From the NCBI GenBank assembly GCA_021805735.1, contig JAJZEE010000002.1, forward strand, positions 284 to 64,283: 64,000 nucleotides of DNA, read 5' to 3'. Below the pieces are notes generated by a model. It saw nothing but the letters and a program-made list of their open reading frames with translations. It searched no databases and was not told the DNA's origin. The stretch is from Bacillota bacterium. GTDB lineage: Bacteria > Bacillota > Bacilli > Alicyclobacillales > SLC66. This document shows, in pieces, positions 1 to 64,000 of this stretch (position 1 is the stretch's first letter; each line of letters begins with the position of its first letter). Made by a program: the position numbers and the translations under genes.

Positions 1-1364
1 GTGCGGTCAGCATTTACCGAGTTGCGCGCCAGCATGAGATATTCGGAAATTAAGCTGTCGACTCGATCAATTTCTTCGATCATAATTTGAAAGTAATCTC
101 TACCCTCCGATGGTGGATTGCGTTTCTTCTGTAATTGGAGGAAGCCGCGAACCGTAGTCAGGGGATTGCGGATTTCGTGGGCAGTCGATGCAGCCAATTC
201 TGCGATCAGGTTGAGCCCGTCCGTCCGGGTGGTGTAAGATTCCCATTGCTTGCGGGTAGTAATATCATCGGCAAAGAGGGCAAATCCGGTTATCGCCCCC
301 GAGGTGGGGATATACGTTGGGAAGACGGCGATCTGCACATACCGCAACTCTCTTGAGACAGCGTGGGTGAGCGCCATTTCCATGTTGCGCACCGCAACGC
401 CGCGGTCTAGCTGGAGACTTACATTATCGATCAGTTTCTGGTCAATGCCAAGGGACTTTCCGATATCAGCGATTGGCTGATCACACACCTCTTTCGCCAA
501 CAAGCCGCACATCTTGCTGAATGCTTCATTTACACTCTTGCAACGGCCGCTTCGAGAGACATGGATGATTGCCAGAGGAGCGTTATCGATCACGCCCTTT
601 AGCAGGGCCTCCTGTTGAGACAGTCGAAACCGCATGTCGAGAATCACGTTTGAGAGCCGATCCAGCAAGTACAGAGATTGCGGTCGAGTAGCAGTAGGAT
701 CAATGGTTAGGGCATTGACCCAGTTGGCTACGGTGGACGGTTCCCGGCGCATACGATAGAGAAGGCGCCCGATGACCAGACCCGCGCCGATGGTGACCAC
801 GCAAACGAGGAGAGCCATGATAATTTGATGCGTCAAGACTTGATTGAGTTCGTCGGAGATCATTTGAGTAGTTGTCGCAACATAGATGGCCCCTACATAG
901 CGCCGCTGCAGTTTGATCGGAAAGACTGCCTCGTAAATGGGGGTGTGAAGCGAAGAGCTATAGTACTGTTCACTGAGAGTTGCGTCGTGACTGGAATTAA
1001 GCCACAGAGGTCTGATATCGTGAATCAATACTCCCGGTTGGGAAGCAACTGCGAGCACTGTCTGAGAGTGCATTCCGATGGCGCCGATCTGTAAGATAGG
1101 AAGTCCGGATTGCTCCATAATGTATAATGATCTATGCAGTCGCTTTCTTAACTTTGCGATTAGCAAGGGCGCTGGATGCGCGCGTTCGAGGGCAGGTGTA
1201 ATTTTCCTCACAATTTGCAACGCCGAAGCTCCCAACGCGATGTTATAGTTATGTTCTACGATATTTCCTGTTTCCGTGTAACGATCGAACACCAGGGCGC
1301 CGAGCAGGGTCGCTGCCAATACCACGACAGATGAAATCAAAAAGAGGCTGGTTCGCGGACGCAA
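1..1364 (-). CDS. PAS-type sensor histidine kinase, 3' end cut by window edge
   Basis: Absent from the ORF track because there is no stop in the window. The reverse frame is open from TTG at 1364 (GGAGG 8 nt upstream) to position 1. It has two hydrophobic segments, a PAS-like stretch (LLKGVIDNAPLAIIHVSRSG), and the HisKA H-box STAHEIRNPLTTVRGFLQL encoded around 130-190. Confidence 0.8.
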   Translation of the reverse strand, partial: MRPRTSLFLISSVVVLAATLLGALVFDRYTETGNIVEHNYNIALGASALQIVRKITPALERAHPAPLLIAKLRKRLHRSLYIMEQSGLPILQIGAIGMHSQTVLAVASQPGVLIHDIRPLWLNSSHDATLSEQYYSSSLHTPIYEAVFPIKLQRRYVGAIYVATTTQMISDELNQVLTHQIIMALLVCVVTIGAGLVIGRLLYRMRREPSTVANWVNALTIDPTATRPQSLYLLDRLSNVILDMRFRLSQQEALLKGVIDNAPLAIIHVSRSGRCKSVNEAFSKMCGLLAKEVCDQPIADIGKSLGIDQKLIDNVSLQLDRGVAVRNMEMALTHAVSRELRYVQIAVFPTYIPTSGAITGFALFADDITTRKQWESYTTRTDGLNLIAELAASTAHEIRNPLTTVRGFLQLQKKRNPPSEGRDYFQIMIEEIDRVDSLISEYLMLARNSVNADR

Positions 1365-1436
1365 ATATATTACCTCCCTGCTGCTTCATAGTCATTCTCT
1401 TATTATACTTGAATTATAAAAGTTACAAATCTACCA

Positions 1437-2384
1437 ATGTGGGGCGCTGGAACGAAGCAGATCAGGAAACAGGTGATGCTGATGAGACGTGTGACAGGAT
1501 CGGATTTTGTCTATGGAGTATGGTTTTTTGCGTTGCTGTGTATAACCGTGCTGACGCCCCTCGGGGGTATCGCAGCTCTCTTGCTGCCAATTCCGTTGAC
1601 GCTGCTTGTAGCGCGAGGGCAGTGGAGAAGGGCCGGCTATTATGTTGGAGCGGCTCTACTCATACTATCTGTCTTGGGTTCCATCGCGTCCGCTTTGCTC
1701 ATTCTCCTGTTTGTGAGCCTGTTTGCCTATGTACTGGGGGTGGGATTTCAGAGAAATCAGGTAAAGCGGGCCCTTGTCAACGCAACTCTTGTTGCCATTG
1801 CCTTCTTTATCGCGGGATTGGCTCTCATGCGGTGGTCGGGTATAGCGATCTTACCACTGATAATGGCTGAAGTAAAAAAAACATTGGCGGCGGATCCCCA
1901 GATAACGCTGCTGGGCGGACAGTCTCTCGGTAAGGCTGTGCAGGCGCTTCAATCTCAGGTGGAACTCTACTTTCCAGGATTCATCGTCATCATGGGTGGA
2001 GTTGGTACGCTCGTAAACGCGGCTCTTACGCGAGTGTTACTGAAAAAAAGCGACAGTGGCTACGAACCGGTGTTTAGCCGTCTCCAGTTTCCGACGATAG
2101 TCGTGGGGATCTATTTTTTTTGCTTTGTGTTGCTGATTGCAGGCAGTGGTCAAGGTTCGTTGTTTGCATCTCTGGTCAGTAATGTGTTTCTGATAGCCAG
2201 TTTTCTGATGACCATACAGGCTCTCTCGTTATTGTGGTTCTTTTTGGGAAAGCGACCGTTTGGCGTGTGGATCATGCTGCTCGCCGTGATGCTGGCGCTC
2301 GTATCAGTCATCGGAATTTTATACTTATTGTTGGGGGTCATGGACGTCATCGTAGATTTCCGGGCAAGAGCCAGGAAAAACTGA
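1437..2384 (+). CDS. YybS-like (DUF2232) polytopic membrane protein
   Basis: 315-aa ORF, hydrophobic throughout. Its position just upstream of rplI-dnaB matches B. subtilis yybS. The true start may be an internal Met (MLMRR). Confidence 0.6.
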   Translation: MWGAGTKQIRKQVMLMRRVTGSDFVYGVWFFALLCITVLTPLGGIAALLLPIPLTLLVARGQWRRAGYYVGAALLILSVLGSIASALLILLFVSLFAYVLGVGFQRNQVKRALVNATLVAIAFFIAGLALMRWSGIAILPLIMAEVKKTLAADPQITLLGGQSLGKAVQALQSQVELYFPGFIVIMGGVGTLVNAALTRVLLKKSDSGYEPVFSRLQFPTIVVGIYFFCFVLLIAGSGQGSLFASLVSNVFLIASFLMTIQALSLLWFFLGKRPFGVWIMLLAVMLALVSVIGILYLLLGVMDVIVDFRARARKN

Positions 2385-2448
2385 CATTTGCGATAGTCCT
2401 TCATGCCGCTTCACAGATCCATTAGTGGGATGAAAATGACTATCCACA

Positions 2449-2539
2449 CCAGGAGGGATCATGCATTGTACTGCAGCGAGTTTTACGGCCTGTGAGCCGT
2501 ACCTGTTTGAGCGGCAGTACAATGCATGATCCCTCCTGG
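2449..2539. repeat. Perfect 26-bp inverted repeat (hairpin, 39-nt loop)
   Basis: ccaggagggatcatgcattgtactgc at 2449-2474 is the exact reverse complement of 2514-2539. It lies between yybS-like and rplI. Confidence 0.9.
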
Positions 2540-2596
2540 CCTGGCAGGCATGACCGTATTACGGGAAAACCGAGCCAGCCCATCAGGCGAGTCTCA

Positions 2597-2624
2597 TTGT
2601 AAATGCCGTGAAGAGCCCTATAAT
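2597..2624 (+). promoter_or_regulatory. Putative sigmaA-type promoter for rplI-dnaB
   Basis: TTGTAA, a 16-nt spacer, then TATAAT, about 50 nt upstream of rplI. Confidence 0.45.
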
Positions 2625-2676
2625 TAACGTGTGGAACGATGTTTTATGAATCTGTCGATAGATAGGGAGGATGGTC

Positions 2677-3120
2677 ATGAAAGTCGTATTTATGCAGGAT
2701 GTTGCGGATCAGGGGAAAAAAGGCGAGGTAAAGAATGTATCGGAAGGATATGCCCGTAATTTTCTATTTCCTCGTCAACTCGCGAAACCAGCCACTCCCG
2801 AGGTGCTAAAGGAACTGGCAGACCAGCGTGCGGCAGAACAGAAGCGTGAAGCGCAGCATGTGACCGTCGCCAGGGAGGTTGCCGCCAAACTGGACGAGTT
2901 TACTCTTCAATTGCATGTCAAGGTTGGGGAAGGCGGACGCCTGTTTGGCGCCATCACGTCCAAGCAGATCGCGGAAGGTCTGCATGCTGCAGGTTTTTCC
3001 ATCGAGAAAAAGAAAATCGTTTTGAATGACGCGATCCGCACTCTCGGAACGACCATCGTACCTATCAAGCTTTATCACGACGTCACCGCGCATTTGCGCG
3101 TTCAAGTACAGCCGCAATAG
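2677..3120 (+). CDS. rplI: 50S ribosomal protein L9
   Basis: [36 protein letters not shown] is a typical L9 N-terminus. ATG 2677 lies 6 nt after GGGAGG; the track start at 2671 abuts the RBS. Confidence 0.95.
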
Positions 3121-3161
3121 TTGCTCGGAGAGTTGGATCGTTAAGTGGAGGTGTCCTCTGG

Positions 3162-4499
3162 ATGACAGATCCAACATTGGATCGACTGCCTCCGCAGAAT
3201 GTCGAGGCGGAACAGGCAGTGCTTGGAGCGATTCTCATAGCTCCAGATGTACTTGTCACTCTTGCGGAACGGTTGCGTCCAGACGATTTTTATCGTCACG
3301 CTCATCGGCTGCTGTATGAGGCTGCGCTGGAGATCGCCGAACGCGGAGAGCCTGTTGACATTGTTACACTTACAGCCAAGATGCAGACGCAGGGTAAGCT
3401 TGAGGAAAGCGGCGGGGTGGAATATATCATCGGGCTCGCCCGTGCCGTGCCCACGGCAGCCAATGCCGAATATCACGCGGAGATCGTGACGGACCGCGCG
3501 ATGCTGCGACGGCTCATTGGAGTGTCCACGGAGATTGCCGCCACCAGCTACGCGGGCACCGAAAGCGTGAGCGACCTCTTGGATCAGGCGGAAAGGCGTA
3601 TTCTCGCGCTCGCGCAGACCCGCAATGACCGCGGATTCACTCCCATTAAAGATGTGCTGCTCAGCGCCTATGAGCGCATAGAGTTTCTGTATCACCATAA
3701 AGGCGGATTGACGGGTGTCTCGTCGGGATATCCGGAACTCGATCGAATGACTTCCGGATTTCAGAAATCCGATCTCATTATTCTTGCGGCGCGACCTTCT
3801 GTAGGAAAAACTGCCTTTGCCCTGAATATTGCCCAAAACGTAGCTGTCCGCGCGCACCAGACGGTGGCCATCTTCAGCCTGGAGATGTCAAAAGAGCAAT
3901 TGGTTCAGCGGATGATCTGCGCAGAGGCCAATATTGACGCATCGGTGCTGCGCAGCGGACAATTGGCCGATGAGGATTGGACGAAGCTTTCGATGGGCAT
4001 CGCATCTCTGTCGGAGGCTCCGTTGTACATCGATGACAGCCCGGGCATTACCTTGGCGGAGATGCGATCCCGTCTGAGAAGATTGCAATTGGAACATGGG
4101 CTAGGACTAGTGGTGGTGGATTATTTGCAACTGATTCACGGCAAAGGCAAAGCGGACAACAGGCAACAGGAGATTTCGGAGATATCGCGGTCTCTCAAAG
4201 GGTTGGCTCGTGAACTGGACGTGCCTGTCGTTGCGCTCTCACAGTTGAGCCGCTCGGTGGAGCAGCGCCAGGATAAGCGACCGATGCTGTCTGACATCCG
4301 GGAATCTGGAAGCATCGAGCAGGATGCGGATGTCGTAGGCTTTCTATATAGAGACGATTATTATGATCCGGAGTCCGAAAAGAAGAATATCGTTGAAGTG
4401 ATCATCGGAAAGCAAAGAAATGGTCCGACGGGGAAGGTAGAACTCGTATTTCTCAAGAATTACAACAAATTCGTCTCCCTTCAGACAACAGCGCGGTGA
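3162..4499 (+). CDS. dnaB: Replicative DNA helicase (DnaB family; dnaC in B. subtilis nomenclature)
   Basis: 445 aa. Contains LPPQNVEAEQAVLGAIL, Walker A ARPSVGKTAF, and SGSIEQDADVV. Synteny with rplI supports the call. Confidence 0.95.
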   Translation: MTDPTLDRLPPQNVEAEQAVLGAILIAPDVLVTLAERLRPDDFYRHAHRLLYEAALEIAERGEPVDIVTLTAKMQTQGKLEESGGVEYIIGLARAVPTAANAEYHAEIVTDRAMLRRLIGVSTEIAATSYAGTESVSDLLDQAERRILALAQTRNDRGFTPIKDVLLSAYERIEFLYHHKGGLTGVSSGYPELDRMTSGFQKSDLIILAARPSVGKTAFALNIAQNVAVRAHQTVAIFSLEMSKEQLVQRMICAEANIDASVLRSGQLADEDWTKLSMGIASLSEAPLYIDDSPGITLAEMRSRLRRLQLEHGLGLVVVDYLQLIHGKGKADNRQQEISEISRSLKGLARELDVPVVALSQLSRSVEQRQDKRPMLSDIRESGSIEQDADVVGFLYRDDYYDPESEKKNIVEVIIGKQRNGPTGKVELVFLKNYNKFVSLQTTAR

Positions 4500-5077
4500 C
4501 AATCATGATGGACCAATCAACAGACATCGGGATATCGATCAATGATGGACAAAATTCGACTGACTCGGCGCTTGCGCCACGCCGGGTCACGCATCCAAAA
4601 GAGCGAATCACGATCGCATGGCTGATCAAGAAAACGGTCTCCCCGTTACAGCCAGTTCCGCGTCCTGACCGAAAAGTCTCGCCTGTGCCCAGGCATCCGG
4701 AACAAATCGTGGCCACTACCCGCTATGGCGCCAGACGGCGCGCCAAACGCCTGCGCATGGCATTTCGTCTCCGAGTTATAAAGATCACTAAACGCATTGG
4801 ATATTCGTGTCTTGTTGCGATTCTTGTGATGATGTTCTCATTTTGGGCCAAATTCGCCGTGGTCTACAACATTCCAACAGATCTGCAGACAGGTCCGTTG
4901 CAACATGTGCAGGGGTATATCGTCTTTAAATCGTGGTGGTTCGGACCGCCTGTGTTTAATCTGAGAGAATATACGAACATTGACCCATTAAACCCTGATG
5001 CATCTCTTGCCACGGATTTGCAAAATTATCGGGATATCATAACAAATCCGAGTGAAATTGTGTGGACTTGGTCCTGA
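4496..5077 (+). CDS. Hypothetical membrane-anchored protein
   Basis: 193-aa ORF with an ATGA overlap with the dnaB stop. One TM segment (IGYSCLVAILVMMFSFW). No family recognised. Confidence 0.45.
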   Translation: MTIMMDQSTDIGISINDGQNSTDSALAPRRVTHPKERITIAWLIKKTVSPLQPVPRPDRKVSPVPRHPEQIVATTRYGARRRAKRLRMAFRLRVIKITKRIGYSCLVAILVMMFSFWAKFAVVYNIPTDLQTGPLQHVQGYIVFKSWWFGPPVFNLREYTNIDPLNPDASLATDLQNYRDIITNPSEIVWTWS

Positions 5078-5128
5078 TGAGGCACGAACAATACCCGGGT
5101 TTCGACCATCATCGTTCGTATATGTACA

Positions 5129-5157
5129 TTGACAGACGCGATGGTCGTTGTTACACT
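5129..5157 (+). promoter_or_regulatory. Putative sigmaA-type promoter for purA
   Basis: TTGACA, a 17-nt spacer, then TACACT, about 65 nt upstream of the purA ATG. Confidence 0.5.
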
Positions 5158-5221
5158 CAGATGGGGTTTTTGCTAAGGATAGCACCTGGGCATACGGTTG
5201 ATCCCATAGGAGAGATGCGGC

Positions 5222-6520
5222 ATGGCGACAGTGGTCGTTATCGGAACGCAATGGGGCGATGAAGGCAAGGGCAAGGTGACTGATTATCTGGCTGAAAAAG
5301 CTACGGTCGTAGCGCGCTATCAGGGAGGCAATAACGCTGGTCACCAGATTCGCCTGGCAGGGAAGAAATTTGACCTGCATCTCCTGCCATCCGGCATTCT
5401 CTACAGCGATAAGCTGTGTGTACTCGGCAATGGAATGGTTATCGATCCATGTGCGCTGCTGGACGAGATGCGCGAAATTGGCGATCTAGGCATATCGATG
5501 GCCAGACTGGCCATCAGCGATCGGGCCCATCTGGTATTGCCTTATCACGTGCGTCTCGATGAACTGGAAGAGGAGCGCAAAGGCGTTAGCAAGATTGGCA
5601 CGACCCGCAAGGGGATCGGTCCGGCTTATATGGACAAAGCAGCGCGCATCGGCATTCGTATGGGCGACCTACTGGAACCCGAGGTATTTAGATCTAAACT
5701 GGAAGAAAATTTGATCGAGAAAAATCGTCTATTCGAGAGATATTACGAGGTGTCGGGTTATTCAGTAGAAGAGATTGCCAAAGAATACTTGCGATATGGG
5801 GAAGCCTTGCGTTCCCATGTCGTTGACACATCGGTCGTGCTCGATGAGTGTTTTACGCGCGGAGACGACGTGTTGTTTGAGGGAGCGCAGGCTACCATGC
5901 TGGACCTGGACCATGGCACGTATCCCTATGTGACTGCTTCCAACCCTGTCGCTGGTGGAGTCTGCATCGGATCGGGCGTTGGTCCCACCAAGATTGACAA
6001 GGTCGTTGGAGTTGTTAAGGCCTATACGACCCGCGTCGGCGAGGGACCCTTTGTCACGGAACTGAACAACAGTCTGGGCGAGCATATTCGAGAGAAGGGT
6101 CACGAATACGGCGTGACCACAGGGCGCCCGCGCCGTGTAGGCTGGTTTGACAGTGTCGTCACAAAACACGCGCGCCGTGTGAGCGGCCTGGATGGCATTG
6201 CGGTGACGAAGATGGACATCTTGACCGGACTTGAGGAATTGAAAATCTGTGTCGCTTATCGTCTCGACGATCGGGAGATCAGTCACATACCAGCCTCTCT
6301 TTCGCAGTTGCAGCGGTGCGAGCCAGTATACGAGACCTTGCCTGGGTGGCGCGAGGATATCAGCAATGTGAGGTCGTTCAGCGAGTTGCCGATCACGGCG
6401 CAGGCCTACTTGAGACGGATCGAAGAACTTACGGGAGCGCAGTTGCTGCTCTTTGGAACTGGTGCGGATCGCACCCAGATTGTCGAGATGGAAGCGGTGT
6501 TTGGTTCCTTGCCGCAATAG
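5222..6520 (+). CDS. purA: Adenylosuccinate synthetase
   Basis: 432 aa. Contains [18 protein letters not shown], and [10 protein letters not shown]. Confidence 0.97.
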
Positions 6521-6718
6521 ACAAGTCGCCTGGGCACACGGGCTTCAAGTGTTATGCCAAAGGTTTCCTTAAGCCCTTTGGATGTGTCCGCAGCGGCGGC
6601 GTATCCGAGGTGCAGGAGTGTTCGTCGTTCCTCTACGGGTTGTGAGCTGCTGTTAGTATGTTAGTCAGTGACTTGCGAAACGCGCGTGAGCGTGCTATAT
6701 TGTCTCTCGTGCAGTTTT

Positions 6719-6794
6719 GAGCCATTAGCTCAGTTGGTAGAGCACCTGACTTTTAATCAGGGTGTCGATGGTTCGAGTCCATCATGGCTCACCA
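6719..6794 (+). tRNA. tRNA-Lys (anticodon UUU), CCA encoded
   Basis: 76-nt cloverleaf. Acceptor GAGCCAT/ATGGCTC, anticodon loop CTTTTAA, T-arm GATGG-TTCGAGT-CCATC. Confidence 0.93.
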
Positions 6795-6831
6795 AAAAAA
6801 TCCTACAACGGCGCGGATTGTCGCGCTGGGA

Positions 6832-6856
6832 CGGCCTGGGAACAGGCCGTTTTTTG
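6832..6856 (+). terminator. Rho-independent terminator after tRNA-Lys
   Basis: CGGCCTG-GGAA-CAGGCCG followed by TTTTTT. Confidence 0.7.
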
Positions 6857-6860
6857 CGTT

Positions 6861-6881
6861 TTGGTGCAACTTTGGTGCAAC
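6861..6881 (+). repeat. Tandem 10-mer TTGGTGCAAC x2 (11-bp period)
   Basis: Exact copies at 6861-6870 and 6872-6881, at the left end of the tRNA-Lys islet. Confidence 0.8.
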
Positions 6882-7285
6882 TGCAATGGCAGTGAATGAA
6901 AGTACGGGCGGTGAATTTGTGGGAGTGGTGAAGAGCAGGGCCGAGGGTGATCTATTGCAAGGTAGGATAAGTTCTGTCGGTTCCAAATTACGGTTTGTGT
7001 ATTTCAAGGGTTATGTTCACGTCCAAATAGGGAAGTGTGACGCTTCGAAGGATCGGTGATTCGACACGGAGAAAATCAAGCGGACCTACTCGGCGCACAA
7101 GATTATGCTGAAAGGGGAATCCACGAGGAAGCTGCAAAGTTTGCAGGGAGACGAGAAAACTGGTAAATAGACAGTAACGCAACGGACGGTACCACACCTG
7201 TCCAAGACCTACCGGAACGGCTGTCCAAGAGTTATTGGATTGGGTGTCCTAGTTGGCCGGAATACGCAAATTGCTTATCCAAGAT

Positions 7286-7636
7286 TCATATCGGTGTGCG
7301 TGCATTGAGAATCGCGTAAATGTCGTCAGACTGGCCAGGCTTACGCTTGCCAGCCCCCAGCACAAAGAGTGTATCGGTTATTGCTTCGTATCGGTAAATC
7401 AACCGATAGTCTGCTCTCATCTCATGTGGCGGCCTGCGAACGGCATGGAACTTCTTTTTTCGATACACGGCCAGAGACATCTTAAGCGGAGCACCATCTG
7501 CTGGATCGAATTTGATTTCGAGAATGGCCTTATCGAAGCAGTACAAAAATTCGGCCAGTCGCTCCGCGCTGTCAAGCTCCTTCTCAATCCGAGGTAAGTC
7601 CACAGCAAAGAATTCGGGATGATGGATCCGTCTCAT
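7286..7636 (-). CDS. RelE/ParE-superfamily type II toxin
   Basis: 116 aa. The C-terminal pattern ADYRLIYRYEAITDTLFVLGAGKRK...DIY is typical of RelE/ParE. A 4-nt overlap with the upstream antitoxin ORF supports the pairing. Confidence 0.7.
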   Translation of the reverse strand: MRRIHHPEFFAVDLPRIEKELDSAERLAEFLYCFDKAILEIKFDPADGAPLKMSLAVYRKKKFHAVRRPPHEMRADYRLIYRYEAITDTLFVLGAGKRKPGQSDDIYAILNARTPI

Positions 7637-7965
7637 TCTTTGCCGCCATTTTGCTGGCGATGACGATACATCTCCAAAGTAGACATTCCTTCCGGCTGCT
7701 CGATCCAGTGTTCGGCAGGTGTATTGGTTCGATGTCCAAACTCGCGTTCCAATTCAATGTTCTCCAGTTCCTCTTCCACCGCTTCCAAACGTTCGACCAG
7801 CTCTTTGTATCGCTGATACTGCATCACGACAACTGACAATCCATTATTTGAGAAATACACTCCGAGTTTCTCATGCACTTCGAGGGTCTTTTGCAATTCC
7901 CTTTGAGACAGTGAACGCAATTGATTTGCCTGGATAATTTCCTCGGGGGAAAATGTCGTGGTCAT
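7633..7965 (-). CDS. Phd/YefM-like antitoxin
   Basis: Start set at ATG 7965 (MTTTF), 7 nt after AAGGGAGG. The pattern GLSVVVMQYQRYKELVERLEAVEEELE resembles Phd/YefM. The gene is coupled to the toxin ORF. Confidence 0.65.
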   Translation of the reverse strand: MTTTFSPEEIIQANQLRSLSQRELQKTLEVHEKLGVYFSNNGLSVVVMQYQRYKELVERLEAVEEELENIELEREFGHRTNTPAEHWIEQPEGMSTLEMYRHRQQNGGKE

Positions 7966-8233
7966 GATAGGGCCTCCCTTTTCGTTCGCGATATTCACCT
8001 CCCTGAATCATACTATGGTTTGGTCGAATTTTCGAGCACATTTTTGCGCATATTCTCTCTACATTTTTTATCGATATTCGTCTTCTTCCGTCACCGTACG
8101 ACTCCAGTGTAATGTCGAATGCGCGTGGAGCCAGGTAGAATGGTGTGATTTCCAGAGTCAGACTCGTTCACATATCGGCATTCCAGAATCGGCGCGTGAC
8201 AAGATATGAACTATCCGGGCTGTAAGTGTAAAT

Positions 8234-8572
8234 GTGGATACTCCTCATTCGTTTTTTCTTGGCGCCGGTGCGGACAGATGTATCTGGGAGTGGAAGCGAG
8301 AACTCTTCTTATCGCAGAATCCGGGAGTAGAAAGACAGTTCGAAAATCTTGACGTTCCCAGTGTTCGTCAACATATTCAGAGGTGGCTGGACATTCAAGG
8401 TACATTTCCCGCTGAAGGTAGTTCGGATGAATATGGGTTCTACATTGAACACTGTTACCCAATGACGGGTGAATTTCAATCCTTCTTAACGAATGTTGTA
8501 TTCGCGAACAATCGGAGTATGATGCGGCTGAATCACTTTCTTGACAACTCACTCCCGCGTCCTGTAGGATAG
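8234..8572 (+). pseudogene. N-terminal fragment resembling SIR2_2-type (defence-associated SIR2) proteins
   Basis: 112 aa: FFLGAGADRCIWEWKRELFLSQNPG...PSVRQHIQRWLDIQG...DEYGFYIEHCYP. This resembles the start of long SIR2-family proteins but lacks most of the protein. The ORF runs into the duplicated tRNA-Lys segment. Confidence 0.35.
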
Positions 8573-8580
8573 TCATCGCA

Positions 8581-8627
8581 GACTTTTAATCAGGGTGTCG
8601 CTGGTTCGAGTCCAGCATGGCTCACCA
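8581..8627 (+). repeat. Duplicated 3' half of tRNA-Lys (att-like direct repeat of 6748-6794)
   Basis: 45 of 47 nt are identical to 6748-6794. The two differences are a compensatory T-stem pair (GATGG/CCATC versus GCTGG/CCAGC). It ends 1 nt before tRNA-Glu. Confidence 0.9.
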
Positions 8628-8628
8628 T

Positions 8629-8703
8629 GGCCCCATGGTCAAGCGGTTAAGACACCGCCCTTTCACGGCGGGAACAGGGGTTCGAATCCCCTTGGGGTCA
8701 CCA
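8629..8703 (+). tRNA. tRNA-Glu (anticodon UUC), CCA encoded
   Basis: 75 nt. Acceptor GGCCCCA/TGGGGTC, anticodon loop CTTTCAC, T-loop TTCGAAT. Confidence 0.92.
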
Positions 8704-8832
8704 TCTTTTCGACAAAGGGGCGCGAGGATTTCAAGGAGCAGAACGAGTGATGGAAGGAACGTATGATGGTGCGTGACTGACAGAGCGAGTGAAGGCGATA
8801 CCAAAATCCGCCGCGCATCAGCAACTGAATAG

Positions 8833-8908
8833 GGGCGATTAGCTCAGTCGGGAGAGCACCTGCCTTACAAGCAGGGGGTCGGCGGTTCGAGCCCGTCATC
8901 GCCCACCA
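8833..8908 (+). tRNA. tRNA-Val (anticodon UAC), CCA encoded
   Basis: 76 nt. Acceptor GGGCGAT/ATCGCCC, anticodon loop CTTACAA, T-loop TTCGAGC. Confidence 0.92.
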
Positions 8909-9091
8909 AGAAAAATCCTGTCGTAGCAAGTAAAAATCGGATTGTCGCCCGAAAATTGGCAGACATCCGATTTTTCGTTTTGTGGGCGGATTGTTCGCGC
9001 ATGTGTTAGTTGGATAATTGGTAAAGGCATGAATTCCATAGTGGGCCAGAGCCGGGTTTCTCCCCAGCCCGCTATGTCGTATGAGCCGTCG

Positions 9092-9883
9092 CTACGATGT
9101 TGGTGCGGAAGGGGCAGTGGAACCATAGGCGACGTTTAATCCGTCCGTGTCGCTATCAGGCGCCGAGGGAGTGGAGACCTGCTTGCGATGCTGGATCATG
9201 ACGCCGCCATCGGCGATGACCAAGCCGGGATTGACGCCATTGACCGTTCCAGGATCAAAGGTGGTCTGGCCATAGTTGGCGAGTGTTGCCACGTGGCCGC
9301 CAATTGTCGGTGCTTCCTGGATCCATTCTGCGGACGCAGCGGGCCCTGAATATGCCTGAGTGGTTGTAAATGATTCATTTTCAGTCACGTTGTTAATTGT
9401 AATCGTCCAATCGCCGTTGCCGTCATTCTTGATCGAAGCGGTCATATGATCGCCTGGTTTTACGGTCATATTGGTGATGACCGTTTCGGCGGCAGGAAGA
9501 ATCTCCCACCATGCGTCGTAGTGTGTTGATCCGTTGTAATAATCCTGTTCGGTTCCTGTCTGGATTAAACTGCTGTTATTGAAGCCATCGATGCCAATCC
9601 AACTCGATGAATAGGTGGATCCTTTACTGGGTTGGACAGCCGGAACAACCCAACTCCCGGTGATGTTGTTATATTGGCCTGCAGAGCCAGACAGTGCGTA
9701 TCCTGACCAGTTGCTGGACGCCCACCCATATCCGCTGGCTGCCGTGGTCCTGCTTGGCTTCAGTTTGATCCTCGGCGCATGCGCGACCGCGCCGCTTGAC
9801 GCTGATGCGGGGCTGATCATCGGGGCGGACAACAGACAGCCAACAGCCAGGACGGAGGACACTGCATAAAGCATGGACTTCAT
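9092..9883 (-). CDS. Secreted glutamic peptidase, family G1 (eqolisin / Peptidase_A4-like)
   Basis: 263 aa with a signal peptide. Contains SSNWSGY, SSWIGIDG, LIQTGTE (candidate catalytic Gln) and AEWIQE (candidate catalytic Glu). Confidence 0.8.
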   Translation of the reverse strand: MKSMLYAVSSVLAVGCLLSAPMISPASASSGAVAHAPRIKLKPSRTTAASGYGWASSNWSGYALSGSAGQYNNITGSWVVPAVQPSKGSTYSSSWIGIDGFNNSSLIQTGTEQDYYNGSTHYDAWWEILPAAETVITNMTVKPGDHMTASIKNDGNGDWTITINNVTENESFTTTQAYSGPAASAEWIQEAPTIGGHVATLANYGQTTFDPGTVNGVNPGLVIADGGVMIQHRKQVSTPSAPDSDTDGLNVAYGSTAPSAPTS

Positions 9884-10057
9884 GGGAAGTTACCACTCCT
9901 TAGCATTTAATGGAATATCAATTATGAATATGCAGTCGTCGGTGAAAAACATTACCTAAATTCATGCAAAATTAATCAGAGTGCTCACGACATTTAGAAC
10001 GCATCTTAAATTCTACCGTTGAAACGCCTTTGTTGGAAAGTATTTTATAATAGTTGC

Positions 10058-10086
10058 TTGACAAAAAGAAGTGACTACATTATTAT
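10058..10086 (+). promoter_or_regulatory. Putative sigmaA-type promoter upstream of yceI-like gene
   Basis: TTGACA, a 17-nt spacer, then TATTAT. This would give a leader of about 165 nt. Confidence 0.45.
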
Positions 10087-10254
10087 AACCTACATGGCGC
10101 GCGAACTACGTGACGTAAGCCAATAAAATATGGGAAGGTGGTTATCAATAAGTTGAGGATTGCTGGGCATGCTGGATTGTGACAATTTAAATCCGGGTCA
10201 ACAGGTTCTGAAAGACAATAAACCTTTTGTAAATAAAATCTGGAGGGATACTCG

Positions 10255-10788
10255 ATGGCAAAGCAAAAATGGGTCGTTGACGCAGCACACAGCAGTATTG
10301 ATTTTTCCATTAAGCACATGATGGTGGCAAAAGTGAAAGGATCGTTTCATTCCATTGATGCATCGATTGACGCCGATCTCGAAGATTTGACGACGGCCAA
10401 TATTGAGTTCAGCGTGGATGTCGCGAGCATCGATACACGAAACGGGGATCGCGACAATCACCTGCGTTCCGCCGATTTCTTTGATGTAGAAAACCATCCG
10501 AAGATGGCGTTCAAGTCCACGAAGATCGTCAAGAAGGACGACAGCGAGTATGATGTGACGGGGGATATGACCATTCGCGGTACAACCCGACCGGAAACGT
10601 TCCACGTGACCTACGAAGGATATGGAAAAGACCCGTGGGGGAACGAAAAAGCCGGATTCAGTGGTCAGGGCGTCATCAAACGCAGTGAATACGGACTCAC
10701 CTGGAACGCGGCGCTCGAAACGGGCGGCGTCCTTGTCGGGGATCAGGTTCAGATCTCGATTGAAATTGAGGCTGCGAAACAAGCGTAA
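10255..10788 (+). CDS. YceI-family (polyisoprenoid-binding) protein
   Basis: 177 aa. Contains WVVDAAHSSIDFSIKHMMVAKVKGSF and DTRNGDRDNHLRSADFFD, which are typical YceI motifs. Confidence 0.85.
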   Translation: MAKQKWVVDAAHSSIDFSIKHMMVAKVKGSFHSIDASIDADLEDLTTANIEFSVDVASIDTRNGDRDNHLRSADFFDVENHPKMAFKSTKIVKKDDSEYDVTGDMTIRGTTRPETFHVTYEGYGKDPWGNEKAGFSGQGVIKRSEYGLTWNAALETGGVLVGDQVQISIEIEAAKQA

Positions 10789-11002
10789 ATACGAGTCGGA
10801 TCCGGTTAGGCAAGGTGGTGCCCCGCAAAGAGACGTCCGACCGATCTGGCCGGATGTCTCTCGCATCATCACGGACGATGGACGAGCGAACACGGATCAC
10901 GGCAAGATGTTCATAGGTAGGGTCATTCGCGTTCCGGGATCGCGTATTTAGCCCGTTTTTTTCGGAAAGACTAGAGCCGAAATCTTATGAGGGGGTAGGT
11001 TT

Positions 11003-11431
11003 ATGGCTCTGGTTCCTTATGATCCTTTTGGCGTGTTGAATCGAGAATCGTTTCCGATGCTGTCGCGGTTCATTGATGACGATTGGTTTGGCGGAACAAC
11101 TCCGCGCATTCGCGCCGACCTGCGTGAAACACCGACGGAGGTGATTGTCTCGGCGGACATTCCCGGCTTGGACAAGAAGGACGACGTGAATATTGTCGTT
11201 CAAGACAACCGCTTGTATTTGAGTGGTCGCATCGATCGGTCTTATGAAGACAAAGGGGAAAATGTGCATCGCACGGAGCGGCATTTTGGACAGTTTGCCC
11301 GCACGATCAGCTTGCCTGCGACCGTCGACGAGTCCGGCGCAACAGCATCTTACCGCAACGGTGTGCTCGAAATTCGAGTTCCCAAATCACAAAAAGCGAT
11401 CGGTCAGAGAATAGACGTGACATTTCACTGA
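11003..11431 (+). CDS. Hsp20/alpha-crystallin small heat-shock protein
   Basis: 142 aa. Contains ADIPGLDKKDDVNIVVQDNRLYLSG, FGQFARTISLP, and ASYRNGVLEIRVPK. Confidence 0.9.
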   Translation: MALVPYDPFGVLNRESFPMLSRFIDDDWFGGTTPRIRADLRETPTEVIVSADIPGLDKKDDVNIVVQDNRLYLSGRIDRSYEDKGENVHRTERHFGQFARTISLPATVDESGATASYRNGVLEIRVPKSQKAIGQRIDVTFH

Positions 11432-11446
11432 TTCGCGTGTCACCGA

Positions 11447-11472
11447 GAACGGGCGCCTGCGGGCGCCCGTTC
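11447..11472 (+). terminator. Stem-loop terminator after hsp20
   Basis: Perfect 11-bp stem GAACGGGCGCC/GGCGCCCGTTC with a 4-nt loop. The T-tract is weak. Confidence 0.55.
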
Positions 11473-11568
11473 GTAATTATGCACCCTCCGACATCATCTG
11501 AGCCATCCAACAAACTCCAATACGGATCCAGCGCCAAAACGCATGTATAATAATGAACAAACATATCA

Positions 11569-12393
11569 GTGGAGGAACGAAAACTCACTGCACGAAAATT
11601 GATGATTTACGGCGCAGAGACAATCGCTTTCGACTTGGGGGCGCGCGGAATGAACGAGGAGTTGCAAACACTGCGAAACTGGTTGCGGGAGAGTCAACGC
11701 ATTGCCGTATTGTCGGGAGCTGGCATGAGCACGGAGTCGGGGCTGCCTGATTTTCGGTCCGCACACGGTTTATGGGAAAATCCCCGTGTGACGGAGTTGC
11801 TGTCCGCCACCTGCCTGCGTGATACGCCGGACCAATTCTGGAAATCCTTTAGGGAAGCATTCCTTACACCGGCGTTTCACAACGCCAAACCCAATGCCGG
11901 ACACGTCGCCTTGGCGGAGTTGGAACGACGAGGGAAAGACGTCGTCATTTATACACAAAATGTCGATGGACTGCATCAAGCGGCTGGCAGCCAGTCCGTA
12001 TGGGAACTGCACGGGAACCTGCGGCATGTCTATTGTCCTGAATGCGGAGCACAATACGCCATGGATCAGGCGCTGCACGAACCCGTGCCGACATGCCGAG
12101 GTTGGAGTATCAAGAGGAACAGTTGCGAAGAGGTCCTGCATCCAAACGTCGTCTTGTTTGAGCAAAACATTCGTCATATGGAGACCGCGCTGCGCGGGAT
12201 CCTGTCCAGCGACTTGCTGCTGATCCTTGGCACCTCATTGACGGTGGACCCGGTCGCCACTCTGCCGAGTATGGCTTGGCAGGCATCCCGTCGCACAGTC
12301 CTCATCAATTTGACAGAGACCGACTTCGACCCTTACGCAAATCTCGTTATGCATACAAGAGTGGGACAGACATTGGACAGCGCCTTGAACTAA
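11569..12393 (+). CDS. NAD-dependent protein deacylase (Sir2 family)
   Basis: Contains GAGMSTESGLPDFRS, the catalytic His context LHGN, and a Zn ribbon (CPECG...C..C). A more likely start is ATG 11650 (MNEELQ). Confidence 0.88.
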   Translation: MEERKLTARKLMIYGAETIAFDLGARGMNEELQTLRNWLRESQRIAVLSGAGMSTESGLPDFRSAHGLWENPRVTELLSATCLRDTPDQFWKSFREAFLTPAFHNAKPNAGHVALAELERRGKDVVIYTQNVDGLHQAAGSQSVWELHGNLRHVYCPECGAQYAMDQALHEPVPTCRGWSIKRNSCEEVLHPNVVLFEQNIRHMETALRGILSSDLLLILGTSLTVDPVATLPSMAWQASRRTVLINLTETDFDPYANLVMHTRVGQTLDSALN

Positions 12394-12424
12394 GGAATGC
12401 GGGGGCCTCCGCTTGGCGACTCTC

Positions 12425-12472
12425 GGTAATGACCATAGTCAATGACTTAAGTCATTGACTATGGTCATTACC
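12425..12472. promoter_or_regulatory. 48-bp perfect palindrome, candidate TetR operator (may also act as a terminator)
   Basis: ggtaatgaccatagtcaatgactt|aagtcattgactatggtcattacc. It sits 48 nt upstream of the TetR start and is followed immediately by an AT-rich -10-like stretch (tattgtaaaat). Confidence 0.6.
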
Positions 12473-12519
12473 TATTGTAAAATGACAACGCGCGGATGGG
12501 TTGCGAAAGGAGCGTCGGA

Positions 12520-13086
12520 ATGACGAGAAAAGAGCAACGTGAGAGAACGAAGAGGCAACTCTTTGATGAGGCTTTGCGTCTGTTTCGGGAACGCGGGCCG
12601 GCACAAACGTCCGTGGAGGACATTGTGCGCGCCGTGGGGGTGGCGAAAGGAACTTTTTTTGTGCATTTTCCGACCAAGGATGCTGTGTTTCAAGCGTACG
12701 TCGACATGGTGGCGCAAGACCTGCGTTCGGAGGTGGAAGGGTGGTTTTCCATGACGCCAATGGATGCTTTGACGGATGTCTTTAGCCGTCTCACGAAACG
12801 GGCTGAGGTGGATCGGGCATTTATTGGGGACATTGTCCGCGCGGAACTATTTGGAGAACCCTTGGACGATGGTAGGCCTTCGGCTTTACAGGAGATCTTG
12901 CTGCCGTTGATTCGGCGACTTCGAGAGGCGGGCGAGCTTCGTTCGGACATTTCCGATGACGTGGCGGCGCAGCACCTCCTGTCGTGTTATTTGATTCACC
13001 TCGCGTGGGCGTGGCGACGCGGCGAGTCCTTTGAAAGCGCAATGCGCTCCGTACTTCATGTGACTTTTCAAGGACTGCGTCCGTGA
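12520..13086 (+). CDS. TetR/AcrR-family transcriptional regulator
   Basis: Start set at ATG 12520 (MTRKEQRERTKRQL), 7 nt after AAAGGAG. HTH segment: TSVEDIVRAVGVAKGTFFVHF. Confidence 0.9.
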   Translation: MTRKEQRERTKRQLFDEALRLFRERGPAQTSVEDIVRAVGVAKGTFFVHFPTKDAVFQAYVDMVAQDLRSEVEGWFSMTPMDALTDVFSRLTKRAEVDRAFIGDIVRAELFGEPLDDGRPSALQEILLPLIRRLREAGELRSDISDDVAAQHLLSCYLIHLAWAWRRGESFESAMRSVLHVTFQGLRP

Positions 13087-13136
13087 GCGGTTCACTCTGC
13101 AGTGCTGCATGATTTCTTGGGGGAGGAAGGATCTCT

Positions 13137-14567
13137 ATGGATCGCAAACGGATTAAACTGGCCGTTCTCCTGGCCACCTTTCTGGCGGCTTTGGACGGAA
13201 CGATGGTCGCGACTGCCGGACCGGTCATAGCGCGGGGGTTATCTGGACTGAACCTATATCCATGGATGCTCGCCGGGTTTATGGCCGCTGCGGCGATCGC
13301 CACGCCAGTGTTTGGAAGAATCTCGGACATTTTTTCGCCGGGACGGTTGTACACTTTGGCGCTCGGTGTTTTTGCGCTCGGATCGCTCGGTTGCGCGACG
13401 GCGGAGAACATGCCTGTTTTGATTGGATTTCGCGCCTTTCAAGGAATTGGCGCGGGCGGAATCTTTACGGTGGGGCTCATCATGATCGGTCAAGTGTTTG
13501 AGGGTACCGAGAGGGCAAAGGCACTCGGAGCGCAAAGCGCCATGTGGGGAGTCGCGGCCGTATTCGGTCCGGTCGTGGGCGGGCTGTTTGCGGAGGCGGG
13601 GCTATGGCGATGGCTGTTTCTCATGAGTGTTCCTTTGGCCATAGCAGCGATATTCTTGATCCGTTCGATGACAAAGCCTGGCGCAACAAAGCGGGTCGCA
13701 CCAAAGCCAGAATCGAGGACATTTGATTTTGAGGGCGCGCTGTGGTTGACGATCTCCATGTCTGCATTGCTCCTTGTGCCAATGGCCCTTGCCGCGAGCC
13801 AGGACCTACTGGCGCTGACGGCGGTTGCTGCTGGGGGAATCAGCGGCGTTCTCCTTTGGAGAACGGAGCGCCGCGCACGAGATCCCCTGTTGCCAATGCA
13901 GAAGCTTCAGGAGGCCCCGACTATACGCCTTCTGGCAGCGGGGCTCGTGTCCAGCGCCGTACTCTATGCGGCTGTGACGGTGATCCCCCTGCTGACGCAA
14001 AGCGCCATGGGTCTGCCTTCTTCTGTCGCCGGACTGATCCTGCTGCCGATTCCTGTCGGCTGGGCGATCGGCAGCATGGTGGCCGGTCGCAGATGTGGAG
14101 GAGTGGGAGGGCGTCCTGTGGCGAGTATCGGACTCGCGCTGATGACCTTGGGTTTGTTAGTGTGTTCATGGCAGGGTGCGAGCGAGTCGCAAATCTTGGC
14201 CCTGGTGGTGGGCGGAGGATTACTCGGGTTTGGCGTGGGGCATCTAATCATCGGAACGCTCTGGGAGGTGCAGGCGATGGCTGCGGAGCGTGAGATCGGT
14301 CTCTATACGGGTCTGTTTAACTTTGCACGCAATTTGGGCAATGCGTTTGGGCCGGCGATCTTCGGCGGTTTGGTTTTGTTGTTGGAACAAGTATCGCGGG
14401 GCGGTATGGTTGGCAGTGGGTTTCAGAGCCAAGCGACGCCCGCGGTATTGATGCAGTCGATCCGTGAAGTCATGTGGATTCTGGTTGCCGTTTTGGCTAT
14501 CCTGATTCCGGTGGTGGCAGAATTCGGGCCGCGAGAATCACCTTCGGGAGAACTCAACAAGACATGA
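13137..14567 (+). CDS. MFS drug:H+ antiporter (DHA2/EmrB-like, about 14 TMS)
   Basis: 476 aa. Contains LDGTMVATAGP, GRISDIFSPGR, and FRAFQGIGAGG. Confidence 0.9.
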   Translation: MDRKRIKLAVLLATFLAALDGTMVATAGPVIARGLSGLNLYPWMLAGFMAAAAIATPVFGRISDIFSPGRLYTLALGVFALGSLGCATAENMPVLIGFRAFQGIGAGGIFTVGLIMIGQVFEGTERAKALGAQSAMWGVAAVFGPVVGGLFAEAGLWRWLFLMSVPLAIAAIFLIRSMTKPGATKRVAPKPESRTFDFEGALWLTISMSALLLVPMALAASQDLLALTAVAAGGISGVLLWRTERRARDPLLPMQKLQEAPTIRLLAAGLVSSAVLYAAVTVIPLLTQSAMGLPSSVAGLILLPIPVGWAIGSMVAGRRCGGVGGRPVASIGLALMTLGLLVCSWQGASESQILALVVGGGLLGFGVGHLIIGTLWEVQAMAAEREIGLYTGLFNFARNLGNAFGPAIFGGLVLLLEQVSRGGMVGSGFQSQATPAVLMQSIREVMWILVAVLAILIPVVAEFGPRESPSGELNKT

Positions 14568-14651
14568 CCTGCAATCCGAATGTCCGCAGGTGTGTAGCCG
14601 TTTGGACGGGGATCAGTCGCTCCGCCCGTTCCATTGGCTGCTCCGCGGTGT

Positions 14652-14683
14652 AAAAAAAGGATACCCCTCGCCAAGAGGGGTAT
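14652..14683 (-). terminator. Rho-independent terminator (minus-strand sense; possibly bidirectional)
   Basis: ATACCCCTC-GCCAA-GAGGGGTAT. On the minus strand it is followed by CCTTTTTTT. Confidence 0.55.
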
Positions 14684-14860
14684 ATGTGAAAGGGGGTTGC
14701 AATCAGAAACGGATTCCGATGGCAAGACCCATGCTACATCGGGTTTCTTGAAACGAGCTTGATGAAGGAATGGATTGCTGGAAGCACTACCCCTTGAGCA
14801 AATCTATCCGGATTCATAAAACCACTCTTCACAAAACTCAGCTATATGTACGGAGTCTGT

Positions 14861-15154
14861 TTAACGGAATCCCATGTGCCTCTCAACGAGATGCGGTTTT
14901 TCCGGCACGAATACGCCATCGAGGAAGTTCCACTTAATTAGGACGACGCTAGTCAACATCAGTGTCTCCGTCGCTTCAGTGGTCGTCTTCGTCTCTAACA
15001 GGATCTCCAACCACAGTCCCAGTTCATCCACAGCGACCAGTTTGGTTCCGACGAACGTATCCGCGTTGATAAACATGCTTAATGTAGCGTCGTGTCTGGC
15101 GGTTTCGTTCAGACGGATGTATATGATCTGGCCCACACATTCTTCGAGGAACAT
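14861..15154 (-). CDS. Hypothetical protein
   Basis: 97-aa ORF downstream of the VIT1 gene on the same strand. No family recognised. Confidence 0.4.
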   Translation of the reverse strand: MFLEECVGQIIYIRLNETARHDATLSMFINADTFVGTKLVAVDELGLWLEILLETKTTTEATETLMLTSVVLIKWNFLDGVFVPEKPHLVERHMGFR

Positions 15155-15282
15155 TGACTATCACCTCACAGGATAATGTTCGACAAGCGCCGAGGAATTC
15201 CTGTCTGCGGGCAGGCAAAAGAGGAATCATGCGCGAGGCCAATATGGGGGTCATGGCCGTACAGACGGTTTTGGCCATTCGG

Positions 15283-15984
15283 TTACACAATTCTGGACGT
15301 CATCAGTCCCAAACCGTAGGAAGCCAATCCGACGACGATGCCGACGGCCATCATTTCCAATCCGCTGATCCACCAACTCCTCATCGTAACCATACTCTTC
15401 ACGGACCCGACGGCGAAGTGCGCAATCACACTGACAATGGCGGCCGCAATGAATGCCAGCGACGGGGGAAATATCATCAGCGGCAACATGGGGATGCATG
15501 CCCCAATCAATGTGGATACGCCAGCAAACAGAAATGAGTGCATCGGGCTTCTATGATGTTCATTGTCGATGCCTTCCTCCTGGGAGATCAGTTGCATCAA
15601 CTGCTCCGGTCGCTCGGCCAAACGTTTTGTTATCCAAGCGGCCTCCTCCGAATTGAATCCCCTGTGCTCGTAACGAGCGGTCAGTTTGTCGATCTCCCCC
15701 TGCATGTCCCGTTGCACGCGAGCGTGAAGTATTGCGGAATCCCGTTCAGACAGTTCATTTTCAGAGCGGGCGGCCAACCACGCCCCGGCCGCCATGGACA
15801 GCGTACTGGCCAAGGCTCCGAACCATCCTGACAATAAAATCATGCGATGGTTGGCGGTAAAGCCTGCAACTCCAGCAATGATGCCAAATATGGCTGCCAA
15901 ACCGTCGTTCACGCCGTAAATGGCGTCGCCTAACCAGAGTCGTACTTTCATAGGCATTCCCTCAGTTCGCAAAAAAGATGCCAT
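15283..15984 (-). CDS. VIT1/CCC1-family Fe/Mn transporter
   Basis: 233 aa. Contains GVNDGLAAIFGIIAGVAG, a central cytoplasmic helical segment, and C-terminal TMs. Confidence 0.8.
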   Translation of the reverse strand: MASFLRTEGMPMKVRLWLGDAIYGVNDGLAAIFGIIAGVAGFTANHRMILLSGWFGALASTLSMAAGAWLAARSENELSERDSAILHARVQRDMQGEIDKLTARYEHRGFNSEEAAWITKRLAERPEQLMQLISQEEGIDNEHHRSPMHSFLFAGVSTLIGACIPMLPLMIFPPSLAFIAAAIVSVIAHFAVGSVKSMVTMRSWWISGLEMMAVGIVVGLASYGLGLMTSRIV

Positions 15985-16008
15985 GCCCGGTCCGCAGGTG
16001 GGAGTTCG

Positions 16009-17169
16009 CTATATGTGCACCGCACTTGGAACATAGGCGCAGGCAGGATCACTTGCAAATGGATCGCCCGTGATCGCATAGGCCCGTGCGCGGGAACCGC
16101 CACAATGGTCGCGAAATTCGCACAGCCCGCATTTGCCCCCTCGCAGATCTCGATTGCGCAGAGATTGGAGCAGGGAGCTGTCCGAATAAATAGTTGCTAG
16201 CGGAGTGTGCAACACATGCCCGACACTGACACGAAAAAAGCCACTTGGGTACACTTCTCCGGTATGGGATATAAAGATGAATCCATCATCGTCACTGACA
16301 GGATGGTTCGGGCGAAAGATGTCCAGGGGCGGCCGAATGCCTGATGAACCGACTCCCGCATCGGCGTCCATCCTTGAGATTTCCTGTTGCTGCGTGCCGG
16401 CTGCTCTTCTGGAGGCAGGTCTGGATCGCTGCTGTTCCTGAATCCGGTGATAAAATGGGGCTTCCGCCGTTTTGATGGAGAACGGTCTTACCAGGGACTG
16501 TTGATATAGCCATCGCAAAATTCCTTCGGTGTCCTCGGGACTGACCATATTGATCGCTCGCGCGCGTTCCGTTGGAACAAGGAAGAATAGGCTCCACAAG
16601 GTTGTGCCGGCGATCTCGACGGTGTCTGCCATTGCTTGCAACTCATCTTGATTGAAGGTTGTGACCATCGTATTGATTTGAATAGGAATATTTAGCTTAT
16701 CGAGAAAATATAGGACTCGCAGCGTGTCGACAAACGATCTGCTGACCCCCCGGAAGCGATCGTGTGTTTCTGCTGTGGCCCCATCGAGACTGATGGCCCA
16801 TCGTGAGATGCCGGCCTGTTTTGCCTGTTCCATTGCCTTCGTGGTCAATTTTGGTGTGACACTGGATGCCAGCGACACATGGAGTTCCAATCCGGCGGCG
16901 TATTCAATCAATTCGAACAGGTCAGGCCGTTCAAGAGGGTCGCCTCCGGTAAATACAAGCAGCGGGTGATCCATAGCTGCTATTTGGTCGATCACCTTTC
17001 TGGCCTGGTCCGTCGTCAGTTCATCTGGATGTCTTTGGCATTGGGTCTCCGCGCGGCAGTGCAGGCAATGCAACTCACAGGAGCGAGTGAGTTCCCACAT
17101 GACAATGTGGGGGGTATGTCGCAAGCCTCGATCTGTATCCGTTGGGTGGGGTTGTTGCCATTCTATCAC
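16009..17169 (-). CDS. Radical SAM/SPASM-domain protein (NirJ/AhbD-like; TIGR04053-like)
   Basis: 386 aa. Contains CELHCLHC (CX3CX2C), FTGGDPLERPDL, and the C-terminal Cys cluster GGKCGLCEFRDHCGGSRARAY. Confidence 0.85.
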   Translation of the reverse strand: MIEWQQPHPTDTDRGLRHTPHIVMWELTRSCELHCLHCRAETQCQRHPDELTTDQARKVIDQIAAMDHPLLVFTGGDPLERPDLFELIEYAAGLELHVSLASSVTPKLTTKAMEQAKQAGISRWAISLDGATAETHDRFRGVSRSFVDTLRVLYFLDKLNIPIQINTMVTTFNQDELQAMADTVEIAGTTLWSLFFLVPTERARAINMVSPEDTEGILRWLYQQSLVRPFSIKTAEAPFYHRIQEQQRSRPASRRAAGTQQQEISRMDADAGVGSSGIRPPLDIFRPNHPVSDDDGFIFISHTGEVYPSGFFRVSVGHVLHTPLATIYSDSSLLQSLRNRDLRGGKCGLCEFRDHCGGSRARAYAITGDPFASDPACAYVPSAVHI

Positions 17170-17270
17170 TGGGAGACCCTTCTCTCAAAGTGGAATAGAA
17201 AAAATAATTACAGACGCACCTGCCAGGCGACCGTTGCGATCGCCTGGTGGATTGACTGTCATGGTTAGTT

Positions 17271-17477
17271 TTAGCGGGCGCGTTGCTTGCGAAATGCCTG
17301 TCGAGCTGAAGCCCAAATGTTTCCGGTTACCCAGATGCCTAGCAGAAGAGTGGGGATGCCTGGCAACAACTGACTGGGTTGCCCGCTGAAGATGCCGGTA
17401 TATACCATCGCAGTGCCATAAACTCCGGCGGCCAGCGCGACAAGCCAGATGATCCATAACTTCATTCCTTTTGCCAT
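17271..17477 (-). CDS. Small two-TM membrane protein
   Basis: Start set at ATG 17477 (MAKGMKLWIIWLV), 8 nt after GGAGG. The track start, TTG 17507, overlaps the upstream stop. Confidence 0.45.
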   Translation of the reverse strand: MAKGMKLWIIWLVALAAGVYGTAMVYTGIFSGQPSQLLPGIPTLLLGIWVTGNIWASARQAFRKQRAR

Positions 17478-17503
17478 GATTGACGCCTCCTGGTTGTCAG
17501 TTG

Positions 17504-18655
17504 TCAATCCGTAGAGGTCCGAAGCGGCATCATGCTCGGACTCCGCAGTCCATCGTTCATATTATACGCGAAGGTTGCGTCCGGTTGGTAGCACGATGGA
17601 ACCATTTCGGTCGGTTGTTGTTGGTCAATTGTGTGTCCACTGAACTCTTTGGTGCATGATGCGCGCAGTGGGCATTGTCCGCAAGCGTTCGTCTTCTCCA
17701 GATGCCGATACCAGTCGCGCCAGATCGCGCGGTGAACCGGGAGCAACTTGGGCAACTTGTTCAGACCGGGAATCCACGGCACGAGGATAAGCAACACGAA
17801 CAGGAGCCCCATGGCGTACGCGGCCGTTTGATCGCCTGTTGCGCCGGTCGACCACGGTGGAATTTGGTACAGAAATGTGTAGGGCGTCAGCCACCATGGG
17901 CCCGGATAGGCCTGTTCATCGTGATTGATTCCCCACTGTCCGCCAGCCATGTTAATATTGTTGGCAATATTAGGCAAGACTTGACCCTGCAAGAACAGCA
18001 AGTCATTCTGCACGTTCCAGCGATAGACGCCGCCGTTTGTCTCGCGATCCAGGGCGCCAGACAACAATCCGGATTTGGCCAGATTGATCTCGTCATTGAC
18101 CATGAGGGCGACAGGGCCGTAATGACCGGAGGGCAAGAGAACTTGCCCGTTACGCACAGTCGCTTTCCCCAGCGCATTGGTCATGGCGGTGGTCCACGCC
18201 TGTTGCTGTGTGTAGGAGGCTGTTTTGTATGTGTGAAGAGCTGCTGTCAGGGCGCTGTCGTGGGAGGCCGTGGCCAGCATCTGCAAGGGAGTCAGCACAT
18301 CAGCTTGCGCTGTATTGACTTGATACGGTGTGCCCCACCATGTTTGCGGGGAAAACCCCAAGAAGGATTGCACGCTTTGCGCCTGTCCGTGCCAGCCATT
18401 GTTATAGGGGGGGCCATAGCTGGCGATCCCGCCCTGACCATCCAAATCGCCCAGCACTTCCTGTCCGATGCCAATCGGGTTTTGCAAAGCCGCTTGCTGA
18501 TTGGTGACCGCCGGTCGGAAGGGGGCTCCCCAAATGGCTGCGGCCGCAACGATGAGCACAGTGAGGATGCCCAGACTGACAACGCCCTCTTTGACCATGT
18601 CAAAATCCTTTTGGGGAAATTGCAATGTGTCGCGGCTAAAGCGAATGGGTTTCAT
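17504..18655 (-). CDS. Membrane protein with large extracytoplasmic domain and C-terminal Cys-rich tail (unknown family)
   Basis: 383 aa with an ATGA overlap with the cytochrome b gene. TMs at about residues 24-45 and 283-305. The tail contains CGQCPLRASC. No CxxCH or Rieske motif is present. Confidence 0.6.
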   Translation of the reverse strand: MKPIRFSRDTLQFPQKDFDMVKEGVVSLGILTVLIVAAAAIWGAPFRPAVTNQQAALQNPIGIGQEVLGDLDGQGGIASYGPPYNNGWHGQAQSVQSFLGFSPQTWWGTPYQVNTAQADVLTPLQMLATASHDSALTAALHTYKTASYTQQQAWTTAMTNALGKATVRNGQVLLPSGHYGPVALMVNDEINLAKSGLLSGALDRETNGGVYRWNVQNDLLFLQGQVLPNIANNINMAGGQWGINHDEQAYPGPWWLTPYTFLYQIPPWSTGATGDQTAAYAMGLLFVLLILVPWIPGLNKLPKLLPVHRAIWRDWYRHLEKTNACGQCPLRASCTKEFSGHTIDQQQPTEMVPSCYQPDATFAYNMNDGLRSPSMMPLRTSTD

Positions 18656-19269
18656 GAGTGTCGACCTTCTTTCGTGAGCACGCGCGCCTGATAGGGAGGA
18701 ACGACGCCTTTACTGCGCACGGCAATCAGATGCCAGCCCACCAAACCGATGAGAATGACCGGCAGCACCGCAATGTGCAAGCCATAAACTTGACCGTTAT
18801 TCAAAATGTTGAGGAAACCGTCGATCCCGGCGCCGTTAAACGCGTCTTTGCTCTGCACCTGGTTCCACTGGGAAAAGAAGTCGCCCCGTGACAGATACCC
18901 GGTGAACGCTTCAACGACCGAAATGCCAAAGGACACCGCGCCAATCACCCAAGTCAAGGCGCGACCTTCCCGCCAGGATCCCATGAAAAACTGTCCCACC
19001 AAGTGCATGGTCATAAAGAAGAAGAAAGCCTGTACGCTCCAGAAGTGTACACCGCGCAGGAGGGATCCTGCTGCTGAATCTTGATACCATGTGGGGCCGT
19101 AGGCGGACATGATGATGCCGGAAGCGACACAGATGACCAGACTGCTTAACGTAAATACGCCGAAACTGTATACGAGAGACGAGACGTAGACGGGTTGCTC
19201 TGAAGGGAGCAGGTGGTCCCACGTCAGTTTTTCGGAAACGCGTTGGCGCATTGACTGCGTCCAGTTCAT
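18652..19269 (-). CDS. Di-haem cytochrome b6-like protein (cytochrome b N-terminal domain only)
   Basis: 205 aa. One His pair is spaced i/i+14 (HFWSVQAFFFFMTMH). A second pair is spaced i/i+15 (HIAVLPVILIGLVGWH), as in b6-type cytochromes. Confidence 0.85.
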   Translation of the reverse strand: MNWTQSMRQRVSEKLTWDHLLPSEQPVYVSSLVYSFGVFTLSSLVICVASGIIMSAYGPTWYQDSAAGSLLRGVHFWSVQAFFFFMTMHLVGQFFMGSWREGRALTWVIGAVSFGISVVEAFTGYLSRGDFFSQWNQVQSKDAFNGAGIDGFLNILNNGQVYGLHIAVLPVILIGLVGWHLIAVRSKGVVPPYQARVLTKEGRHS

Positions 19270-19382
19270 TGATGATCACCTCGGTTGCCGTGTGGATACT
19301 TCAGAATGGCGAAGCCGATAAACGCGATAAGCCATAAAAATCCAGCGTAATAGTTAGGCCATGCGTTTGCCATGTCTACCAT
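19266..19382 (-). CDS. Small single-TM peptide (38 aa)
   Basis: ATG 19382 follows AAAGGAG. Sequence: MVDMANAWPNYYAGFLWLIAFIGFAILKYPHGNRGDHQ. Its stop overlaps the cytochrome b start. Confidence 0.4.
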   Translation of the reverse strand: MVDMANAWPNYYAGFLWLIAFIGFAILKYPHGNRGDHQ

Positions 19383-19616
19383 GATGCTCACTCCTTTCAA
19401 GTCACTGATGACATAGTATCCTGACGGGGAAAGTACCAACAGAGCGAAACGGACTATGGAGACTTCCCCCAAACAGGGGATATCGGACTAGTTAAATCAG
19501 ACTAGGTCGGTTCAGCGGTATTGGCAAAAATGGACTAATTCGTTTTGGTCTATCTGCCCGAAGCGACAACATTCATAGTGGGGATGAGTATCAGCGAAAC
19601 AGGGAGTTGAAACAGG

Positions 19617-21314
19617 ATGGATAAGGGAAATGGACGCAATAAGATAGTGATTGTCGGTGGAGTTGCGGTCGGCGCCGGCGCCGCCGCCAAAATCCGCCGA
19701 ATGGACGAATCCGCGGATATCATCGTCATCGAGCGAGGGCCGCATGTCTCTTTTGCAAATTGCGGGCTGCCCTATTACCTGGGCGACGTCATTTCAAGGA
19801 GAGAGGCGCTTTTGCTGCATACGCCTGCGTCGCTCCATGCACGTTTTCAGATCGACGTGCGTACCCGCCAAGAGGTCGTGGCCATCGATCGCAAAAATAA
19901 AGAAGTCATGATTGACAATCTGGAGGAGGGAACCAGTTACAGAGAGTCGTATGATAAGTTGGTGCTCGCCATGGGCGCCCAACCTGTTATGCCGCGATTG
20001 CCCGGCATTCAACTGCCCGGGATATTTCAACTGCGGACGGTACCAGATGTGGATGCCATGAAAGCGTGGATCTCTTCCAACAGAGTCAAGCATGTCGCGG
20101 TGATCGGGGCTGGATTTATCGGGATTGAAACAGTTGAAAACCTCACGACCCTGGGTCTTTCCGTAACCTTGATCGAAAAGGCGCCGCAAGTGTTGCCGCC
20201 GTTTGACGAGGAAATGACTGCTCATGTGAGACAGGAATTGACCCGTCTGCACGTGAACACGGCGCTTGGCGACGGGATTTCCGAATTTCGGGGCATGGGC
20301 AGAGCAACAGAAGTGGTGCTTGAGAGCGGCAGAGTCATTAAAGCGGACATGTTCATTTTGGGTCTGGGCGTTCGACCCAATTCCACATTGGCGCAGGAGG
20401 CAGGCCTGGAACTGGGGATGGCGGGGGCTGTAAAAGTAAACGACTATTTGCAGACGAGCGACCCTGACATTTATGCGGCAGGCGATGTCGCTGAAGTGTC
20501 ACATCGAGTCAATGGACGCCAACGATTTATCCCCTTGGCGGGTGCGGCAAACAAACAGGCCCGCATCATCGGAGAAAATATCTGTGGCGCTCGCGTGAAA
20601 TTCGAGGGAACCCTGGGAACCGCGATTGTAAAGCTGGGGGAAACAACGCTTGCGATGACGGGATTAACAGAAAAAGCTGCCAAAGCCGATGGGATTTCAC
20701 ATGTCGTATCGTACAACACGGCCGGTCATCATGCGGGTTATTACCCTGGGGCCACCGACCTGACAGTGAAGCTGCTCGTAGAACCTCTGACCGAACTGGT
20801 TCTGGGCGCGCAAATTTCAGGGAAGTTGGGCGTCGACAAACGAATTGACGTTTTTGCCACCGCGATTGCCAGTCGCCTCAGTCTTGATGAAATGACGGGA
20901 TTGGATCTGGCCTACGCACCCTCTTTTTCATCAGCGAAAGACCCCGTGATTATGGCGGCGATGGTTGCCCAACATGTTGTAAGGGGAGAAGTGTGTACTG
21001 TGCGTACGATGGATGACATTCGTCGACTCAACGCGCTCATTCTTGATGTGAGGACGGAAGGGGAGGCAGTCAAACGCGCGCTGCCGGGCGCTGTCAACAT
21101 CCCTTTGGATCAACTGCGCGAACGGGCGCATGAACTGGACAAAAATATCACGTGGGTAGTATATTGTCGCAGTGGTCAACGAAGTTATTACGCATATCAG
21201 ATCCTTTCGGGATTGGGGTTCAACTCTGTCTACAATCTTGAAGGTGGGATGATTGTCCAGGAAATGATCCAACAGGTGGAAGATTTCACTAATGTTGAGT
21301 CAGTTGTCTTCTGA
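19617..21314 (+). CDS. CoA-disulfide/persulfide reductase with C-terminal rhodanese domain
   Basis: 565 aa. Contains the FAD motif IVIVGGVAVGAGAAAK, active-site SFANCGLPYY, and the rhodanese loop VVYCRSGQRS. Confidence 0.9.
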   Translation: MDKGNGRNKIVIVGGVAVGAGAAAKIRRMDESADIIVIERGPHVSFANCGLPYYLGDVISRREALLLHTPASLHARFQIDVRTRQEVVAIDRKNKEVMIDNLEEGTSYRESYDKLVLAMGAQPVMPRLPGIQLPGIFQLRTVPDVDAMKAWISSNRVKHVAVIGAGFIGIETVENLTTLGLSVTLIEKAPQVLPPFDEEMTAHVRQELTRLHVNTALGDGISEFRGMGRATEVVLESGRVIKADMFILGLGVRPNSTLAQEAGLELGMAGAVKVNDYLQTSDPDIYAAGDVAEVSHRVNGRQRFIPLAGAANKQARIIGENICGARVKFEGTLGTAIVKLGETTLAMTGLTEKAAKADGISHVVSYNTAGHHAGYYPGATDLTVKLLVEPLTELVLGAQISGKLGVDKRIDVFATAIASRLSLDEMTGLDLAYAPSFSSAKDPVIMAAMVAQHVVRGEVCTVRTMDDIRRLNALILDVRTEGEAVKRALPGAVNIPLDQLRERAHELDKNITWVVYCRSGQRSYYAYQILSGLGFNSVYNLEGGMIVQEMIQQVEDFTNVESVVF

Positions 21315-21424
21315 TTCTCTTTGGAAAAGAGAGTGCTCACACACAAATGGTCTTGACCAAAGGGTGCGCCACCTCGATAATGGAACTGTTGGCCTAGGAT
21401 CTTTATCGAGGGGCGGAACTTATC

Positions 21425-22630
21425 ATGGCAACGATTTTGGTCATTGGGGGCAACTTTGCCGGCCTCACAAGCGCTCTGGAAATCAAGCGCAGACTAAAAA
21501 ATCAGGACCACCGCGTCGTGGTCATATCGAATCACGAGAACTTTCTATTTGTTCCGTCGCTCATTTGGATTCCATTTCGCGAACGGGAAATTGAAGACAT
21601 CTCACTTCCGTTGCGGCCGATTCTCGAGACTCACGGGGTCGAATTTCTGTTGGCGACGGCCACGAAGATTCTGGCGGAAGAGAGTAAGGTTGAGACCACT
21701 TCGGGAACATACGAATACGACTATCTGGTGATTGCCACGGGTCCCTCGCTGGATTATTCTCTCCCTGGGCTGGGCCCCAAAACGGGATATACCCAGTGCG
21801 TCTGTACGCCCAATGACGCGCTGGCGATCAGGGATCGGTTCGATCAGTTCGTGGAGCATCCGGGGCCTGCAGTGATTGGCGCCGCGCCTGGCGCGGGATG
21901 TACTGGCGCCGCCTACGAATTTCTGTTCAACTTCGAATACAATCTGCGCAAACGCGGTGTGCGCGATCGTGTTGAACTGACGTGGATTACACCAGAACCG
22001 TTTCTCGGTCACTTTGGGATCGGTGGAATCAAGGGCGCCGCGCCGATGTTGCACAAATTTTTCGATAGCCTTCACATTCGCTACATCGAAAATGCCGACC
22101 TGGTCGAAGTCACAAAGGATGAGTTGCGCTTGCGCGACGGCACTGCTCTGCCCTTTTCATTCTCCATGATCATGCCGCCGTTTTTGGGACAGGAAGTCGT
22201 GCGCAACTCACCTGGCGTGGGAAACGCAAAAGGTTATGTTCCAGTACACGACACCTATCAGCACAAAACATACCCCAACATTTTTGCCGCCGGAATCGCC
22301 GTGGATGTGCCCGTGCCATTTGTCACTCCGGTTGCGGTTGGCGTTCCGAAAACGGGGTATCCGGCTGATGAGGCGGGGAAAACCGTCGGTGAGAACATCG
22401 CCAGACTGGTGAATGACAATGTGGATCTGAAGAGTCGGCCGTTTGCCAAAATCCCGGGGTTGTGTGTCATGGACGCCGGACACAAAGAAGTGATCATTGT
22501 GAGTAACCATCTGATGAAACCGCGTGAATTTGCGGCCATCATTCCCAACCCAATTTACGATGAAGGCAAGCGACTGTTTGAGAAGTATTTCCTCTGGAAA
22601 ACCAAACACGGATACTCCTATCTTCCGTGA
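21425..22630 (+). CDS. sqr: Sulfide:quinone oxidoreductase-like flavoprotein
   Basis: 401 aa. Contains ILVIGGNFAGL and conserved Cys contexts GAGCTGAAYEF and GLCVMDAG. Confidence 0.75.
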   Translation: MATILVIGGNFAGLTSALEIKRRLKNQDHRVVVISNHENFLFVPSLIWIPFREREIEDISLPLRPILETHGVEFLLATATKILAEESKVETTSGTYEYDYLVIATGPSLDYSLPGLGPKTGYTQCVCTPNDALAIRDRFDQFVEHPGPAVIGAAPGAGCTGAAYEFLFNFEYNLRKRGVRDRVELTWITPEPFLGHFGIGGIKGAAPMLHKFFDSLHIRYIENADLVEVTKDELRLRDGTALPFSFSMIMPPFLGQEVVRNSPGVGNAKGYVPVHDTYQHKTYPNIFAAGIAVDVPVPFVTPVAVGVPKTGYPADEAGKTVGENIARLVNDNVDLKSRPFAKIPGLCVMDAGHKEVIIVSNHLMKPREFAAIIPNPIYDEGKRLFEKYFLWKTKHGYSYLP

Positions 22631-22689
22631 AAACAGTGTGCGGATCTTAAGAGAGTGATCTGCGGAACAGGCAAGGGGAGGAAATCAAG

Positions 22690-23685
22690 ATGCCGAGTGA
22701 CATTCACTCACATACAAATAACGCTGGTTTTTTCGAAATTCGCATGGAGTCCATTGGCGGTTTGGGGGCCAATTTGGCCGGCAAAATGTTGGCGGAGGCG
22801 GGCGTTCTCAAGCTAGGATTCAATGGTTCCAATTTCTCGTCATACGGTTCTGAAAAAAAAGGCAGTCCCGTAAAAACGTTCGTGCGGTTTGCCGCGGCAG
22901 AAACAGAGATTCGCTCATCCTCGCCGATCGAGGAACCTCATGTGGTCGCGGTGTTTCACGAGTCCCTGTTGCGCACGCAAAACTGCATTGTCGGTCTGGA
23001 GAGTCATGGGGTTCTGATTGTCAACACGGCAAAGTCACCGGATGATATTCGGGTGTTGACAGGGCTCAAATCTGGCGTGGTGCTTTGTGTCGATGCCCTG
23101 CAGATCGCGCTGGAGGAAAAATCCCGTGTCAATACCGCGATGTTGGGAGCGCTGTGCCGCATCATCGATTTTTTGGATCCTGAAGCGGTCAAGACGGTAA
23201 TCAGCGAGACACTGGGAAGAAAATATCCGACTCTTGCAGCGGCCAACCTACGCACATTTGATCGTGGATTCCGTGAGGGAAGCATTTCCTTATATCCGGC
23301 GGAGACCAATGGTGACGTTTATGAACCGTTTGTTCATCCCATTCCCGACCTGGGATATGACTCGCAGGCGCTTGGCGGAGCGATAATCAATCCGGGCAAT
23401 TCGATCACGCGGGATCTGAGCGCGTCACGTCAGGGATTCTTGCCCGCGTTTTCGCAAGAGGCGTGTATCCACTGCGCGGCCTGCGATGAAGTGTGTCCCG
23501 ATATGTGCTTTGTGTGGAATGCCAAACAAGATTCACGCGGCCGTACGTTTCAATATCTGCAGGGGATTGACTATCAGTACTGCAAGGGCTGTTTAAGGTG
23601 CATACAGGCATGTCCGACCGATGCGCTTACGACCATTCGCGAGACTGACACGTACGCAACCGATCATCGTGTAAGACACCAGTAG
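22690..23685 (+). CDS. 2-oxoacid:ferredoxin oxidoreductase, fused gamma + delta (2x[4Fe-4S]) subunit
   Basis: 331 aa. The gamma-like N-terminus has IRMESIGGLGANLAGKML. The C-terminus has CIHCAACDEVCP and CKGCLRCIQACP. Confidence 0.85.
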   Translation: MPSDIHSHTNNAGFFEIRMESIGGLGANLAGKMLAEAGVLKLGFNGSNFSSYGSEKKGSPVKTFVRFAAAETEIRSSSPIEEPHVVAVFHESLLRTQNCIVGLESHGVLIVNTAKSPDDIRVLTGLKSGVVLCVDALQIALEEKSRVNTAMLGALCRIIDFLDPEAVKTVISETLGRKYPTLAAANLRTFDRGFREGSISLYPAETNGDVYEPFVHPIPDLGYDSQALGGAIINPGNSITRDLSASRQGFLPAFSQEACIHCAACDEVCPDMCFVWNAKQDSRGRTFQYLQGIDYQYCKGCLRCIQACPTDALTTIRETDTYATDHRVRHQ

Positions 23686-23725
23686 GCGCATCATTGCGCT
23701 TTGATTCAGGAAGGAGACGAGCGGC

Positions 23726-26026
23726 ATGGCCTTGCAGGAACATCATCCAAGACCTGCGCAAGATATGAGGAAACCGCAATTTGAACAGACCACCGACTTT
23801 CGTTCCGGGAATGAAATGGCGGCAAAGGCTGCGGCGCAGATCAACTATCATCTCATGGGGTATTTCCCCATTACACCGTCAACCGAGATCGCCGAGTATC
23901 TCGATGAAATGAAGGCCAATGGGGAACATGACATGGTCATGATTCCCGCCGACGGCGAGCACGGATCGGCGGGAATCTGTTACGGAGCCGCCGCGGCGGG
24001 AGGCCGGGTGTTTAATGCTACGTCCGCCCAGGGGTTTCTTTACATGATAGAGCAACTTCCGGTGCAGTCTGGAACGCGTTTCCCGATGATTTTGAACCTC
24101 GTCACCCGTGCTGTGTCGGGACCGCTCGATATTCGCGGCGACCATTCCGACCTTTACTATGCGTTTAACATCGGATGGCCCATTTTGTTGGCGAAAGATC
24201 CGCAGGCGGTGTACGATCTCAATCTGATTGCCCTGCGCGTCGCGGAACACGCGGATGTGCGTTTGCCCGTGATCGTGGCGTCCGATGGGTTCTTTACGTC
24301 TCACCAAAAACGTCGCGTCCAATTTTTTTCCGACTCCAAGGCTGTTGCGCACTTTGTGGGCGAAACGCCGGTCGCGCCCATTGATGCGCTTGATCTCGAA
24401 CATGTCGTTACCATCGGGCCTTATATGAATGATCCAGACTTGATCAACACACGCTACTTGCAATCGCAGGCCATGTACCGTGCGCAGGATGTATTTCAAT
24501 CGGTCGCCAGGGAATACCAGGCGCAGAGCGGGCGCAACTACGATTTGCTGTCCGCCTATCGCATGGACGATGCGGAGATTGTCGTGGTGCTTCTGAATTC
24601 CGCCGCGGATACGGCTAAAGACGCGGCTGACCATCTGCGTGACAAGGGGATCAAGGCAGGTGTTCTCTCACCCGTCATGATTCGCCCCTTCCCCAAGGAC
24701 GCAATCGTGTCTGCACTGCGTTCGGCGAAGGTTGTCCTCGTTGGAGAGCGCGCCGATTCTTATGGCGGACACGGCGCCAATATGAGTCACGAAATCAAGG
24801 CGGCCTTACAGGAAGCACACGCATCAGTCAAAGTGATCACGCGTATTTATGGACTTGGCGGACGGGATTTCTATCCGGACGACGCGGAGGCGTTTTTTGA
24901 ACTGTGTCTTGACGCGTTTGCTGGCAAGGATGTGCCGACGTTTGACTACTATGGTCACACGGCAGGCAAACCGGACCTGGCGTCACAGGAGCGCACAACA
25001 GCGCTGTCGAAGGAACAGACGAGCGGATTTGTGCAGGTCGCCCAAGATCCGGGAACTCGTCAGCTGTCGGTGAAGGTTCCCACGCTGCGGGCGCTGACCG
25101 CGAAGGCAAACCGCATCGCTCCCGGCCATGGCGCGTGTCCGGGTTGCGGCATCTTTCCGGGCGTCAATACGTTTCTGAAGGGAATCGAAGGAAACGTCAT
25201 TGTTTTGTATCAAACGGGGTGCGCCATGGTCACGACCACGGGATATCCGGTGTCTTCGCACCGCGTCACTTATATCCACAACCTGTTTCAAAACGGCGCC
25301 GCAACATTGTCAGGCGTTGTGGAGATGTTTGTGGAACGCAAACGGCGCGGCGAGATTCACTATGATGATGATGTAACGTTTCTGATGGTCACCGGTGACG
25401 GCGGCATGGACATCGGTATGGGGTCTGCGATTGGCACGGCATTGCGCGGGCATAAAATGATCATTCTCGAATACGACAACGAAGGCTACATGAATACTGG
25501 TTCGCAGATGTCCTATTCAACGCCGCTCGGTCACCAGACATCGACTTCGGGGGTCGGAAAACGGGAGCAGGGCAAGTCGTTTCATCACAAAGATACGCCG
25601 CAAATCATGGCCGCCACCAATATTCCGTATGTGTTTACGGGCACTGAAGCGCATGCCCAGGATTTGATTAAAAAAGCGGCCAAGGCGCAATGGTACGCGA
25701 CCCATGAGGGATTGGCGTATGGCAAGATTCTCATTGCCTGCCCCCTCAACTGGAAAGCGGCCGATGAAGCGGGTCATGAGATTGTGGGCGCGGCGGTGGA
25801 CAGCTGCTTCTTCCCTCTCTATGAGGTCGAGCATGGCATCACAACCATCACGTACAATCCCGAGGAAAAAGGAAAACGCGTTCCTGTTTCCGACTGGTTG
25901 AAGACCATGGGCAAAGCGAAGCACCTTCTGCGACCGGACAACCATGAACTTCTGAAAGAGTTTGAAGACGAGGTGCAGCGGCGTTGGCTGCGTTTGACGG
26001 AGAAACATGCCAATCCGCATCTCTAG
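23726..26026 (+). CDS. 2-oxoacid:ferredoxin oxidoreductase, fused alpha + beta (TPP-binding) subunit
   Basis: 766 aa. The alpha-like N-terminus has GNEMAAKAAAQINYHLMGYFPITPSTEI. The beta-like part has GHGACPGCG and TGDGGMDIGMG. Confidence 0.9.
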   Translation: MALQEHHPRPAQDMRKPQFEQTTDFRSGNEMAAKAAAQINYHLMGYFPITPSTEIAEYLDEMKANGEHDMVMIPADGEHGSAGICYGAAAAGGRVFNATSAQGFLYMIEQLPVQSGTRFPMILNLVTRAVSGPLDIRGDHSDLYYAFNIGWPILLAKDPQAVYDLNLIALRVAEHADVRLPVIVASDGFFTSHQKRRVQFFSDSKAVAHFVGETPVAPIDALDLEHVVTIGPYMNDPDLINTRYLQSQAMYRAQDVFQSVAREYQAQSGRNYDLLSAYRMDDAEIVVVLLNSAADTAKDAADHLRDKGIKAGVLSPVMIRPFPKDAIVSALRSAKVVLVGERADSYGGHGANMSHEIKAALQEAHASVKVITRIYGLGGRDFYPDDAEAFFELCLDAFAGKDVPTFDYYGHTAGKPDLASQERTTALSKEQTSGFVQVAQDPGTRQLSVKVPTLRALTAKANRIAPGHGACPGCGIFPGVNTFLKGIEGNVIVLYQTGCAMVTTTGYPVSSHRVTYIHNLFQNGAATLSGVVEMFVERKRRGEIHYDDDVTFLMVTGDGGMDIGMGSAIGTALRGHKMIILEYDNEGYMNTGSQMSYSTPLGHQTSTSGVGKREQGKSFHHKDTPQIMAATNIPYVFTGTEAHAQDLIKKAAKAQWYATHEGLAYGKILIACPLNWKAADEAGHEIVGAAVDSCFFPLYEVEHGITTITYNPEEKGKRVPVSDWLKTMGKAKHLLRPDNHELLKEFEDEVQRRWLRLTEKHANPHL

Positions 26027-26057
26027 GAAAGACATGGGAATCGTGAAATCCGAGTTT

Positions 26058-26089
26058 GCCCACGATGAATATCCATCGTGGGCGTTTCT
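26058..26089 (+). terminator. Terminator after the OFOR operon
   Basis: GCCCACGATG-AATATC-CATCGTGGGC followed by GTTTCT. Confidence 0.6.
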
Positions 26090-26598
26090 ATGCGGTTTCA
26101 AGCGAAATTCAACTCTTCTTGTTTACGGTAGACTTTGATGGCGCTGCGCGCCACCAACAACCGGGAAGAAAATACGCCTGCGGCGATCTTCCGGGCAGAG
26201 AGTTTTTGCACTTCTTTCGAGTCAGGAAATATGTTTCTGTACATAGACCCAACCATCGTTCCTGACGAGGACTCGTATGCCGAGAGCGACAGCCTTTCCT
26301 TCGATCGGCTTCTCGTGACCCGGCAAAATCATAGCCAGGCGCCCATCTGCACGCGCCCCCTTGACACGCCCTTCCCGAGGGTCTTGCGGTTGCGCCTGGA
26401 TCGTCTAGAGGCGCATCTGCTGTCCAACTTGGCCTTAATGCCAGGCTTGTGAATGATTTCGCCAAGAAAGATCACCCCAAACGACGATTGCGACGGTTGC
26501 AATGGATGCGGCTATGTCGGTTGTGCGCTGTACGAGACAATTACGAGCAGCTGTCTCAGCCCATATAACTGCAGCCCCATCTGACAGGAGAAAGAGAT

Positions 26599-26631
26599 AA
26601 CGATAGGGTGGCTCTACGCTGCCCTATCGTT
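26599..26631 (-). terminator. Stem-loop downstream of ORF 26640-27419
   Basis: AACGATAGGG / CCCTATCGTT, a 10-bp stem with a 13-nt loop. The minus-strand flank is T-rich. Confidence 0.35.
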
Positions 26632-26639
26632 CATCGATT

Positions 26640-27419
26640 TTATTTAGTGAACGGAATCCATCGAGACGGAAGAGGAACGGACGCGACATACTTAACACCA
26701 GAACGCTTCATTTCTTTCAGAAACAGGCGATCATGCCATAGGACAATGGGTCCTCCAGCATAGTTGTCGGGAGCGAATAAGTGCACCATTTTCCCAGCGC
26801 GAAGATTGTACACCGATACAGATACCAAGAGTTTCTCAGGATATACCAGCGTACTCCAATTGACGCAGTATCCATTGGACAGATCATATTGTGACAGGAT
26901 ATCCTCTTGGCTTTTCAGGAGAAGGCGATGTGTAGCCAAATCGTAGATGCGAAGCTCGTATCCGAAATCACCCGTAGCAGGATGACGACCAGTCGGGAAC
27001 CCCACCAGGAGAGCCAGGTAATCTCCAGTCTGTTCCCATTGATCGATCCGTTTCCAACCAGAACTTCGGATCGTATCGAGCAGAACCCGATGTCCATCAC
27101 GAACATAGAAAAGTCGCAACAGTTTATCGGTCACTGCGCTTGGGTCGAGGAGTATGTCGCCCGCCGTGGTTTGGATCTCATGTGCATTTTTCTTAATCGG
27201 ATGATACGAAGCTATTCGTGTTGGCGGCATTGAAGAAAATGTGTGCTGACGCGCCATGGATGCAGTCATGGCGATGTCCGTAACCGGAATCCTGTTCGAT
27301 CCCGTCGCTCTGACATGCGCGAACATGCCACCGTTTATCAAAAGAGACGTTCCCGTTAGTATAGCCCCTAAAGACACCGAGAACAGTCGTTTCAACTTTG
27401 CCACCCCCTCGGGGAACAA
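26640..27419 (-). CDS. Hypothetical secreted or membrane-anchored protein
   Basis: 259 aa with an N-terminal hydrophobic segment; the remainder looks beta-rich. No family recognised. Confidence 0.5.
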   Translation of the reverse strand: MFPEGVAKLKRLFSVSLGAILTGTSLLINGGMFAHVRATGSNRIPVTDIAMTASMARQHTFSSMPPTRIASYHPIKKNAHEIQTTAGDILLDPSAVTDKLLRLFYVRDGHRVLLDTIRSSGWKRIDQWEQTGDYLALLVGFPTGRHPATGDFGYELRIYDLATHRLLLKSQEDILSQYDLSNGYCVNWSTLVYPEKLLVSVSVYNLRAGKMVHLFAPDNYAGGPIVLWHDRLFLKEMKRSGVKYVASVPLPSRWIPFTK

Positions 27420-27485
27420 TTCTTCCCGAATCTATGGCCGCCTGCATGGTATACCGTTGCGGATAACGAACCGACGATGCTCTAC

Positions 27486-27986
27486 TTAATGCGTCGGATA
27501 CCTGGCGAGCACATGATGGCCATACAGAAATACGATGCTGCGCCCCTCCATTTCGACGCTCGGCCATCTGGAGTTATTGGGGAATTGCTTATACGCCGGA
27601 AGACGCACGGAAACCGTTTTGCCCGTCGCCAAAATTGATATGTCGGCGACCGCCCGCATCGCTGTTCCTACTGGAGAAGGTTCTTCCACCACCGCCACGA
27701 AATACCCAGCCAGTACCCGTGTCCGGGTAAACACGCCCCCGCCCACAGGGGTATACGTTGTCAATTCGGCCAGCGATGCTTGGTTCGGGGAGAAGATTTG
27801 TATCGTATATGGTAGCGAACCCTTGGGCAGCATTTGTAGGGTTATTGTACACGCGTACAAGAACGTAAGAACTGCTGACAGAGAGTGACCAAATGTCTTT
27901 GACGGTCGAGTGCCACGGTAGTTCACCTCTTCACTAGATTTCAAGTAGTACAGATTCGAAAATTGCAAACGGTAGTAGAACGACAT
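27486..27986 (-). CDS. Hypothetical protein
   Basis: 166-aa ORF upstream of 26640-27419 on the same strand. No family recognised. Confidence 0.4.
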   Translation of the reverse strand: MSFYYRLQFSNLYYLKSSEEVNYRGTRPSKTFGHSLSAVLTFLYACTITLQMLPKGSLPYTIQIFSPNQASLAELTTYTPVGGGVFTRTRVLAGYFVAVVEEPSPVGTAMRAVADISILATGKTVSVRLPAYKQFPNNSRWPSVEMEGRSIVFLYGHHVLARYPTH

Positions 27987-28044
27987 TTGCGTTACACGTC
28001 TTAAGCCGAAGGTTTTACACGTCGATCTGCGTCATCACAAGACG

Positions 28045-28479
28045 TTGCTGGATCTGGCGCTGGCGGGCAAGATCTCGCGGCCGCGACTGCTCAGCGAACT
28101 GGAAGCGCTGGTGCGCGACCGGGCCGCCGTGGAAATCCGCTCCAAGCATCTCACCGCGTCCAAGGCAGCCGTGCTGGAGAAAAAAGTGGACGCGTCGTTG
28201 CCGGTGTGGATGGCAGATCCGAATCTCAGCCGTCATCGCACTACGGCGCTTTCTGGAGGGCTTCTCAAAGAGGTGGCGAAGCTGACCCGCCTGAGCGCCA
28301 AGGGAGTGAAGTCCAAATTGCGCGGCGGTGAATCCATTGTCAGAATGGCGGCTGCCGCGCATGTCAGTGAACCAGTACTCGTGAAGGATCTCATGGCTTA
28401 TCGGACTGCGCATGAAAAACATACAGTCAGTGCGCAAATCCTCCGGAAAGAAGTCGTTCATCTGGTCAACAAACGTTGA
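28045..28479 (+). CDS. Hypothetical helical protein
   Basis: 144 aa with a TTG start. Its composition looks more protein-like than the fully overlapping minus-strand ORF 28015-28482. No family recognised. Confidence 0.3.
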   Translation: MLDLALAGKISRPRLLSELEALVRDRAAVEIRSKHLTASKAAVLEKKVDASLPVWMADPNLSRHRTTALSGGLLKEVAKLTRLSAKGVKSKLRGGESIVRMAAAAHVSEPVLVKDLMAYRTAHEKHTVSAQILRKEVVHLVNKR

Positions 28480-28632
28480 CAAAGATGCGGTGACGCAGGC
28501 TGCGGAGTTTTTCGGAATAGTTCTTCATATAGGAATAACCCTTCATAAACAGAAGGGTTATTCCTTATTCTCAACATGCGCATATAATTTGTGTATGTCT
28601 AAGGGCTTCGCGATGGAACGGGAGGTGCGTGA

Positions 28633-28950
28633 ATGAGAAGGGTCGTTTTTAAAATATTGATGATCGCGCAGATGCTTCTTTTGTTTGTGGCCGCTATTTT
28701 TATGTATGGTGTGCGGGAGGTAGTTCCGCCGATACTGACCGACCATGCGACATCTTTGATCTTCCTGATTCTGTGCGCGGTCCTTGGGTATGTGGGCTGG
28801 TCCGGGCGGAGGATGGGTCTGTACGCGTATACTGGTTTGATGATTGTGCTGACCGTCCTCCAGCCCGTCCCAACCTACATGTTACTGGGCGTCCTGGCCC
28901 TTGTGTCTATAATTGTAGCGCCAAAGTTGAAACATGGGAATGCGAGTTAG
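28633..28950 (+). CDS. Small three-TM membrane protein (hypothetical)
   Basis: 105 aa with clear hydrophobic periodicity. Its 3' end overlaps the convergent RND gene by 69 nt. Confidence 0.4.
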   Translation: MRRVVFKILMIAQMLLLFVAAIFMYGVREVVPPILTDHATSLIFLILCAVLGYVGWSGRRMGLYAYTGLMIVLTVLQPVPTYMLLGVLALVSIIVAPKLKHGNAS

Positions 28951-31900
28951 GGAGTTCTTCATCTGAACCAGTTTCAGATAGACCACAGGCAGTACAATCA
29001 GTGTCAGCAGCGTGCCGCTCAGCATGCCGCCAATAAGCACAACGGCCATGGGCATGCGTTCCGAAACTCCCGCGCCGAGCGGTAAAGCGAGCGGAAGCAT
29101 GGCGAGCGTGATCGTTCCCGTAGTCATGAGGATCGGTCGCAGGCGCGTACGACCAGCTTCAACCAGCGCTTCCGTCATGTCAATATCACGCTCGCGCGCG
29201 GCGCGCTTTGCGTAGTCGATCAGCAGGATCGCGTTTTTTGCCACCAGTCCGGTCAACATGATGATGGCGATGAATGCGTACAGACTCAGAGGAACTCCGG
29301 TGATCAATAGTCCCAAAAGCGATCCGGTCAGAGCGAGCGGCAGTGTGATGATCACCGTCAGCGGATCCAAAAAACTCTCATAGAGCGCCGCGAGCAACAT
29401 GTAAATCAACAGGATGGAGAGCTTGAGCGCACTTGAGAGCGGTCCGAAGGCGCGTGACTTCTGTTGAATCGCGCCATTGAACTGGTAGGAGAAGCCGGCT
29501 GGCACGGACATTTTGGCCAGGGCCGTCTGGGTGTCCTGCGCGATCACTCCCAGTGGTTGTCCGCCAGTATTTGCCGTGACCTGTACCGACAACTCGCGGT
29601 TGTACTCCTGCTCTTTGGCTGGAGACGCGGCGAGCGATAGGGCGGCCACCTGGCCGAGGGTGACAGGCGCGCCTCCGGAGGTCGCGATGGGCAGATTCAG
29701 CAGCTGTTGCAAAGAGAGTTCCTGACCGCCAACGGCCGACGCTGGCTGGGCGGACTGCGTCGGCTGGGCGGACTGCGTTGACGGCAAGGATGGCGCGGCC
29801 GGTATGGACGCCGCGGGCTGCGTTGACACCTGCAAAACGATGGGTTCGGAGACCGTGTTTGGATTGGGTCGATATTGCGATGCGGTACTGCCCTGAAGCA
29901 TGGAATGAATGGCCGTTCCGACTGCGCGTCCGCTGAGCGAGTAGGCCGCGACCGCCTGCGGATTGACCTGCAGGGACACAGTCGGTTGCGTGCTTTGCGC
30001 GGTGCTGAATGGGTTCGTGATGCCTGGAATCTTCTGCAATGCAAGGATGACTTGGTCAGACAGTGTCTGCAGCGTGCTCATGGACGGACCGCGCAACACG
30101 ACGGACAGCGATCCACCGGCCCCGCCGCCGCCGCTCAGCAGCGCGTTGGGAGCGCTGGTCTGGATCTTGAGGCCGGGGATCTGCTGGGCGATATTGTCCA
30201 CCAGAGACGCAAGTACAGCGGCCGTCAGCGCTGCGTGAGAACTCAGATCGACGGTCAGGCGGCCGATATTTTGCGCCGTCAGGGATCCGTTGCCAAAACC
30301 GGTCGTCGAGAAGACATCGTTCACGCCGGGAATGCGCTGGATTCGCGCGGCCAAAGCGTCAACCGCCGAACTTGTCGTATTGATGCTGGCGCCCACCGGC
30401 ATCTGGGCGTTTACAAACAGCACAGAAGAATTTTGCTTGGGCGTATAGGTGGTGGGAACCCATCCTGCGCGCACCGCAGTCAGATCAAAGGCGACGGCTG
30501 CCAGGACCACCGCCCCGATCACCAGGGTGTTTCGCAAAGCATATCGAAGCGTACGTTCGTAGGTATCGCGCAATCGTTCGAAGCGGGCGTTCCACCACAG
30601 GGAGAAGCGACCCGCCCGTTCGAAAACGCTTCTCTTCCAGACGAAATGGGCGGCGAGCAGGGGAGTGAGCGTAAATGAGACGAACAGGGAAAACAGCGAT
30701 GCGAATACAATGGTGAGGCCAAATTCGCGAAACAGTTGGCCAATGTTGCCTTGCATGAAGGCCACAGGAGCATAGACCACGACATCCGTGAGAGTGATGG
30801 CGACCGCCGCTCCCGCGATCTCCATGCGACCCTGATACGCCGCGTCCGCGGGAGCAAGGCCGCCGGACCGCCGCCGTTCGATGCTTTCCAGGACGACGAT
30901 CGCGTCGTCGACAAGGATGCCGATCAGCAGACCGAGCGCCAGCAGGCTGATCATGTCGATCGAAAAGCCGACGGCGTACATGGCGAGAAACGTGGCGCAG
31001 AGTGTCGTCGGAATGGTGAGCAGCACGACGAAAGTCATGCGCAGACGATGCAGCCAGATCAGTATCATGATGCCCGCCGCCAGGACCCCCAAAAAGAGAT
31101 CGCCCTGCGTGGCGGTCATCGCCTGGCGCGTGTAGGCCGTGACGTCGCCCGTGATGACGAGGTGGGCGCTCTGTGGCAGGGAACTCTGCAACCGGGCGAT
31201 TGCGGTGCGCACGTTCTGCGCGGTTTGCAGTGTGTTGGCGTTTGACTGCACGCTGATCACAAAACCGATCGCTGTCTTGCCATTCAGGTGGCTGAGCGTG
31301 GTGACAGGAGGATAGCCCTGGACAATCGCGCCGAGGTCCGCAAGCGGGATCATTCGGCCATGTGCGGTGACCTCCATCTGTCCGAGTTGGGCAAGGCTAC
31401 CCGCCTGACCCGTCACCTGCACCGGATTCGTCTGGCTGCCCTGCTGCACGGCGCCGCCCGGAGTTGCGCTGTTTTGCGTTGCGATTGCAGATTTCACCTG
31501 CGCCAGCGTGAGACCGTACTGCTCCAGGCTGGCGGCCTGCAGGGTGACATTCACCTGCAGGGGGCGACCGCCGATCATGTTCACTGCGGCTACGCCAGGT
31601 ACGGTCGACAGCGCGGGAGCGACCGTCTGACTGGCGAGGTTGTACATGGTGGATTGATTCTGCGATCCGTAGAGGGCGACGCTCATGACGGGCAATGCAT
31701 TTGGATCCGCCTTCAGGATGACGGGCGGCAATGATCCTGCGGGCAGGGATGCGGCCATCTGATTGACGACATTGGCGACCTGGACAGCTTCCTGATTGAC
31801 ATCCGTGCCGCCTGGGAAACGAAGCCCGATGCGTCCGTTGCCCGTGCGGGCGGTGCCCGTCATGGTCACGATGCCGCCCACTTTGGTCAGGGCGTTCTCC

Positions 31901-32100
31901 ACAGGATCGAGCAGTTGCGCGCGAATCGTGCTCGGTCCTGCGCCTGGGTCAGACAGAACGACGGTGATATGGGGGAAATTGACGCTCGGCAATCGCCTGA
32001 CCGGCAATTGAACATAAGCGGCGACGCCCAGTATCACGATGGCCAGCAGGAACATGAGCATGGCGATAGGGCGACGGATGGCCAAGCGCGTTACATTCAT
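28882..32100 (-). CDS. RND-family efflux transporter (AcrB/HAE-like), paralogue 2
   Basis: Start set at ATG 32100 (MNVTRLAIRRPIAM), which forms an ATGA overlap with the upstream RND stop and follows GGGGGGAG. 12-TM RND layout with conserved GILVDDAIVVLE. Confidence 0.9.
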   Translation of the reverse strand: MNVTRLAIRRPIAMLMFLLAIVILGVAAYVQLPVRRLPSVNFPHITVVLSDPGAGPSTIRAQLLDPVENALTKVGGIVTMTGTARTGNGRIGLRFPGGTDVNQEAVQVANVVNQMAASLPAGSLPPVILKADPNALPVMSVALYGSQNQSTMYNLASQTVAPALSTVPGVAAVNMIGGRPLQVNVTLQAASLEQYGLTLAQVKSAIATQNSATPGGAVQQGSQTNPVQVTGQAGSLAQLGQMEVTAHGRMIPLADLGAIVQGYPPVTTLSHLNGKTAIGFVISVQSNANTLQTAQNVRTAIARLQSSLPQSAHLVITGDVTAYTRQAMTATQGDLFLGVLAAGIMILIWLHRLRMTFVVLLTIPTTLCATFLAMYAVGFSIDMISLLALGLLIGILVDDAIVVLESIERRRSGGLAPADAAYQGRMEIAGAAVAITLTDVVVYAPVAFMQGNIGQLFREFGLTIVFASLFSLFVSFTLTPLLAAHFVWKRSVFERAGRFSLWWNARFERLRDTYERTLRYALRNTLVIGAVVLAAVAFDLTAVRAGWVPTTYTPKQNSSVLFVNAQMPVGASINTTSSAVDALAARIQRIPGVNDVFSTTGFGNGSLTAQNIGRLTVDLSSHAALTAAVLASLVDNIAQQIPGLKIQTSAPNALLSGGGGAGGSLSVVLRGPSMSTLQTLSDQVILALQKIPGITNPFSTAQSTQPTVSLQVNPQAVAAYSLSGRAVGTAIHSMLQGSTASQYRPNPNTVSEPIVLQVSTQPAASIPAAPSLPSTQSAQPTQSAQPASAVGGQELSLQQLLNLPIATSGGAPVTLGQVAALSLAASPAKEQEYNRELSVQVTANTGGQPLGVIAQDTQTALAKMSVPAGFSYQFNGAIQQKSRAFGPLSSALKLSILLIYMLLAALYESFLDPLTVIITLPLALTGSLLGLLITGVPLSLYAFIAIIMLTGLVAKNAILLIDYAKRAARERDIDMTEALVEAGRTRLRPILMTTGTITLAMLPLALPLGAGVSERMPMAVVLIGGMLSGTLLTLIVLPVVYLKLVQMKNSLTRIPMFQLWRYNYRHKGQDAQ

Positions 32101-35100
32101 GGCGCTCCCCCCTGCGTGGCCGACGGCGTCGGTCCGGGAACCGTTCTGTGAATGCGGCGGAACTGGGGGAGCCACTGGCGAAAATCGTCCATATACGTGT
32201 ACAGCACGGGAACGACGACCAGCGTCAGCAGGGTCGATGTGGTGAGACCGCCGATCAGGACCACGGCGATGGGAATGCGATCCGAGGAACCGATCCCCGT
32301 ACGAAGCGCCAGCGGGATCATGGAGAACACCATGGTTGCGGTGGTCATCACGATGGGGCGCAATCGGGTCTTGCCCGCCAGGACGAGCGCCTCGCTGCGC
32401 GGCATGCCCCTGCGGACCAGTTGCCCAGTATAGTCTACGAGCAGAATCGCGTTCTTGGCCACGAGGCCCATGAGCATGATCATGGCCATGAAGGAGAAGA
32501 TGTTGAGCGTTTGACCGCTGACCAGAAGTCCCAAGAAGGCGCCCACGGTGGCCATCGGCAGTGAAAACAGCACGACCAGCGGCATGACGAGAGATTCATA
32601 GAGCGCTGCCATGAGCATGTACACAAGGGCGACAGACAGGATGAACGCCTGCAGCAGCGGGCCAAACGCCTGGGTCTGCTGCGCGATCTCGCCGCCCAGC
32701 GAGATGCTGTAGCCGGGGGGCAGAGAGAGACCGGCCACCGCCGCCTGCACCTGTTGCGCTACCATGCCGAGCGCTGGATTGGTGGTGCCCGCGGTGACGA
32801 CCGCCGTCAATTGGCGATTCGCTTCATTAAGCGACACGGGGCCGGGCACGAGCGATACGGTCGCCACCTCGCCCAACGTGATCATCTGCGTTCCGCGACG
32901 GGCAATCGGGATATCCGTCATTTGGGCGGGAGACAGATGACTGCCGTGATTCAGGCTGACCATGATGTTGGTCTGCACGCCGCCTCCGGGAGACTGCAGG
33001 GTGGAGGCGACCGCGCCGCCTATGGCTGTCTGCGCTGCCTGACCCACCATCAGGGCGCTTACGCCCAACTGCGCGGCGGCCAGATTGTTCACATGAATAA
33101 GCCAGATGGGCAGATTGGCAGCTGTCTGGTTCTGGATATTTGTCAATGTGGGAACCTGCGAGAGCGCGCTCTGCACCCTGACGGCCAGCGCCTGCAGCAC
33201 GGCGGTGCTCGGACCGCTCACGCTCACGCTGATCGGCTCGCTGCCGCTGACGACCAGCGGGTTCGGCACCTCAGTCTGAATCTGCAATCCGGGAATGGTA
33301 TGCGCGATCGCGCTGACGCGCGCCAACAGAGGTTGCAGCGGCGGAAGCGGAGCGGACTGATAGCCACTTAGGGAGATCCCGTTCTGCGGGAACAACCCCT
33401 TTCTCCGCCCCTTTTTGCCGCCTCCCTTGGCGCCCGCTGCGTTACGGCCGTTGCCCTTGCCGCCGTGGCCTTTGCGTCTTCCCTTTGCGACCGTGCCCGC
33501 GCTGCTCGTCAGACCCTTGTCGCTGCGCACCACAGTCAGGACGGCCACGTTGGTTGCCGTGATGCCTGTGAGCGAATTTCCGGCCGTCGCAAAGACAGCC
33601 TGCATGGCGGGCAATCTTTTTACCTTTGCGGAAAACACGCGCATGGCGGCGTCGGTTGTTTGCAGCGATGTGCCCGTCGGCATTTGCGCGTCGATGCGAA
33701 AGACCTGCGGATTCTCCTGCGGCACAAATGCGGTGCCGACCCATCCAAAGGGTATGAAGCAGGCGCTGAGCGCCAGGGCCGACAGACCGATGGCAATCAC
33801 GCGCAAGCGGCGGCGCAACGCCAGTCGAATCAGGCGCTCATAGCGTCCTTGCAGCGAACTCACCAGTCGGCGCCATGCAGGGAAGCGCGATCGGCGCAGT
33901 CTGGCGATCGTCGCCCGCGTCTTCCCTGCAGGCAGGAACGCGCCGCTCTCCGGATCATGATCCGCGAACTGATCTTTGGCGTGTTTTATTCGCAACCAAC
34001 GGGAGGCGAGCATAGGCGTCAGTGTAAATGACACAAATAGCGAGAATAGGGTCGCCGCCACGATCGTCACGCCAAATTCGCGAAACAATTGCCCGACCGT
34101 GCCGTGGACGAAGACGATCGGTACGTACACGACCACATCCGTCAGTGTGATGGCGACCGCAGCGGCGCCGATCTCCATGCGGCCGCGAATGGCGGCCGTT
34201 TTGGGGTCGGCGCCAAGCGTCAGATGGCGGTCGATGTTCTCCAGAACGACGATCGAGTCGTCGACCAGGATACCGATGAGCAGTGACAGGGCAAGCATGC
34301 TCATGAGATCAAGCGAAAAACCAAATGCGTACATCACCGTAAAGGTTGCGATGAGGCTGGCTGGAATCGCGCACAGGACGATAATCGTATGGCTCAGCCG
34401 ACGCAGGAACAGATAGAGGACTGCTGAGGCAAGCACAACGGCGAGTACCAGGTCGCGCAAGACCGCGCTGAGCGCCGCGCGGGTATACACGGTGGTGTCA
34501 GCGATCACGTTCAGGGCTGCTCCAGGAGGAAGGGTCTTTTTCAGCGTCTGCAGTACGTTCAGTACGCCAGATTCCACGCTCAGGCTGTCGGCGTTGCTCT
34601 GTGCGTCAATCGAGAGTCCGATCGCCTTTTTTCCGTTGATCCGGTTGATTGTGACTGGCGTCGCATATCCCTGCGTGATACGGGCAATTTGGCCGAGCGT
34701 GATGGATCGAGTTTGCGCAATGGCGCCCGCTGTACCGCCTCCTGACCCGACGGATGTGGCTGCACCACCCGCACCGACGCCGGCGCTCGTGCCTGCGGCA
34801 GAAGCGGGCGCGCCGCCAGCGCCCGCGGCAGCGCCAGAAGCAGCCGCGCCGCCGCGTGGAGCGGTTGCGGTAATAATGACGTTGCCCAGGCTCTGAAGGG
34901 ACGTGTAGGGAGAATTGGTGCTGACCGTGTAAGTCTGTGACCCGTTATTGATCGCCCCGCTCGGCACACTGGCATTTTGCGCCGCCAAGGCCTGGCGAAT
35001 CTGGGGGAGAGTCACGCCATAGGCGAGCAGCGCAGACTCATGCACCTGCACATTGACCTGGGGAATCAGACCTCCCTGCAGATTGACACTCCCTACGCCT

Positions 35101-35603
35101 GGAACGCTCTCGATCGCGGGAACGATCGTGTCTTGCGCCAGGGTATAGAGTTGGGTCTGGCTGAGTTTCCCGGACAGTGACAGATTGAGGATCGGCATGG
35201 TCGCCGGATTGGTCTCGGTGATACTGGGCAGGCTTGCTGTGGACGGCAGTTTGCGGGCCACAGAGTGCAGCGCTTGGGCCACGTCGTTGGCCGCAGTGCC
35301 GAGACTGATGCCGGAAGCCAGTTGTATGGTGATCTCTGACACGCCCTGCATGGAGACAGATGTCATGGATGTGACGCCATTGACAGAGGTCAGGGCGTTC
35401 TCCATCGGGTCTGTAATACTCAGTCTCACATCCTGGGGATCGGCGCCAGGATCGTCGACCGTCACCTGAAGATACGGATAGCGGACGTTGGGCAATTCTC
35501 GCACTGGCAAAAGCCCGTATGAGATCGCTCCCATCACCACCAGACCCAGGACGATCATCAGTATGGTGATCGGCCGCCGGACTGCGATCTCAGTGATGTT
35601 CAC
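32097..35603 (-). CDS. RND-family efflux transporter, paralogue 1, with low-complexity loop insertions
   Basis: 1168 aa. Contains MNITEIAVRRPITILM and GILVDDSIVVLE. A GTGA overlap joins it to the MFP stop. There is a Gly/Ala-rich insert (nt about 34716-34865) and a Lys/Gly/Arg-rich insert (nt about 33373-33495). Confidence 0.9.
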   Translation of the reverse strand: MNITEIAVRRPITILMIVLGLVVMGAISYGLLPVRELPNVRYPYLQVTVDDPGADPQDVRLSITDPMENALTSVNGVTSMTSVSMQGVSEITIQLASGISLGTAANDVAQALHSVARKLPSTASLPSITETNPATMPILNLSLSGKLSQTQLYTLAQDTIVPAIESVPGVGSVNLQGGLIPQVNVQVHESALLAYGVTLPQIRQALAAQNASVPSGAINNGSQTYTVSTNSPYTSLQSLGNVIITATAPRGGAAASGAAAGAGGAPASAAGTSAGVGAGGAATSVGSGGGTAGAIAQTRSITLGQIARITQGYATPVTINRINGKKAIGLSIDAQSNADSLSVESGVLNVLQTLKKTLPPGAALNVIADTTVYTRAALSAVLRDLVLAVVLASAVLYLFLRRLSHTIIVLCAIPASLIATFTVMYAFGFSLDLMSMLALSLLIGILVDDSIVVLENIDRHLTLGADPKTAAIRGRMEIGAAAVAITLTDVVVYVPIVFVHGTVGQLFREFGVTIVAATLFSLFVSFTLTPMLASRWLRIKHAKDQFADHDPESGAFLPAGKTRATIARLRRSRFPAWRRLVSSLQGRYERLIRLALRRRLRVIAIGLSALALSACFIPFGWVGTAFVPQENPQVFRIDAQMPTGTSLQTTDAAMRVFSAKVKRLPAMQAVFATAGNSLTGITATNVAVLTVVRSDKGLTSSAGTVAKGRRKGHGGKGNGRNAAGAKGGGKKGRRKGLFPQNGISLSGYQSAPLPPLQPLLARVSAIAHTIPGLQIQTEVPNPLVVSGSEPISVSVSGPSTAVLQALAVRVQSALSQVPTLTNIQNQTAANLPIWLIHVNNLAAAQLGVSALMVGQAAQTAIGGAVASTLQSPGGGVQTNIMVSLNHGSHLSPAQMTDIPIARRGTQMITLGEVATVSLVPGPVSLNEANRQLTAVVTAGTTNPALGMVAQQVQAAVAGLSLPPGYSISLGGEIAQQTQAFGPLLQAFILSVALVYMLMAALYESLVMPLVVLFSLPMATVGAFLGLLVSGQTLNIFSFMAMIMLMGLVAKNAILLVDYTGQLVRRGMPRSEALVLAGKTRLRPIVMTTATMVFSMIPLALRTGIGSSDRIPIAVVLIGGLTTSTLLTLVVVPVLYTYMDDFRQWLPQFRRIHRTVPGPTPSATQGGAP

Positions 35604-38600
35604 GTCGCGCTCCCTCCACTCGCGCCGCTTGTGGCGGTCGAAGCTTTACTCGACGCAGGTGCCTGCTGAGCGAGCTTGCGCTTACGCGCGCCTTTTTTGT
35701 GCTTGCGGACGCCTTTATGATGTTTGTGAGCGCCTCTTTTTTTCTTGTGAGCGCCTTTGCCATGCTTGTGCCCATGTTTGCCTTTCACCTTATGTGAAGA
35801 GCTTCCCTGATGAGAGGCGGTTCCCGTCGAAGCGGCAGTCAAAGCCCTGCCGGAGTTTTGCGTCGTCGAAGCGCCGGATGATGTGTCCACTGTATTTTTC
35901 GTACTTGAACCGGTCACTCCCTGATTGCCAGAAGAGGCGCCAGGGCTGCTTCCGGTTTTGCGGTGCCGCCGTTTTGACGCGGCGGCCGACGTCAATCGAG
36001 AAATGGCGTTGGCGACAGTGACTCGGTCACCAGGGGCGAGAAATGTCTGCCCGAGTGTCACCACCTTATCTCCTGCAGAAACACCGGAACTGATCTGCGT
36101 CCAGGAACCCTGTGTGGCGCCAGTGACGACGTCTTTCAGGAGCGCGCGCCCGTTTTGCGCCTCGAATACCTGTGGCGTTCCCGACTGAGTGACGATGGCG
36201 GCAGTCGGTATGAGCACAGCGTGCGTGTCGGAGCTTGTGATCACTTGCATGTACGCTGTTTCGCCTGCCGCCAGCCCGGTGATCTTCCGTCTGGGGATGA
36301 CTGACACAGTGAAAGCGAGCGTCTGTGGATTGGCTGTTGGCGATACCGATACGACCGTGCCGGGGAATGACTGGTTCGCATCAAATGGCAATGTGAACTG
36401 GACTGAATCTCCGGCGCGCACTTGGTTGATATCTTGCTGACTCATATTGGCCTGGATCTCCAGACGGTTTCCGACCATAGAAATCACGGTCTTTTGCGCG
36501 GCCACAGAATCACCCTGCACACTGTTCACTGCCGTGACAACGCCGTTAAATGGCGCGCGGATCACCGTATTAGTGAGCGCTTCCTGGGCTAAGGTGAGCT
36601 TGCCCTGGGCCACGGCAACGGCGCCTCGTAAAGACTGCAGCGTGCCGCTGTTATAAGGATGCAGGAGCAATTGAACTTTGCTTTGAGCGGCCGCGATCGC
36701 TGTTTTTGCCTCAGCGACAACGACTGACTGGGGTGGAGCGTTCAGCGCGGACAGGGCGCCACGGCTCGCCGAAAGCGCGCTTTCTGCCTTGATCAATCCG
36801 GCCTGCATTCGCTGCACAGCGGAGATGTCATTGGCCTTCGCTACCGCAACAGCCTGCTCTGCTGTGCGCAAAGCCTGTGCATACTGCGCCTTCGCAGTGG
36901 CCAGAGTGGCGTTGGCCGTTTGCACCGCCTGCTGTTCCTGAGAACGCAGTAGCACCAATTTGCCTTGGTTGGCAGCGTCCAGTTCCTGTGCCAATGCGGA
37001 TGCCGTACTCACCTGATTCTCTGCCTGGCTGATTGCGTCCGTCCAACTGGCCTGATCGAAGGCTAACTTGTTTTGTGCGGTTACCTCCGCTTCCTGCGCG
37101 GTGCTGAGTTGATCTTGCAGGGTTGTCACAGCCGTCTGAATTTCCGTCTGAGCAACGGCCTCGGCCTGATTGAACTGATTCTGCGCCTGCATAATGGCTG
37201 CGCTCCATGCTGCCTGGTCCACAGCCACTTTCGCCTGCGCCTGCGCTACGGCGTTTTGCGCGGCGGCAACTTGCGACTGCAGGGAAGACAGAGTGCCGGA
37301 TGCTTGTTGCTGGGCGGCGGCCTCAGCGATTGTCAACTGATTCTGCGCGTTTTGGATGTCGGTGTTCCAGGTTGCCTGATCTTCAGCGAGCTTAGCCTGG
37401 TCCTGGGAGATGGCGGCTTGTGTTGCGCTGATTTGACTCTCGAGACTCGCAATAGTCGCGGCATCTGGAGATGGGTTGCTCTCGGCCTGCTGAAGTTGCG
37501 TCTGCAAAGACGCCAAAGTCGACTGCGCTGCAGCGAGCGCGGACTGATCGTTTGCCACTGCAACGCCTTGCGGGCTGGCGTTATTTTCAACGGCTGACAC
37601 GTTGCTCTCCGCGACACTGACTTGCGCCAGGGTTGAACCGTTGGCGGGGGGTTGCTGCACCTGGAACTGCAGCGCCGCCAGATTGGCCTGTGCGGTTGTG
37701 AGCGACTGTTCATCATTGTTCACGGCAGTACCCTGCGGGCTGGTGGGGCTTTGTACGTACGTCACGTTATTTTGCGCCACCTGGATCGCCTCTTTTGTAG
37801 TGGCGGTGACGGTAGCGCCAGCAGTGGCCTGCTGAAATTGCTGTTGCAGCGACAGGACATTCTGTTGCGCTTCTTTGAGCGCTGTTTGGTCATTGGCGAC
37901 TGTCGTACCAGGAGCGCTGCTGTTGGACTGTATAAGAGACAACGCGTTTTTGGCTGCCTGCAGGTTGGCGTTATTGGCGTTGACGGTCTGCTGCTGCGTG
38001 GTCACGGCAACGTTTTGAGGCGCGGCGCCAGATGTCAGGCTGTGCAAAGCCAGTGTTGCATTGTTGACAGCGAGGGCCAGCGGACTCCTGGCGGTTGAGA
38101 GGCTCCGGAGGGCGTCGCGCGCATCTCGCAAGGCAATAGCTTGCGGACCATGGGCGGAGCCAACCAAAACCGCCTGTTGCTTGAGTTGCGCGAGGGCGCT
38201 GGCATTGGCGGCGACCGCCGCGCGCGCTTGGGCGATCTTTGCGGGCAGAGGGCCAGCGTCAATGGCCCGCAATTTTTCTTGCGTCAGTGCGACCGCATCC
38301 CTGGCAATCGAGAGACTGACGGGATTCGCAGGCTGTTCTCCCTGCGACAATTTTCCTTCGGCTCCTGCCAGTGTTCCCTGTGCGATCTGCAACTGAGCCT
38401 GTTCGGACGCAGCGTTCAGTTGCGCCAGCACTTGACCCTGCGTCACTTTCTGGCCGACCGAAACATTGACGGACTGCAATACCCCGGTTACTCTGGAAGC
38501 TAGATTCACCATTTGCGGACTGACGACGTAGCCAGACAGCGGAACGGTTTGCTGGATAGTTCCCACTTTTGCGGTTGCTGTCTGAACGTACACGGACTTT

Positions 38601-38761
38601 GGCGCAACCGTCTGTTTGGCCATGGCGCTTGGCGGGAGGCGGTCATTGACGGTATACGCCGTGACAGCCCCGCCGATAATGAGCGCCGATGCGCCAATCT
38701 TCATAGTGCGACCTATGTAGCGGTTGGCGGAAAAGAGCATTGTGAAATCCGCCTTTCTCAA
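35600..38761 (-). CDS. HlyD/AcrA-type membrane-fusion (periplasmic adaptor) protein with giant coiled-coil insert and His/Lys-rich tail
   Basis: 1053 aa with an N-terminal TM. The lipoyl halves VNLASRVTGVLQSVNVSVGQKVTQGQVLAQL and IRAPFNGVVTAVNSVQGDSV are separated by about 620 Ala/Gln-rich residues. A beta-barrel region follows, then the tail KHGHKHGKGAHKKKRGAHKHHKG. The start codon is uncertain (alternatives MLFS and MKIG). Confidence 0.8.
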   Translation of the reverse strand: MRKADFTMLFSANRYIGRTMKIGASALIIGGAVTAYTVNDRLPPSAMAKQTVAPKSVYVQTATAKVGTIQQTVPLSGYVVSPQMVNLASRVTGVLQSVNVSVGQKVTQGQVLAQLNAASEQAQLQIAQGTLAGAEGKLSQGEQPANPVSLSIARDAVALTQEKLRAIDAGPLPAKIAQARAAVAANASALAQLKQQAVLVGSAHGPQAIALRDARDALRSLSTARSPLALAVNNATLALHSLTSGAAPQNVAVTTQQQTVNANNANLQAAKNALSLIQSNSSAPGTTVANDQTALKEAQQNVLSLQQQFQQATAGATVTATTKEAIQVAQNNVTYVQSPTSPQGTAVNNDEQSLTTAQANLAALQFQVQQPPANGSTLAQVSVAESNVSAVENNASPQGVAVANDQSALAAAQSTLASLQTQLQQAESNPSPDAATIASLESQISATQAAISQDQAKLAEDQATWNTDIQNAQNQLTIAEAAAQQQASGTLSSLQSQVAAAQNAVAQAQAKVAVDQAAWSAAIMQAQNQFNQAEAVAQTEIQTAVTTLQDQLSTAQEAEVTAQNKLAFDQASWTDAISQAENQVSTASALAQELDAANQGKLVLLRSQEQQAVQTANATLATAKAQYAQALRTAEQAVAVAKANDISAVQRMQAGLIKAESALSASRGALSALNAPPQSVVVAEAKTAIAAAQSKVQLLLHPYNSGTLQSLRGAVAVAQGKLTLAQEALTNTVIRAPFNGVVTAVNSVQGDSVAAQKTVISMVGNRLEIQANMSQQDINQVRAGDSVQFTLPFDANQSFPGTVVSVSPTANPQTLAFTVSVIPRRKITGLAAGETAYMQVITSSDTHAVLIPTAAIVTQSGTPQVFEAQNGRALLKDVVTGATQGSWTQISSGVSAGDKVVTLGQTFLAPGDRVTVANAISRLTSAAASKRRHRKTGSSPGASSGNQGVTGSSTKNTVDTSSGASTTQNSGRALTAASTGTASHQGSSSHKVKGKHGHKHGKGAHKKKRGAHKHHKGVRKHKKGARKRKLAQQAPASSKASTATSGASGGSAT

Positions 38762-38909
38762 TTCTGAGTGTTGGCAGTATGTACATGAAAGGGGCCCATC
38801 GGCTGTTGATGTACACTACGGATTTTTGCTTGAAATTTGCTTGACGCCAGTAGAATAGACCCGCATGATGGGGCGTGCGCAGGCGCGCCATGTGAAAGGA
38901 GAAATTGCT

Positions 38910-39836
38910 GTGCGGTTGACGGATCGGCACGAGGTGGTGCGCGCGTTGACCGTGGCTGGATCTGACAGCGGCGGTGGAGCGGGCATTCAGGCAGATCTTA
39001 AGACGTTTGCTGCTTTCGAGGTCTTTGGCGCCGCCTGTTTGACATCGGTGACAGCGCAAAACACCGTAGGAGTTCAGGGTGTGTACGAGGTTGCGCCCGA
39101 ATTTGTCACGCTGCAATTGAGGTCGGTGATGGAGGACATCGGGGCGCACGCGGTTAAAACAGGGATGCTCGGCAATGCCGAAGTCACGCGCGCTGTAGTC
39201 GTCGCTCTGGAAGAGTATGGCGCGCGGAATGTTGTCGTAGATCCGGTCATGGTGGCCAAAGGTGGCGAGTCTCTCCTTGACAGGGATGCGATCGGCCTGT
39301 TCAAATCGCAAGTATTCAAGATTGCGACAGTCGTTACGCCCAATTTGCCTGAGGCGGAAATTCTTTGTGGATATCCTCTGCGTTCCTGGAATGATCGCCT
39401 GCGGGCAGCCCAAGACATAGCGCGCATGGGACCTCGTGTAGTTGTCATAAAGGGTGGACATGTTCCGGAGTACGGCGATGACGCGACCAACAATGTCCCT
39501 GGAGGTGTACCAGCGGATGTTGTGGACCTCGTGTTTGACGGGCAGTTATTTACGACCTTTCATGCACCGCGCGTAGAGAGTCGCAAGACTCACGGCACGG
39601 GGTGCACATTTTCGGCGGCGATCACTGCCTGTCTGGCTAATGGGATGGACGTTCTGGACGCCGTCGCATCTGCCAAGGCGTACGTATCCGATGCGGTCGC
39701 AGCCGCCGCTCATTGGGACATAGGCGCGGGGCACGGTCCGACGGATCACTCCGTGGCAGTGAGGCGGGCCAGTGGAATCAAACCCGGCGGCATGTATCGC
39801 AGACTTCATGGGGAATGGGTGCGACAAGAGGTGTGA
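38910..39836 (+). CDS. thiD: Hydroxymethylpyrimidine/phosphomethylpyrimidine kinase
   Basis: Start set at GTG 38910, after AAAGGAG. Contains ALTVAGSDSGGGAGIQADLKTF and THGTGCTFSAAI. Confidence 0.9.
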   Translation: MRLTDRHEVVRALTVAGSDSGGGAGIQADLKTFAAFEVFGAACLTSVTAQNTVGVQGVYEVAPEFVTLQLRSVMEDIGAHAVKTGMLGNAEVTRAVVVALEEYGARNVVVDPVMVAKGGESLLDRDAIGLFKSQVFKIATVVTPNLPEAEILCGYPLRSWNDRLRAAQDIARMGPRVVVIKGGHVPEYGDDATNNVPGGVPADVVDLVFDGQLFTTFHAPRVESRKTHGTGCTFSAAITACLANGMDVLDAVASAKAYVSDAVAAAAHWDIGAGHGPTDHSVAVRRASGIKPGGMYRRLHGEWVRQEV

Positions 39837-39872
39837 CAGAGATCAGAAAAGATTTAAGGGAGATGCGCAGGC

Positions 39873-40061
39873 ATGGGTATTGCAGAACCTGTCTCGCATT
39901 GGTTGGAACAGGTGCGTAAACAGAGGCCGCTCGTCCACAACATCACGAATGTGATGGTAACCAATGTGGTCGCCAATGCTCTGCTCGCCATTGGCGTTTA
40001 CCCGGTCATGGCTTACGCTCCGGCGGATCGAGTTGCACGCGTGGATCTTTTGGAGGTGTGA
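39873..40061 (+). pseudogene. thiM: Truncated hydroxyethylthiazole kinase (only about the first 55 codons retained)
   Basis: [33 protein letters not shown] matches the ThiM N-terminus. The ORF stops after 62 aa, whereas ThiM is about 265-270 aa. Confidence 0.65.
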
Positions 40062-40065
40062 GAGA

Positions 40066-40749
40066 GTGACGACCACTGGAAAAACCAACGAATGGCTGCG
40101 CAACAGTCTGCGCCTGTACGTGGTGACCGATGAACGTCAGAACGTCCAGAGCCTGGAGACCGTTTTGGCTGAGGCGATAGCTGGTGGTGCAACGGCTGTG
40201 CAGCTGCGTCGCAAAGGGGACTTGGGCCGCAGATTTGTGGAGATTGGACGTGCAGTCAAACGGATAACCGCGCAAGCGGGCGTGCTGTTTGTCGTCAATG
40301 ACCGCGTGGATATCGCGCTCTTGGTAGACGCCGACGCTGTGCATGTGGGTCAGGACGATATTTCCTGTCGTGATGTCCGGCGTCTGGTTCCCCACAAAAT
40401 CATCGGCGTCTCCGCCTCCAATGTGCGGGAGGCGCTCGCGGCAGAGGACGAAGGGGCTGATTATCTGGGGGTGGGGGCGCTATTTGCCACTCGCTCCAAA
40501 CCGGACGCGGATGCCTCGAGTTTGGATGAATTGCGTCAAATCGCGAGGGCAGTCAAGATCCCGATCGTCGGTATTGGCGGTATTGACCAGGGAAACGCTG
40601 CCGCTGTTCTGGAGGCGGGCGCCGATGGGGTCGCAGTCGTATCGGCGGTTTTGAGCGCCGTAAACCCGCAAAACGCCAGTCGGGGATTGCGACAGTGTGT
40701 TGAGCGTTCGTTTCAGGGTCGGCAGCACGAACTGGACCCGGACGCGTGA
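40066..40749 (+). CDS. thiE: Thiamine-phosphate synthase
   Basis: Start set at GTG 40066, after GGAGGTG. Contains LYVVTDE, AVQLRRKG, VNDRVDIAL, DAVHVGQDD, and GVGALFAT. Confidence 0.9.
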   Translation: MTTTGKTNEWLRNSLRLYVVTDERQNVQSLETVLAEAIAGGATAVQLRRKGDLGRRFVEIGRAVKRITAQAGVLFVVNDRVDIALLVDADAVHVGQDDISCRDVRRLVPHKIIGVSASNVREALAAEDEGADYLGVGALFATRSKPDADASSLDELRQIARAVKIPIVGIGGIDQGNAAAVLEAGADGVAVVSAVLSAVNPQNASRGLRQCVERSFQGRQHELDPDA

Positions 40750-40851
40750 ATGTCTGCAGGGAGACGGGAAGCGTATGTACGCCACATGTGAAGTGCAGTA
40801 TACTGCAAATAATTCCTTTCTCGGAAACGGAGCGATGTTAATCAGGAGGGT

Positions 40852-42681
40852 GTGTGTGAAGTGCGCATAGGATGGCGCTCCCCGCGTCTCCGGAATCTTG
40901 CGCTGGGCAGGCCCTATACCATTGGCGCCCAGTGGCCGGATGCGCTGTTCAGCCAGACGGAGCAGCAACAATACCCCGACACCGGACAGCTTACCGATGG
41001 CCATACGGGCGATCTGAACGTGAAGGACCCAGGTTGGATGGGTTTGCTTCGCCAGTATGGACGCAGCATAGTGATCGATCTCGGTCAGGCTCAGGATGTG
41101 CGTTCGGTGGAGTTGCGGTTTTTGCAAAACCTGCGAGCTGGCATCCAGTTTCCTGACGCAGTTCGTTTCTACGCATCTGTAGACGGCGCGCGTTGGCACG
41201 TAGTGGGGGCATGCGGCGATCAGTCGAGACGGGGCGCGGAGACGCCGCAAATCCAGGTCTTTTCCACGGAGATGCACGGTAATGCGCAGTACATGCGGGT
41301 GCAGTTTACGGCCAAAGTATACGCGTTCATGGATGAGTGTTACGTGTACGGATACGTTGGTTCAGATCCCGACGCCGACCCGCTGCCGGGTGTCGGGTTG
41401 ACAGAACTGATGGGCGTCAACTACCTCGTTGATCCCCATTCTCCGAACGCAGGCGGGGTCCTCGGGATACGCCATGCTCCCGCCAGACCCTCCGGTGCAA
41501 CAGCAAGTTCCACTGACAGTTCCGCTTCCGCAGTCATCGTCGATTTCTCGGACACGCGAACCTCCCACCCCCTTCCGGTCGATGGCGCTGAAAAGGGTGA
41601 CGCCCTTTCCATTGCGCCGCCCAGCCAGGACGTTCCGTCAGCATCGGGTTATCTGACTAGTGGACATCCGGTGAGCGGCGGCGTCAACCATATGCAACTC
41701 GTGTACACGGGCTCCGGCGATTCGCTCGGAACGTGGACCGCAGAGGATTTTACACCCATGATTGCGCAGATCGGAGACGATGGTCAGCCCGTTCGATGGC
41801 TGTTTGACGCCACCCTTTTTGGCCCCTATGGGAAGATGCCGACCAGCGCCGCCGCTTGGTCAGCCTGGCTGCATGAGCTGTTTTCTCCCCGCGTCAACCT
41901 GGACGCTCTCGATCAGACCGTAGGGCAACTGAAACAGACCTTCGCTGATCCATACTTCCAGGAGAAAGTTGTACTAACACTTCCGTCGACGATTGCAGGC
42001 CCTGCCGACTTTGGTTCGATTGCTGCGGGAACGGAGTCTCTAAACATGAATCCTGGCGATGTCGGCTTTGAATCTGCGGTTGTCAACAAATTGGAAGCTC
42101 TTCGGTGGATCATGCAGCAGGAGCTAAAGCGATGGCGCCAGACCAATTTGAAACATCTCCAGCTCGCGGGATTCTACTGGAGACCCGAGTCAGTCAACGT
42201 CAATGATCCCTACGATCCATGGCTCATCGAGCAGATAGCGGCCGATGTTCACGCCGAAGGGCTTCGTTTCTACTGGATTCCGTTTTATGGAGCGGTTGGG
42301 GTGACCGTAGCACGGCAATTAGGGTTTGACGCAGTGATGATCCAGCCTAACGTCTCGTTTAACTGGAATATAGACGCACGACAACGGTTGCGATCTGTCA
42401 GTGACATGGCTCAGTTTTATCAGATGGGGGTGGAAATCGAACTGCACTGGGACATCACAAACAGGAACAGTTCAGCGCATGCCCAGACAGCGCTCTCCAG
42501 ATACGACGACTATTTCACTGCAGGCCAGCAGTACGGATACGGGGGCCCTGTGACAAAGGCCTACTACCTGAACTCAAAGTCCCTGGTTCAGTGCAGTCGC
42601 AGTGCTGATCCGCTACCTCGTCAGGCGTATGTCGACACGGTAGCTTTCGTCCGCGATGAGTGGATTCGCGCTGTTCTGTAG
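40852..42681 (+). CDS. Protein with discoidin (F5/8 type C)-like N-domain and DUF4855-like C-domain
   Basis: 609 aa. Contains NLALGRPYT...LTDGHTG...IVIDLG...SVDGARW. The C-terminal part has FYWIPFYGA. The domain names come from memory of family patterns. Confidence 0.55.
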   Translation: MCEVRIGWRSPRLRNLALGRPYTIGAQWPDALFSQTEQQQYPDTGQLTDGHTGDLNVKDPGWMGLLRQYGRSIVIDLGQAQDVRSVELRFLQNLRAGIQFPDAVRFYASVDGARWHVVGACGDQSRRGAETPQIQVFSTEMHGNAQYMRVQFTAKVYAFMDECYVYGYVGSDPDADPLPGVGLTELMGVNYLVDPHSPNAGGVLGIRHAPARPSGATASSTDSSASAVIVDFSDTRTSHPLPVDGAEKGDALSIAPPSQDVPSASGYLTSGHPVSGGVNHMQLVYTGSGDSLGTWTAEDFTPMIAQIGDDGQPVRWLFDATLFGPYGKMPTSAAAWSAWLHELFSPRVNLDALDQTVGQLKQTFADPYFQEKVVLTLPSTIAGPADFGSIAAGTESLNMNPGDVGFESAVVNKLEALRWIMQQELKRWRQTNLKHLQLAGFYWRPESVNVNDPYDPWLIEQIAADVHAEGLRFYWIPFYGAVGVTVARQLGFDAVMIQPNVSFNWNIDARQRLRSVSDMAQFYQMGVEIELHWDITNRNSSAHAQTALSRYDDYFTAGQQYGYGGPVTKAYYLNSKSLVQCSRSADPLPRQAYVDTVAFVRDEWIRAVL

Positions 42682-42823
42682 CGTTGATTTGAGACGCCCT
42701 TCCCGATCAAAAAAAATAATGTGATTATGTGATCCAATAGACTAGAAGACACGTGCGGTTATTTGGTATAATCATCAAGATAATGGTTTGTATTGTCAAT
42801 CGAACGGGTTGGTGGGGGTTCAG

Positions 42824-42988
42824 ATGTTCAAACAGTTATTTAAACGCAAACCACAAGTGGTCAACGGAAGACGGGTCTGCGTCGAGTGCGGCGTACCACT
42901 GCAGGAACATCAGGACAAGCTGTGTTTTAGGTGCCTGGAGAAGAAGGCGCTCGCAATCATGGATCGCATGAAAAAGTACAATTATTGA
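42824..42988 (+). CDS. Small zinc-ribbon protein (hypothetical)
   Basis: ATG 42824 follows GGTGGGGG. 54 aa with CVECG...CFRC. Confidence 0.4.
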   Translation: MFKQLFKRKPQVVNGRRVCVECGVPLQEHQDKLCFRCLEKKALAIMDRMKKYNY

Positions 42989-43018
42989 GAATCGGCGCCG
43001 TGCCATGCCCTGGCGCTT

Positions 43019-43045
43019 GCACCCCGATACGCTGTATCGGGGTGC
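43019..43045 (+). terminator. Strong stem-loop after the small zinc-ribbon ORF
   Basis: GCACCCCGATAC-GCT-GTATCGGGGTGC, a 12-bp stem. There is no clear T-tract. Confidence 0.45.
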
Positions 43046-43272
43046 ATATTCATCTGCGCAATCAATGTGCCCGGCTGTTTGGCTAAGGGACAGATCCCCA
43101 CATCCACCCCCGCGATTCCTAGAGCCACCCCTACCAGTAGCGCCTCGGCGCCGTACAGCAACCTCTGGTGTATGGATTTGAAGGGATTCCCCTGGACAGT
43201 TCTCTGTGACGCAGATGGGTCAGTCCTGATATAATGACGATATCGCAATAGTTTGGATAGGAGAGATCTGTC

Positions 43273-43974
43273 ATGCAACACATCCTGGTCGTTGATGATG
43301 AAGAGCCGATCGCAGAGATCTTGCGCTTTCAGTTGGAGAAGGCGGGATACTCAGTAAGTGTTGCTCCCGATGGAGAGGCGGCCGTAGCCTTTGTCAATCA
43401 TTCACCGACGGCCGTTGACCTGATTTTGCTGGATCTCATGCTGCCAAAGAAAGATGGCTTCGAGGTGTGCAAAGAGGTGCGTCAATTTTCCTCGGTGCCC
43501 ATCATTATCCTGACAGCCCGCGACGCGGAATTGGATAAGGTTCTCGGTCTCGAACTCGGTGCGGATGACTACGTGACCAAGCCATTTAGCGCCCGTGAAC
43601 TGCTCGCGCGCGTGAAAGCGAACCTGCGTCGGCAACTCGCATTGGCGGAAGATGTGGAGGCTGGGAAACGGGAACAACTGCAGGTCGGGGATCTGATCAT
43701 CGATCCAAAGACCATTCAGGTATTTCGAGCAGGGGTAGAGGTTATTTTGACCCATCGCGAATTTGAACTTCTCTTTTACATGGCGAAGCATCCCGGCATT
43801 GTGTATTCGCGGGAACAACTGCTCCAGGATGTGTGGGGTTATGACTATTTTGGAGATGAACGAACTGTGGACGTAACTATCCGCCGCCTGCGCGAAAAGT
43901 TGGAAGAGGATCCGGGCAACCCCGCCTACATCTTGACCAGACGCGGAGCGGGCTATCTCTTCCGGCGCGGTTAG
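43273..43974 (+). CDS. walR: Essential-type OmpR-family response regulator WalR/YycF
   Basis: 233 aa. Contains ILVVDDEEPI and LDLMLPKKDG, plus a winged-helix C-terminus. Synteny with walK-yycHIJ supports the call. Confidence 0.92.
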   Translation: MQHILVVDDEEPIAEILRFQLEKAGYSVSVAPDGEAAVAFVNHSPTAVDLILLDLMLPKKDGFEVCKEVRQFSSVPIIILTARDAELDKVLGLELGADDYVTKPFSARELLARVKANLRRQLALAEDVEAGKREQLQVGDLIIDPKTIQVFRAGVEVILTHREFELLFYMAKHPGIVYSREQLLQDVWGYDYFGDERTVDVTIRRLREKLEEDPGNPAYILTRRGAGYLFRRG

Positions 43975-43985
43975 GGGTTCGGACG

Positions 43986-45773
43986 ATGTTCCAAAGTGTG
44001 CGCTATAAACTCATGGCGGTCTATCTCCTTTTGATCCTGTTCGCCATGCAATTGATCGGCGGGTATTTTATTCAATCTCTGAACAACTATTTTATCAATA
44101 ATTATACAAAAACGATTGCGCATGAAGCGCTGTTTCTCGCCAATCTCGTCAGTCTGCCGATGAGTGATCCGACTGGCAAGGAACCCAATCTGCTCAATGT
44201 ATTGCAACCGTTCTCTGAGTTGGCCAACGCGAGTGTCTACGTCCTTGACAAGGATGGCAACGTCGTCGGAACATCGGCCAATCCGTTTATCGTCGGGCAA
44301 AAACGCGTCGACCCGGAAGTTACCGAAGCCCTGCTGGGTCTGCAAACACAACAGATCGCGCTCGATCCGCGAACTCGCCAGCGTTACCTGTATCTCGCTG
44401 TTCCGGTCCGCTATCGGAACCGCGTCAGAGGGGCGGTTGAAATTGTCGCTCCCATGAATGGCGTGTATCAATCCATATCCCGCATCATTATCATTTTTGC
44501 TACAGGCACCCTCATTGCTCTTGGTTTGACAGCGCTGTTGGCGGCGATTATCGCGAGGACCATCACAGGCCCCATCACAGCGATTACCAGAACGGCCAGG
44601 GCCTTGGCGGGCGGGGATTTTGATCAGGTTGTCGATATTTATTCAAATGATGAAATTGGCGAATTGGCGTCCACGTTTAACATGCTCACGCGCCGATTGA
44701 AGCAGGCCATGCGCAGCACGGAGCGAGAAAAGAGACGATTGCAGGCAGTCATGTCGACCATGAGCGACGGCGTGATCGCAACAAGCCCGATGAACGATAT
44801 TCTCCTGATCAACCCCGCCGCGTCGCAGTTGCTTCGCGCCGCCCATCCTGTCATCGGACATCAGCTATCGGAAGTATTGCCGGGAACGTTTGCCGCCGGC
44901 GACCATCAATTGGTTGAAGTGGGGGGCAAATACCTCTCGGTCTCCGTGATGGCCTTGGATCGTGAACGATCAGAGGCCAACGCCGGTATGGCGTTAGACC
45001 GTAGAGCGGTGGATAGCCAGGGCGGACAGGTTCTGGTTATGCGAGACGTAACGGAGGAAACGCGACTCGAGGCCGCCCGCAAGCGTTTTGTAGCGGATGT
45101 ATCCCATGAACTGCGCACGCCGCTTACCACAATCAAGAGTTACGTAGAAGCTTTGCTTGAAGGGGCGTATCAGGATAAAGATCTGGCCCTGCACTTTCTT
45201 CAGGTCATGGATCGCGAAACCAACCGGATGATCCGATTGATTCGGGATTTATTGCAACTCTCAAGGTTTGACGCCGGATATGAACGTTTGCGTCGTGAAT
45301 CAGTGTCGATTCAGGAAGTGATCAATGGTCTGGCTGAGCGTTTTGCGCTGCTGGCGTTTGAGGCTGAGGTGCAGTTTGTGGTGAATGCGCCAGATCGCGC
45401 GGTGGTGAACATCGATCGGGACAGGTTTGATCAGGTTCTGGATAATGTTGTGTCAAATTCCCTGAAATACACGCCTAAACATGGGGTTATTACGGTGACT
45501 GCCTCGGTCGATCGAGACGCGCGGCAGGTGACTTTCCGGTTACAGGACAATGGATCGGGGATTGCGGTTCAGGAATTGCCGAATATTTTCGATCGCTTTT
45601 ACAGGGTCGATAAAGCTCGATCGCGTCACCTTGGCGGCACAGGGCTTGGCCTGTCGATTGCACAGGAGATTGTGAGGGCGCATGGGGGAGAGATTGTCGT
45701 GGAGAGCCGCGTTGGAGAGGGAACCACCGTGCGCATTTCTCTTCCCGTTGAAGGAGGCGAAGGGTTCCTGTGA
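43986..45773 (+). CDS. walK: Sensor histidine kinase WalK/YycG
   Basis: 595 aa with two TMs, HAMP and PAS regions. Contains H-box SHELRTPLTTIKSY and the N/G boxes. Confidence 0.92.
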   Translation: MFQSVRYKLMAVYLLLILFAMQLIGGYFIQSLNNYFINNYTKTIAHEALFLANLVSLPMSDPTGKEPNLLNVLQPFSELANASVYVLDKDGNVVGTSANPFIVGQKRVDPEVTEALLGLQTQQIALDPRTRQRYLYLAVPVRYRNRVRGAVEIVAPMNGVYQSISRIIIIFATGTLIALGLTALLAAIIARTITGPITAITRTARALAGGDFDQVVDIYSNDEIGELASTFNMLTRRLKQAMRSTEREKRRLQAVMSTMSDGVIATSPMNDILLINPAASQLLRAAHPVIGHQLSEVLPGTFAAGDHQLVEVGGKYLSVSVMALDRERSEANAGMALDRRAVDSQGGQVLVMRDVTEETRLEAARKRFVADVSHELRTPLTTIKSYVEALLEGAYQDKDLALHFLQVMDRETNRMIRLIRDLLQLSRFDAGYERLRRESVSIQEVINGLAERFALLAFEAEVQFVVNAPDRAVVNIDRDRFDQVLDNVVSNSLKYTPKHGVITVTASVDRDARQVTFRLQDNGSGIAVQELPNIFDRFYRVDKARSRHLGGTGLGLSIAQEIVRAHGGEIVVESRVGEGTTVRISLPVEGGEGFL

Positions 45774-47104
45774 AGAAACATTTGGCGATGCCTCGAGTTG
45801 TTGAACCAGTCAAGACGGTTGCCTTGGCAGTCCTTGTCTGCGCCAGTGTGGTGCTGTCAACTCTGCTCTGGACCGGAACGTCAGGGCAGGTGACGATTGA
45901 CAGACCTACATTTTTCTCCAGCCCGTTGTATGGCCGACGTCAGGAGGCTGGAGATTTTGTGTTGCCTCAGTCAATCGGGATTTGGACTCGGGCGAACGAA
46001 TTGTTCAGGTTGGGCGGAACCAGCGCCACAGCAGCACAAATCGTCGCGGCTCTGAAACAGAGTCGCTTCGCGTCGGGCGTGTTGAAGAAAGGAACGGAGG
46101 GGAATATATCCCCGATACCTTCCAGCGGGCCTTATCTGGTGTTCAATTATGGCAATCTCTTATATGATGGATCATTGTGGGCGCTCGCGATGCCTGTACA
46201 CGGCAATCTGCCCAATATCCCAGCTTTTGGCCCCATCTATGTGACTCCCGGTTCGAAAGCGGCAAGCTGTATCGTGTCCTTTGCGACAGTCGGAGGCGTC
46301 TATCATGAGGTGCTGGACAATGTGCCTCACTCGCTGTTTGCGGACATGACTCCCAATGATCAGGCGGTGCCCTATGAGCAAATCCCCGTGAATCACGCGT
46401 TATTGCATTTACCTTACGCGGGGATCATGATGCGGGTTGATACGTGGACCCTGGCGCAGCCTGTCGCGTCACACATCATTGACTCCTACTTCGTCGATCC
46501 ATCGCTCATTCAAAATGTGCGGGGGTCTAAACGTTCAACTTTCTATTCCGATGGAACACGTGGTGTGCGCGTACAAGACGGCCCTTTTGGGAACGTTCTG
46601 ACGTATCGCTCGCCCAGCAGCCCGGTGAAGGGTTTTCAGCAGTCGATGGCTCAATCACTCCTGACCACAGTTCCTTTCATCGACAGTCACGGCGGATTCG
46701 TCGGCAGTGATGTTCTGCAGGGAATGCGACAGCTCACTTCAAGTTCTGAGACTGAGCTGGAATTTTCGGATATGATCGATGGCTGGCCTTTATTTGGCTC
46801 GCTGGATCGGATTTCCGTACGACTACAGAACGGCGTTGTGATCTGGCTGAATCGAAACCTCCCATACCTTGGCATGGAACTTAGCCAAGTGCGGCAGCGA
46901 ATTCTGTCGGGTACGCAATTGATTGCTGCCGTCGGCCAGAAGACACTGCGAGGAGTAACGAATATCACTCTCGGCTATGGCACAGTCGCCATCACTGAGT
47001 CGACGGTGGAGTGTGTGCCGGTGTATCTGCTGAAGTTTCGGGGGCGACCATCACTCTACTTGGATGCGCGCACCGGAAAACCATTCTTCGGAACGGGGAT
47101 GTAG
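45770..47104 (+). CDS. yycH: WalK regulator YycH
   Basis: 444 aa with an N-terminal TM. A GTGA overlap joins it to walK. Called by position in the operon. Confidence 0.75.
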   Translation: MKKHLAMPRVVEPVKTVALAVLVCASVVLSTLLWTGTSGQVTIDRPTFFSSPLYGRRQEAGDFVLPQSIGIWTRANELFRLGGTSATAAQIVAALKQSRFASGVLKKGTEGNISPIPSSGPYLVFNYGNLLYDGSLWALAMPVHGNLPNIPAFGPIYVTPGSKAASCIVSFATVGGVYHEVLDNVPHSLFADMTPNDQAVPYEQIPVNHALLHLPYAGIMMRVDTWTLAQPVASHIIDSYFVDPSLIQNVRGSKRSTFYSDGTRGVRVQDGPFGNVLTYRSPSSPVKGFQQSMAQSLLTTVPFIDSHGGFVGSDVLQGMRQLTSSSETELEFSDMIDGWPLFGSLDRISVRLQNGVVIWLNRNLPYLGMELSQVRQRILSGTQLIAAVGQKTLRGVTNITLGYGTVAITESTVECVPVYLLKFRGRPSLYLDARTGKPFFGTGM

Positions 47105-47107
47105 ACT

Positions 47108-47965
47108 GTGGACTTTGGGAGGGTCAAGACACTTCTGATTATTGTTTTTCTCCTTCTCAATCTGTTTTTGGGTTATCAGTGGCAGGGGCTGCAGCAATCC
47201 GTATCCATCTATGCGGAACCTTATGCCGATCAGGTAGCGAACTTGCAAAGAACGTTCTCAGCGCACAATATCACTATGAAAGCCAGCGTGCCACAGGCCC
47301 AGCCCACTATGTTTCTCCTGCGGGTTCAGACGAATCCCGGATTGTTTCTTACGGCGGCGGCGACGGCCCTCGATATCAAACCGCAACAGGCGTCAGAGTA
47401 CTCGCGCGGATCCAGCGAAGTGATAACCAGCGAGGGCCGGTTTGTAATGAATGAACACGGTCAGTATCGGCTGATCATAGCCACGCGTTATCAACCCCTG
47501 GTACCTCGTGGTCGGGATGGCCTCGCGTTTGTCCGCAAGTGGCTGGCCAAGCATGTGGTCAATTATGGAACCTACGGGATGTTATCGTGGAAAATGAGTG
47601 GAGGGAAAGGGGTTGCCAGTTTCGCAGAGGTTTTTGATGGGTATCCCATCTTTTCGGCGCCGCTTCGTGTATACATGCAACACGACCGGATCACTGGGTA
47701 TTTTCAGACTGATCTTGAAATCACTGGTTCTCTGGATCAGAGATCTGTCATTGGGGCAGCCAGCGCGCTCCTGGCTTTGGCTGTATTCGTGGACAAAGCG
47801 CATATAAACATGGATAATACAATCCAGAGCGTAAGACTCGGCTATGATTCACGCATGGTGCAGGGACACACTTGGTATGTGGCGCCGGTCTGGCAGGTTG
47901 ACAGCAGTCGAAGTGTGTTTGAGATTAACGCATTCACAGCAGAAACTGGGGTGGGAGCGAGTTGA
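47108..47965 (+). CDS. yycI: WalK regulator YycI
   Basis: 285 aa with an N-terminal TM (LLIIVFLLLNLFLGY). Called by position. Confidence 0.75.
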   Translation: MDFGRVKTLLIIVFLLLNLFLGYQWQGLQQSVSIYAEPYADQVANLQRTFSAHNITMKASVPQAQPTMFLLRVQTNPGLFLTAAATALDIKPQQASEYSRGSSEVITSEGRFVMNEHGQYRLIIATRYQPLVPRGRDGLAFVRKWLAKHVVNYGTYGMLSWKMSGGKGVASFAEVFDGYPIFSAPLRVYMQHDRITGYFQTDLEITGSLDQRSVIGAASALLALAVFVDKAHINMDNTIQSVRLGYDSRMVQGHTWYVAPVWQVDSSRSVFEINAFTAETGVGAS

Positions 47966-48765
47966 ACCAGGAAGGGATGCGTTGCAGTGTACTGGCCAGC
48001 GGGAGTACAGGCAATGCCGTCTATGTGGAAGCGGGCAAGACGAGAGTTTTGATTGATGCAGGCATTGGTATCAGGCAGTTGCGCGCGGCATTGGATGAGA
48101 TTGCCGTAGGGATGGAGACTCTTGACGCCATCATCGTGACTCATGAGCATAGCGACCACGTTAGAGGCCTGCCAGCGCTGACTCGGCGCCACAGTTTGCC
48201 AATCTACACATCGGAAGGCACGTGGACGCATCTGCAACGCTTTTGGCGGGATGAGTCAACAGTAGTCCACCGCACCGTGCGGGCCGCGACTCCGATCACG
48301 CTCGGCGAACTTGTCCTGGAGCCCTTTCCGCTGTCGCACGATGCAGAAGAACCGCTGGGATTCTGTCTGTATGCGGGCGGTCAGAAGCTCGTCCTGGCGA
48401 CGGATCTGGGATACGCGAGCGCCGCAATCAGGGATGTGGTCAAAGGCGCGCATACATATATACTGGAGACTAATCACGACGTTGAAATGTTGCGGGTCGG
48501 ATCGTACCCCTGGCATTTAAAACGGCGAATACTGGGGGACAAAGGACATCTCTCCAATGACAGCGCGAGCGAGTTCCTGTGCGATGTTCTCACTGAAGAT
48601 ACGACGTCTGTATATCTGGCGCATTTGAGCCAGGAGAACAATCGTCCCGAATTGGCAAACGCTGCTGTGAGTCAGGCGCTTCTCAGGATGTCGTCGCGCA
48701 TTCACGAGCAGATTGCGGTTGCGCGTACAAGTCCAACGAAACCTACCGCGCTGGCTTGGGTATAA
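47962..48765 (+). CDS. walJ: Metallo-beta-lactamase-fold hydrolase WalJ/YycJ
   Basis: 267 aa. Contains VTHEHSDHVRG. Its start overlaps the yycI stop. Confidence 0.9.
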   Translation: MNQEGMRCSVLASGSTGNAVYVEAGKTRVLIDAGIGIRQLRAALDEIAVGMETLDAIIVTHEHSDHVRGLPALTRRHSLPIYTSEGTWTHLQRFWRDESTVVHRTVRAATPITLGELVLEPFPLSHDAEEPLGFCLYAGGQKLVLATDLGYASAAIRDVVKGAHTYILETNHDVEMLRVGSYPWHLKRRILGDKGHLSNDSASEFLCDVLTEDTTSVYLAHLSQENNRPELANAAVSQALLRMSSRIHEQIAVARTSPTKPTALAWV

Positions 48766-48817
48766 TGACTATAAATCGGGTTAATAGCACCGGGTTAACT
48801 ACAGAGGGGGAACCAAG

Positions 48818-50101
48818 ATGGGATATTACGACGACGGGCAGTATCGCAGTACGAAGAAACGCAGCCCGGGATCCAACTCTTTTCTCCGCTGGGTGACAGT
48901 GGTTGTGGTGTCAGCCCTGATCGGGTCGGCGTTCACGATAGTCGCGGCACCGATCATGCTTCAGAATAATCTCGTGCAGCTGCCTGTGTTGACGAATCCA
49001 AATCTCTCGAATACGAGTTATCGGGCACTGCAGCCTGTCACGGTGCAGATCAATAACGCGGTCGTTCAGGCCGTGAAAAAAGTCAGGCCGTCCGTAGTGG
49101 GTGTCATCAACTTTCAAATGCTTCCAAACAACGGCGCCAATGGGTACACACTGCAGGAGGAAGGCGTCGGCTCTGGTGTGATATTCAGCCATCATGGTTA
49201 CATCGTCACGAACTATCACGTCGTGCAGGGCGCATCAAAAGTCGAAGTGGTGATACATAAAAAGTATCACGTGTATGCGAGTGTTATCGGCTATGATCCC
49301 TACACCGACCTGGCCGTGTTGAAAATTCCCTCTTCCTATGTGACTGCGCAGGATGTAGCACAATTCGGCAACTCGTCAACGCTTCAGGCAGGGGAACCGG
49401 CCATCGCCATCGGCAACCCGGCTGGTCTCGATTTTGCGGATACTGTCACTTCAGGGGTAATCAGCGCCACTCAACGCACCATGCCAGTCATTGACGAAGC
49501 GACAGGGAGTGTTATTGGACAGCAGACCGAATTGCAGACAGATGCCGCCATCAATCCGGGCAATAGCGGCGGACCCCTGTGTAATATCATGGGCCAGGTC
49601 ATCGGGATCAATAACTCAAAAATCGTGGCGCAGGGTTTTGAAGGCATGGGTTTTGCCATCCCCATCAATGAGGTCAGGACAATCGTAGACCAGATCCTGG
49701 CCACGGGGCATGCCATCCACCCGGCGCTAGGCATTGAAGGTGAGTCGTTGTCGGCGGTTCCGGCGGAATACCAACCAAACGTACCGGTCAATTATGGTGT
49801 GTGGGTTGTCAAGGTTGTGAGCGCCGACGCACGGCTGGGCGGCCTTGAACACGGGGATGTAATCGTGGCGGTCAATGGGCAAAAAATCTCAGGAATCACT
49901 TCACTGAGGTCCGTGTTGTGGAAAAGTTATCAACCGGGGCAATATGTCAATCTGACTGTGTATCGGGATCAGCAAAAACTCACCTTGCACCTTAAACTCG
50001 GGGAATTGCCGCCGCCTCAAACCACCCCTTCTGTGCACAGTTCACCGCCAAGCGGCAGTGGGAGTGGCAGCGGCGGATCGAACGGATTCACATTTCCATA
50101 A
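48818..50101 (+). CDS. HtrA/DegP-like serine protease with PDZ domain (YycK-like)
   Basis: 427 aa with an N-terminal TM. Catalytic contexts TNYHVV, DLAVLK, and GNSGGPL. Confidence 0.9.
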   Translation: MGYYDDGQYRSTKKRSPGSNSFLRWVTVVVVSALIGSAFTIVAAPIMLQNNLVQLPVLTNPNLSNTSYRALQPVTVQINNAVVQAVKKVRPSVVGVINFQMLPNNGANGYTLQEEGVGSGVIFSHHGYIVTNYHVVQGASKVEVVIHKKYHVYASVIGYDPYTDLAVLKIPSSYVTAQDVAQFGNSSTLQAGEPAIAIGNPAGLDFADTVTSGVISATQRTMPVIDEATGSVIGQQTELQTDAAINPGNSGGPLCNIMGQVIGINNSKIVAQGFEGMGFAIPINEVRTIVDQILATGHAIHPALGIEGESLSAVPAEYQPNVPVNYGVWVVKVVSADARLGGLEHGDVIVAVNGQKISGITSLRSVLWKSYQPGQYVNLTVYRDQQKLTLHLKLGELPPPQTTPSVHSSPPSGSGSGSGGSNGFTFP

Positions 50102-50126
50102 CAGTGATCAGTGAAGGGGCAGCATT

Positions 50127-50591
50127 TTGCAGATTGTGATTTTGACCGTCGGCAAGCTAAAGGAAAGGTATTGGCGGGAAGCGGAGGAGGAGTATCGTAA
50201 GAGGCTCCTTGCTCACGCTTCCTGTCTTGTGGAAGCAGTACAGGATGAACCTGACCAGGGCGCGGCGGAGCGCATAAGGGAGACGGAAGCCGGGCGTCTG
50301 CTGGCGAAACTTCGCGAACGGGACCACGTGATCGCTCTGGATTCACGGGGCAAGAAGATGACATCGCAGCACTTTTCCGAATATCTGGGCCTCATGTCCG
50401 CGCGAGGGTATGGCAGGTATGTCTTTGTGATCGGCGGATCGCGAGGTCTCGCGCCCTCCGTGCTTGAGCGGGCCGATCTCACGCTGTCATTTTCCGATTT
50501 CACGTTTCCTCACCAGTTGATGCGAGTCATTCTGCTTGAGCAGATCTATCGGGCGTTTCGTATTCAAACGGGTGCGCCCTATCATAAGTAA
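50127..50591 (+). CDS. rlmH: 23S rRNA (pseudouridine1915-N3)-methyltransferase
   Basis: 154 aa. Contains MQIVILTVGKLKERYWREAEEEYRKRL, FVIGGSRGL, and the ending GAPYHK. Confidence 0.92.
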   Translation: MQIVILTVGKLKERYWREAEEEYRKRLLAHASCLVEAVQDEPDQGAAERIRETEAGRLLAKLRERDHVIALDSRGKKMTSQHFSEYLGLMSARGYGRYVFVIGGSRGLAPSVLERADLTLSFSDFTFPHQLMRVILLEQIYRAFRIQTGAPYHK

Positions 50592-50657
50592 CGGCAAGTT
50601 TTTTTGGGAATTTCGGTTCGCGAGGCGGGGAAGGCGTGGAATACGAGGGGAACACGG

Positions 50658-51227
50658 TCATTTCCATTCCACTTCCTGCTCTACCCGCACACTGCCGTCT
50701 TCAGACACGCAAAACACTTCAAAATTCATCGCCTTCTTGAGCCAATCAACGCGCGGCAGGAAATTTGCGTAAGTCGCAAAGCCGTCAGGGAGCGCTAAAG
50801 CGAGCTTTGCATCAGTGGATTCCCCTCGGTACAACACAAGGTCGAAAAGGGCTCCAGAGAACCAGTGGCGGGCTTGCACGTTCCTGCTCTTTTCGGGGTA
50901 ACCTTTTGCGCTGACCCAAAGTTCCCTTCCGTCAGGTGAGACAGCCACAATGTCCTTTCCCACTTCACGTGACGCTGTGTTTGCGACGTTTCGTACGGCG
51001 TATCCGGCGTACACAAGGTAAGATACCACCCGAGCCTGGACGTTGCCTTCCCAATACCAGGCGTCGGTTCCTTTCCCTTCGGGTACCCGCGGATGAACCG
51101 ACACTTCCGTTTTGGTTTGAATGCCGTCAGATAGTCGGTTGACAAGTTTGTGTTTCTTGCACAGGGCGCACTTTCCGCGATGGCGATTGATCGACTGCTT
51201 GGTTGGCAAAGTTGTCGGAAAAGGCAT
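50658..51227 (-). CDS. Hypothetical protein, possible restriction-endonuclease-like fold
   Basis: 189 aa. GKDIVAVSPDGRELWVSAKGYPE resembles a D...(E/S)xK nuclease core. The 5' 100 nt overlap the Ig-like pseudogene, so the start is uncertain. Confidence 0.4.
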   Translation of the reverse strand: MPFPTTLPTKQSINRHRGKCALCKKHKLVNRLSDGIQTKTEVSVHPRVPEGKGTDAWYWEGNVQARVVSYLVYAGYAVRNVANTASREVGKDIVAVSPDGRELWVSAKGYPEKSRNVQARHWFSGALFDLVLYRGESTDAKLALALPDGFATYANFLPRVDWLKKAMNFEVFCVSEDGSVRVEQEVEWK

Positions 51228-52223
51228 CCAAAGACCCGACGCCCGCGTAAAGAGATTCGTCAGGCGCCACCGCCAGCGTGTTCGTTCCGCTTGGCACGGA
51301 AAAGGGCTGCCAGATGCTCTGCACGACTGTGATCGCGTAGGTCGCAGTAGCCCCGCCGCTTTGCGCGGTGATTGTGGTAGAGCCGGGGGCAGTTCCGGTC
51401 ACGAGTCCGCTTTGACTGACAGAAGCAACAGCCTGAGTGGACGAGGTCCACGTGACGTCTGCGTCTGGGATGGCGGTTCCAGTGCTGTCCAGGGCTTGCA
51501 GGGTAAGCGTGTGGTTCGTCGCTTGGGGAGAGTTGCTCAGAGTCGCCGCTGTTGCCGTGCCGCCAGATTGTGCGGGCTGGATCGTCACCACTTTTGGCCC
51601 TTGGTGGCGCTTGGCGTGCTAGCGCTGATCGTGATCGACAAAGGGTTTCCCTGGATGGTTTCGCCCAGTTCCTTGACCGTGGGCGTCAAGATGTAGGTCC
51701 CAGCAGCCGTGGCAGTGAGGGTGTTCCCTGTGACGCTCCATTGCTGATTGCTTACTCCAGATGGGGCGACCATTTCGTAGGTGAGTGTGGCGTCAGCCGG
51801 AAGTTGCACGGAATTTCCGGCTCCGTCGAGAAACGTGGGGTTCAGTGTGATCGGAGTTCCCGTGGTCGCCTGTGGCGGCGTCGAAGGCAGCGCGGCGTTG
51901 AGCTTGGTCATGCCGGAACTCGTCAAGGTCACTACGGAGCCACTTTGGGTGAAGTCGGTACCTGCATCCAGCAAGGCTTGCGAACCGGAACCTGATGACC
52001 CGACGGGCGTAATGGCGAGGGCAGTCAGGGTGTCAGTTCCCGCCATGGTGAAAGAAACGCTTGCTGCCGATGCCGCTGTTTCGGCGTATGCTATCGGGTC
52101 ATTGGGGTTTGCCATGAGGATCACGCCTTGGGAGGGCTGGCCCTCCGCTTGCAGCAGAAATGCGGGCGCTGCTGTGGCGCTGACCTGCGCTACGTAAGGG
52201 TTTCCGAGGATTTGGGAGGCCAT
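51127..52223 (-). pseudogene. Frameshifted Ig-like (Big_2-type) surface-protein gene remnant
   Basis: ORFs 51585-52223 and 51127-51591 abut at an A4 run (GGCCAAAAGTGG). Read together they give ...ATKGQK/VVTIQPAQSGGTA.... A Big_2-like repeat is visible (TWTSSTQAVASVSQSGLVTGTAPGSTTITAQSGG). No signal peptide is present. Confidence 0.45.
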
Positions 52224-52556
52224 GATGCGGCAGTGGGCGCGGATGCGACGATCGCAGGCGCTGTACCTGTGGGGAACAGGATAGGCCGGGTTTCCAGGTG
52301 ACGGCGGACGCGTGTGGGGAATGCTGTCGAACGGGCGGGTGACAGTCGTCCGATGGGCAGGCTGACGCGCATTCGGACGTACTGGTCAACACTGGATGCT
52401 GGTCTGTTGGAGAATCCTGTCGGCTGCTGTCGATCTCAGTTTCCAGTGCGCGCTCTCTCGGTCGATTGGAAATTCGATGCGAGATCTCTGTCTTTGAATG
52501 GGAGTCGCAGTCGAAGAAGCGGTCTTAGTCGAAACTATTCTGCTGGATTAACACTC

Positions 52557-52588
52557 AACCCTGCTCAGTAGGCAGGGTTTTTCTGTTT
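52557..52588 (+). terminator. Orphan rho-independent terminator upstream of hsdM
   Basis: AACCCTGC-TCAGTAG-GCAGGGTT followed by TTTCTGTTT. No convincing plus-strand gene ends here. Confidence 0.6.
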
Positions 52589-52694
52589 CGCGTGGAAGTA
52601 GTTATATTGTAAAAGGCACCTTGCGTTACTGAGTCTCCGCAAAGATCCTGTCTTCCAAAACAACGTTAATACATAAGATCAAGGGGAAAAAGAA

Positions 52695-54437
52695 ATGAAC
52701 CAGCAAAACCTTTCCGCTTTCATCTGGTCCGTAGCGGACCTACTCCGTGGAGATTATAAACAGGCCGATTACGGCAAAGTGATTCTGCCGTTTACAGTAC
52801 TGCGTCGACTAGACTGTGTCTTAGAGGAAACCAAGTCAGTGGTGTTGGCACAATACGAAGAGAAGCAGGCGATGGGCATCAATCCCGAGCCGTTCCTCAT
52901 CCGTGAGTCGAAACAGAGCTTCTACAACACCTCTCCGCTAGACATGAAAAAGCTGATGGGCGATCAGGACCACATCCGGGAGAATCTCTACAGCTACATT
53001 CAGACCTTTTCGCCTGCGGTCCGTGACATCTTCGATAGCTTCGAGTTTCATACACAGATTGAGCGTCTCCACAAAGCTGGCCTCCTGTATCAGGTGACCG
53101 AAAAGTTCGCCAACATTGACCTGCACCCGGAGTCCGTTGACAACTACCAGATGGGTCTCGTGTTCGAGGAGTTGATCCGCAAGTTCGCCGAACTGTCCAA
53201 CGAGACCGCCGGGGAGCACTTCACCCCGCGCGAAGTTATCCGGATGATGGTCAACCTGATATTCATTGAAGATGACGACATACTTTCAAAGCCTGGTGTG
53301 GTGCGCACCATCTACGATCCGGCTGCAGGTACGGGCGGGATGCTGTCAGTCGCGGGAGAGTACTTGGCTGAACACAACCCAGAAGCTAGGCTTACAATGT
53401 TCGGCCAAGAGTTGAACCCTGAATCGTACGCGATCTGTAAGGCGGACATGTTGATCAAGGGTCAGGATGTTGCCAACATCGTTTTTGGCAACACCCTGTC
53501 AGAAGATGGTCATTCGGATCGTCACTTTGACTACATGCTCTCGAATCCCCCGTTTGGCGTGGAATGGAAGAAAGTCGAGAAGGAAGTGCGCCAGGAGCAT
53601 GAGCAACAAGGTTTCAACGGACGTTTCGGATCCGGTCTGCCGCGTGTTTCAGACGGTTCCATGCTGTTTTTGCTGCATTTGATCTCCAAGATGCGCCCAG
53701 TGAGCGAAGGGGGCAGCCGACTCGGAATTGTACTGAACGGCTCACCGCTGTTCACTGGCGGCGCTGGTAGCGGGGAGAGCGAGATTCGCCGCTACGTGAT
53801 TGAGAATGACCTGCTTGAGGCCATCGTCGCGTTACCGACCGACATGTTTTACAACACGGGTATCTCGACCTTCATATGGATTGTCTCGAACCGTAAGCCA
53901 GAGCACCGGAAGGGCAAGGTACAACTGATTGACGCGAGCGACATGTGGCAGAAGATGCGAAAGTCTCTCGGAAGCAAGCGAAAGGAGCTCCGGGACGAAC
54001 ACATCGCAGAGATCACGCGACTCTTTGGGAGTTTTGCGGACGCTGGGACGGACGGGAAACCGATCAGCCGGATCTTCCGAAACATTGACTTTGGTTACCG
54101 AACGATCACGGTTGAACGTCCTCTTCGCGACGAGCAGGGCAACATTGTCCTAGGGCAAAAAGGCAAGCTCAAAGGCAAACCGCTGCCCGACCCTAGCCTG
54201 CGTGACAACGAAGACGTGCCGCTAGGGCGGGACATAGAAACATATTTCAAGCGTGAAGTGTTGCCCTATGTGCCGGATGCGTGGATCGATCACGACAAGA
54301 CCAAGGCAGGATACGAGATCCCATTCAATCGGTACTTTTACGTGTTCCAGCCCCCACGCCCGTTGGAGGAGATTGATGTGGAGTTGATGGCTGTAACCGA
54401 ACGCATCAAGGAGATGCTGGAGGGGTTGAGGGCATGA
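52695..54437 (+). CDS. hsdM: Type I restriction-modification system, methyltransferase subunit
   Basis: 580 aa. Contains HsdM_N-like [14 protein letters not shown], motif [11 protein letters not shown], and motif IV NPPFG. Confidence 0.93.
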
Positions 54438-55690
54438 GTGCTTCACGGTATAGCCAGTACAAGGATAGTGGTGTGGACTGGTTAGGTACAATTCCTAAAC
54501 ACTGGGAAGTGGTCCGTAACAAGAACCTGTTCGCTGAGATTGATATACGAAACGAGAAAGATGATGCGGAGCTTCTAAGCGTTTCACATCTAACGGGTGT
54601 CACAAGGCGCTCTGAGAAGAACGTCAATATGTTTCTTGCTGAAACGCTGAAAGGGTACAAGTGCTGTAGCGAAGGAGACCTAGTAATTAACACAATGTGG
54701 GCCTGGATGGGTGCACTCGGTATAACCGCAATAGATGGAGTGGTAAGTCCGTCGTACAATGTGTATCGTCCAAGAAACTTTACCAAATTGCACCCGAGGT
54801 ACTATGACTATTTATCTCGGATCCCGAACCATGTTCGTGTTATTGAAGCTAACTCGACGGGTGTTTGGGAGTCGAGGCTTCGCCTCTACCCTAACACCTT
54901 TTTATCGATGAAAACATGTCTTCCTCCTTATAATGAGCAAATTACCATCGTTGACTTTCTAGATCATGAAACCATCAAGATCGATGCTCTTGTGAAGGAG
55001 CAGGAAAAGCTGCTTGCACTGCTCAAGGAAAAGCGGCAGGTAGTCATCTCTCAAGCAGTTACCAAGGGAATCGATCCCGCTGTGCCGATGAAGGATTCGA
55101 GTATCGAGTGGTTGGAACAGGTCCCGGAGCATTGGGAAGTCAGTTCTTTGAAGCGAATTACCAAGCTAAAAAGTGGTGAGTCCATTACATCTGATAGAAT
55201 TGAAGATCAGGGTCAATATCCAGTATTCGGCGGCAATGGGCTAAGGGGTTATGCAGAGGCCTACACTCACGAAGGTACGTTTGTTTTAATTGGTAGGCAG
55301 GGAGCGTTGTGTGGAAACATCAACTACGCAAACGGGCAGTTCTGGGCATCTGAGCACGCCATAGTGGTATCTCCTCTGATACCGATCGAAACCTTGTGGC
55401 TTGGTGAACTGCTACGTGCAATGAATCTTAATCAGTACTCAATTTCGGCTGCACAACCTGGGCTTTCTGTAGATGTTATCAGGAATCTTTGGATTCCTTT
55501 TCCTCCGATTCAAGAACAGCTTTCCATAGCGGAATACATCCGTATTGAGACCCAAAAGTTTGATTCTTTGATGGTGGAAGCAGAAAACGCTGTAGAACTA
55601 CTTAGAGAACGTCGCATCGCACTAATCTCGGCTGCCGTGACTGGCAAGATAAAAGTTTGCGGACTTGTTGCTGAAGGGGTGATGGCATGA
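54434..55690 (+). CDS. hsdS: Type I R-M specificity subunit
   Basis: 418 aa with two TRDs. Each TRD is followed by a conserved helix ([17 protein letters not shown] and [18 protein letters not shown]). An ATGA overlap joins it to hsdM. Confidence 0.9.
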
Positions 55691-58600
55691 GTCTTCACAA
55701 GGAGGTAGAATTCGAAAACGATATCTGCGATTATCTCTCAGCGCACGGTTGGCTCTACGCAGAAGATGATACGCAACGCTATGACCGTGTACGTGCTCTG
55801 TTCCCAGAAGACCTACGTTCTTGGGTTGAGTCAACCCAGTCGATGGCCTGGGAGGCACTTGTTAAGAACTACGGTTCCGCATCGGAGGCTACTTTACTCG
55901 ATCGGATTCGCAAGCAACTCGATGAACGGGGCACGTTGGATGTGCTGCGCCACGGAATCGAGTTGATCGGCCTGCGCCAGCCACTCCAGTTGGCGCAGTT
56001 TAAACCTGCACTGGCGATGAACCCAGACTTGCAAGCAAAGTACGCTAGCAACCGCCTGCGTGTGGTCCGGCAGGTTCGCTACTCCATACATAACGAAAAC
56101 GCCATCGACTTAGTTCTGTTCCTGAACGGCATTCCTGTTGCCACAGTGGAGCTAAAGAGCGACTTCACACAGAGCGTAGAGGACGCGGTAGATCAGTATC
56201 GTTTTGACCGTGATCCTCGCCCGAAAGGTAAGTCAGCAGAACCTTTACTGGAGTTTCCCGGGGGTGCTTTGGTGCACTTCGCGGTGAGCAATTCCGAAGT
56301 TCGTATGACGACGAAGCTACAGGGCGCGGCTACTTCCTTCTTGCCGCTCAACAGAGGCGACCATGGCGGTGCTGGAAACCCTGTCAACGAGAACGGTCAT
56401 CGCACAGCGTACTTGTGGGAACAGGTGTGGGAACGAAACAGTTGGCTGGAGATCATTGGCCGATATCTGGTCACCGAGCGCAACAGCAAGAAACAGATTG
56501 AGTCGGTCATTTTCCCTCGTTACCACCAGCTTGATGCGACGCGAAAGTTAATTGCCGCTGCATTGAAGGACGGACCGGGACAAAAATACCTCATTCAACA
56601 CTCGGCAGGTTCAGGCAAGACGAACTCCATCGCTTGGACCGCCCACTTTCTCGCGGATCTTCATGATGCTGAGCACAGGAAGCTATTTGACTCGGTACTG
56701 GTCGTTAGCGATCGGAACGTGTTGGATGCTCAGTTGCAAGAAGCCATCTTCGATTTTGAACGGACGGCGGGTGTGGTGGCCACGATCAAAGGTGAGTCTC
56801 GGAGCAAGAGCGAGGAGTTGGCAACCGCGCTGTCGGGTGGGAAGAAGATCGTCGTCTGCACCATTCAGACGTTTCCCTTCGCTTTGAAGGCCGTGCAGGA
56901 ACTTGCGGCAACTCAGGGTAAGCGTTTTGCGGTCATCGCCGACGAGGCGCACAGTTCGCAGACGGGTGAGGCGGCCTCCAAGCTCAAGCAGGTGCTGTCG
57001 GCTGAGGAGCTTCAGGAGTTGGCGGATGGTGGCGTGGTGAGCACCGAAGACCTGCTCGCAGCGCAGATGGCTGGGCGGGCCAACGTGTCAGGCCTCACGT
57101 TTGTGGCTTTCACGGCCACGCCGAAGGCAAAGACGCTGGAACTGTTTGGGCGACGCCCCAACCCTGAGTTGCCTGCTGGAGAAGACAATCTACCCGCGCC
57201 CTTCCACGTTTACGGGATGCGACAAGCCATTGAAGAAGGCTTCATTTTGGACGTGCTGAAAAACTACACGCCGTACAGTCTTGCGTTCAAGCTGGCAAAT
57301 GACGGACAGGAGAGGGACCAAACCGAAGTCGAGCGCAGCGCAGCCATGAAGGGGATCATGCGTTGGGTTCGACTGCATCCATATAACATCGCACAGAAGG
57401 TACAAGTGGTGGTCGAGCACTTCCGAGAGAACGTCGCCCCACTCCTGAACGGACATGCGAAGGCGATGGTCGTCGTGGCAAGCCGTCTGGAAGCGGTCCG
57501 ATGGCAGAAGGCTATCGAGAAGTACATCAGGGACCAGCGATACAAAATCGGTACGCTCGTTGCATTCTCCGGTGAGGTGAACGATGCGGAATCCAGTCTG
57601 GAACCGTTCACCGAAAATAGTAAGGCACTGAACCCTAACCTAAACGGTCGCGACATTCGGGAGGCGTTCTCCACCCGGGAATACCAGATCCTGCTCGTAG
57701 CAAACAAGTTCCAGACCGGGTTCGATCAGCCGCTGCTGTGCGGGATGTACGTGGATAAGAGACTCGCGGGCATCCAGGCCGTGCAGACCCTGTCTCGGCT
57801 GAATCGCTCCTACCGGGGTTCTCACGGTTTAAAGGATACTACCTATATCCTGGACTTCGTGAACGATCCTGACGAAGTCCTAAAGTCGTTCAAGCCTTAC
57901 TACGAAACAGCGGAACTGGCGGGGGTAACAGACCCTGACCTTGTGTTCAACCTTAGGGCGAAGCTGGATGCTACTGGTTACTATGACGACAATGAGATAG
58001 AACGTGTTGTTTCCGTTGAGTTGAATCCCAGAGCCTTGCAGTCTGAACTCGCCGCGGCGCTGGAGCCTGTGGCGGATCGCCTGCTCAGGAAGTACAAGTC
58101 GGCTCGATCCACACTTGAGGTGGTACGGGCAAAGCAAGAAAGAAACGCAGAGCAGCACGCTCAGAACGAGATCAACGCGTTGATCCTGTTTAAGAGGGAC
58201 ATTGGTGCTTTCTTGAGGGTATATGCGTTTCTATCACAAATTTTTGACTACGGGAACACCGCGATCGAGAAGCGGGCTATCTTCTTCAAACGCCTTCTTC
58301 CTCTCCTTGAGTTTGGCAGAGAGAGGGACGTCATTGACTTCTCCAAGATGGTACTGACCCATCACAGGTTGAACGATAAGGGGAGTCGAGACTTGCCGCT
58401 TGGTAAGGGCGACATCGTCAAGTTGCCGCCGCTCACTGATCCGGGGACTGGGGAGGTACAGGAAACTGAGAAGGCGCTGTTGGCTGAGATTATCGCCAAA
58501 GTGAATGACATTTTTGAGGGAGACCTGACCGACGACGACAAGTTGGTTTATGTGAACAACGTGTTAAAGGGCAAGTTGCTTGAGTCGGAAGTACTTGTGC

Positions 58601-58827
58601 AGCAGGCCGCCAACAACACGAAGGAGCAGTTCGCCAATTCTCCAGACCTGTCTAACGAGTTGATGAATGCCATCATGGATGCTTTCGCGGCACATACGAC
58701 CATGAGCAAGCAGGCCCTCAACTCTGAAAAAGTGCGCCATGCAATCAAAGAGATTCTTCTGGGGCCAGCACAGTTATACGAGGCACTACGCTCGCGCGGC
58801 GACGCGCATGCTATCAATCTCGACTAG
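55687..58827 (+). CDS. hsdR: Type I R-M restriction (helicase-nuclease) subunit
   Basis: 1046 aa. Contains Walker A HSAGSGKTNS and the DEAH box IADEAHSSQ. An ATGA overlap joins it to hsdS. Confidence 0.93.
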   Translation: MSLHKEVEFENDICDYLSAHGWLYAEDDTQRYDRVRALFPEDLRSWVESTQSMAWEALVKNYGSASEATLLDRIRKQLDERGTLDVLRHGIELIGLRQPLQLAQFKPALAMNPDLQAKYASNRLRVVRQVRYSIHNENAIDLVLFLNGIPVATVELKSDFTQSVEDAVDQYRFDRDPRPKGKSAEPLLEFPGGALVHFAVSNSEVRMTTKLQGAATSFLPLNRGDHGGAGNPVNENGHRTAYLWEQVWERNSWLEIIGRYLVTERNSKKQIESVIFPRYHQLDATRKLIAAALKDGPGQKYLIQHSAGSGKTNSIAWTAHFLADLHDAEHRKLFDSVLVVSDRNVLDAQLQEAIFDFERTAGVVATIKGESRSKSEELATALSGGKKIVVCTIQTFPFALKAVQELAATQGKRFAVIADEAHSSQTGEAASKLKQVLSAEELQELADGGVVSTEDLLAAQMAGRANVSGLTFVAFTATPKAKTLELFGRRPNPELPAGEDNLPAPFHVYGMRQAIEEGFILDVLKNYTPYSLAFKLANDGQERDQTEVERSAAMKGIMRWVRLHPYNIAQKVQVVVEHFRENVAPLLNGHAKAMVVVASRLEAVRWQKAIEKYIRDQRYKIGTLVAFSGEVNDAESSLEPFTENSKALNPNLNGRDIREAFSTREYQILLVANKFQTGFDQPLLCGMYVDKRLAGIQAVQTLSRLNRSYRGSHGLKDTTYILDFVNDPDEVLKSFKPYYETAELAGVTDPDLVFNLRAKLDATGYYDDNEIERVVSVELNPRALQSELAAALEPVADRLLRKYKSARSTLEVVRAKQERNAEQHAQNEINALILFKRDIGAFLRVYAFLSQIFDYGNTAIEKRAIFFKRLLPLLEFGRERDVIDFSKMVLTHHRLNDKGSRDLPLGKGDIVKLPPLTDPGTGEVQETEKALLAEIIAKVNDIFEGDLTDDDKLVYVNNVLKGKLLESEVLVQQAANNTKEQFANSPDLSNELMNAIMDAFAAHTTMSKQALNSEKVRHAIKEILLGPAQLYEALRSRGDAHAINLD

Positions 58828-59045
58828 AGTGGCACCAAATTTCAGATAACTGATGTCCGGGCCTCTCACAGGAAAGATTGTTTCGCTTATTATCAAAATA
58901 TGGTACTCTACTAATTGACGTTTTGCAGCCCAGTATACACAAGTAGTGTGGCAATGCAATATTCAAGGAGCATAAGAACTCTAAGCCCAAAAGAAAGCCT
59001 GGTTCTACAAATTTATCTAAGAAGCCAGTTGATATTGTTTACGGG

Positions 59046-59471
59046 GTGAGAACGTTGGCGAAAGTGAATAATGCCTGGCCGAGATCCTTCCCGCCAAGTT
59101 GCCCACCAATTAAAGCGGCAAAACGAGCGGTCAAAGTGTATAGACTAGTTGCATCAGATACTATTAAACCCAAGGACTTCGTTGCAAAGGGATTTCGGCG
59201 TCAATTTTACGCAGAATGTGCGTGCGAGGAATTTGCACTGTCAGTATTGGAAAAAAGCGGTGATCTGCATGTTGCTCGGCAGTATTTTTCCACCATCGGC
59301 ATGGCGAAACTGAATAAGGCCGCAGTAGGGTTTATCACCGCAGAGAGTGGTAGAGTGTCGGAAGGACCGAGTAACAACGTGGGTAAATCACACTTGAATT
59401 GGTGGACATATGAAGGGATCGAACCCCATACGTTTTTTAGTGAGATACTCCGGATCGGAGTGGATATTTAG
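59046..59471 (+). CDS. Hypothetical small basic protein (cassette gene A)
   Basis: 141-aa ORF in the AT-rich segment. The start is uncertain (GTG 59046, TTG 59055, or GTG 59064). No family recognised. Confidence 0.5.
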   Translation: MRTLAKVNNAWPRSFPPSCPPIKAAKRAVKVYRLVASDTIKPKDFVAKGFRRQFYAECACEEFALSVLEKSGDLHVARQYFSTIGMAKLNKAAVGFITAESGRVSEGPSNNVGKSHLNWWTYEGIEPHTFFSEILRIGVDI

Positions 59472-60670
59472 TGTGTGGGAAATTTTTCACCCCCATTGGC
59501 GAATTAAATATCATTGATGTGCTTTTCTATTACGACGGGCCTCGCATCTTTATAGGCCAAAACGAAGCATCGAAGTTTTTGGGATTTTTGGTCGATGAAA
59601 TTGATGAGTGGGATCAGTGGCTATTCGCTCCCGTTTCTAAGGAAAGAGTTTCGCAAATAAAAAAGGGCATCATTTCCATAAGAGAGGCTCTTCTAAATGT
59701 TGAAGACGGTTGGGTCTTTGAAATTAAGCTTCCGGTAATAGAGAAAGCTTCCGCCACCGTCGAACTGCTTAGGCCCCAAGATATACCATTGCAGTATCTA
59801 CCTCAAGAAGAGTCATATATCAAAGTGGGCGAGGAAAATGATACAGTACAGACTGCCAACGAACTTCCAAATAAGAGAGCCTCAACACTTGAAGAGGCAG
59901 TTGAGAGTTCTAGAGATGTTTTGGATATATCTATAAGTGGATTCGAAGATGAACACGAACTAAGCTGCGAAAGGGCTGGTAACACCCTAAGATCTTATCA
60001 AATGTTGGCTTATTCATTAGACTCAAGGTGGAAACAGAATCAAAAGAGACCACCACATGATGTGATTCACGATAATGCTGCGAACCTTACAGCTCTTTTC
60101 GCGGCTTCGTTCGGAATTAGAATCAAGTCAAGGCAACATTCTGGTCTTTTTAAGGACACTGACGCAACTGCTGCTATTAGGCGGTTGTCGAAGCTCGTTT
60201 CATCTAGTCAAGACAAAGACAATTTGAGAGCTCATCTTAAAACCCTTACTCCTAGAGCAGCTGCTTGGTATCAAAGGTTTTTGGAGAATTTCAGGGAAGA
60301 TACAGCACAACTAAAATTGGAATGGGCCTCCCCTAACAGGGACCATGACTCCACAATACTAACTCGGACTCAGTTGCTTACGGCATACGATATTCTTAAA
60401 GAAACTACTGAGACCACTGTCAAACTTGAATTGGAAGGGACACTTATTGCAATAAACCTCAAGAGGAACACATTTTATATTGTGTGTGACGATGATAATT
60501 ACTATTCCGGAGCCTTGTCACACGAGATCGTAAACCAGGTCTCAAAAGGGTACACCTTTGAAGTTCCAATGCCTGTGTGTGCAATCGTTGAGTCAAGAGA
60601 GGTCCTAAATTTGTCGACTGAAATGATAAACACTTCGTACAAACTTTTGGCAATCAGGCCGATATCCTGA
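59471..60670 (+). CDS. Hypothetical protein (cassette gene B)
   Basis: 399-aa ORF. Its GTG start shares 1 nt with the gene A stop (TAGTG). No family recognised. Confidence 0.55.
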   Translation: MCGKFFTPIGELNIIDVLFYYDGPRIFIGQNEASKFLGFLVDEIDEWDQWLFAPVSKERVSQIKKGIISIREALLNVEDGWVFEIKLPVIEKASATVELLRPQDIPLQYLPQEESYIKVGEENDTVQTANELPNKRASTLEEAVESSRDVLDISISGFEDEHELSCERAGNTLRSYQMLAYSLDSRWKQNQKRPPHDVIHDNAANLTALFAASFGIRIKSRQHSGLFKDTDATAAIRRLSKLVSSSQDKDNLRAHLKTLTPRAAAWYQRFLENFREDTAQLKLEWASPNRDHDSTILTRTQLLTAYDILKETTETTVKLELEGTLIAINLKRNTFYIVCDDDNYYSGALSHEIVNQVSKGYTFEVPMPVCAIVESREVLNLSTEMINTSYKLLAIRPIS

Positions 60671-61016
60671 AGCGAATTACTGCGTTCTAATTGGAACGCG
60701 TGCCTTAATCGAATGAATAGCAGATTGCGATCACGTATTGGACCATTCTTCCGGCAGAGGTCGCGGTTTTGTCTGATCACTAATCGTCGGACACAGGCAC
60801 ATCTGGGAATGGCGGCGGAAACAGCCGTATGGGGGGATTTACCTTATACCCTTATGCATGTTTGTAAGCGGGAACCGGAGTGACAGCGTTGAACAGATCC
60901 TGAATGGAAGGTCGAACGAAATCCCTACTCACAACTAAAGTCTATTCGGCAAAGTTCGGTATGCGTAAAATGGCCCTCACCGAAAAGACAAGGTGGGGGT
61001 GCTATTCTACGCATTT

Positions 61017-62990
61017 TTAGTCTTCAATCCTTACGTCGGTCGCAACTTGCTGGCCGCTCTTATATGGGTTATCTTGAATCACATATGAGACCAACCTGCC
61101 AGCTAAAGTTGAAAAGTCTAGATGCGAATTTGCTTTAGAGTGAAAGAACACATCATCGGGAGACCGTTGAATGAACCCATATTGCAGGCCGTACCGGTCA
61201 CTTAGTATCTTTCTAACAATCCCAGTGTCTCGCAAAGGTTTTTGCTTCTTATTTGAGGTCTGCTGAATGAGTAGTTGCGTAAATTCAGACACGTCTTTAA
61301 TACCATGAATGCTTCTACCCATTTCATTTGCCCAGATGTCCTTACAGTGATTCAATATCCCCAATGCCCTTTTTATGATGCTGACGGAATCCCCAGTGAT
61401 TTCTGCGATCAATTTGTTGCAGTATATATCTATTTCTTTTTCCTTGTGAATGCTAGGCATGTTTGGGTCAATGAGTTCCCTAACAACTGTCAACACGTGA
61501 TACTTGAGATTCTTGTTTTCGCGAGCTAGTTGGCTATTATTTTCGCGCAAGAATTTCTCCAGGAAATAGACCGCCAACCCTGTCGTGAAGTAGGGCAATT
61601 TGGAGTGCTTTTCGAGAAAAACTTTGTTACGATAGTCGCGCAGTAAACGAGATTCGTGGCGGTATGCAGCTTCTGGTTCATTGAGAAACATGGCAACAAA
61701 GCCTTGAATAAGAGTACGAAAGCTAAGCTTTTGAGTCTGTTTTATCGTCGGAGTCGCGTGGTATTGCTTTGAGCGGCGCTCGTAGTACAGGAGAACAGGC
61801 CCTCCCATACTCGGGAAGAATTCTTCAAGCTCTTTGTGGAAATCCCGTATTGTTTCAAATGCCTCGTCATAAACGATATTCTGTTTATTTGTGCCACGTA
61901 CCACCTGCCCTGTTATGTGGTCATCCTTTGTAGCGATTATCTTGACACTAACTGGTACCTTCGAAATATCGAATCCCTTTTCCTTCGAAAAGTAGATCAT
62001 ATGACTGGTCTGGCATCCATTAACAATCTGTGGATTAACCAGGGTAATCTTTCTGTTGTTGGTCTTGTACTCATCACACACAATAGTTATTCCGTTATTT
62101 AGGAGGACAAATTTCTGCGGCTCCGCAGATATTGTATGTTCAATTTCTTCGTTGATGGAGGTTTCACCCTGGAAATCCCTCACATTATCATTGAACAGTG
62201 ACTTACGGATAATACCGTCAGGGGTTCGTATCAGCTTGTCAATTTCGGCTGCATTGCAAAGAGCCATGCAAGAATTGTCTACGCTTTCAACAGGGGTGAG
62301 TGGCATGGAATCAATCACTTCAATAATTTCCGTGTAATGGTTCACATTATTGTCACAGATATCCTTAAGGCCTTTGCTGTCGATGAGGTGAATGTGCATC
62401 TCTTCATACACATTCATTGAACGGATGTCATCAATAAAGCGGTCGTTGAGACCGTCTATGTGAGGAAGATCCTGTTTGATCCCCATTGTAACGTAGTATA
62501 AGCGTATGGAAGGGTTTTGTTCCCAAATAATCATGATATCTTCACTGAGGATATAATCCTTGATATCCAACATGTGCATTATGGAGTCGTTCATTGGTTG
62601 CAAATGTGTCTCTGCCAGGAAGTCTCTGACCCCAGTTGCGAAGTTGTTATACTCGCCCATGTTGAATTTGTCCTTGTACTTTGATTGAATGAAAATAAAC
62701 TCTACAGACGCTTTCTTATTACGGGCCACTAGGGCGTCGACATCTTCCTTGTCTCTGACGAAGACACCGTTTAGCTTAATCCCGATCCCGTCAATGGCAA
62801 GGTCATTACTTCCCCCTACACTGCACAAATCCAAGAAGTCACTGTTTCCCAAAAACGGTTCTGGGCTATGAGCATATAAAACGTTGAAATTTACAAAGCG
62901 TTCAAATGCAGTACCATCACTCATATCTACTAATCCGTACTGTTCACGAAAACGCTTAAATCGAGCATTGATGACTGGCTCAAACTGCAT
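61017..62990 (-). CDS. AIPR-family abortive-infection protein with C-terminal cold-shock-like domain
   Basis: 657 aa. Contains LAIDGIGIKLNG, FIFIQSKYKDKF, and the hallmark IVNGCQTSHMIY. The C-terminus reads GIVRKIL...YGFIQRSPDDVFFHSKA...GRLVSYVIQ. Confidence 0.85.
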   Translation of the reverse strand: MQFEPVINARFKRFREQYGLVDMSDGTAFERFVNFNVLYAHSPEPFLGNSDFLDLCSVGGSNDLAIDGIGIKLNGVFVRDKEDVDALVARNKKASVEFIFIQSKYKDKFNMGEYNNFATGVRDFLAETHLQPMNDSIMHMLDIKDYILSEDIMIIWEQNPSIRLYYVTMGIKQDLPHIDGLNDRFIDDIRSMNVYEEMHIHLIDSKGLKDICDNNVNHYTEIIEVIDSMPLTPVESVDNSCMALCNAAEIDKLIRTPDGIIRKSLFNDNVRDFQGETSINEEIEHTISAEPQKFVLLNNGITIVCDEYKTNNRKITLVNPQIVNGCQTSHMIYFSKEKGFDISKVPVSVKIIATKDDHITGQVVRGTNKQNIVYDEAFETIRDFHKELEEFFPSMGGPVLLYYERRSKQYHATPTIKQTQKLSFRTLIQGFVAMFLNEPEAAYRHESRLLRDYRNKVFLEKHSKLPYFTTGLAVYFLEKFLRENNSQLARENKNLKYHVLTVVRELIDPNMPSIHKEKEIDIYCNKLIAEITGDSVSIIKRALGILNHCKDIWANEMGRSIHGIKDVSEFTQLLIQQTSNKKQKPLRDTGIVRKILSDRYGLQYGFIQRSPDDVFFHSKANSHLDFSTLAGRLVSYVIQDNPYKSGQQVATDVRIED

Positions 62991-63183
62991 GTACTATCAT
63001 CCTCTCATGGCGTCGTTTATCAGTATCGAAGTGTGTAGTTCTGGTAGTATTGTTATCTCCTAGCCATAATATAGCATTCTACGGACAGAGTATCTACAGA
63101 TATTACCCTAATGCAAGTGTATGGAGGCAATTCAAACCGGTCAGATCGGTTTACGGAGTGGCTGCCGCCTTGCCATCTATAGC

Positions 63184-63317
63184 CTAGAAATCCGTCCGAT
63201 GGAATAAAAAAACGTATATTTATTCGGATTCAGCAGATTTGTGCGACGTGAATCCGCGTACATACGCTTTGAGTGGACTAATATGCACAAAAATCGTTTC
63301 GTCGGACGGACTTCTAG
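63184..63317. repeat. Nested inverted repeats upstream of the AIPR gene
   Basis: The outer 16-nt arms, 63184-63199 and 63302-63317, are complementary at 15 of 16 positions. The inner 8-bp arms are CGGATTCA (63225-63232) and TGAATCCG (63249-63256). Confidence 0.75.
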
Positions 63318-63650
63318 AATAATTTTCAAAGCTGCGTTCGTGCAGACCACATGAGTACGATCGTCACTACCAGTCAAAAACACCATCCAACCCCAGCTCG
63401 CCAAGTGCAAGCGAGGGTTGGGTTTTGAATGTGTCTAGTGAGTGAGGTATAAGACCTCGTGGGGAGCAAAGGGTACGGTGGCCCCGCTTGTCAAGACATT
63501 TTTTTGACCCTCGCTAAGCTATACCCAGGTAAGTCTGTCAAGGTACGCTTTCCAGCCTTGACGGACGGCTCATCACCTCCCACACTGAATGGTAGTGGTC
63601 GAAGCCACGCACTTGTGGATTCGGCCCTAGAGACAGATCTGTGCTGTCTT

Positions 63651-64000
63651 TCAGGCAGTCGCCAAGCTGGATAGAACCTTTGGCTTGACAGGAAGTGGAT
63701 CTGTCGGTTTCATCCCCTCCAGATAGATTTCCGCTGGAGTGTGGTACCGCAGTGATTGGTGGGGCCGTTCGTGATTGTACATTTGTATAAACCGCCCAAT
63801 GCTGATCCTCGCCTCACGGGGACTAGCGTACTCTTTGGTGTAAACCTCTTCGTACTTGATCGTCCGCCAAAACCGCTCTGTGAAAATGTTGTCCAGCGCT
63901 CGATTTTTCCCATCCATGCTGATCTGAACGCCTGCATCCCTTAGCAGTTCAATGTACCGAGGACTCGTGAAATGGCTCCCCTGGTCGCTGTTCATGATCT
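63651..64000 (-). mobile_element. IS3-family transposase OrfB (rve/DDE domain), C-terminal part; gene continues past the window end
   Basis: NSDQGSHFTSPRYIELL...NIFTERFWRTIKYEEVY...YNHERPHQSL is a typical IS3 integrase-core C-terminus. A possible IS terminus (TGTGGATTCGGCCC) lies near 63613. Confidence 0.85.

What the first reader, a model, noticed from the sequence alone, without database searches (positions are those of the whole stretch)
59046..60670. Unassignable, translationally coupled two-gene cassette between a Type I R-M system and an AIPR abortive-infection gene
Seen:
- ORF-A is 141 aa, basic and Cys-containing. It carries the strings WPRSFPPSCPPIKAAKRAVKVYRLV..PKDF and KSHLNWWTYEG.
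- ORF-B is 399 aa. It has an acidic N-module with DVLFYYDGPRIFIGQNE, a long helical middle, and a beta-looking C-module (LELEGTLIAINLKRNTFYIV).
- The two ORFs share one nucleotide: TAG/GTG within TAGTG at 59469-59473. This indicates coupled translation.
- By eye I find no Walker A, DEAD/H, HNH, HEPN Rx4-6H, TIR/SIR2 or DDE signature in either protein.
- My spot counts of single 60-nt lines give about 37-47% G+C from roughly 58.9 to 63 kb. A walK line gives about 57%. The segment therefore looks horizontally acquired.

Established: defence genes cluster in islands. Here the neighbours are hsdMSR (upstream, same strand) and AIPR (convergent).

Inference: a small basic protein plus a larger partner in this context fits an effector or toxin paired with a sensor or antitoxin. 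This is the best candidate in the window for an undescribed anti-phage or TA-like system.
Basis: partly seen in the sequence, partly recalled or inferred. Interest (0 to 1): 0.75.

Follow-up and report, generated by a model that had tools for sequence, protein, structure and literature searches.

The report
Divergent PD-T4-10-type toxin–antitoxin defence pair
The two overlapping genes are real and conserved, but they are a distant relative of PD-T4-10, an experimentally validated two-gene toxin–antitoxin phage-defence system whose biochemical mechanism is still unknown, so they are not an unassignable new system.

Summary
ORF-A (59046/59055–59471) and ORF-B (59471–60670) overlap by one base. 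They lie in a low-GC segment between a Type I R-M system and an AbiU/AIPR gene.

"Unassignable" does not hold.
- ORF-B has a DUF6575 N-domain (Pfam 6e-18), which is also the N-terminal third of the PADLOC PD-T4-10_B model (8.7e-12). Its C-terminal half matches the untested candidate PDC-M63B (3e-8). Its C-terminus most likely ends in an OB-fold (Foldseek prob 1.0).
- ORF-A matches no library model directly. Its profile recovers 1,689 cluster representatives. Of the 150 best, 94 match PD-T4-10_A and no other PADLOC family.
- In every locus I sampled, across Bacillota, Actinomycetota, Cyanobacteriota and Enterobacterales, an A-like gene sits directly upstream of a DUF6575 gene.

In E. coli PD-T4-10, B is the toxin and A neutralises it (Vassallo 2022). 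The most likely mechanism here is that A masks B through its DUF6575 domain until phage infection.

One open lead remains. ORF-A has an invariant Ser and His, near-invariant Arg/Asp/Cys, and repeated sub-threshold ART/RES-fold matches, so it may be an enzyme.

Verdict: new variant of a known kind, moderate interest.

The parts
59046..59471 (+). ORF-A, 141 aa from GTG 59046, or more likely 138 aa from TTG 59055. It is a small basic protein (pI 9.5) and a divergent member of the PD-T4-10_A superfamily, so it is the putative neutralising (antitoxin) partner. Superfamily-conserved residues: C19 (59100-02), R33 (59142-44), D44, C60, S66 (59241-43), H116 (59391-93), W119/W120.
   Evidence: conservation; PD-T4-10_A link through relatives: 94 of 150; column statistics; AF2 pLDDT 88.3; pI, start context
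59457..59473 (+). Coupling junction. The GGAG Shine-Dalgarno for B is embedded in A's conserved C-terminal IGVDI codons, followed by the TAG/GTG one-base stop/start overlap.
   Evidence: (the same aTAGGAGnGGAyATATA-ATG junction in L001, L004, L005, L007, L010, L012, L013)
59471..60670 (+). ORF-B, 399 aa, acidic (pI 5.1), a three-module protein and the putative toxin/effector.
   Evidence: nine full-length homologues at 42-49% identity; AF2 pLDDT 79.7
59495..59833 (+). ORF-B residues 9-121: the DUF6575 domain, equivalent to the N-terminal third of PD-T4-10_B. It is acidic (pI 4.6) and is the inferred docking module for ORF-A.
   Evidence: PF20215, 6e-18, 65.5 bits against a cutoff of 26.6; profile positions 10-123 of 218; PD-T4-10_B 8.7e-12, profile positions 16-141 of 353; A/DUF6575 adjacency
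59885..60400 (+). ORF-B residues ~139-310: a central alpha/beta module (pI 8.7) carrying the invariant RDVLDI and SFGIRIKS motifs. Together with the C-terminal module it corresponds to the body of PDC-M63B. Its function is unknown.
   Evidence: (PDC-M63B matches; in relatives up to profile positions 54-306 of 309)
60404..60661 (+). ORF-B residues 312-397: the predicted OB-fold (beta-beta-beta-alpha-beta-beta) with invariant K331, R332, N333, T334, F335, Y345, S346, G347.
   Evidence: secondary structure, pLDDT about 90; Foldseek against PDB: SSB Rim1, IF1 and the ExoVII OB domain, prob 0.99-1.00, E 4e-3 to 3e-2. Assigning the matches to the C-terminal module is inferred from topology, because the tool does not report query ranges.
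52695..58827 (+). Context: Type I R-M operon hsdM (52695-54437), hsdS (54434-55690), hsdR (55687-58827).
61017..62990 (-). Context: convergent AbiU/AIPR abortive-infection gene with a weak C-terminal cold-shock-like domain.

Best explanation
The cassette is a divergent member of the PD-T4-10 family of two-gene toxin-antitoxin / abortive-infection systems.

- ORF-A and ORF-B are made in a fixed ratio by translational coupling. B's ribosome-binding site lies inside A's last codons, and the stop and start codons share a base.
- ORF-B is the growth-arresting effector. It is built from an acidic DUF6575 N-domain, a central alpha/beta module and a C-terminal OB-fold.
- ORF-A is a compact basic protein that binds B, most likely on the DUF6575 domain, and keeps it inactive.
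- Phage infection either depletes or displaces A, or supplies a ligand (ssDNA, RNA or a phage protein) for B's OB-fold. That frees B, which acts on a nucleic-acid-linked process and aborts the infection.

Shown here: homology, architecture, coupling, and conserved pairing in variable defence or mobile contexts.
Shown only for the E. coli homologue: B is toxic, A neutralises it, and the system gives Abi protection against T-even phages.
Inferred: the A-DUF6575 contact, the role of the OB-fold, and the trigger.
For: - **ORF-B domains.** Pfam DUF6575 at 6e-18. PADLOC PD-T4-10_B at 8.7e-12 on residues 11-137, and PDC-M63B at 3e-8 on residues 236-395.
- **ORF-A family.** Close relatives P0013 and P0018 (47-55% identical) and distant relatives P0019 and P0020 hit PD-T4-10_A at 1e-4 to 1e-5. 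A profile of the A family finds 1,689 cluster representatives. Of the best 150, 94 hit PD-T4-10_A (best 2e-12) and no other PADLOC family.
- **Pairing.** Every A-like gene whose neighbourhood I inspected is followed at once by a DUF6575 gene, in about 20 distinct loci from 4 phyla, including plasmids of Oscillatoria, Arthrobacter, Pantoea and Bacillus mycoides. One locus has A plus a stand-alone 131-aa DUF6575 (L021). This points to DUF6575 as the module that travels with A.
- **Coupling.** The junction is conserved.
- **Charge.** A has pI 9.5 and the DUF6575 domain pI 4.6.
- **Experiment on the family.** PD-T4-10 is two overlapping ORFs; B is toxic, A neutralises it and cannot be deleted, and deleting B abolishes T4 resistance (PMC9519451).
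- **OB-fold.** Foldseek prob 1.0 to SSB, IF1 and the ExoVII OB domain.
- **Context.** Defence or mobile neighbourhoods here and in homologues, and low G+C.
Against: - ORF-A itself does not reach the PD-T4-10_A model even at E<=1. The link is transitive.
- ORF-B matches only positions 16-141 of 353 in the PD-T4-10_B model and 10-123 of 218 in Pfam DUF6575. Two thirds of B is therefore not demonstrably the same as the tested E. coli toxin, so toxicity may not transfer.
- PDC-M63, whose B protein shares the body of ORF-B, gave no phage phenotype when deleted in E. coli NILS69.
- ORF-A is atypical for a passive antitoxin. It has an invariant Ser and His and near-invariant Cys, Arg and Asp. It is at least as conserved as B. 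It has no DNA-binding domain, and there is no operator palindrome upstream.
- The OB module is acidic overall (pI 4.7), which is unusual for a nucleic-acid binder.
- No experiment exists for this clade.
Confidence: 0.5

Rival explanations
1. Same family and same polarity, but ORF-A is an enzyme. It would be an ART/RES-like fold that neutralises B catalytically by covalently modifying it, as in type VII TA systems such as MntA/HepT, rather than by stoichiometric binding.
For: - Superfamily-wide invariance of S66 and H116 (150/150) and near-invariance of C19, R33, D44, W119 and W120.
- R33, S66 and H116 fall in the strands predicted at 29-35, 65-68 and at the start of 116-121. That is the order and placement of the R / S-T-S / E-x-E positions of R-S-E ADP-ribosyltransferases (my own knowledge of the fold).
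- The best-probability Foldseek hits in two libraries are repeatedly ART-fold proteins: RES toxin 9r35_D at rank 1, CNFy 6yhl, ScARP 5zj4 (TM 0.44), the toxin 8gug_A (VPA0770, TM 0.43; RES-type from my memory, not checked), Agrobacterium 6b, and DarT plus two named ARTs in BFVD.
- A is as conserved as B.
- Precedent for enzymatic antitoxins: PMC7641770 and PMC11586414.
Against: - All structural matches are below significance (PDB E>=1.1, prob<=0.10; BFVD best E 0.039; TM<=0.45).
- The catalytic Glu of ARTs is absent, with His in its place.
- None of the 150 superfamily members hits a Pfam ART or RES family.
- The Cys and His residues could instead form a structural metal site.
Confidence: 0.2
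2. Reversed polarity. The small basic ORF-A would be the toxic effector, for example an NAD-consuming or ADP-ribosylating RES/ART-like enzyme. ORF-B would be its sensor or antitoxin, holding it through the DUF6575 domain and releasing it when the OB-fold senses phage nucleic acid.
For: - Catalytic-looking invariant residues in A.
- Weak but recurrent RES, DarT and ART structural hits, all of which are toxins.
- B has a multi-domain, sensor-like architecture with an OB-fold.
Against: - For the only tested family member, B is toxic on its own and A neutralises it, and A cannot be deleted.
- The gene order, with the small gene first and translationally coupled, is the usual antitoxin-then-toxin order.
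- The structural evidence is sub-threshold.
Confidence: 0.1
3. The pair is a toxin-antitoxin addiction module that only stabilises the mobile island or plasmids it rides on, with no anti-phage role in this host.
For: - Homologues occur on plasmids and next to integrases and recombinases.
- Deleting PDC-M63AB gave no phage phenotype.
- The low-GC segment is flanked by an IS3-family transposase.
Against: - PD-T4-10 gives strong Abi protection against T-even phages.
- The cassette repeatedly neighbours bona fide defence genes: R-M types I and III, GmrSD, HEPN, AbiU and a retron.
Confidence: 0.12

Closest known systems
PD-T4-10 (Vassallo et al. 2022, Nat Microbiol; PADLOC models PD-T4-10_A and PD-T4-10_B; E. 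coli ECOR65 RCO36089.1/RCO36088.1)
   Same: - Two same-strand overlapping ORFs, with the small A gene first.
- B begins with the DUF6575 domain.
- The A family is linked to PD-T4-10_A by profile searches (94 of the 150 nearest cluster representatives).
- It sits in defence or mobile contexts.
- The biochemical mechanism is unknown in both.
   Different: - ORF-A is too diverged to hit the PD-T4-10_A model directly.
- ORF-B matches only the first ~40% of the PD-T4-10_B model and the first half of Pfam DUF6575. The remaining ~260 residues match PDC-M63B instead and end in an OB-fold.
- The host is a ~53% G+C Bacillota organism, not E. coli.
- PADLOC-type rules, which need both genes to match, would probably not call it.
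- No experiment exists for this clade.
PDC-M63 (PADLOC 'phage defence candidate', two genes A and B; experimentally untested, no phenotype in E. coli NILS69)
   Same: The central and C-terminal modules of ORF-B and its homologues align to most of the PDC-M63B model. That is profile positions 153-308 of 309 for ORF-B, and 54-306 for the Cohnella phaseoli homologue.
   Different: - PDC-M63B has no detectable DUF6575 N-domain.
- Neither ORF-A nor any of the 150 A-superfamily members matches a PDC-M63A model, so the partner gene is different.
Type VII toxin-antitoxin systems (HepT/MntA) and ART-fold toxin systems (Xre-RES, DarTG)
   Same: - A two-gene coupled module.
- ORF-A has enzyme-like invariant polar residues.
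- ORF-A gives weak fold resemblance to RES, DarT and ART proteins.
   Different: - No significant sequence or fold match.
- No catalytic Glu.
- In Xre-RES and DarTG the ART-fold protein is the toxin, whereas in PD-T4-10 the A protein is the neutraliser.
- There is no HEPN, MNT, macrodomain or Xre partner.

Membership tests
PD-T4-10 | Two adjacent same-strand ORFs that overlap, with the small A gene upstream of the larger B gene | tested here: met
   one-base TAG/GTG overlap, 141 (or 138) aa followed by 399 aa, conserved in homologues.
PD-T4-10 | The A protein matches the PD-T4-10_A model directly | tested here: not met
   ORF-A gives no PADLOC hit at E<=1. One search gives the same result.
PD-T4-10 | The A protein belongs to the same homologous superfamily as PD-T4-10_A (transitive test) | tested here: met
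   relatives at 47-55% identity hit at 1e-4, and relatives at 31% identity hit at 1.2e-5; 94 of the 150 best profile hits match PD-T4-10_A (best 2e-12), and no other family is matched.
PD-T4-10 | The B protein contains DUF6575 | tested here: met
   PF20215, 65.5 bits against a gathering cutoff of 26.6, residues 9-121. Only profile positions 10-123 of 218 are covered.
PD-T4-10 | The B protein matches the PD-T4-10_B model over most of its length | tested here: not met
   ORF-B and all its homologues cover only profile positions ~13-141 of 353.
PD-T4-10 | B is toxic, A neutralises it, and the system gives Abi protection against phage | not testable with these tools
   Known only for E. coli ECOR65 PD-T4-10 (PMC9519451).
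PDC-M63 | The B protein matches PDC-M63B | tested here: inconclusive
   3e-8, but only profile positions 153-308 of 309. Relatives extend to positions 54-306. The DUF6575 N-domain is additional.
PDC-M63 | The partner protein matches PDC-M63A | tested here: not met
   no PDC-M63A hit for ORF-A or for any A-superfamily member.
ADP-ribosyltransferase / RES fold (for ORF-A) | A significant fold match (TM>=0.5 or a significant Foldseek E-value) to ART or RES structures | tested here: not met
   ART-fold hits recur, but with TM 0.31-0.48 (either normalisation), PDB E>=1.1, and 0.18 for the best named ART in BFVD.
ADP-ribosyltransferase / RES fold (for ORF-A) | A catalytic triad (R-S-E, H-Y-E or R-E-S) | tested here: inconclusive
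   R33 and S66 are conserved at the expected strands, but the third position holds an invariant His116 rather than Glu. The mapping is inferred from secondary structure, not from a superposition.
Classical type II TA | An antitoxin with a DNA-binding domain (HTH, RHH or AbrB) and operator repeats in the promoter | tested here: not met
   no such domain; no inverted repeat in 58780-59100.
Type III TA (RNA antitoxin) | A repeat-RNA antitoxin upstream of the toxin | tested here: not met
   no Rfam family in 58000-64000; no inverted repeats upstream (direct or tandem repeats were not searched for).
OB-fold (ORF-B C-terminus) | A five-stranded barrel with beta1-3 / alpha / beta4-5 topology and a fold match to OB proteins | tested here: met
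   strands 312-329, 334-339 and 344-349, helix 351-358, strands 367-380 and 386-397, pLDDT about 90; prob 0.99-1.00 to SSB, IF1 and the ExoVII OB domain.

The most novel reading that the evidence does not exclude
ORF-A may represent a large family that has no Pfam or NCBIfam model, with at least 1,689 clusters at 50% identity. Its members would be ART/RES-like enzymes with a non-canonical Arg-Ser-His (plus Cys) active site. They would act as catalytic antitoxins, covalently modifying and silencing a DUF6575/OB-fold toxin. That would make PD-T4-10-type systems the first ART-fold 'type VII' toxin-antitoxin defence systems.
Probability: 0.15. Interest if true: 0.7.

Novelty: new variant of a known kind. 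Interest (0 to 1): 0.4.

Why it matters
PD-T4-10 is a validated anti-phage TA system with no known mechanism, and neither of its proteins had any recognisable similarity when it was described. This locus and its relatives add four things.

- The family reaches well beyond E. coli, into Bacillota, Actinomycetota, Cyanobacteriota and plasmids. In this form, current PADLOC models would probably miss it.
- The A-plus-DUF6575 pair is the constant core of the system.
- The effector most likely ends in an OB-fold, and it shares its body with the orphan candidate PDC-M63B.
- The 'antitoxin' has an enzyme-like or metal-site-like set of invariant residues.

Together these give concrete, testable handles on an unsolved defence mechanism: point mutants, domain truncations and nucleic-acid binding assays. 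The locus does not reveal a new class of system.

Tried and rejected
- **Direct library scans of ORF-A** against Pfam, NCBIfam, PHROGs and PADLOC found nothing meaningful. The best was tagatose kinase at E 0.045, which I take as chance.
- **PDB sequence searches** with both family profiles gave only chance-level hits at E>0.5.
- **STING_LBD** hit in ORF-B (E 0.056, 13 bits against a cutoff of 27): rejected as chance.
- **Prophage structural or regulatory origin:** ORF-B has no tblastn match in 50,697 phage records, and PHROGs gave only one weak unknown-function hit.
- **RNA antitoxin or riboregulator:** no Rfam family and no inverted repeats.
- **Promoter and terminator scans:** no more sites than expected from shuffles, so they are uninformative.
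- **Recovering the canonical E. coli PD-T4-10 locus for a direct profile-profile comparison:** the Pantoea homologue's DNA finds nothing in 5,426 E. coli genomes, that collection has no protein mode, and the accessions (RCO36089.1/RCO36088.1) cannot be fetched here. Whether canonical PD-T4-10B has the same C-terminal body therefore stays open.
I repeated it with admissible sequences.
- **ART/RES membership of ORF-A:** considered and kept only as a lead, because no match reaches significance.
Full report
**1. The observation**

ORF-A runs 59046..59471 (GTG, 141 aa) and ORF-B runs 59471..60670 (GTG, 399 aa), both on the + strand. The G at 59471 is shared between A's TAG stop and B's GTG start, and a GGAG lies 10 nt upstream.

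G+C per kb is 0.42-0.44 from 59 to 63 kb. The adjacent hsdMSR genes are at 0.49-0.56 and the window average is about 0.53.

The neighbours are as described.
- hsdM, hsdS and hsdR are confirmed by Pfam and PADLOC.
- The convergent 657-aa gene is AIPR (Pfam 5e-47) and AbiU (PADLOC 3e-107).

Two small corrections follow from the homologue alignments.
- ORF-A most likely starts at TTG 59055 (138 aa). The homologues are 138-140 aa, P0002 starts at that residue, and GGGGTGA precedes it.
- The database's 111-aa version (P0001) is too short, because it removes the conserved WP..FP..CPP segment.

**2. The genes are real and form a conserved pair**

ORF-B has nine full-length relatives at 42-49% identity, in Paenibacillus, Pseudalkalibacillus, Cohnella, Neobacillus, Exiguobacterium and metagenomes.

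In every one of their loci a 138-140 aa ORF ends exactly where B starts. Those ORFs are 46-70% identical to ORF-A.

The junction is conserved at the DNA level. A's invariant C-terminal IGVDI codons carry the GGAG for B, and the stop and start codons overlap as TAATG or TAGTG. Translational coupling is therefore a conserved feature of the family and not an accident of this window.

**3. What ORF-B is**

- Pfam finds DUF6575 on residues 9-121 (6e-18, well above the cutoff).
- PADLOC finds PD-T4-10_B on residues 11-137 (8.7e-12), covering only profile positions 16-141 of 353.
- PADLOC finds PDC-M63B on residues 236-395 (3e-8).
- The same split holds for all homologues. In the Cohnella phaseoli protein the PDC-M63B match covers profile positions 54-306 of 309.

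AlphaFold2 on the nine-sequence alignment gives pLDDT 79.7, and about 90 over residues 240-399. The model has three parts: a beta-rich N-domain, a central alpha/beta module, and a C-terminal beta-beta-beta-alpha-beta-beta unit.

Foldseek against the PDB returns OB-folds with probability 0.99-1.00: the mitochondrial SSB Rim1, bacterial SSBs, IF1 and the ExoVII OB domain. I assign these to residues 312-397 from the topology, because the tool does not report query ranges.

That module carries the invariant K331-R332-N333-T334-F335 and Y345-S346-G347.

Sequence searches of the PDB gave nothing.

**4. What ORF-A is**

ORF-A matches no model directly in any library, and only two close relatives were found at first. 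A profile of the family changes that picture.
- It retrieves further members, and distant ones (31% identity) that hit PADLOC PD-T4-10_A at 1.2e-5. Two members at 47-55% identity hit at about 1e-4.
- Searching the profile against 1.84 billion cluster representatives gives 1,689 hits at E<=1e-3 and 636 at E<=1e-10.
- Of the best 150, 94 match PD-T4-10_A (best 2e-12). None matches any other PADLOC model, any NCBIfam model, or a meaningful Pfam family.

ORF-A is therefore a divergent member of a large family for which the only existing model is PD-T4-10_A.

**5. A and DUF6575 travel together**

I inspected the neighbourhood of A-like genes wherever I could. In all of them the next gene is a DUF6575 protein or a full-length ORF-B homologue, either overlapping or within a few bases.
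- Bacillales loci
- Desulfosporosinus
- Two metagenomic distant members
- Plasmids of Oscillatoria, Arthrobacter, Pantoea and Bacillus mycoides
- Four further distant representatives

Variants exist. B is split into two or three ORFs in L008 and L020. In L021, A is paired with a stand-alone 131-aa DUF6575.

The constant core is thus A plus the DUF6575 domain. The PDC-M63B-like body, which in PDC-M63 pairs with an unrelated A protein, is the variable cargo.

From this, and from the charge complementarity (A pI 9.5, DUF6575 domain pI 4.6), I infer that DUF6575 is the module that A binds.

**6. What is known experimentally**

Vassallo et al. 2022 found PD-T4-10 in E. coli ECOR65 by functional selection (PMC9519451).
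- It consists of two overlapping ORFs, and neither had a predicted function.
- B, which carries DUF6575, is toxic when expressed alone.
- Co-expressing A fully neutralises that toxicity, and A cannot be deleted.
- Deleting B abolishes T4 resistance.
- Defence is abortive and strong against T-even phages.

Their HHpred tables show no significant hit for either protein. A 2024 survey still lists the system as having unknown function.

PDC-M63AB is an untested PADLOC candidate. Deleting it in E. coli NILS69 gave no phage phenotype.

**7. Most likely mechanism**

By homology and architecture the cassette is a PD-T4-10-type TA/Abi module. B is the effector and A the neutraliser, made at a fixed ratio by coupling. 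A masks B through the DUF6575 domain. Infection releases B, whose central and OB modules then act on a nucleic-acid-linked process.

The homology, pairing, coupling and context are shown here. Toxicity, neutralisation and Abi are shown only for the E. coli relative. The contact surface, the OB function and the trigger are inference. I put this at about 0.5.

**8. The open lead: ORF-A looks like more than a passive antitoxin**

Conservation across 150 superfamily members:

| Residue | Conserved in |
|---|---|
| S66, H116 | 150/150 |
| P20, W120 | 149 each |
| C19, G102 | 148 each |
| F45 | 147 |
| R33, D44 | 143 each |
| W119 | 142 |
| C60 | 131 |
| C63 | 91 |

- ORF-A is at least as conserved as B between the same genomes.
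- It is a compact alpha/beta protein (pLDDT 88.3).
- It has no DNA-binding domain, and there is no operator palindrome upstream.
- R33, S66 and H116 lie in strand 29-35, in strand 65-68 and at the start of strand 116-121. That is the order of the R / S-T-S / E-x-E positions of R-S-E ADP-ribosyltransferases (my own knowledge of that fold).

In both structure libraries, the hits with the highest probabilities among named proteins are ART-fold proteins.
- PDB: RES toxin (rank 1), CNFy, ScARP, the VPA0770 toxin, Agrobacterium 6b
- BFVD: DarT and two ARTs

All of these matches are below significance (TM<=0.45, PDB E>=1.1, BFVD best 0.039), and the catalytic Glu is replaced by His. This is a hypothesis and not a classification.

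It gives two rivals to the main model: a catalytic, type VII-like antitoxin (0.2), and a reversed-polarity system in which A is the toxin (0.1).

A third rival is that the pair is only an addiction module for the island (0.12).

**9. Comparison and novelty**

The cassette shares the defining layout of PD-T4-10: a small A gene, an overlapping B gene, DUF6575, and the A superfamily.

It fails two membership tests as the models currently stand. ORF-A does not hit PD-T4-10_A directly. ORF-B covers only about 36% of the PD-T4-10_B model, and the rest is PDC-M63B-like.

Whether the canonical PD-T4-10B has the same body, diverged beyond detection, could not be tested, because I could not retrieve its sequence.

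I therefore classify it as a new variant of a known kind.

Close full-length relatives are rare, in 5 of 185,579 species representatives. The wider A family is large.

**10. Verdict**

It is a remote relative of a named and validated system, so it is not an undescribed one.

The interest is moderate (0.4). The value lies in the new structural and evolutionary handles on an unsolved mechanism, not in a new class of system.

Noticed in passing
window 50127-50591 (rlmH) and everything downstream to 64000; L004 639-1118; L026/L027: The whole island lies directly downstream of rlmH (SPOUT methyltransferase, Pfam 1.8e-50). It comprises unknown ORFs, Big_2 fragments, hsdMSR, the A/B pair, AbiU and an IS3-family transposase. 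In Cohnella endophytica the homologous A/B pair also lies about 4.5 kb downstream of an rlmH gene. The 3' end of rlmH (orfX) is the SCCmec integration site in staphylococci (my own knowledge), so this may be a conserved integration hotspot in Bacillota.
   Followed up: partly
window 61017-62990 (-), residues 603-653: The AbiU/AIPR protein carries a weak C-terminal cold-shock-domain match (Pfam CSD 3.9e-4, below the cutoff; PADLOC CSD_V 0.014). Two adjacent convergent defence genes may therefore both end in OB-type folds.
   Followed up: no
window 59000-63000 versus 52000-59000: The G+C step divides the island. hsdMSR is at 0.49-0.56, while the A/B pair and AbiU are at 0.42-0.44. This suggests two separate acquisitions within one island.
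   Followed up: partly
window 29000-42000: A 13-kb stretch with clearly higher G+C (0.57-0.63) than the rest of the window (about 0.50-0.55). I did not examine it.
   Followed up: no
window 50658-51227 (-), 51127-51591 (-), 51585-52223 (-): A 189-aa ORF directly after rlmH has no Pfam or PADLOC hit. It is followed by two ORFs with Big_2 / CBM_X2-like fragments that look like remnants of a surface protein. ORF calls differ between near-identical contigs (L026 versus L027).
   Followed up: partly
window 63651-63995 (-); L026 13516-14713: A partial IS3-family transposase (rve_3, 3.6e-17) sits at the window edge. In the full contig it is a complete HTH_Tnp_1 plus rve pair that bounds the low-GC segment.
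   Followed up: partly
L008 6503-7676; L020 4434-5602; L021 54-831: Architectural variants of the B gene. It is split into 2-3 consecutive ORFs (DUF6575, then M63B-like pieces) in two loci. In another locus a minimal A plus stand-alone 131-aa DUF6575 pair has nothing downstream. I could not tell whether the splits are frameshifts or genuine multi-subunit versions.
   Followed up: partly
P0053 (243 aa), P0059, P0073, P0129, P0133, P0153; L024 226-957: Some A-superfamily members carry N-terminal extensions of 50-110 residues. Three of the 150 hit Pfam Zn_ribbon_11 weakly. L024's extended A is still followed by a full-length B homologue.
   Followed up: partly
L019 3947-4351 (Mycobacteroides abscessus plasmid pGD21-2): A stand-alone 134-aa DUF6575 protein gives the best PD-T4-10_B N-terminal hit (1.8e-12). 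It lies in a run of small same-strand hypothetical genes with no annotated A-like gene upstream, so DUF6575 can occur without A.
   Followed up: no
window 59136 (alternative GTG start); P0001: Public gene calls for ORF-A disagree (111 aa versus 141 aa). The 111-aa call removes the nearly invariant Cys19 and the CPP motif.
   Followed up: yes
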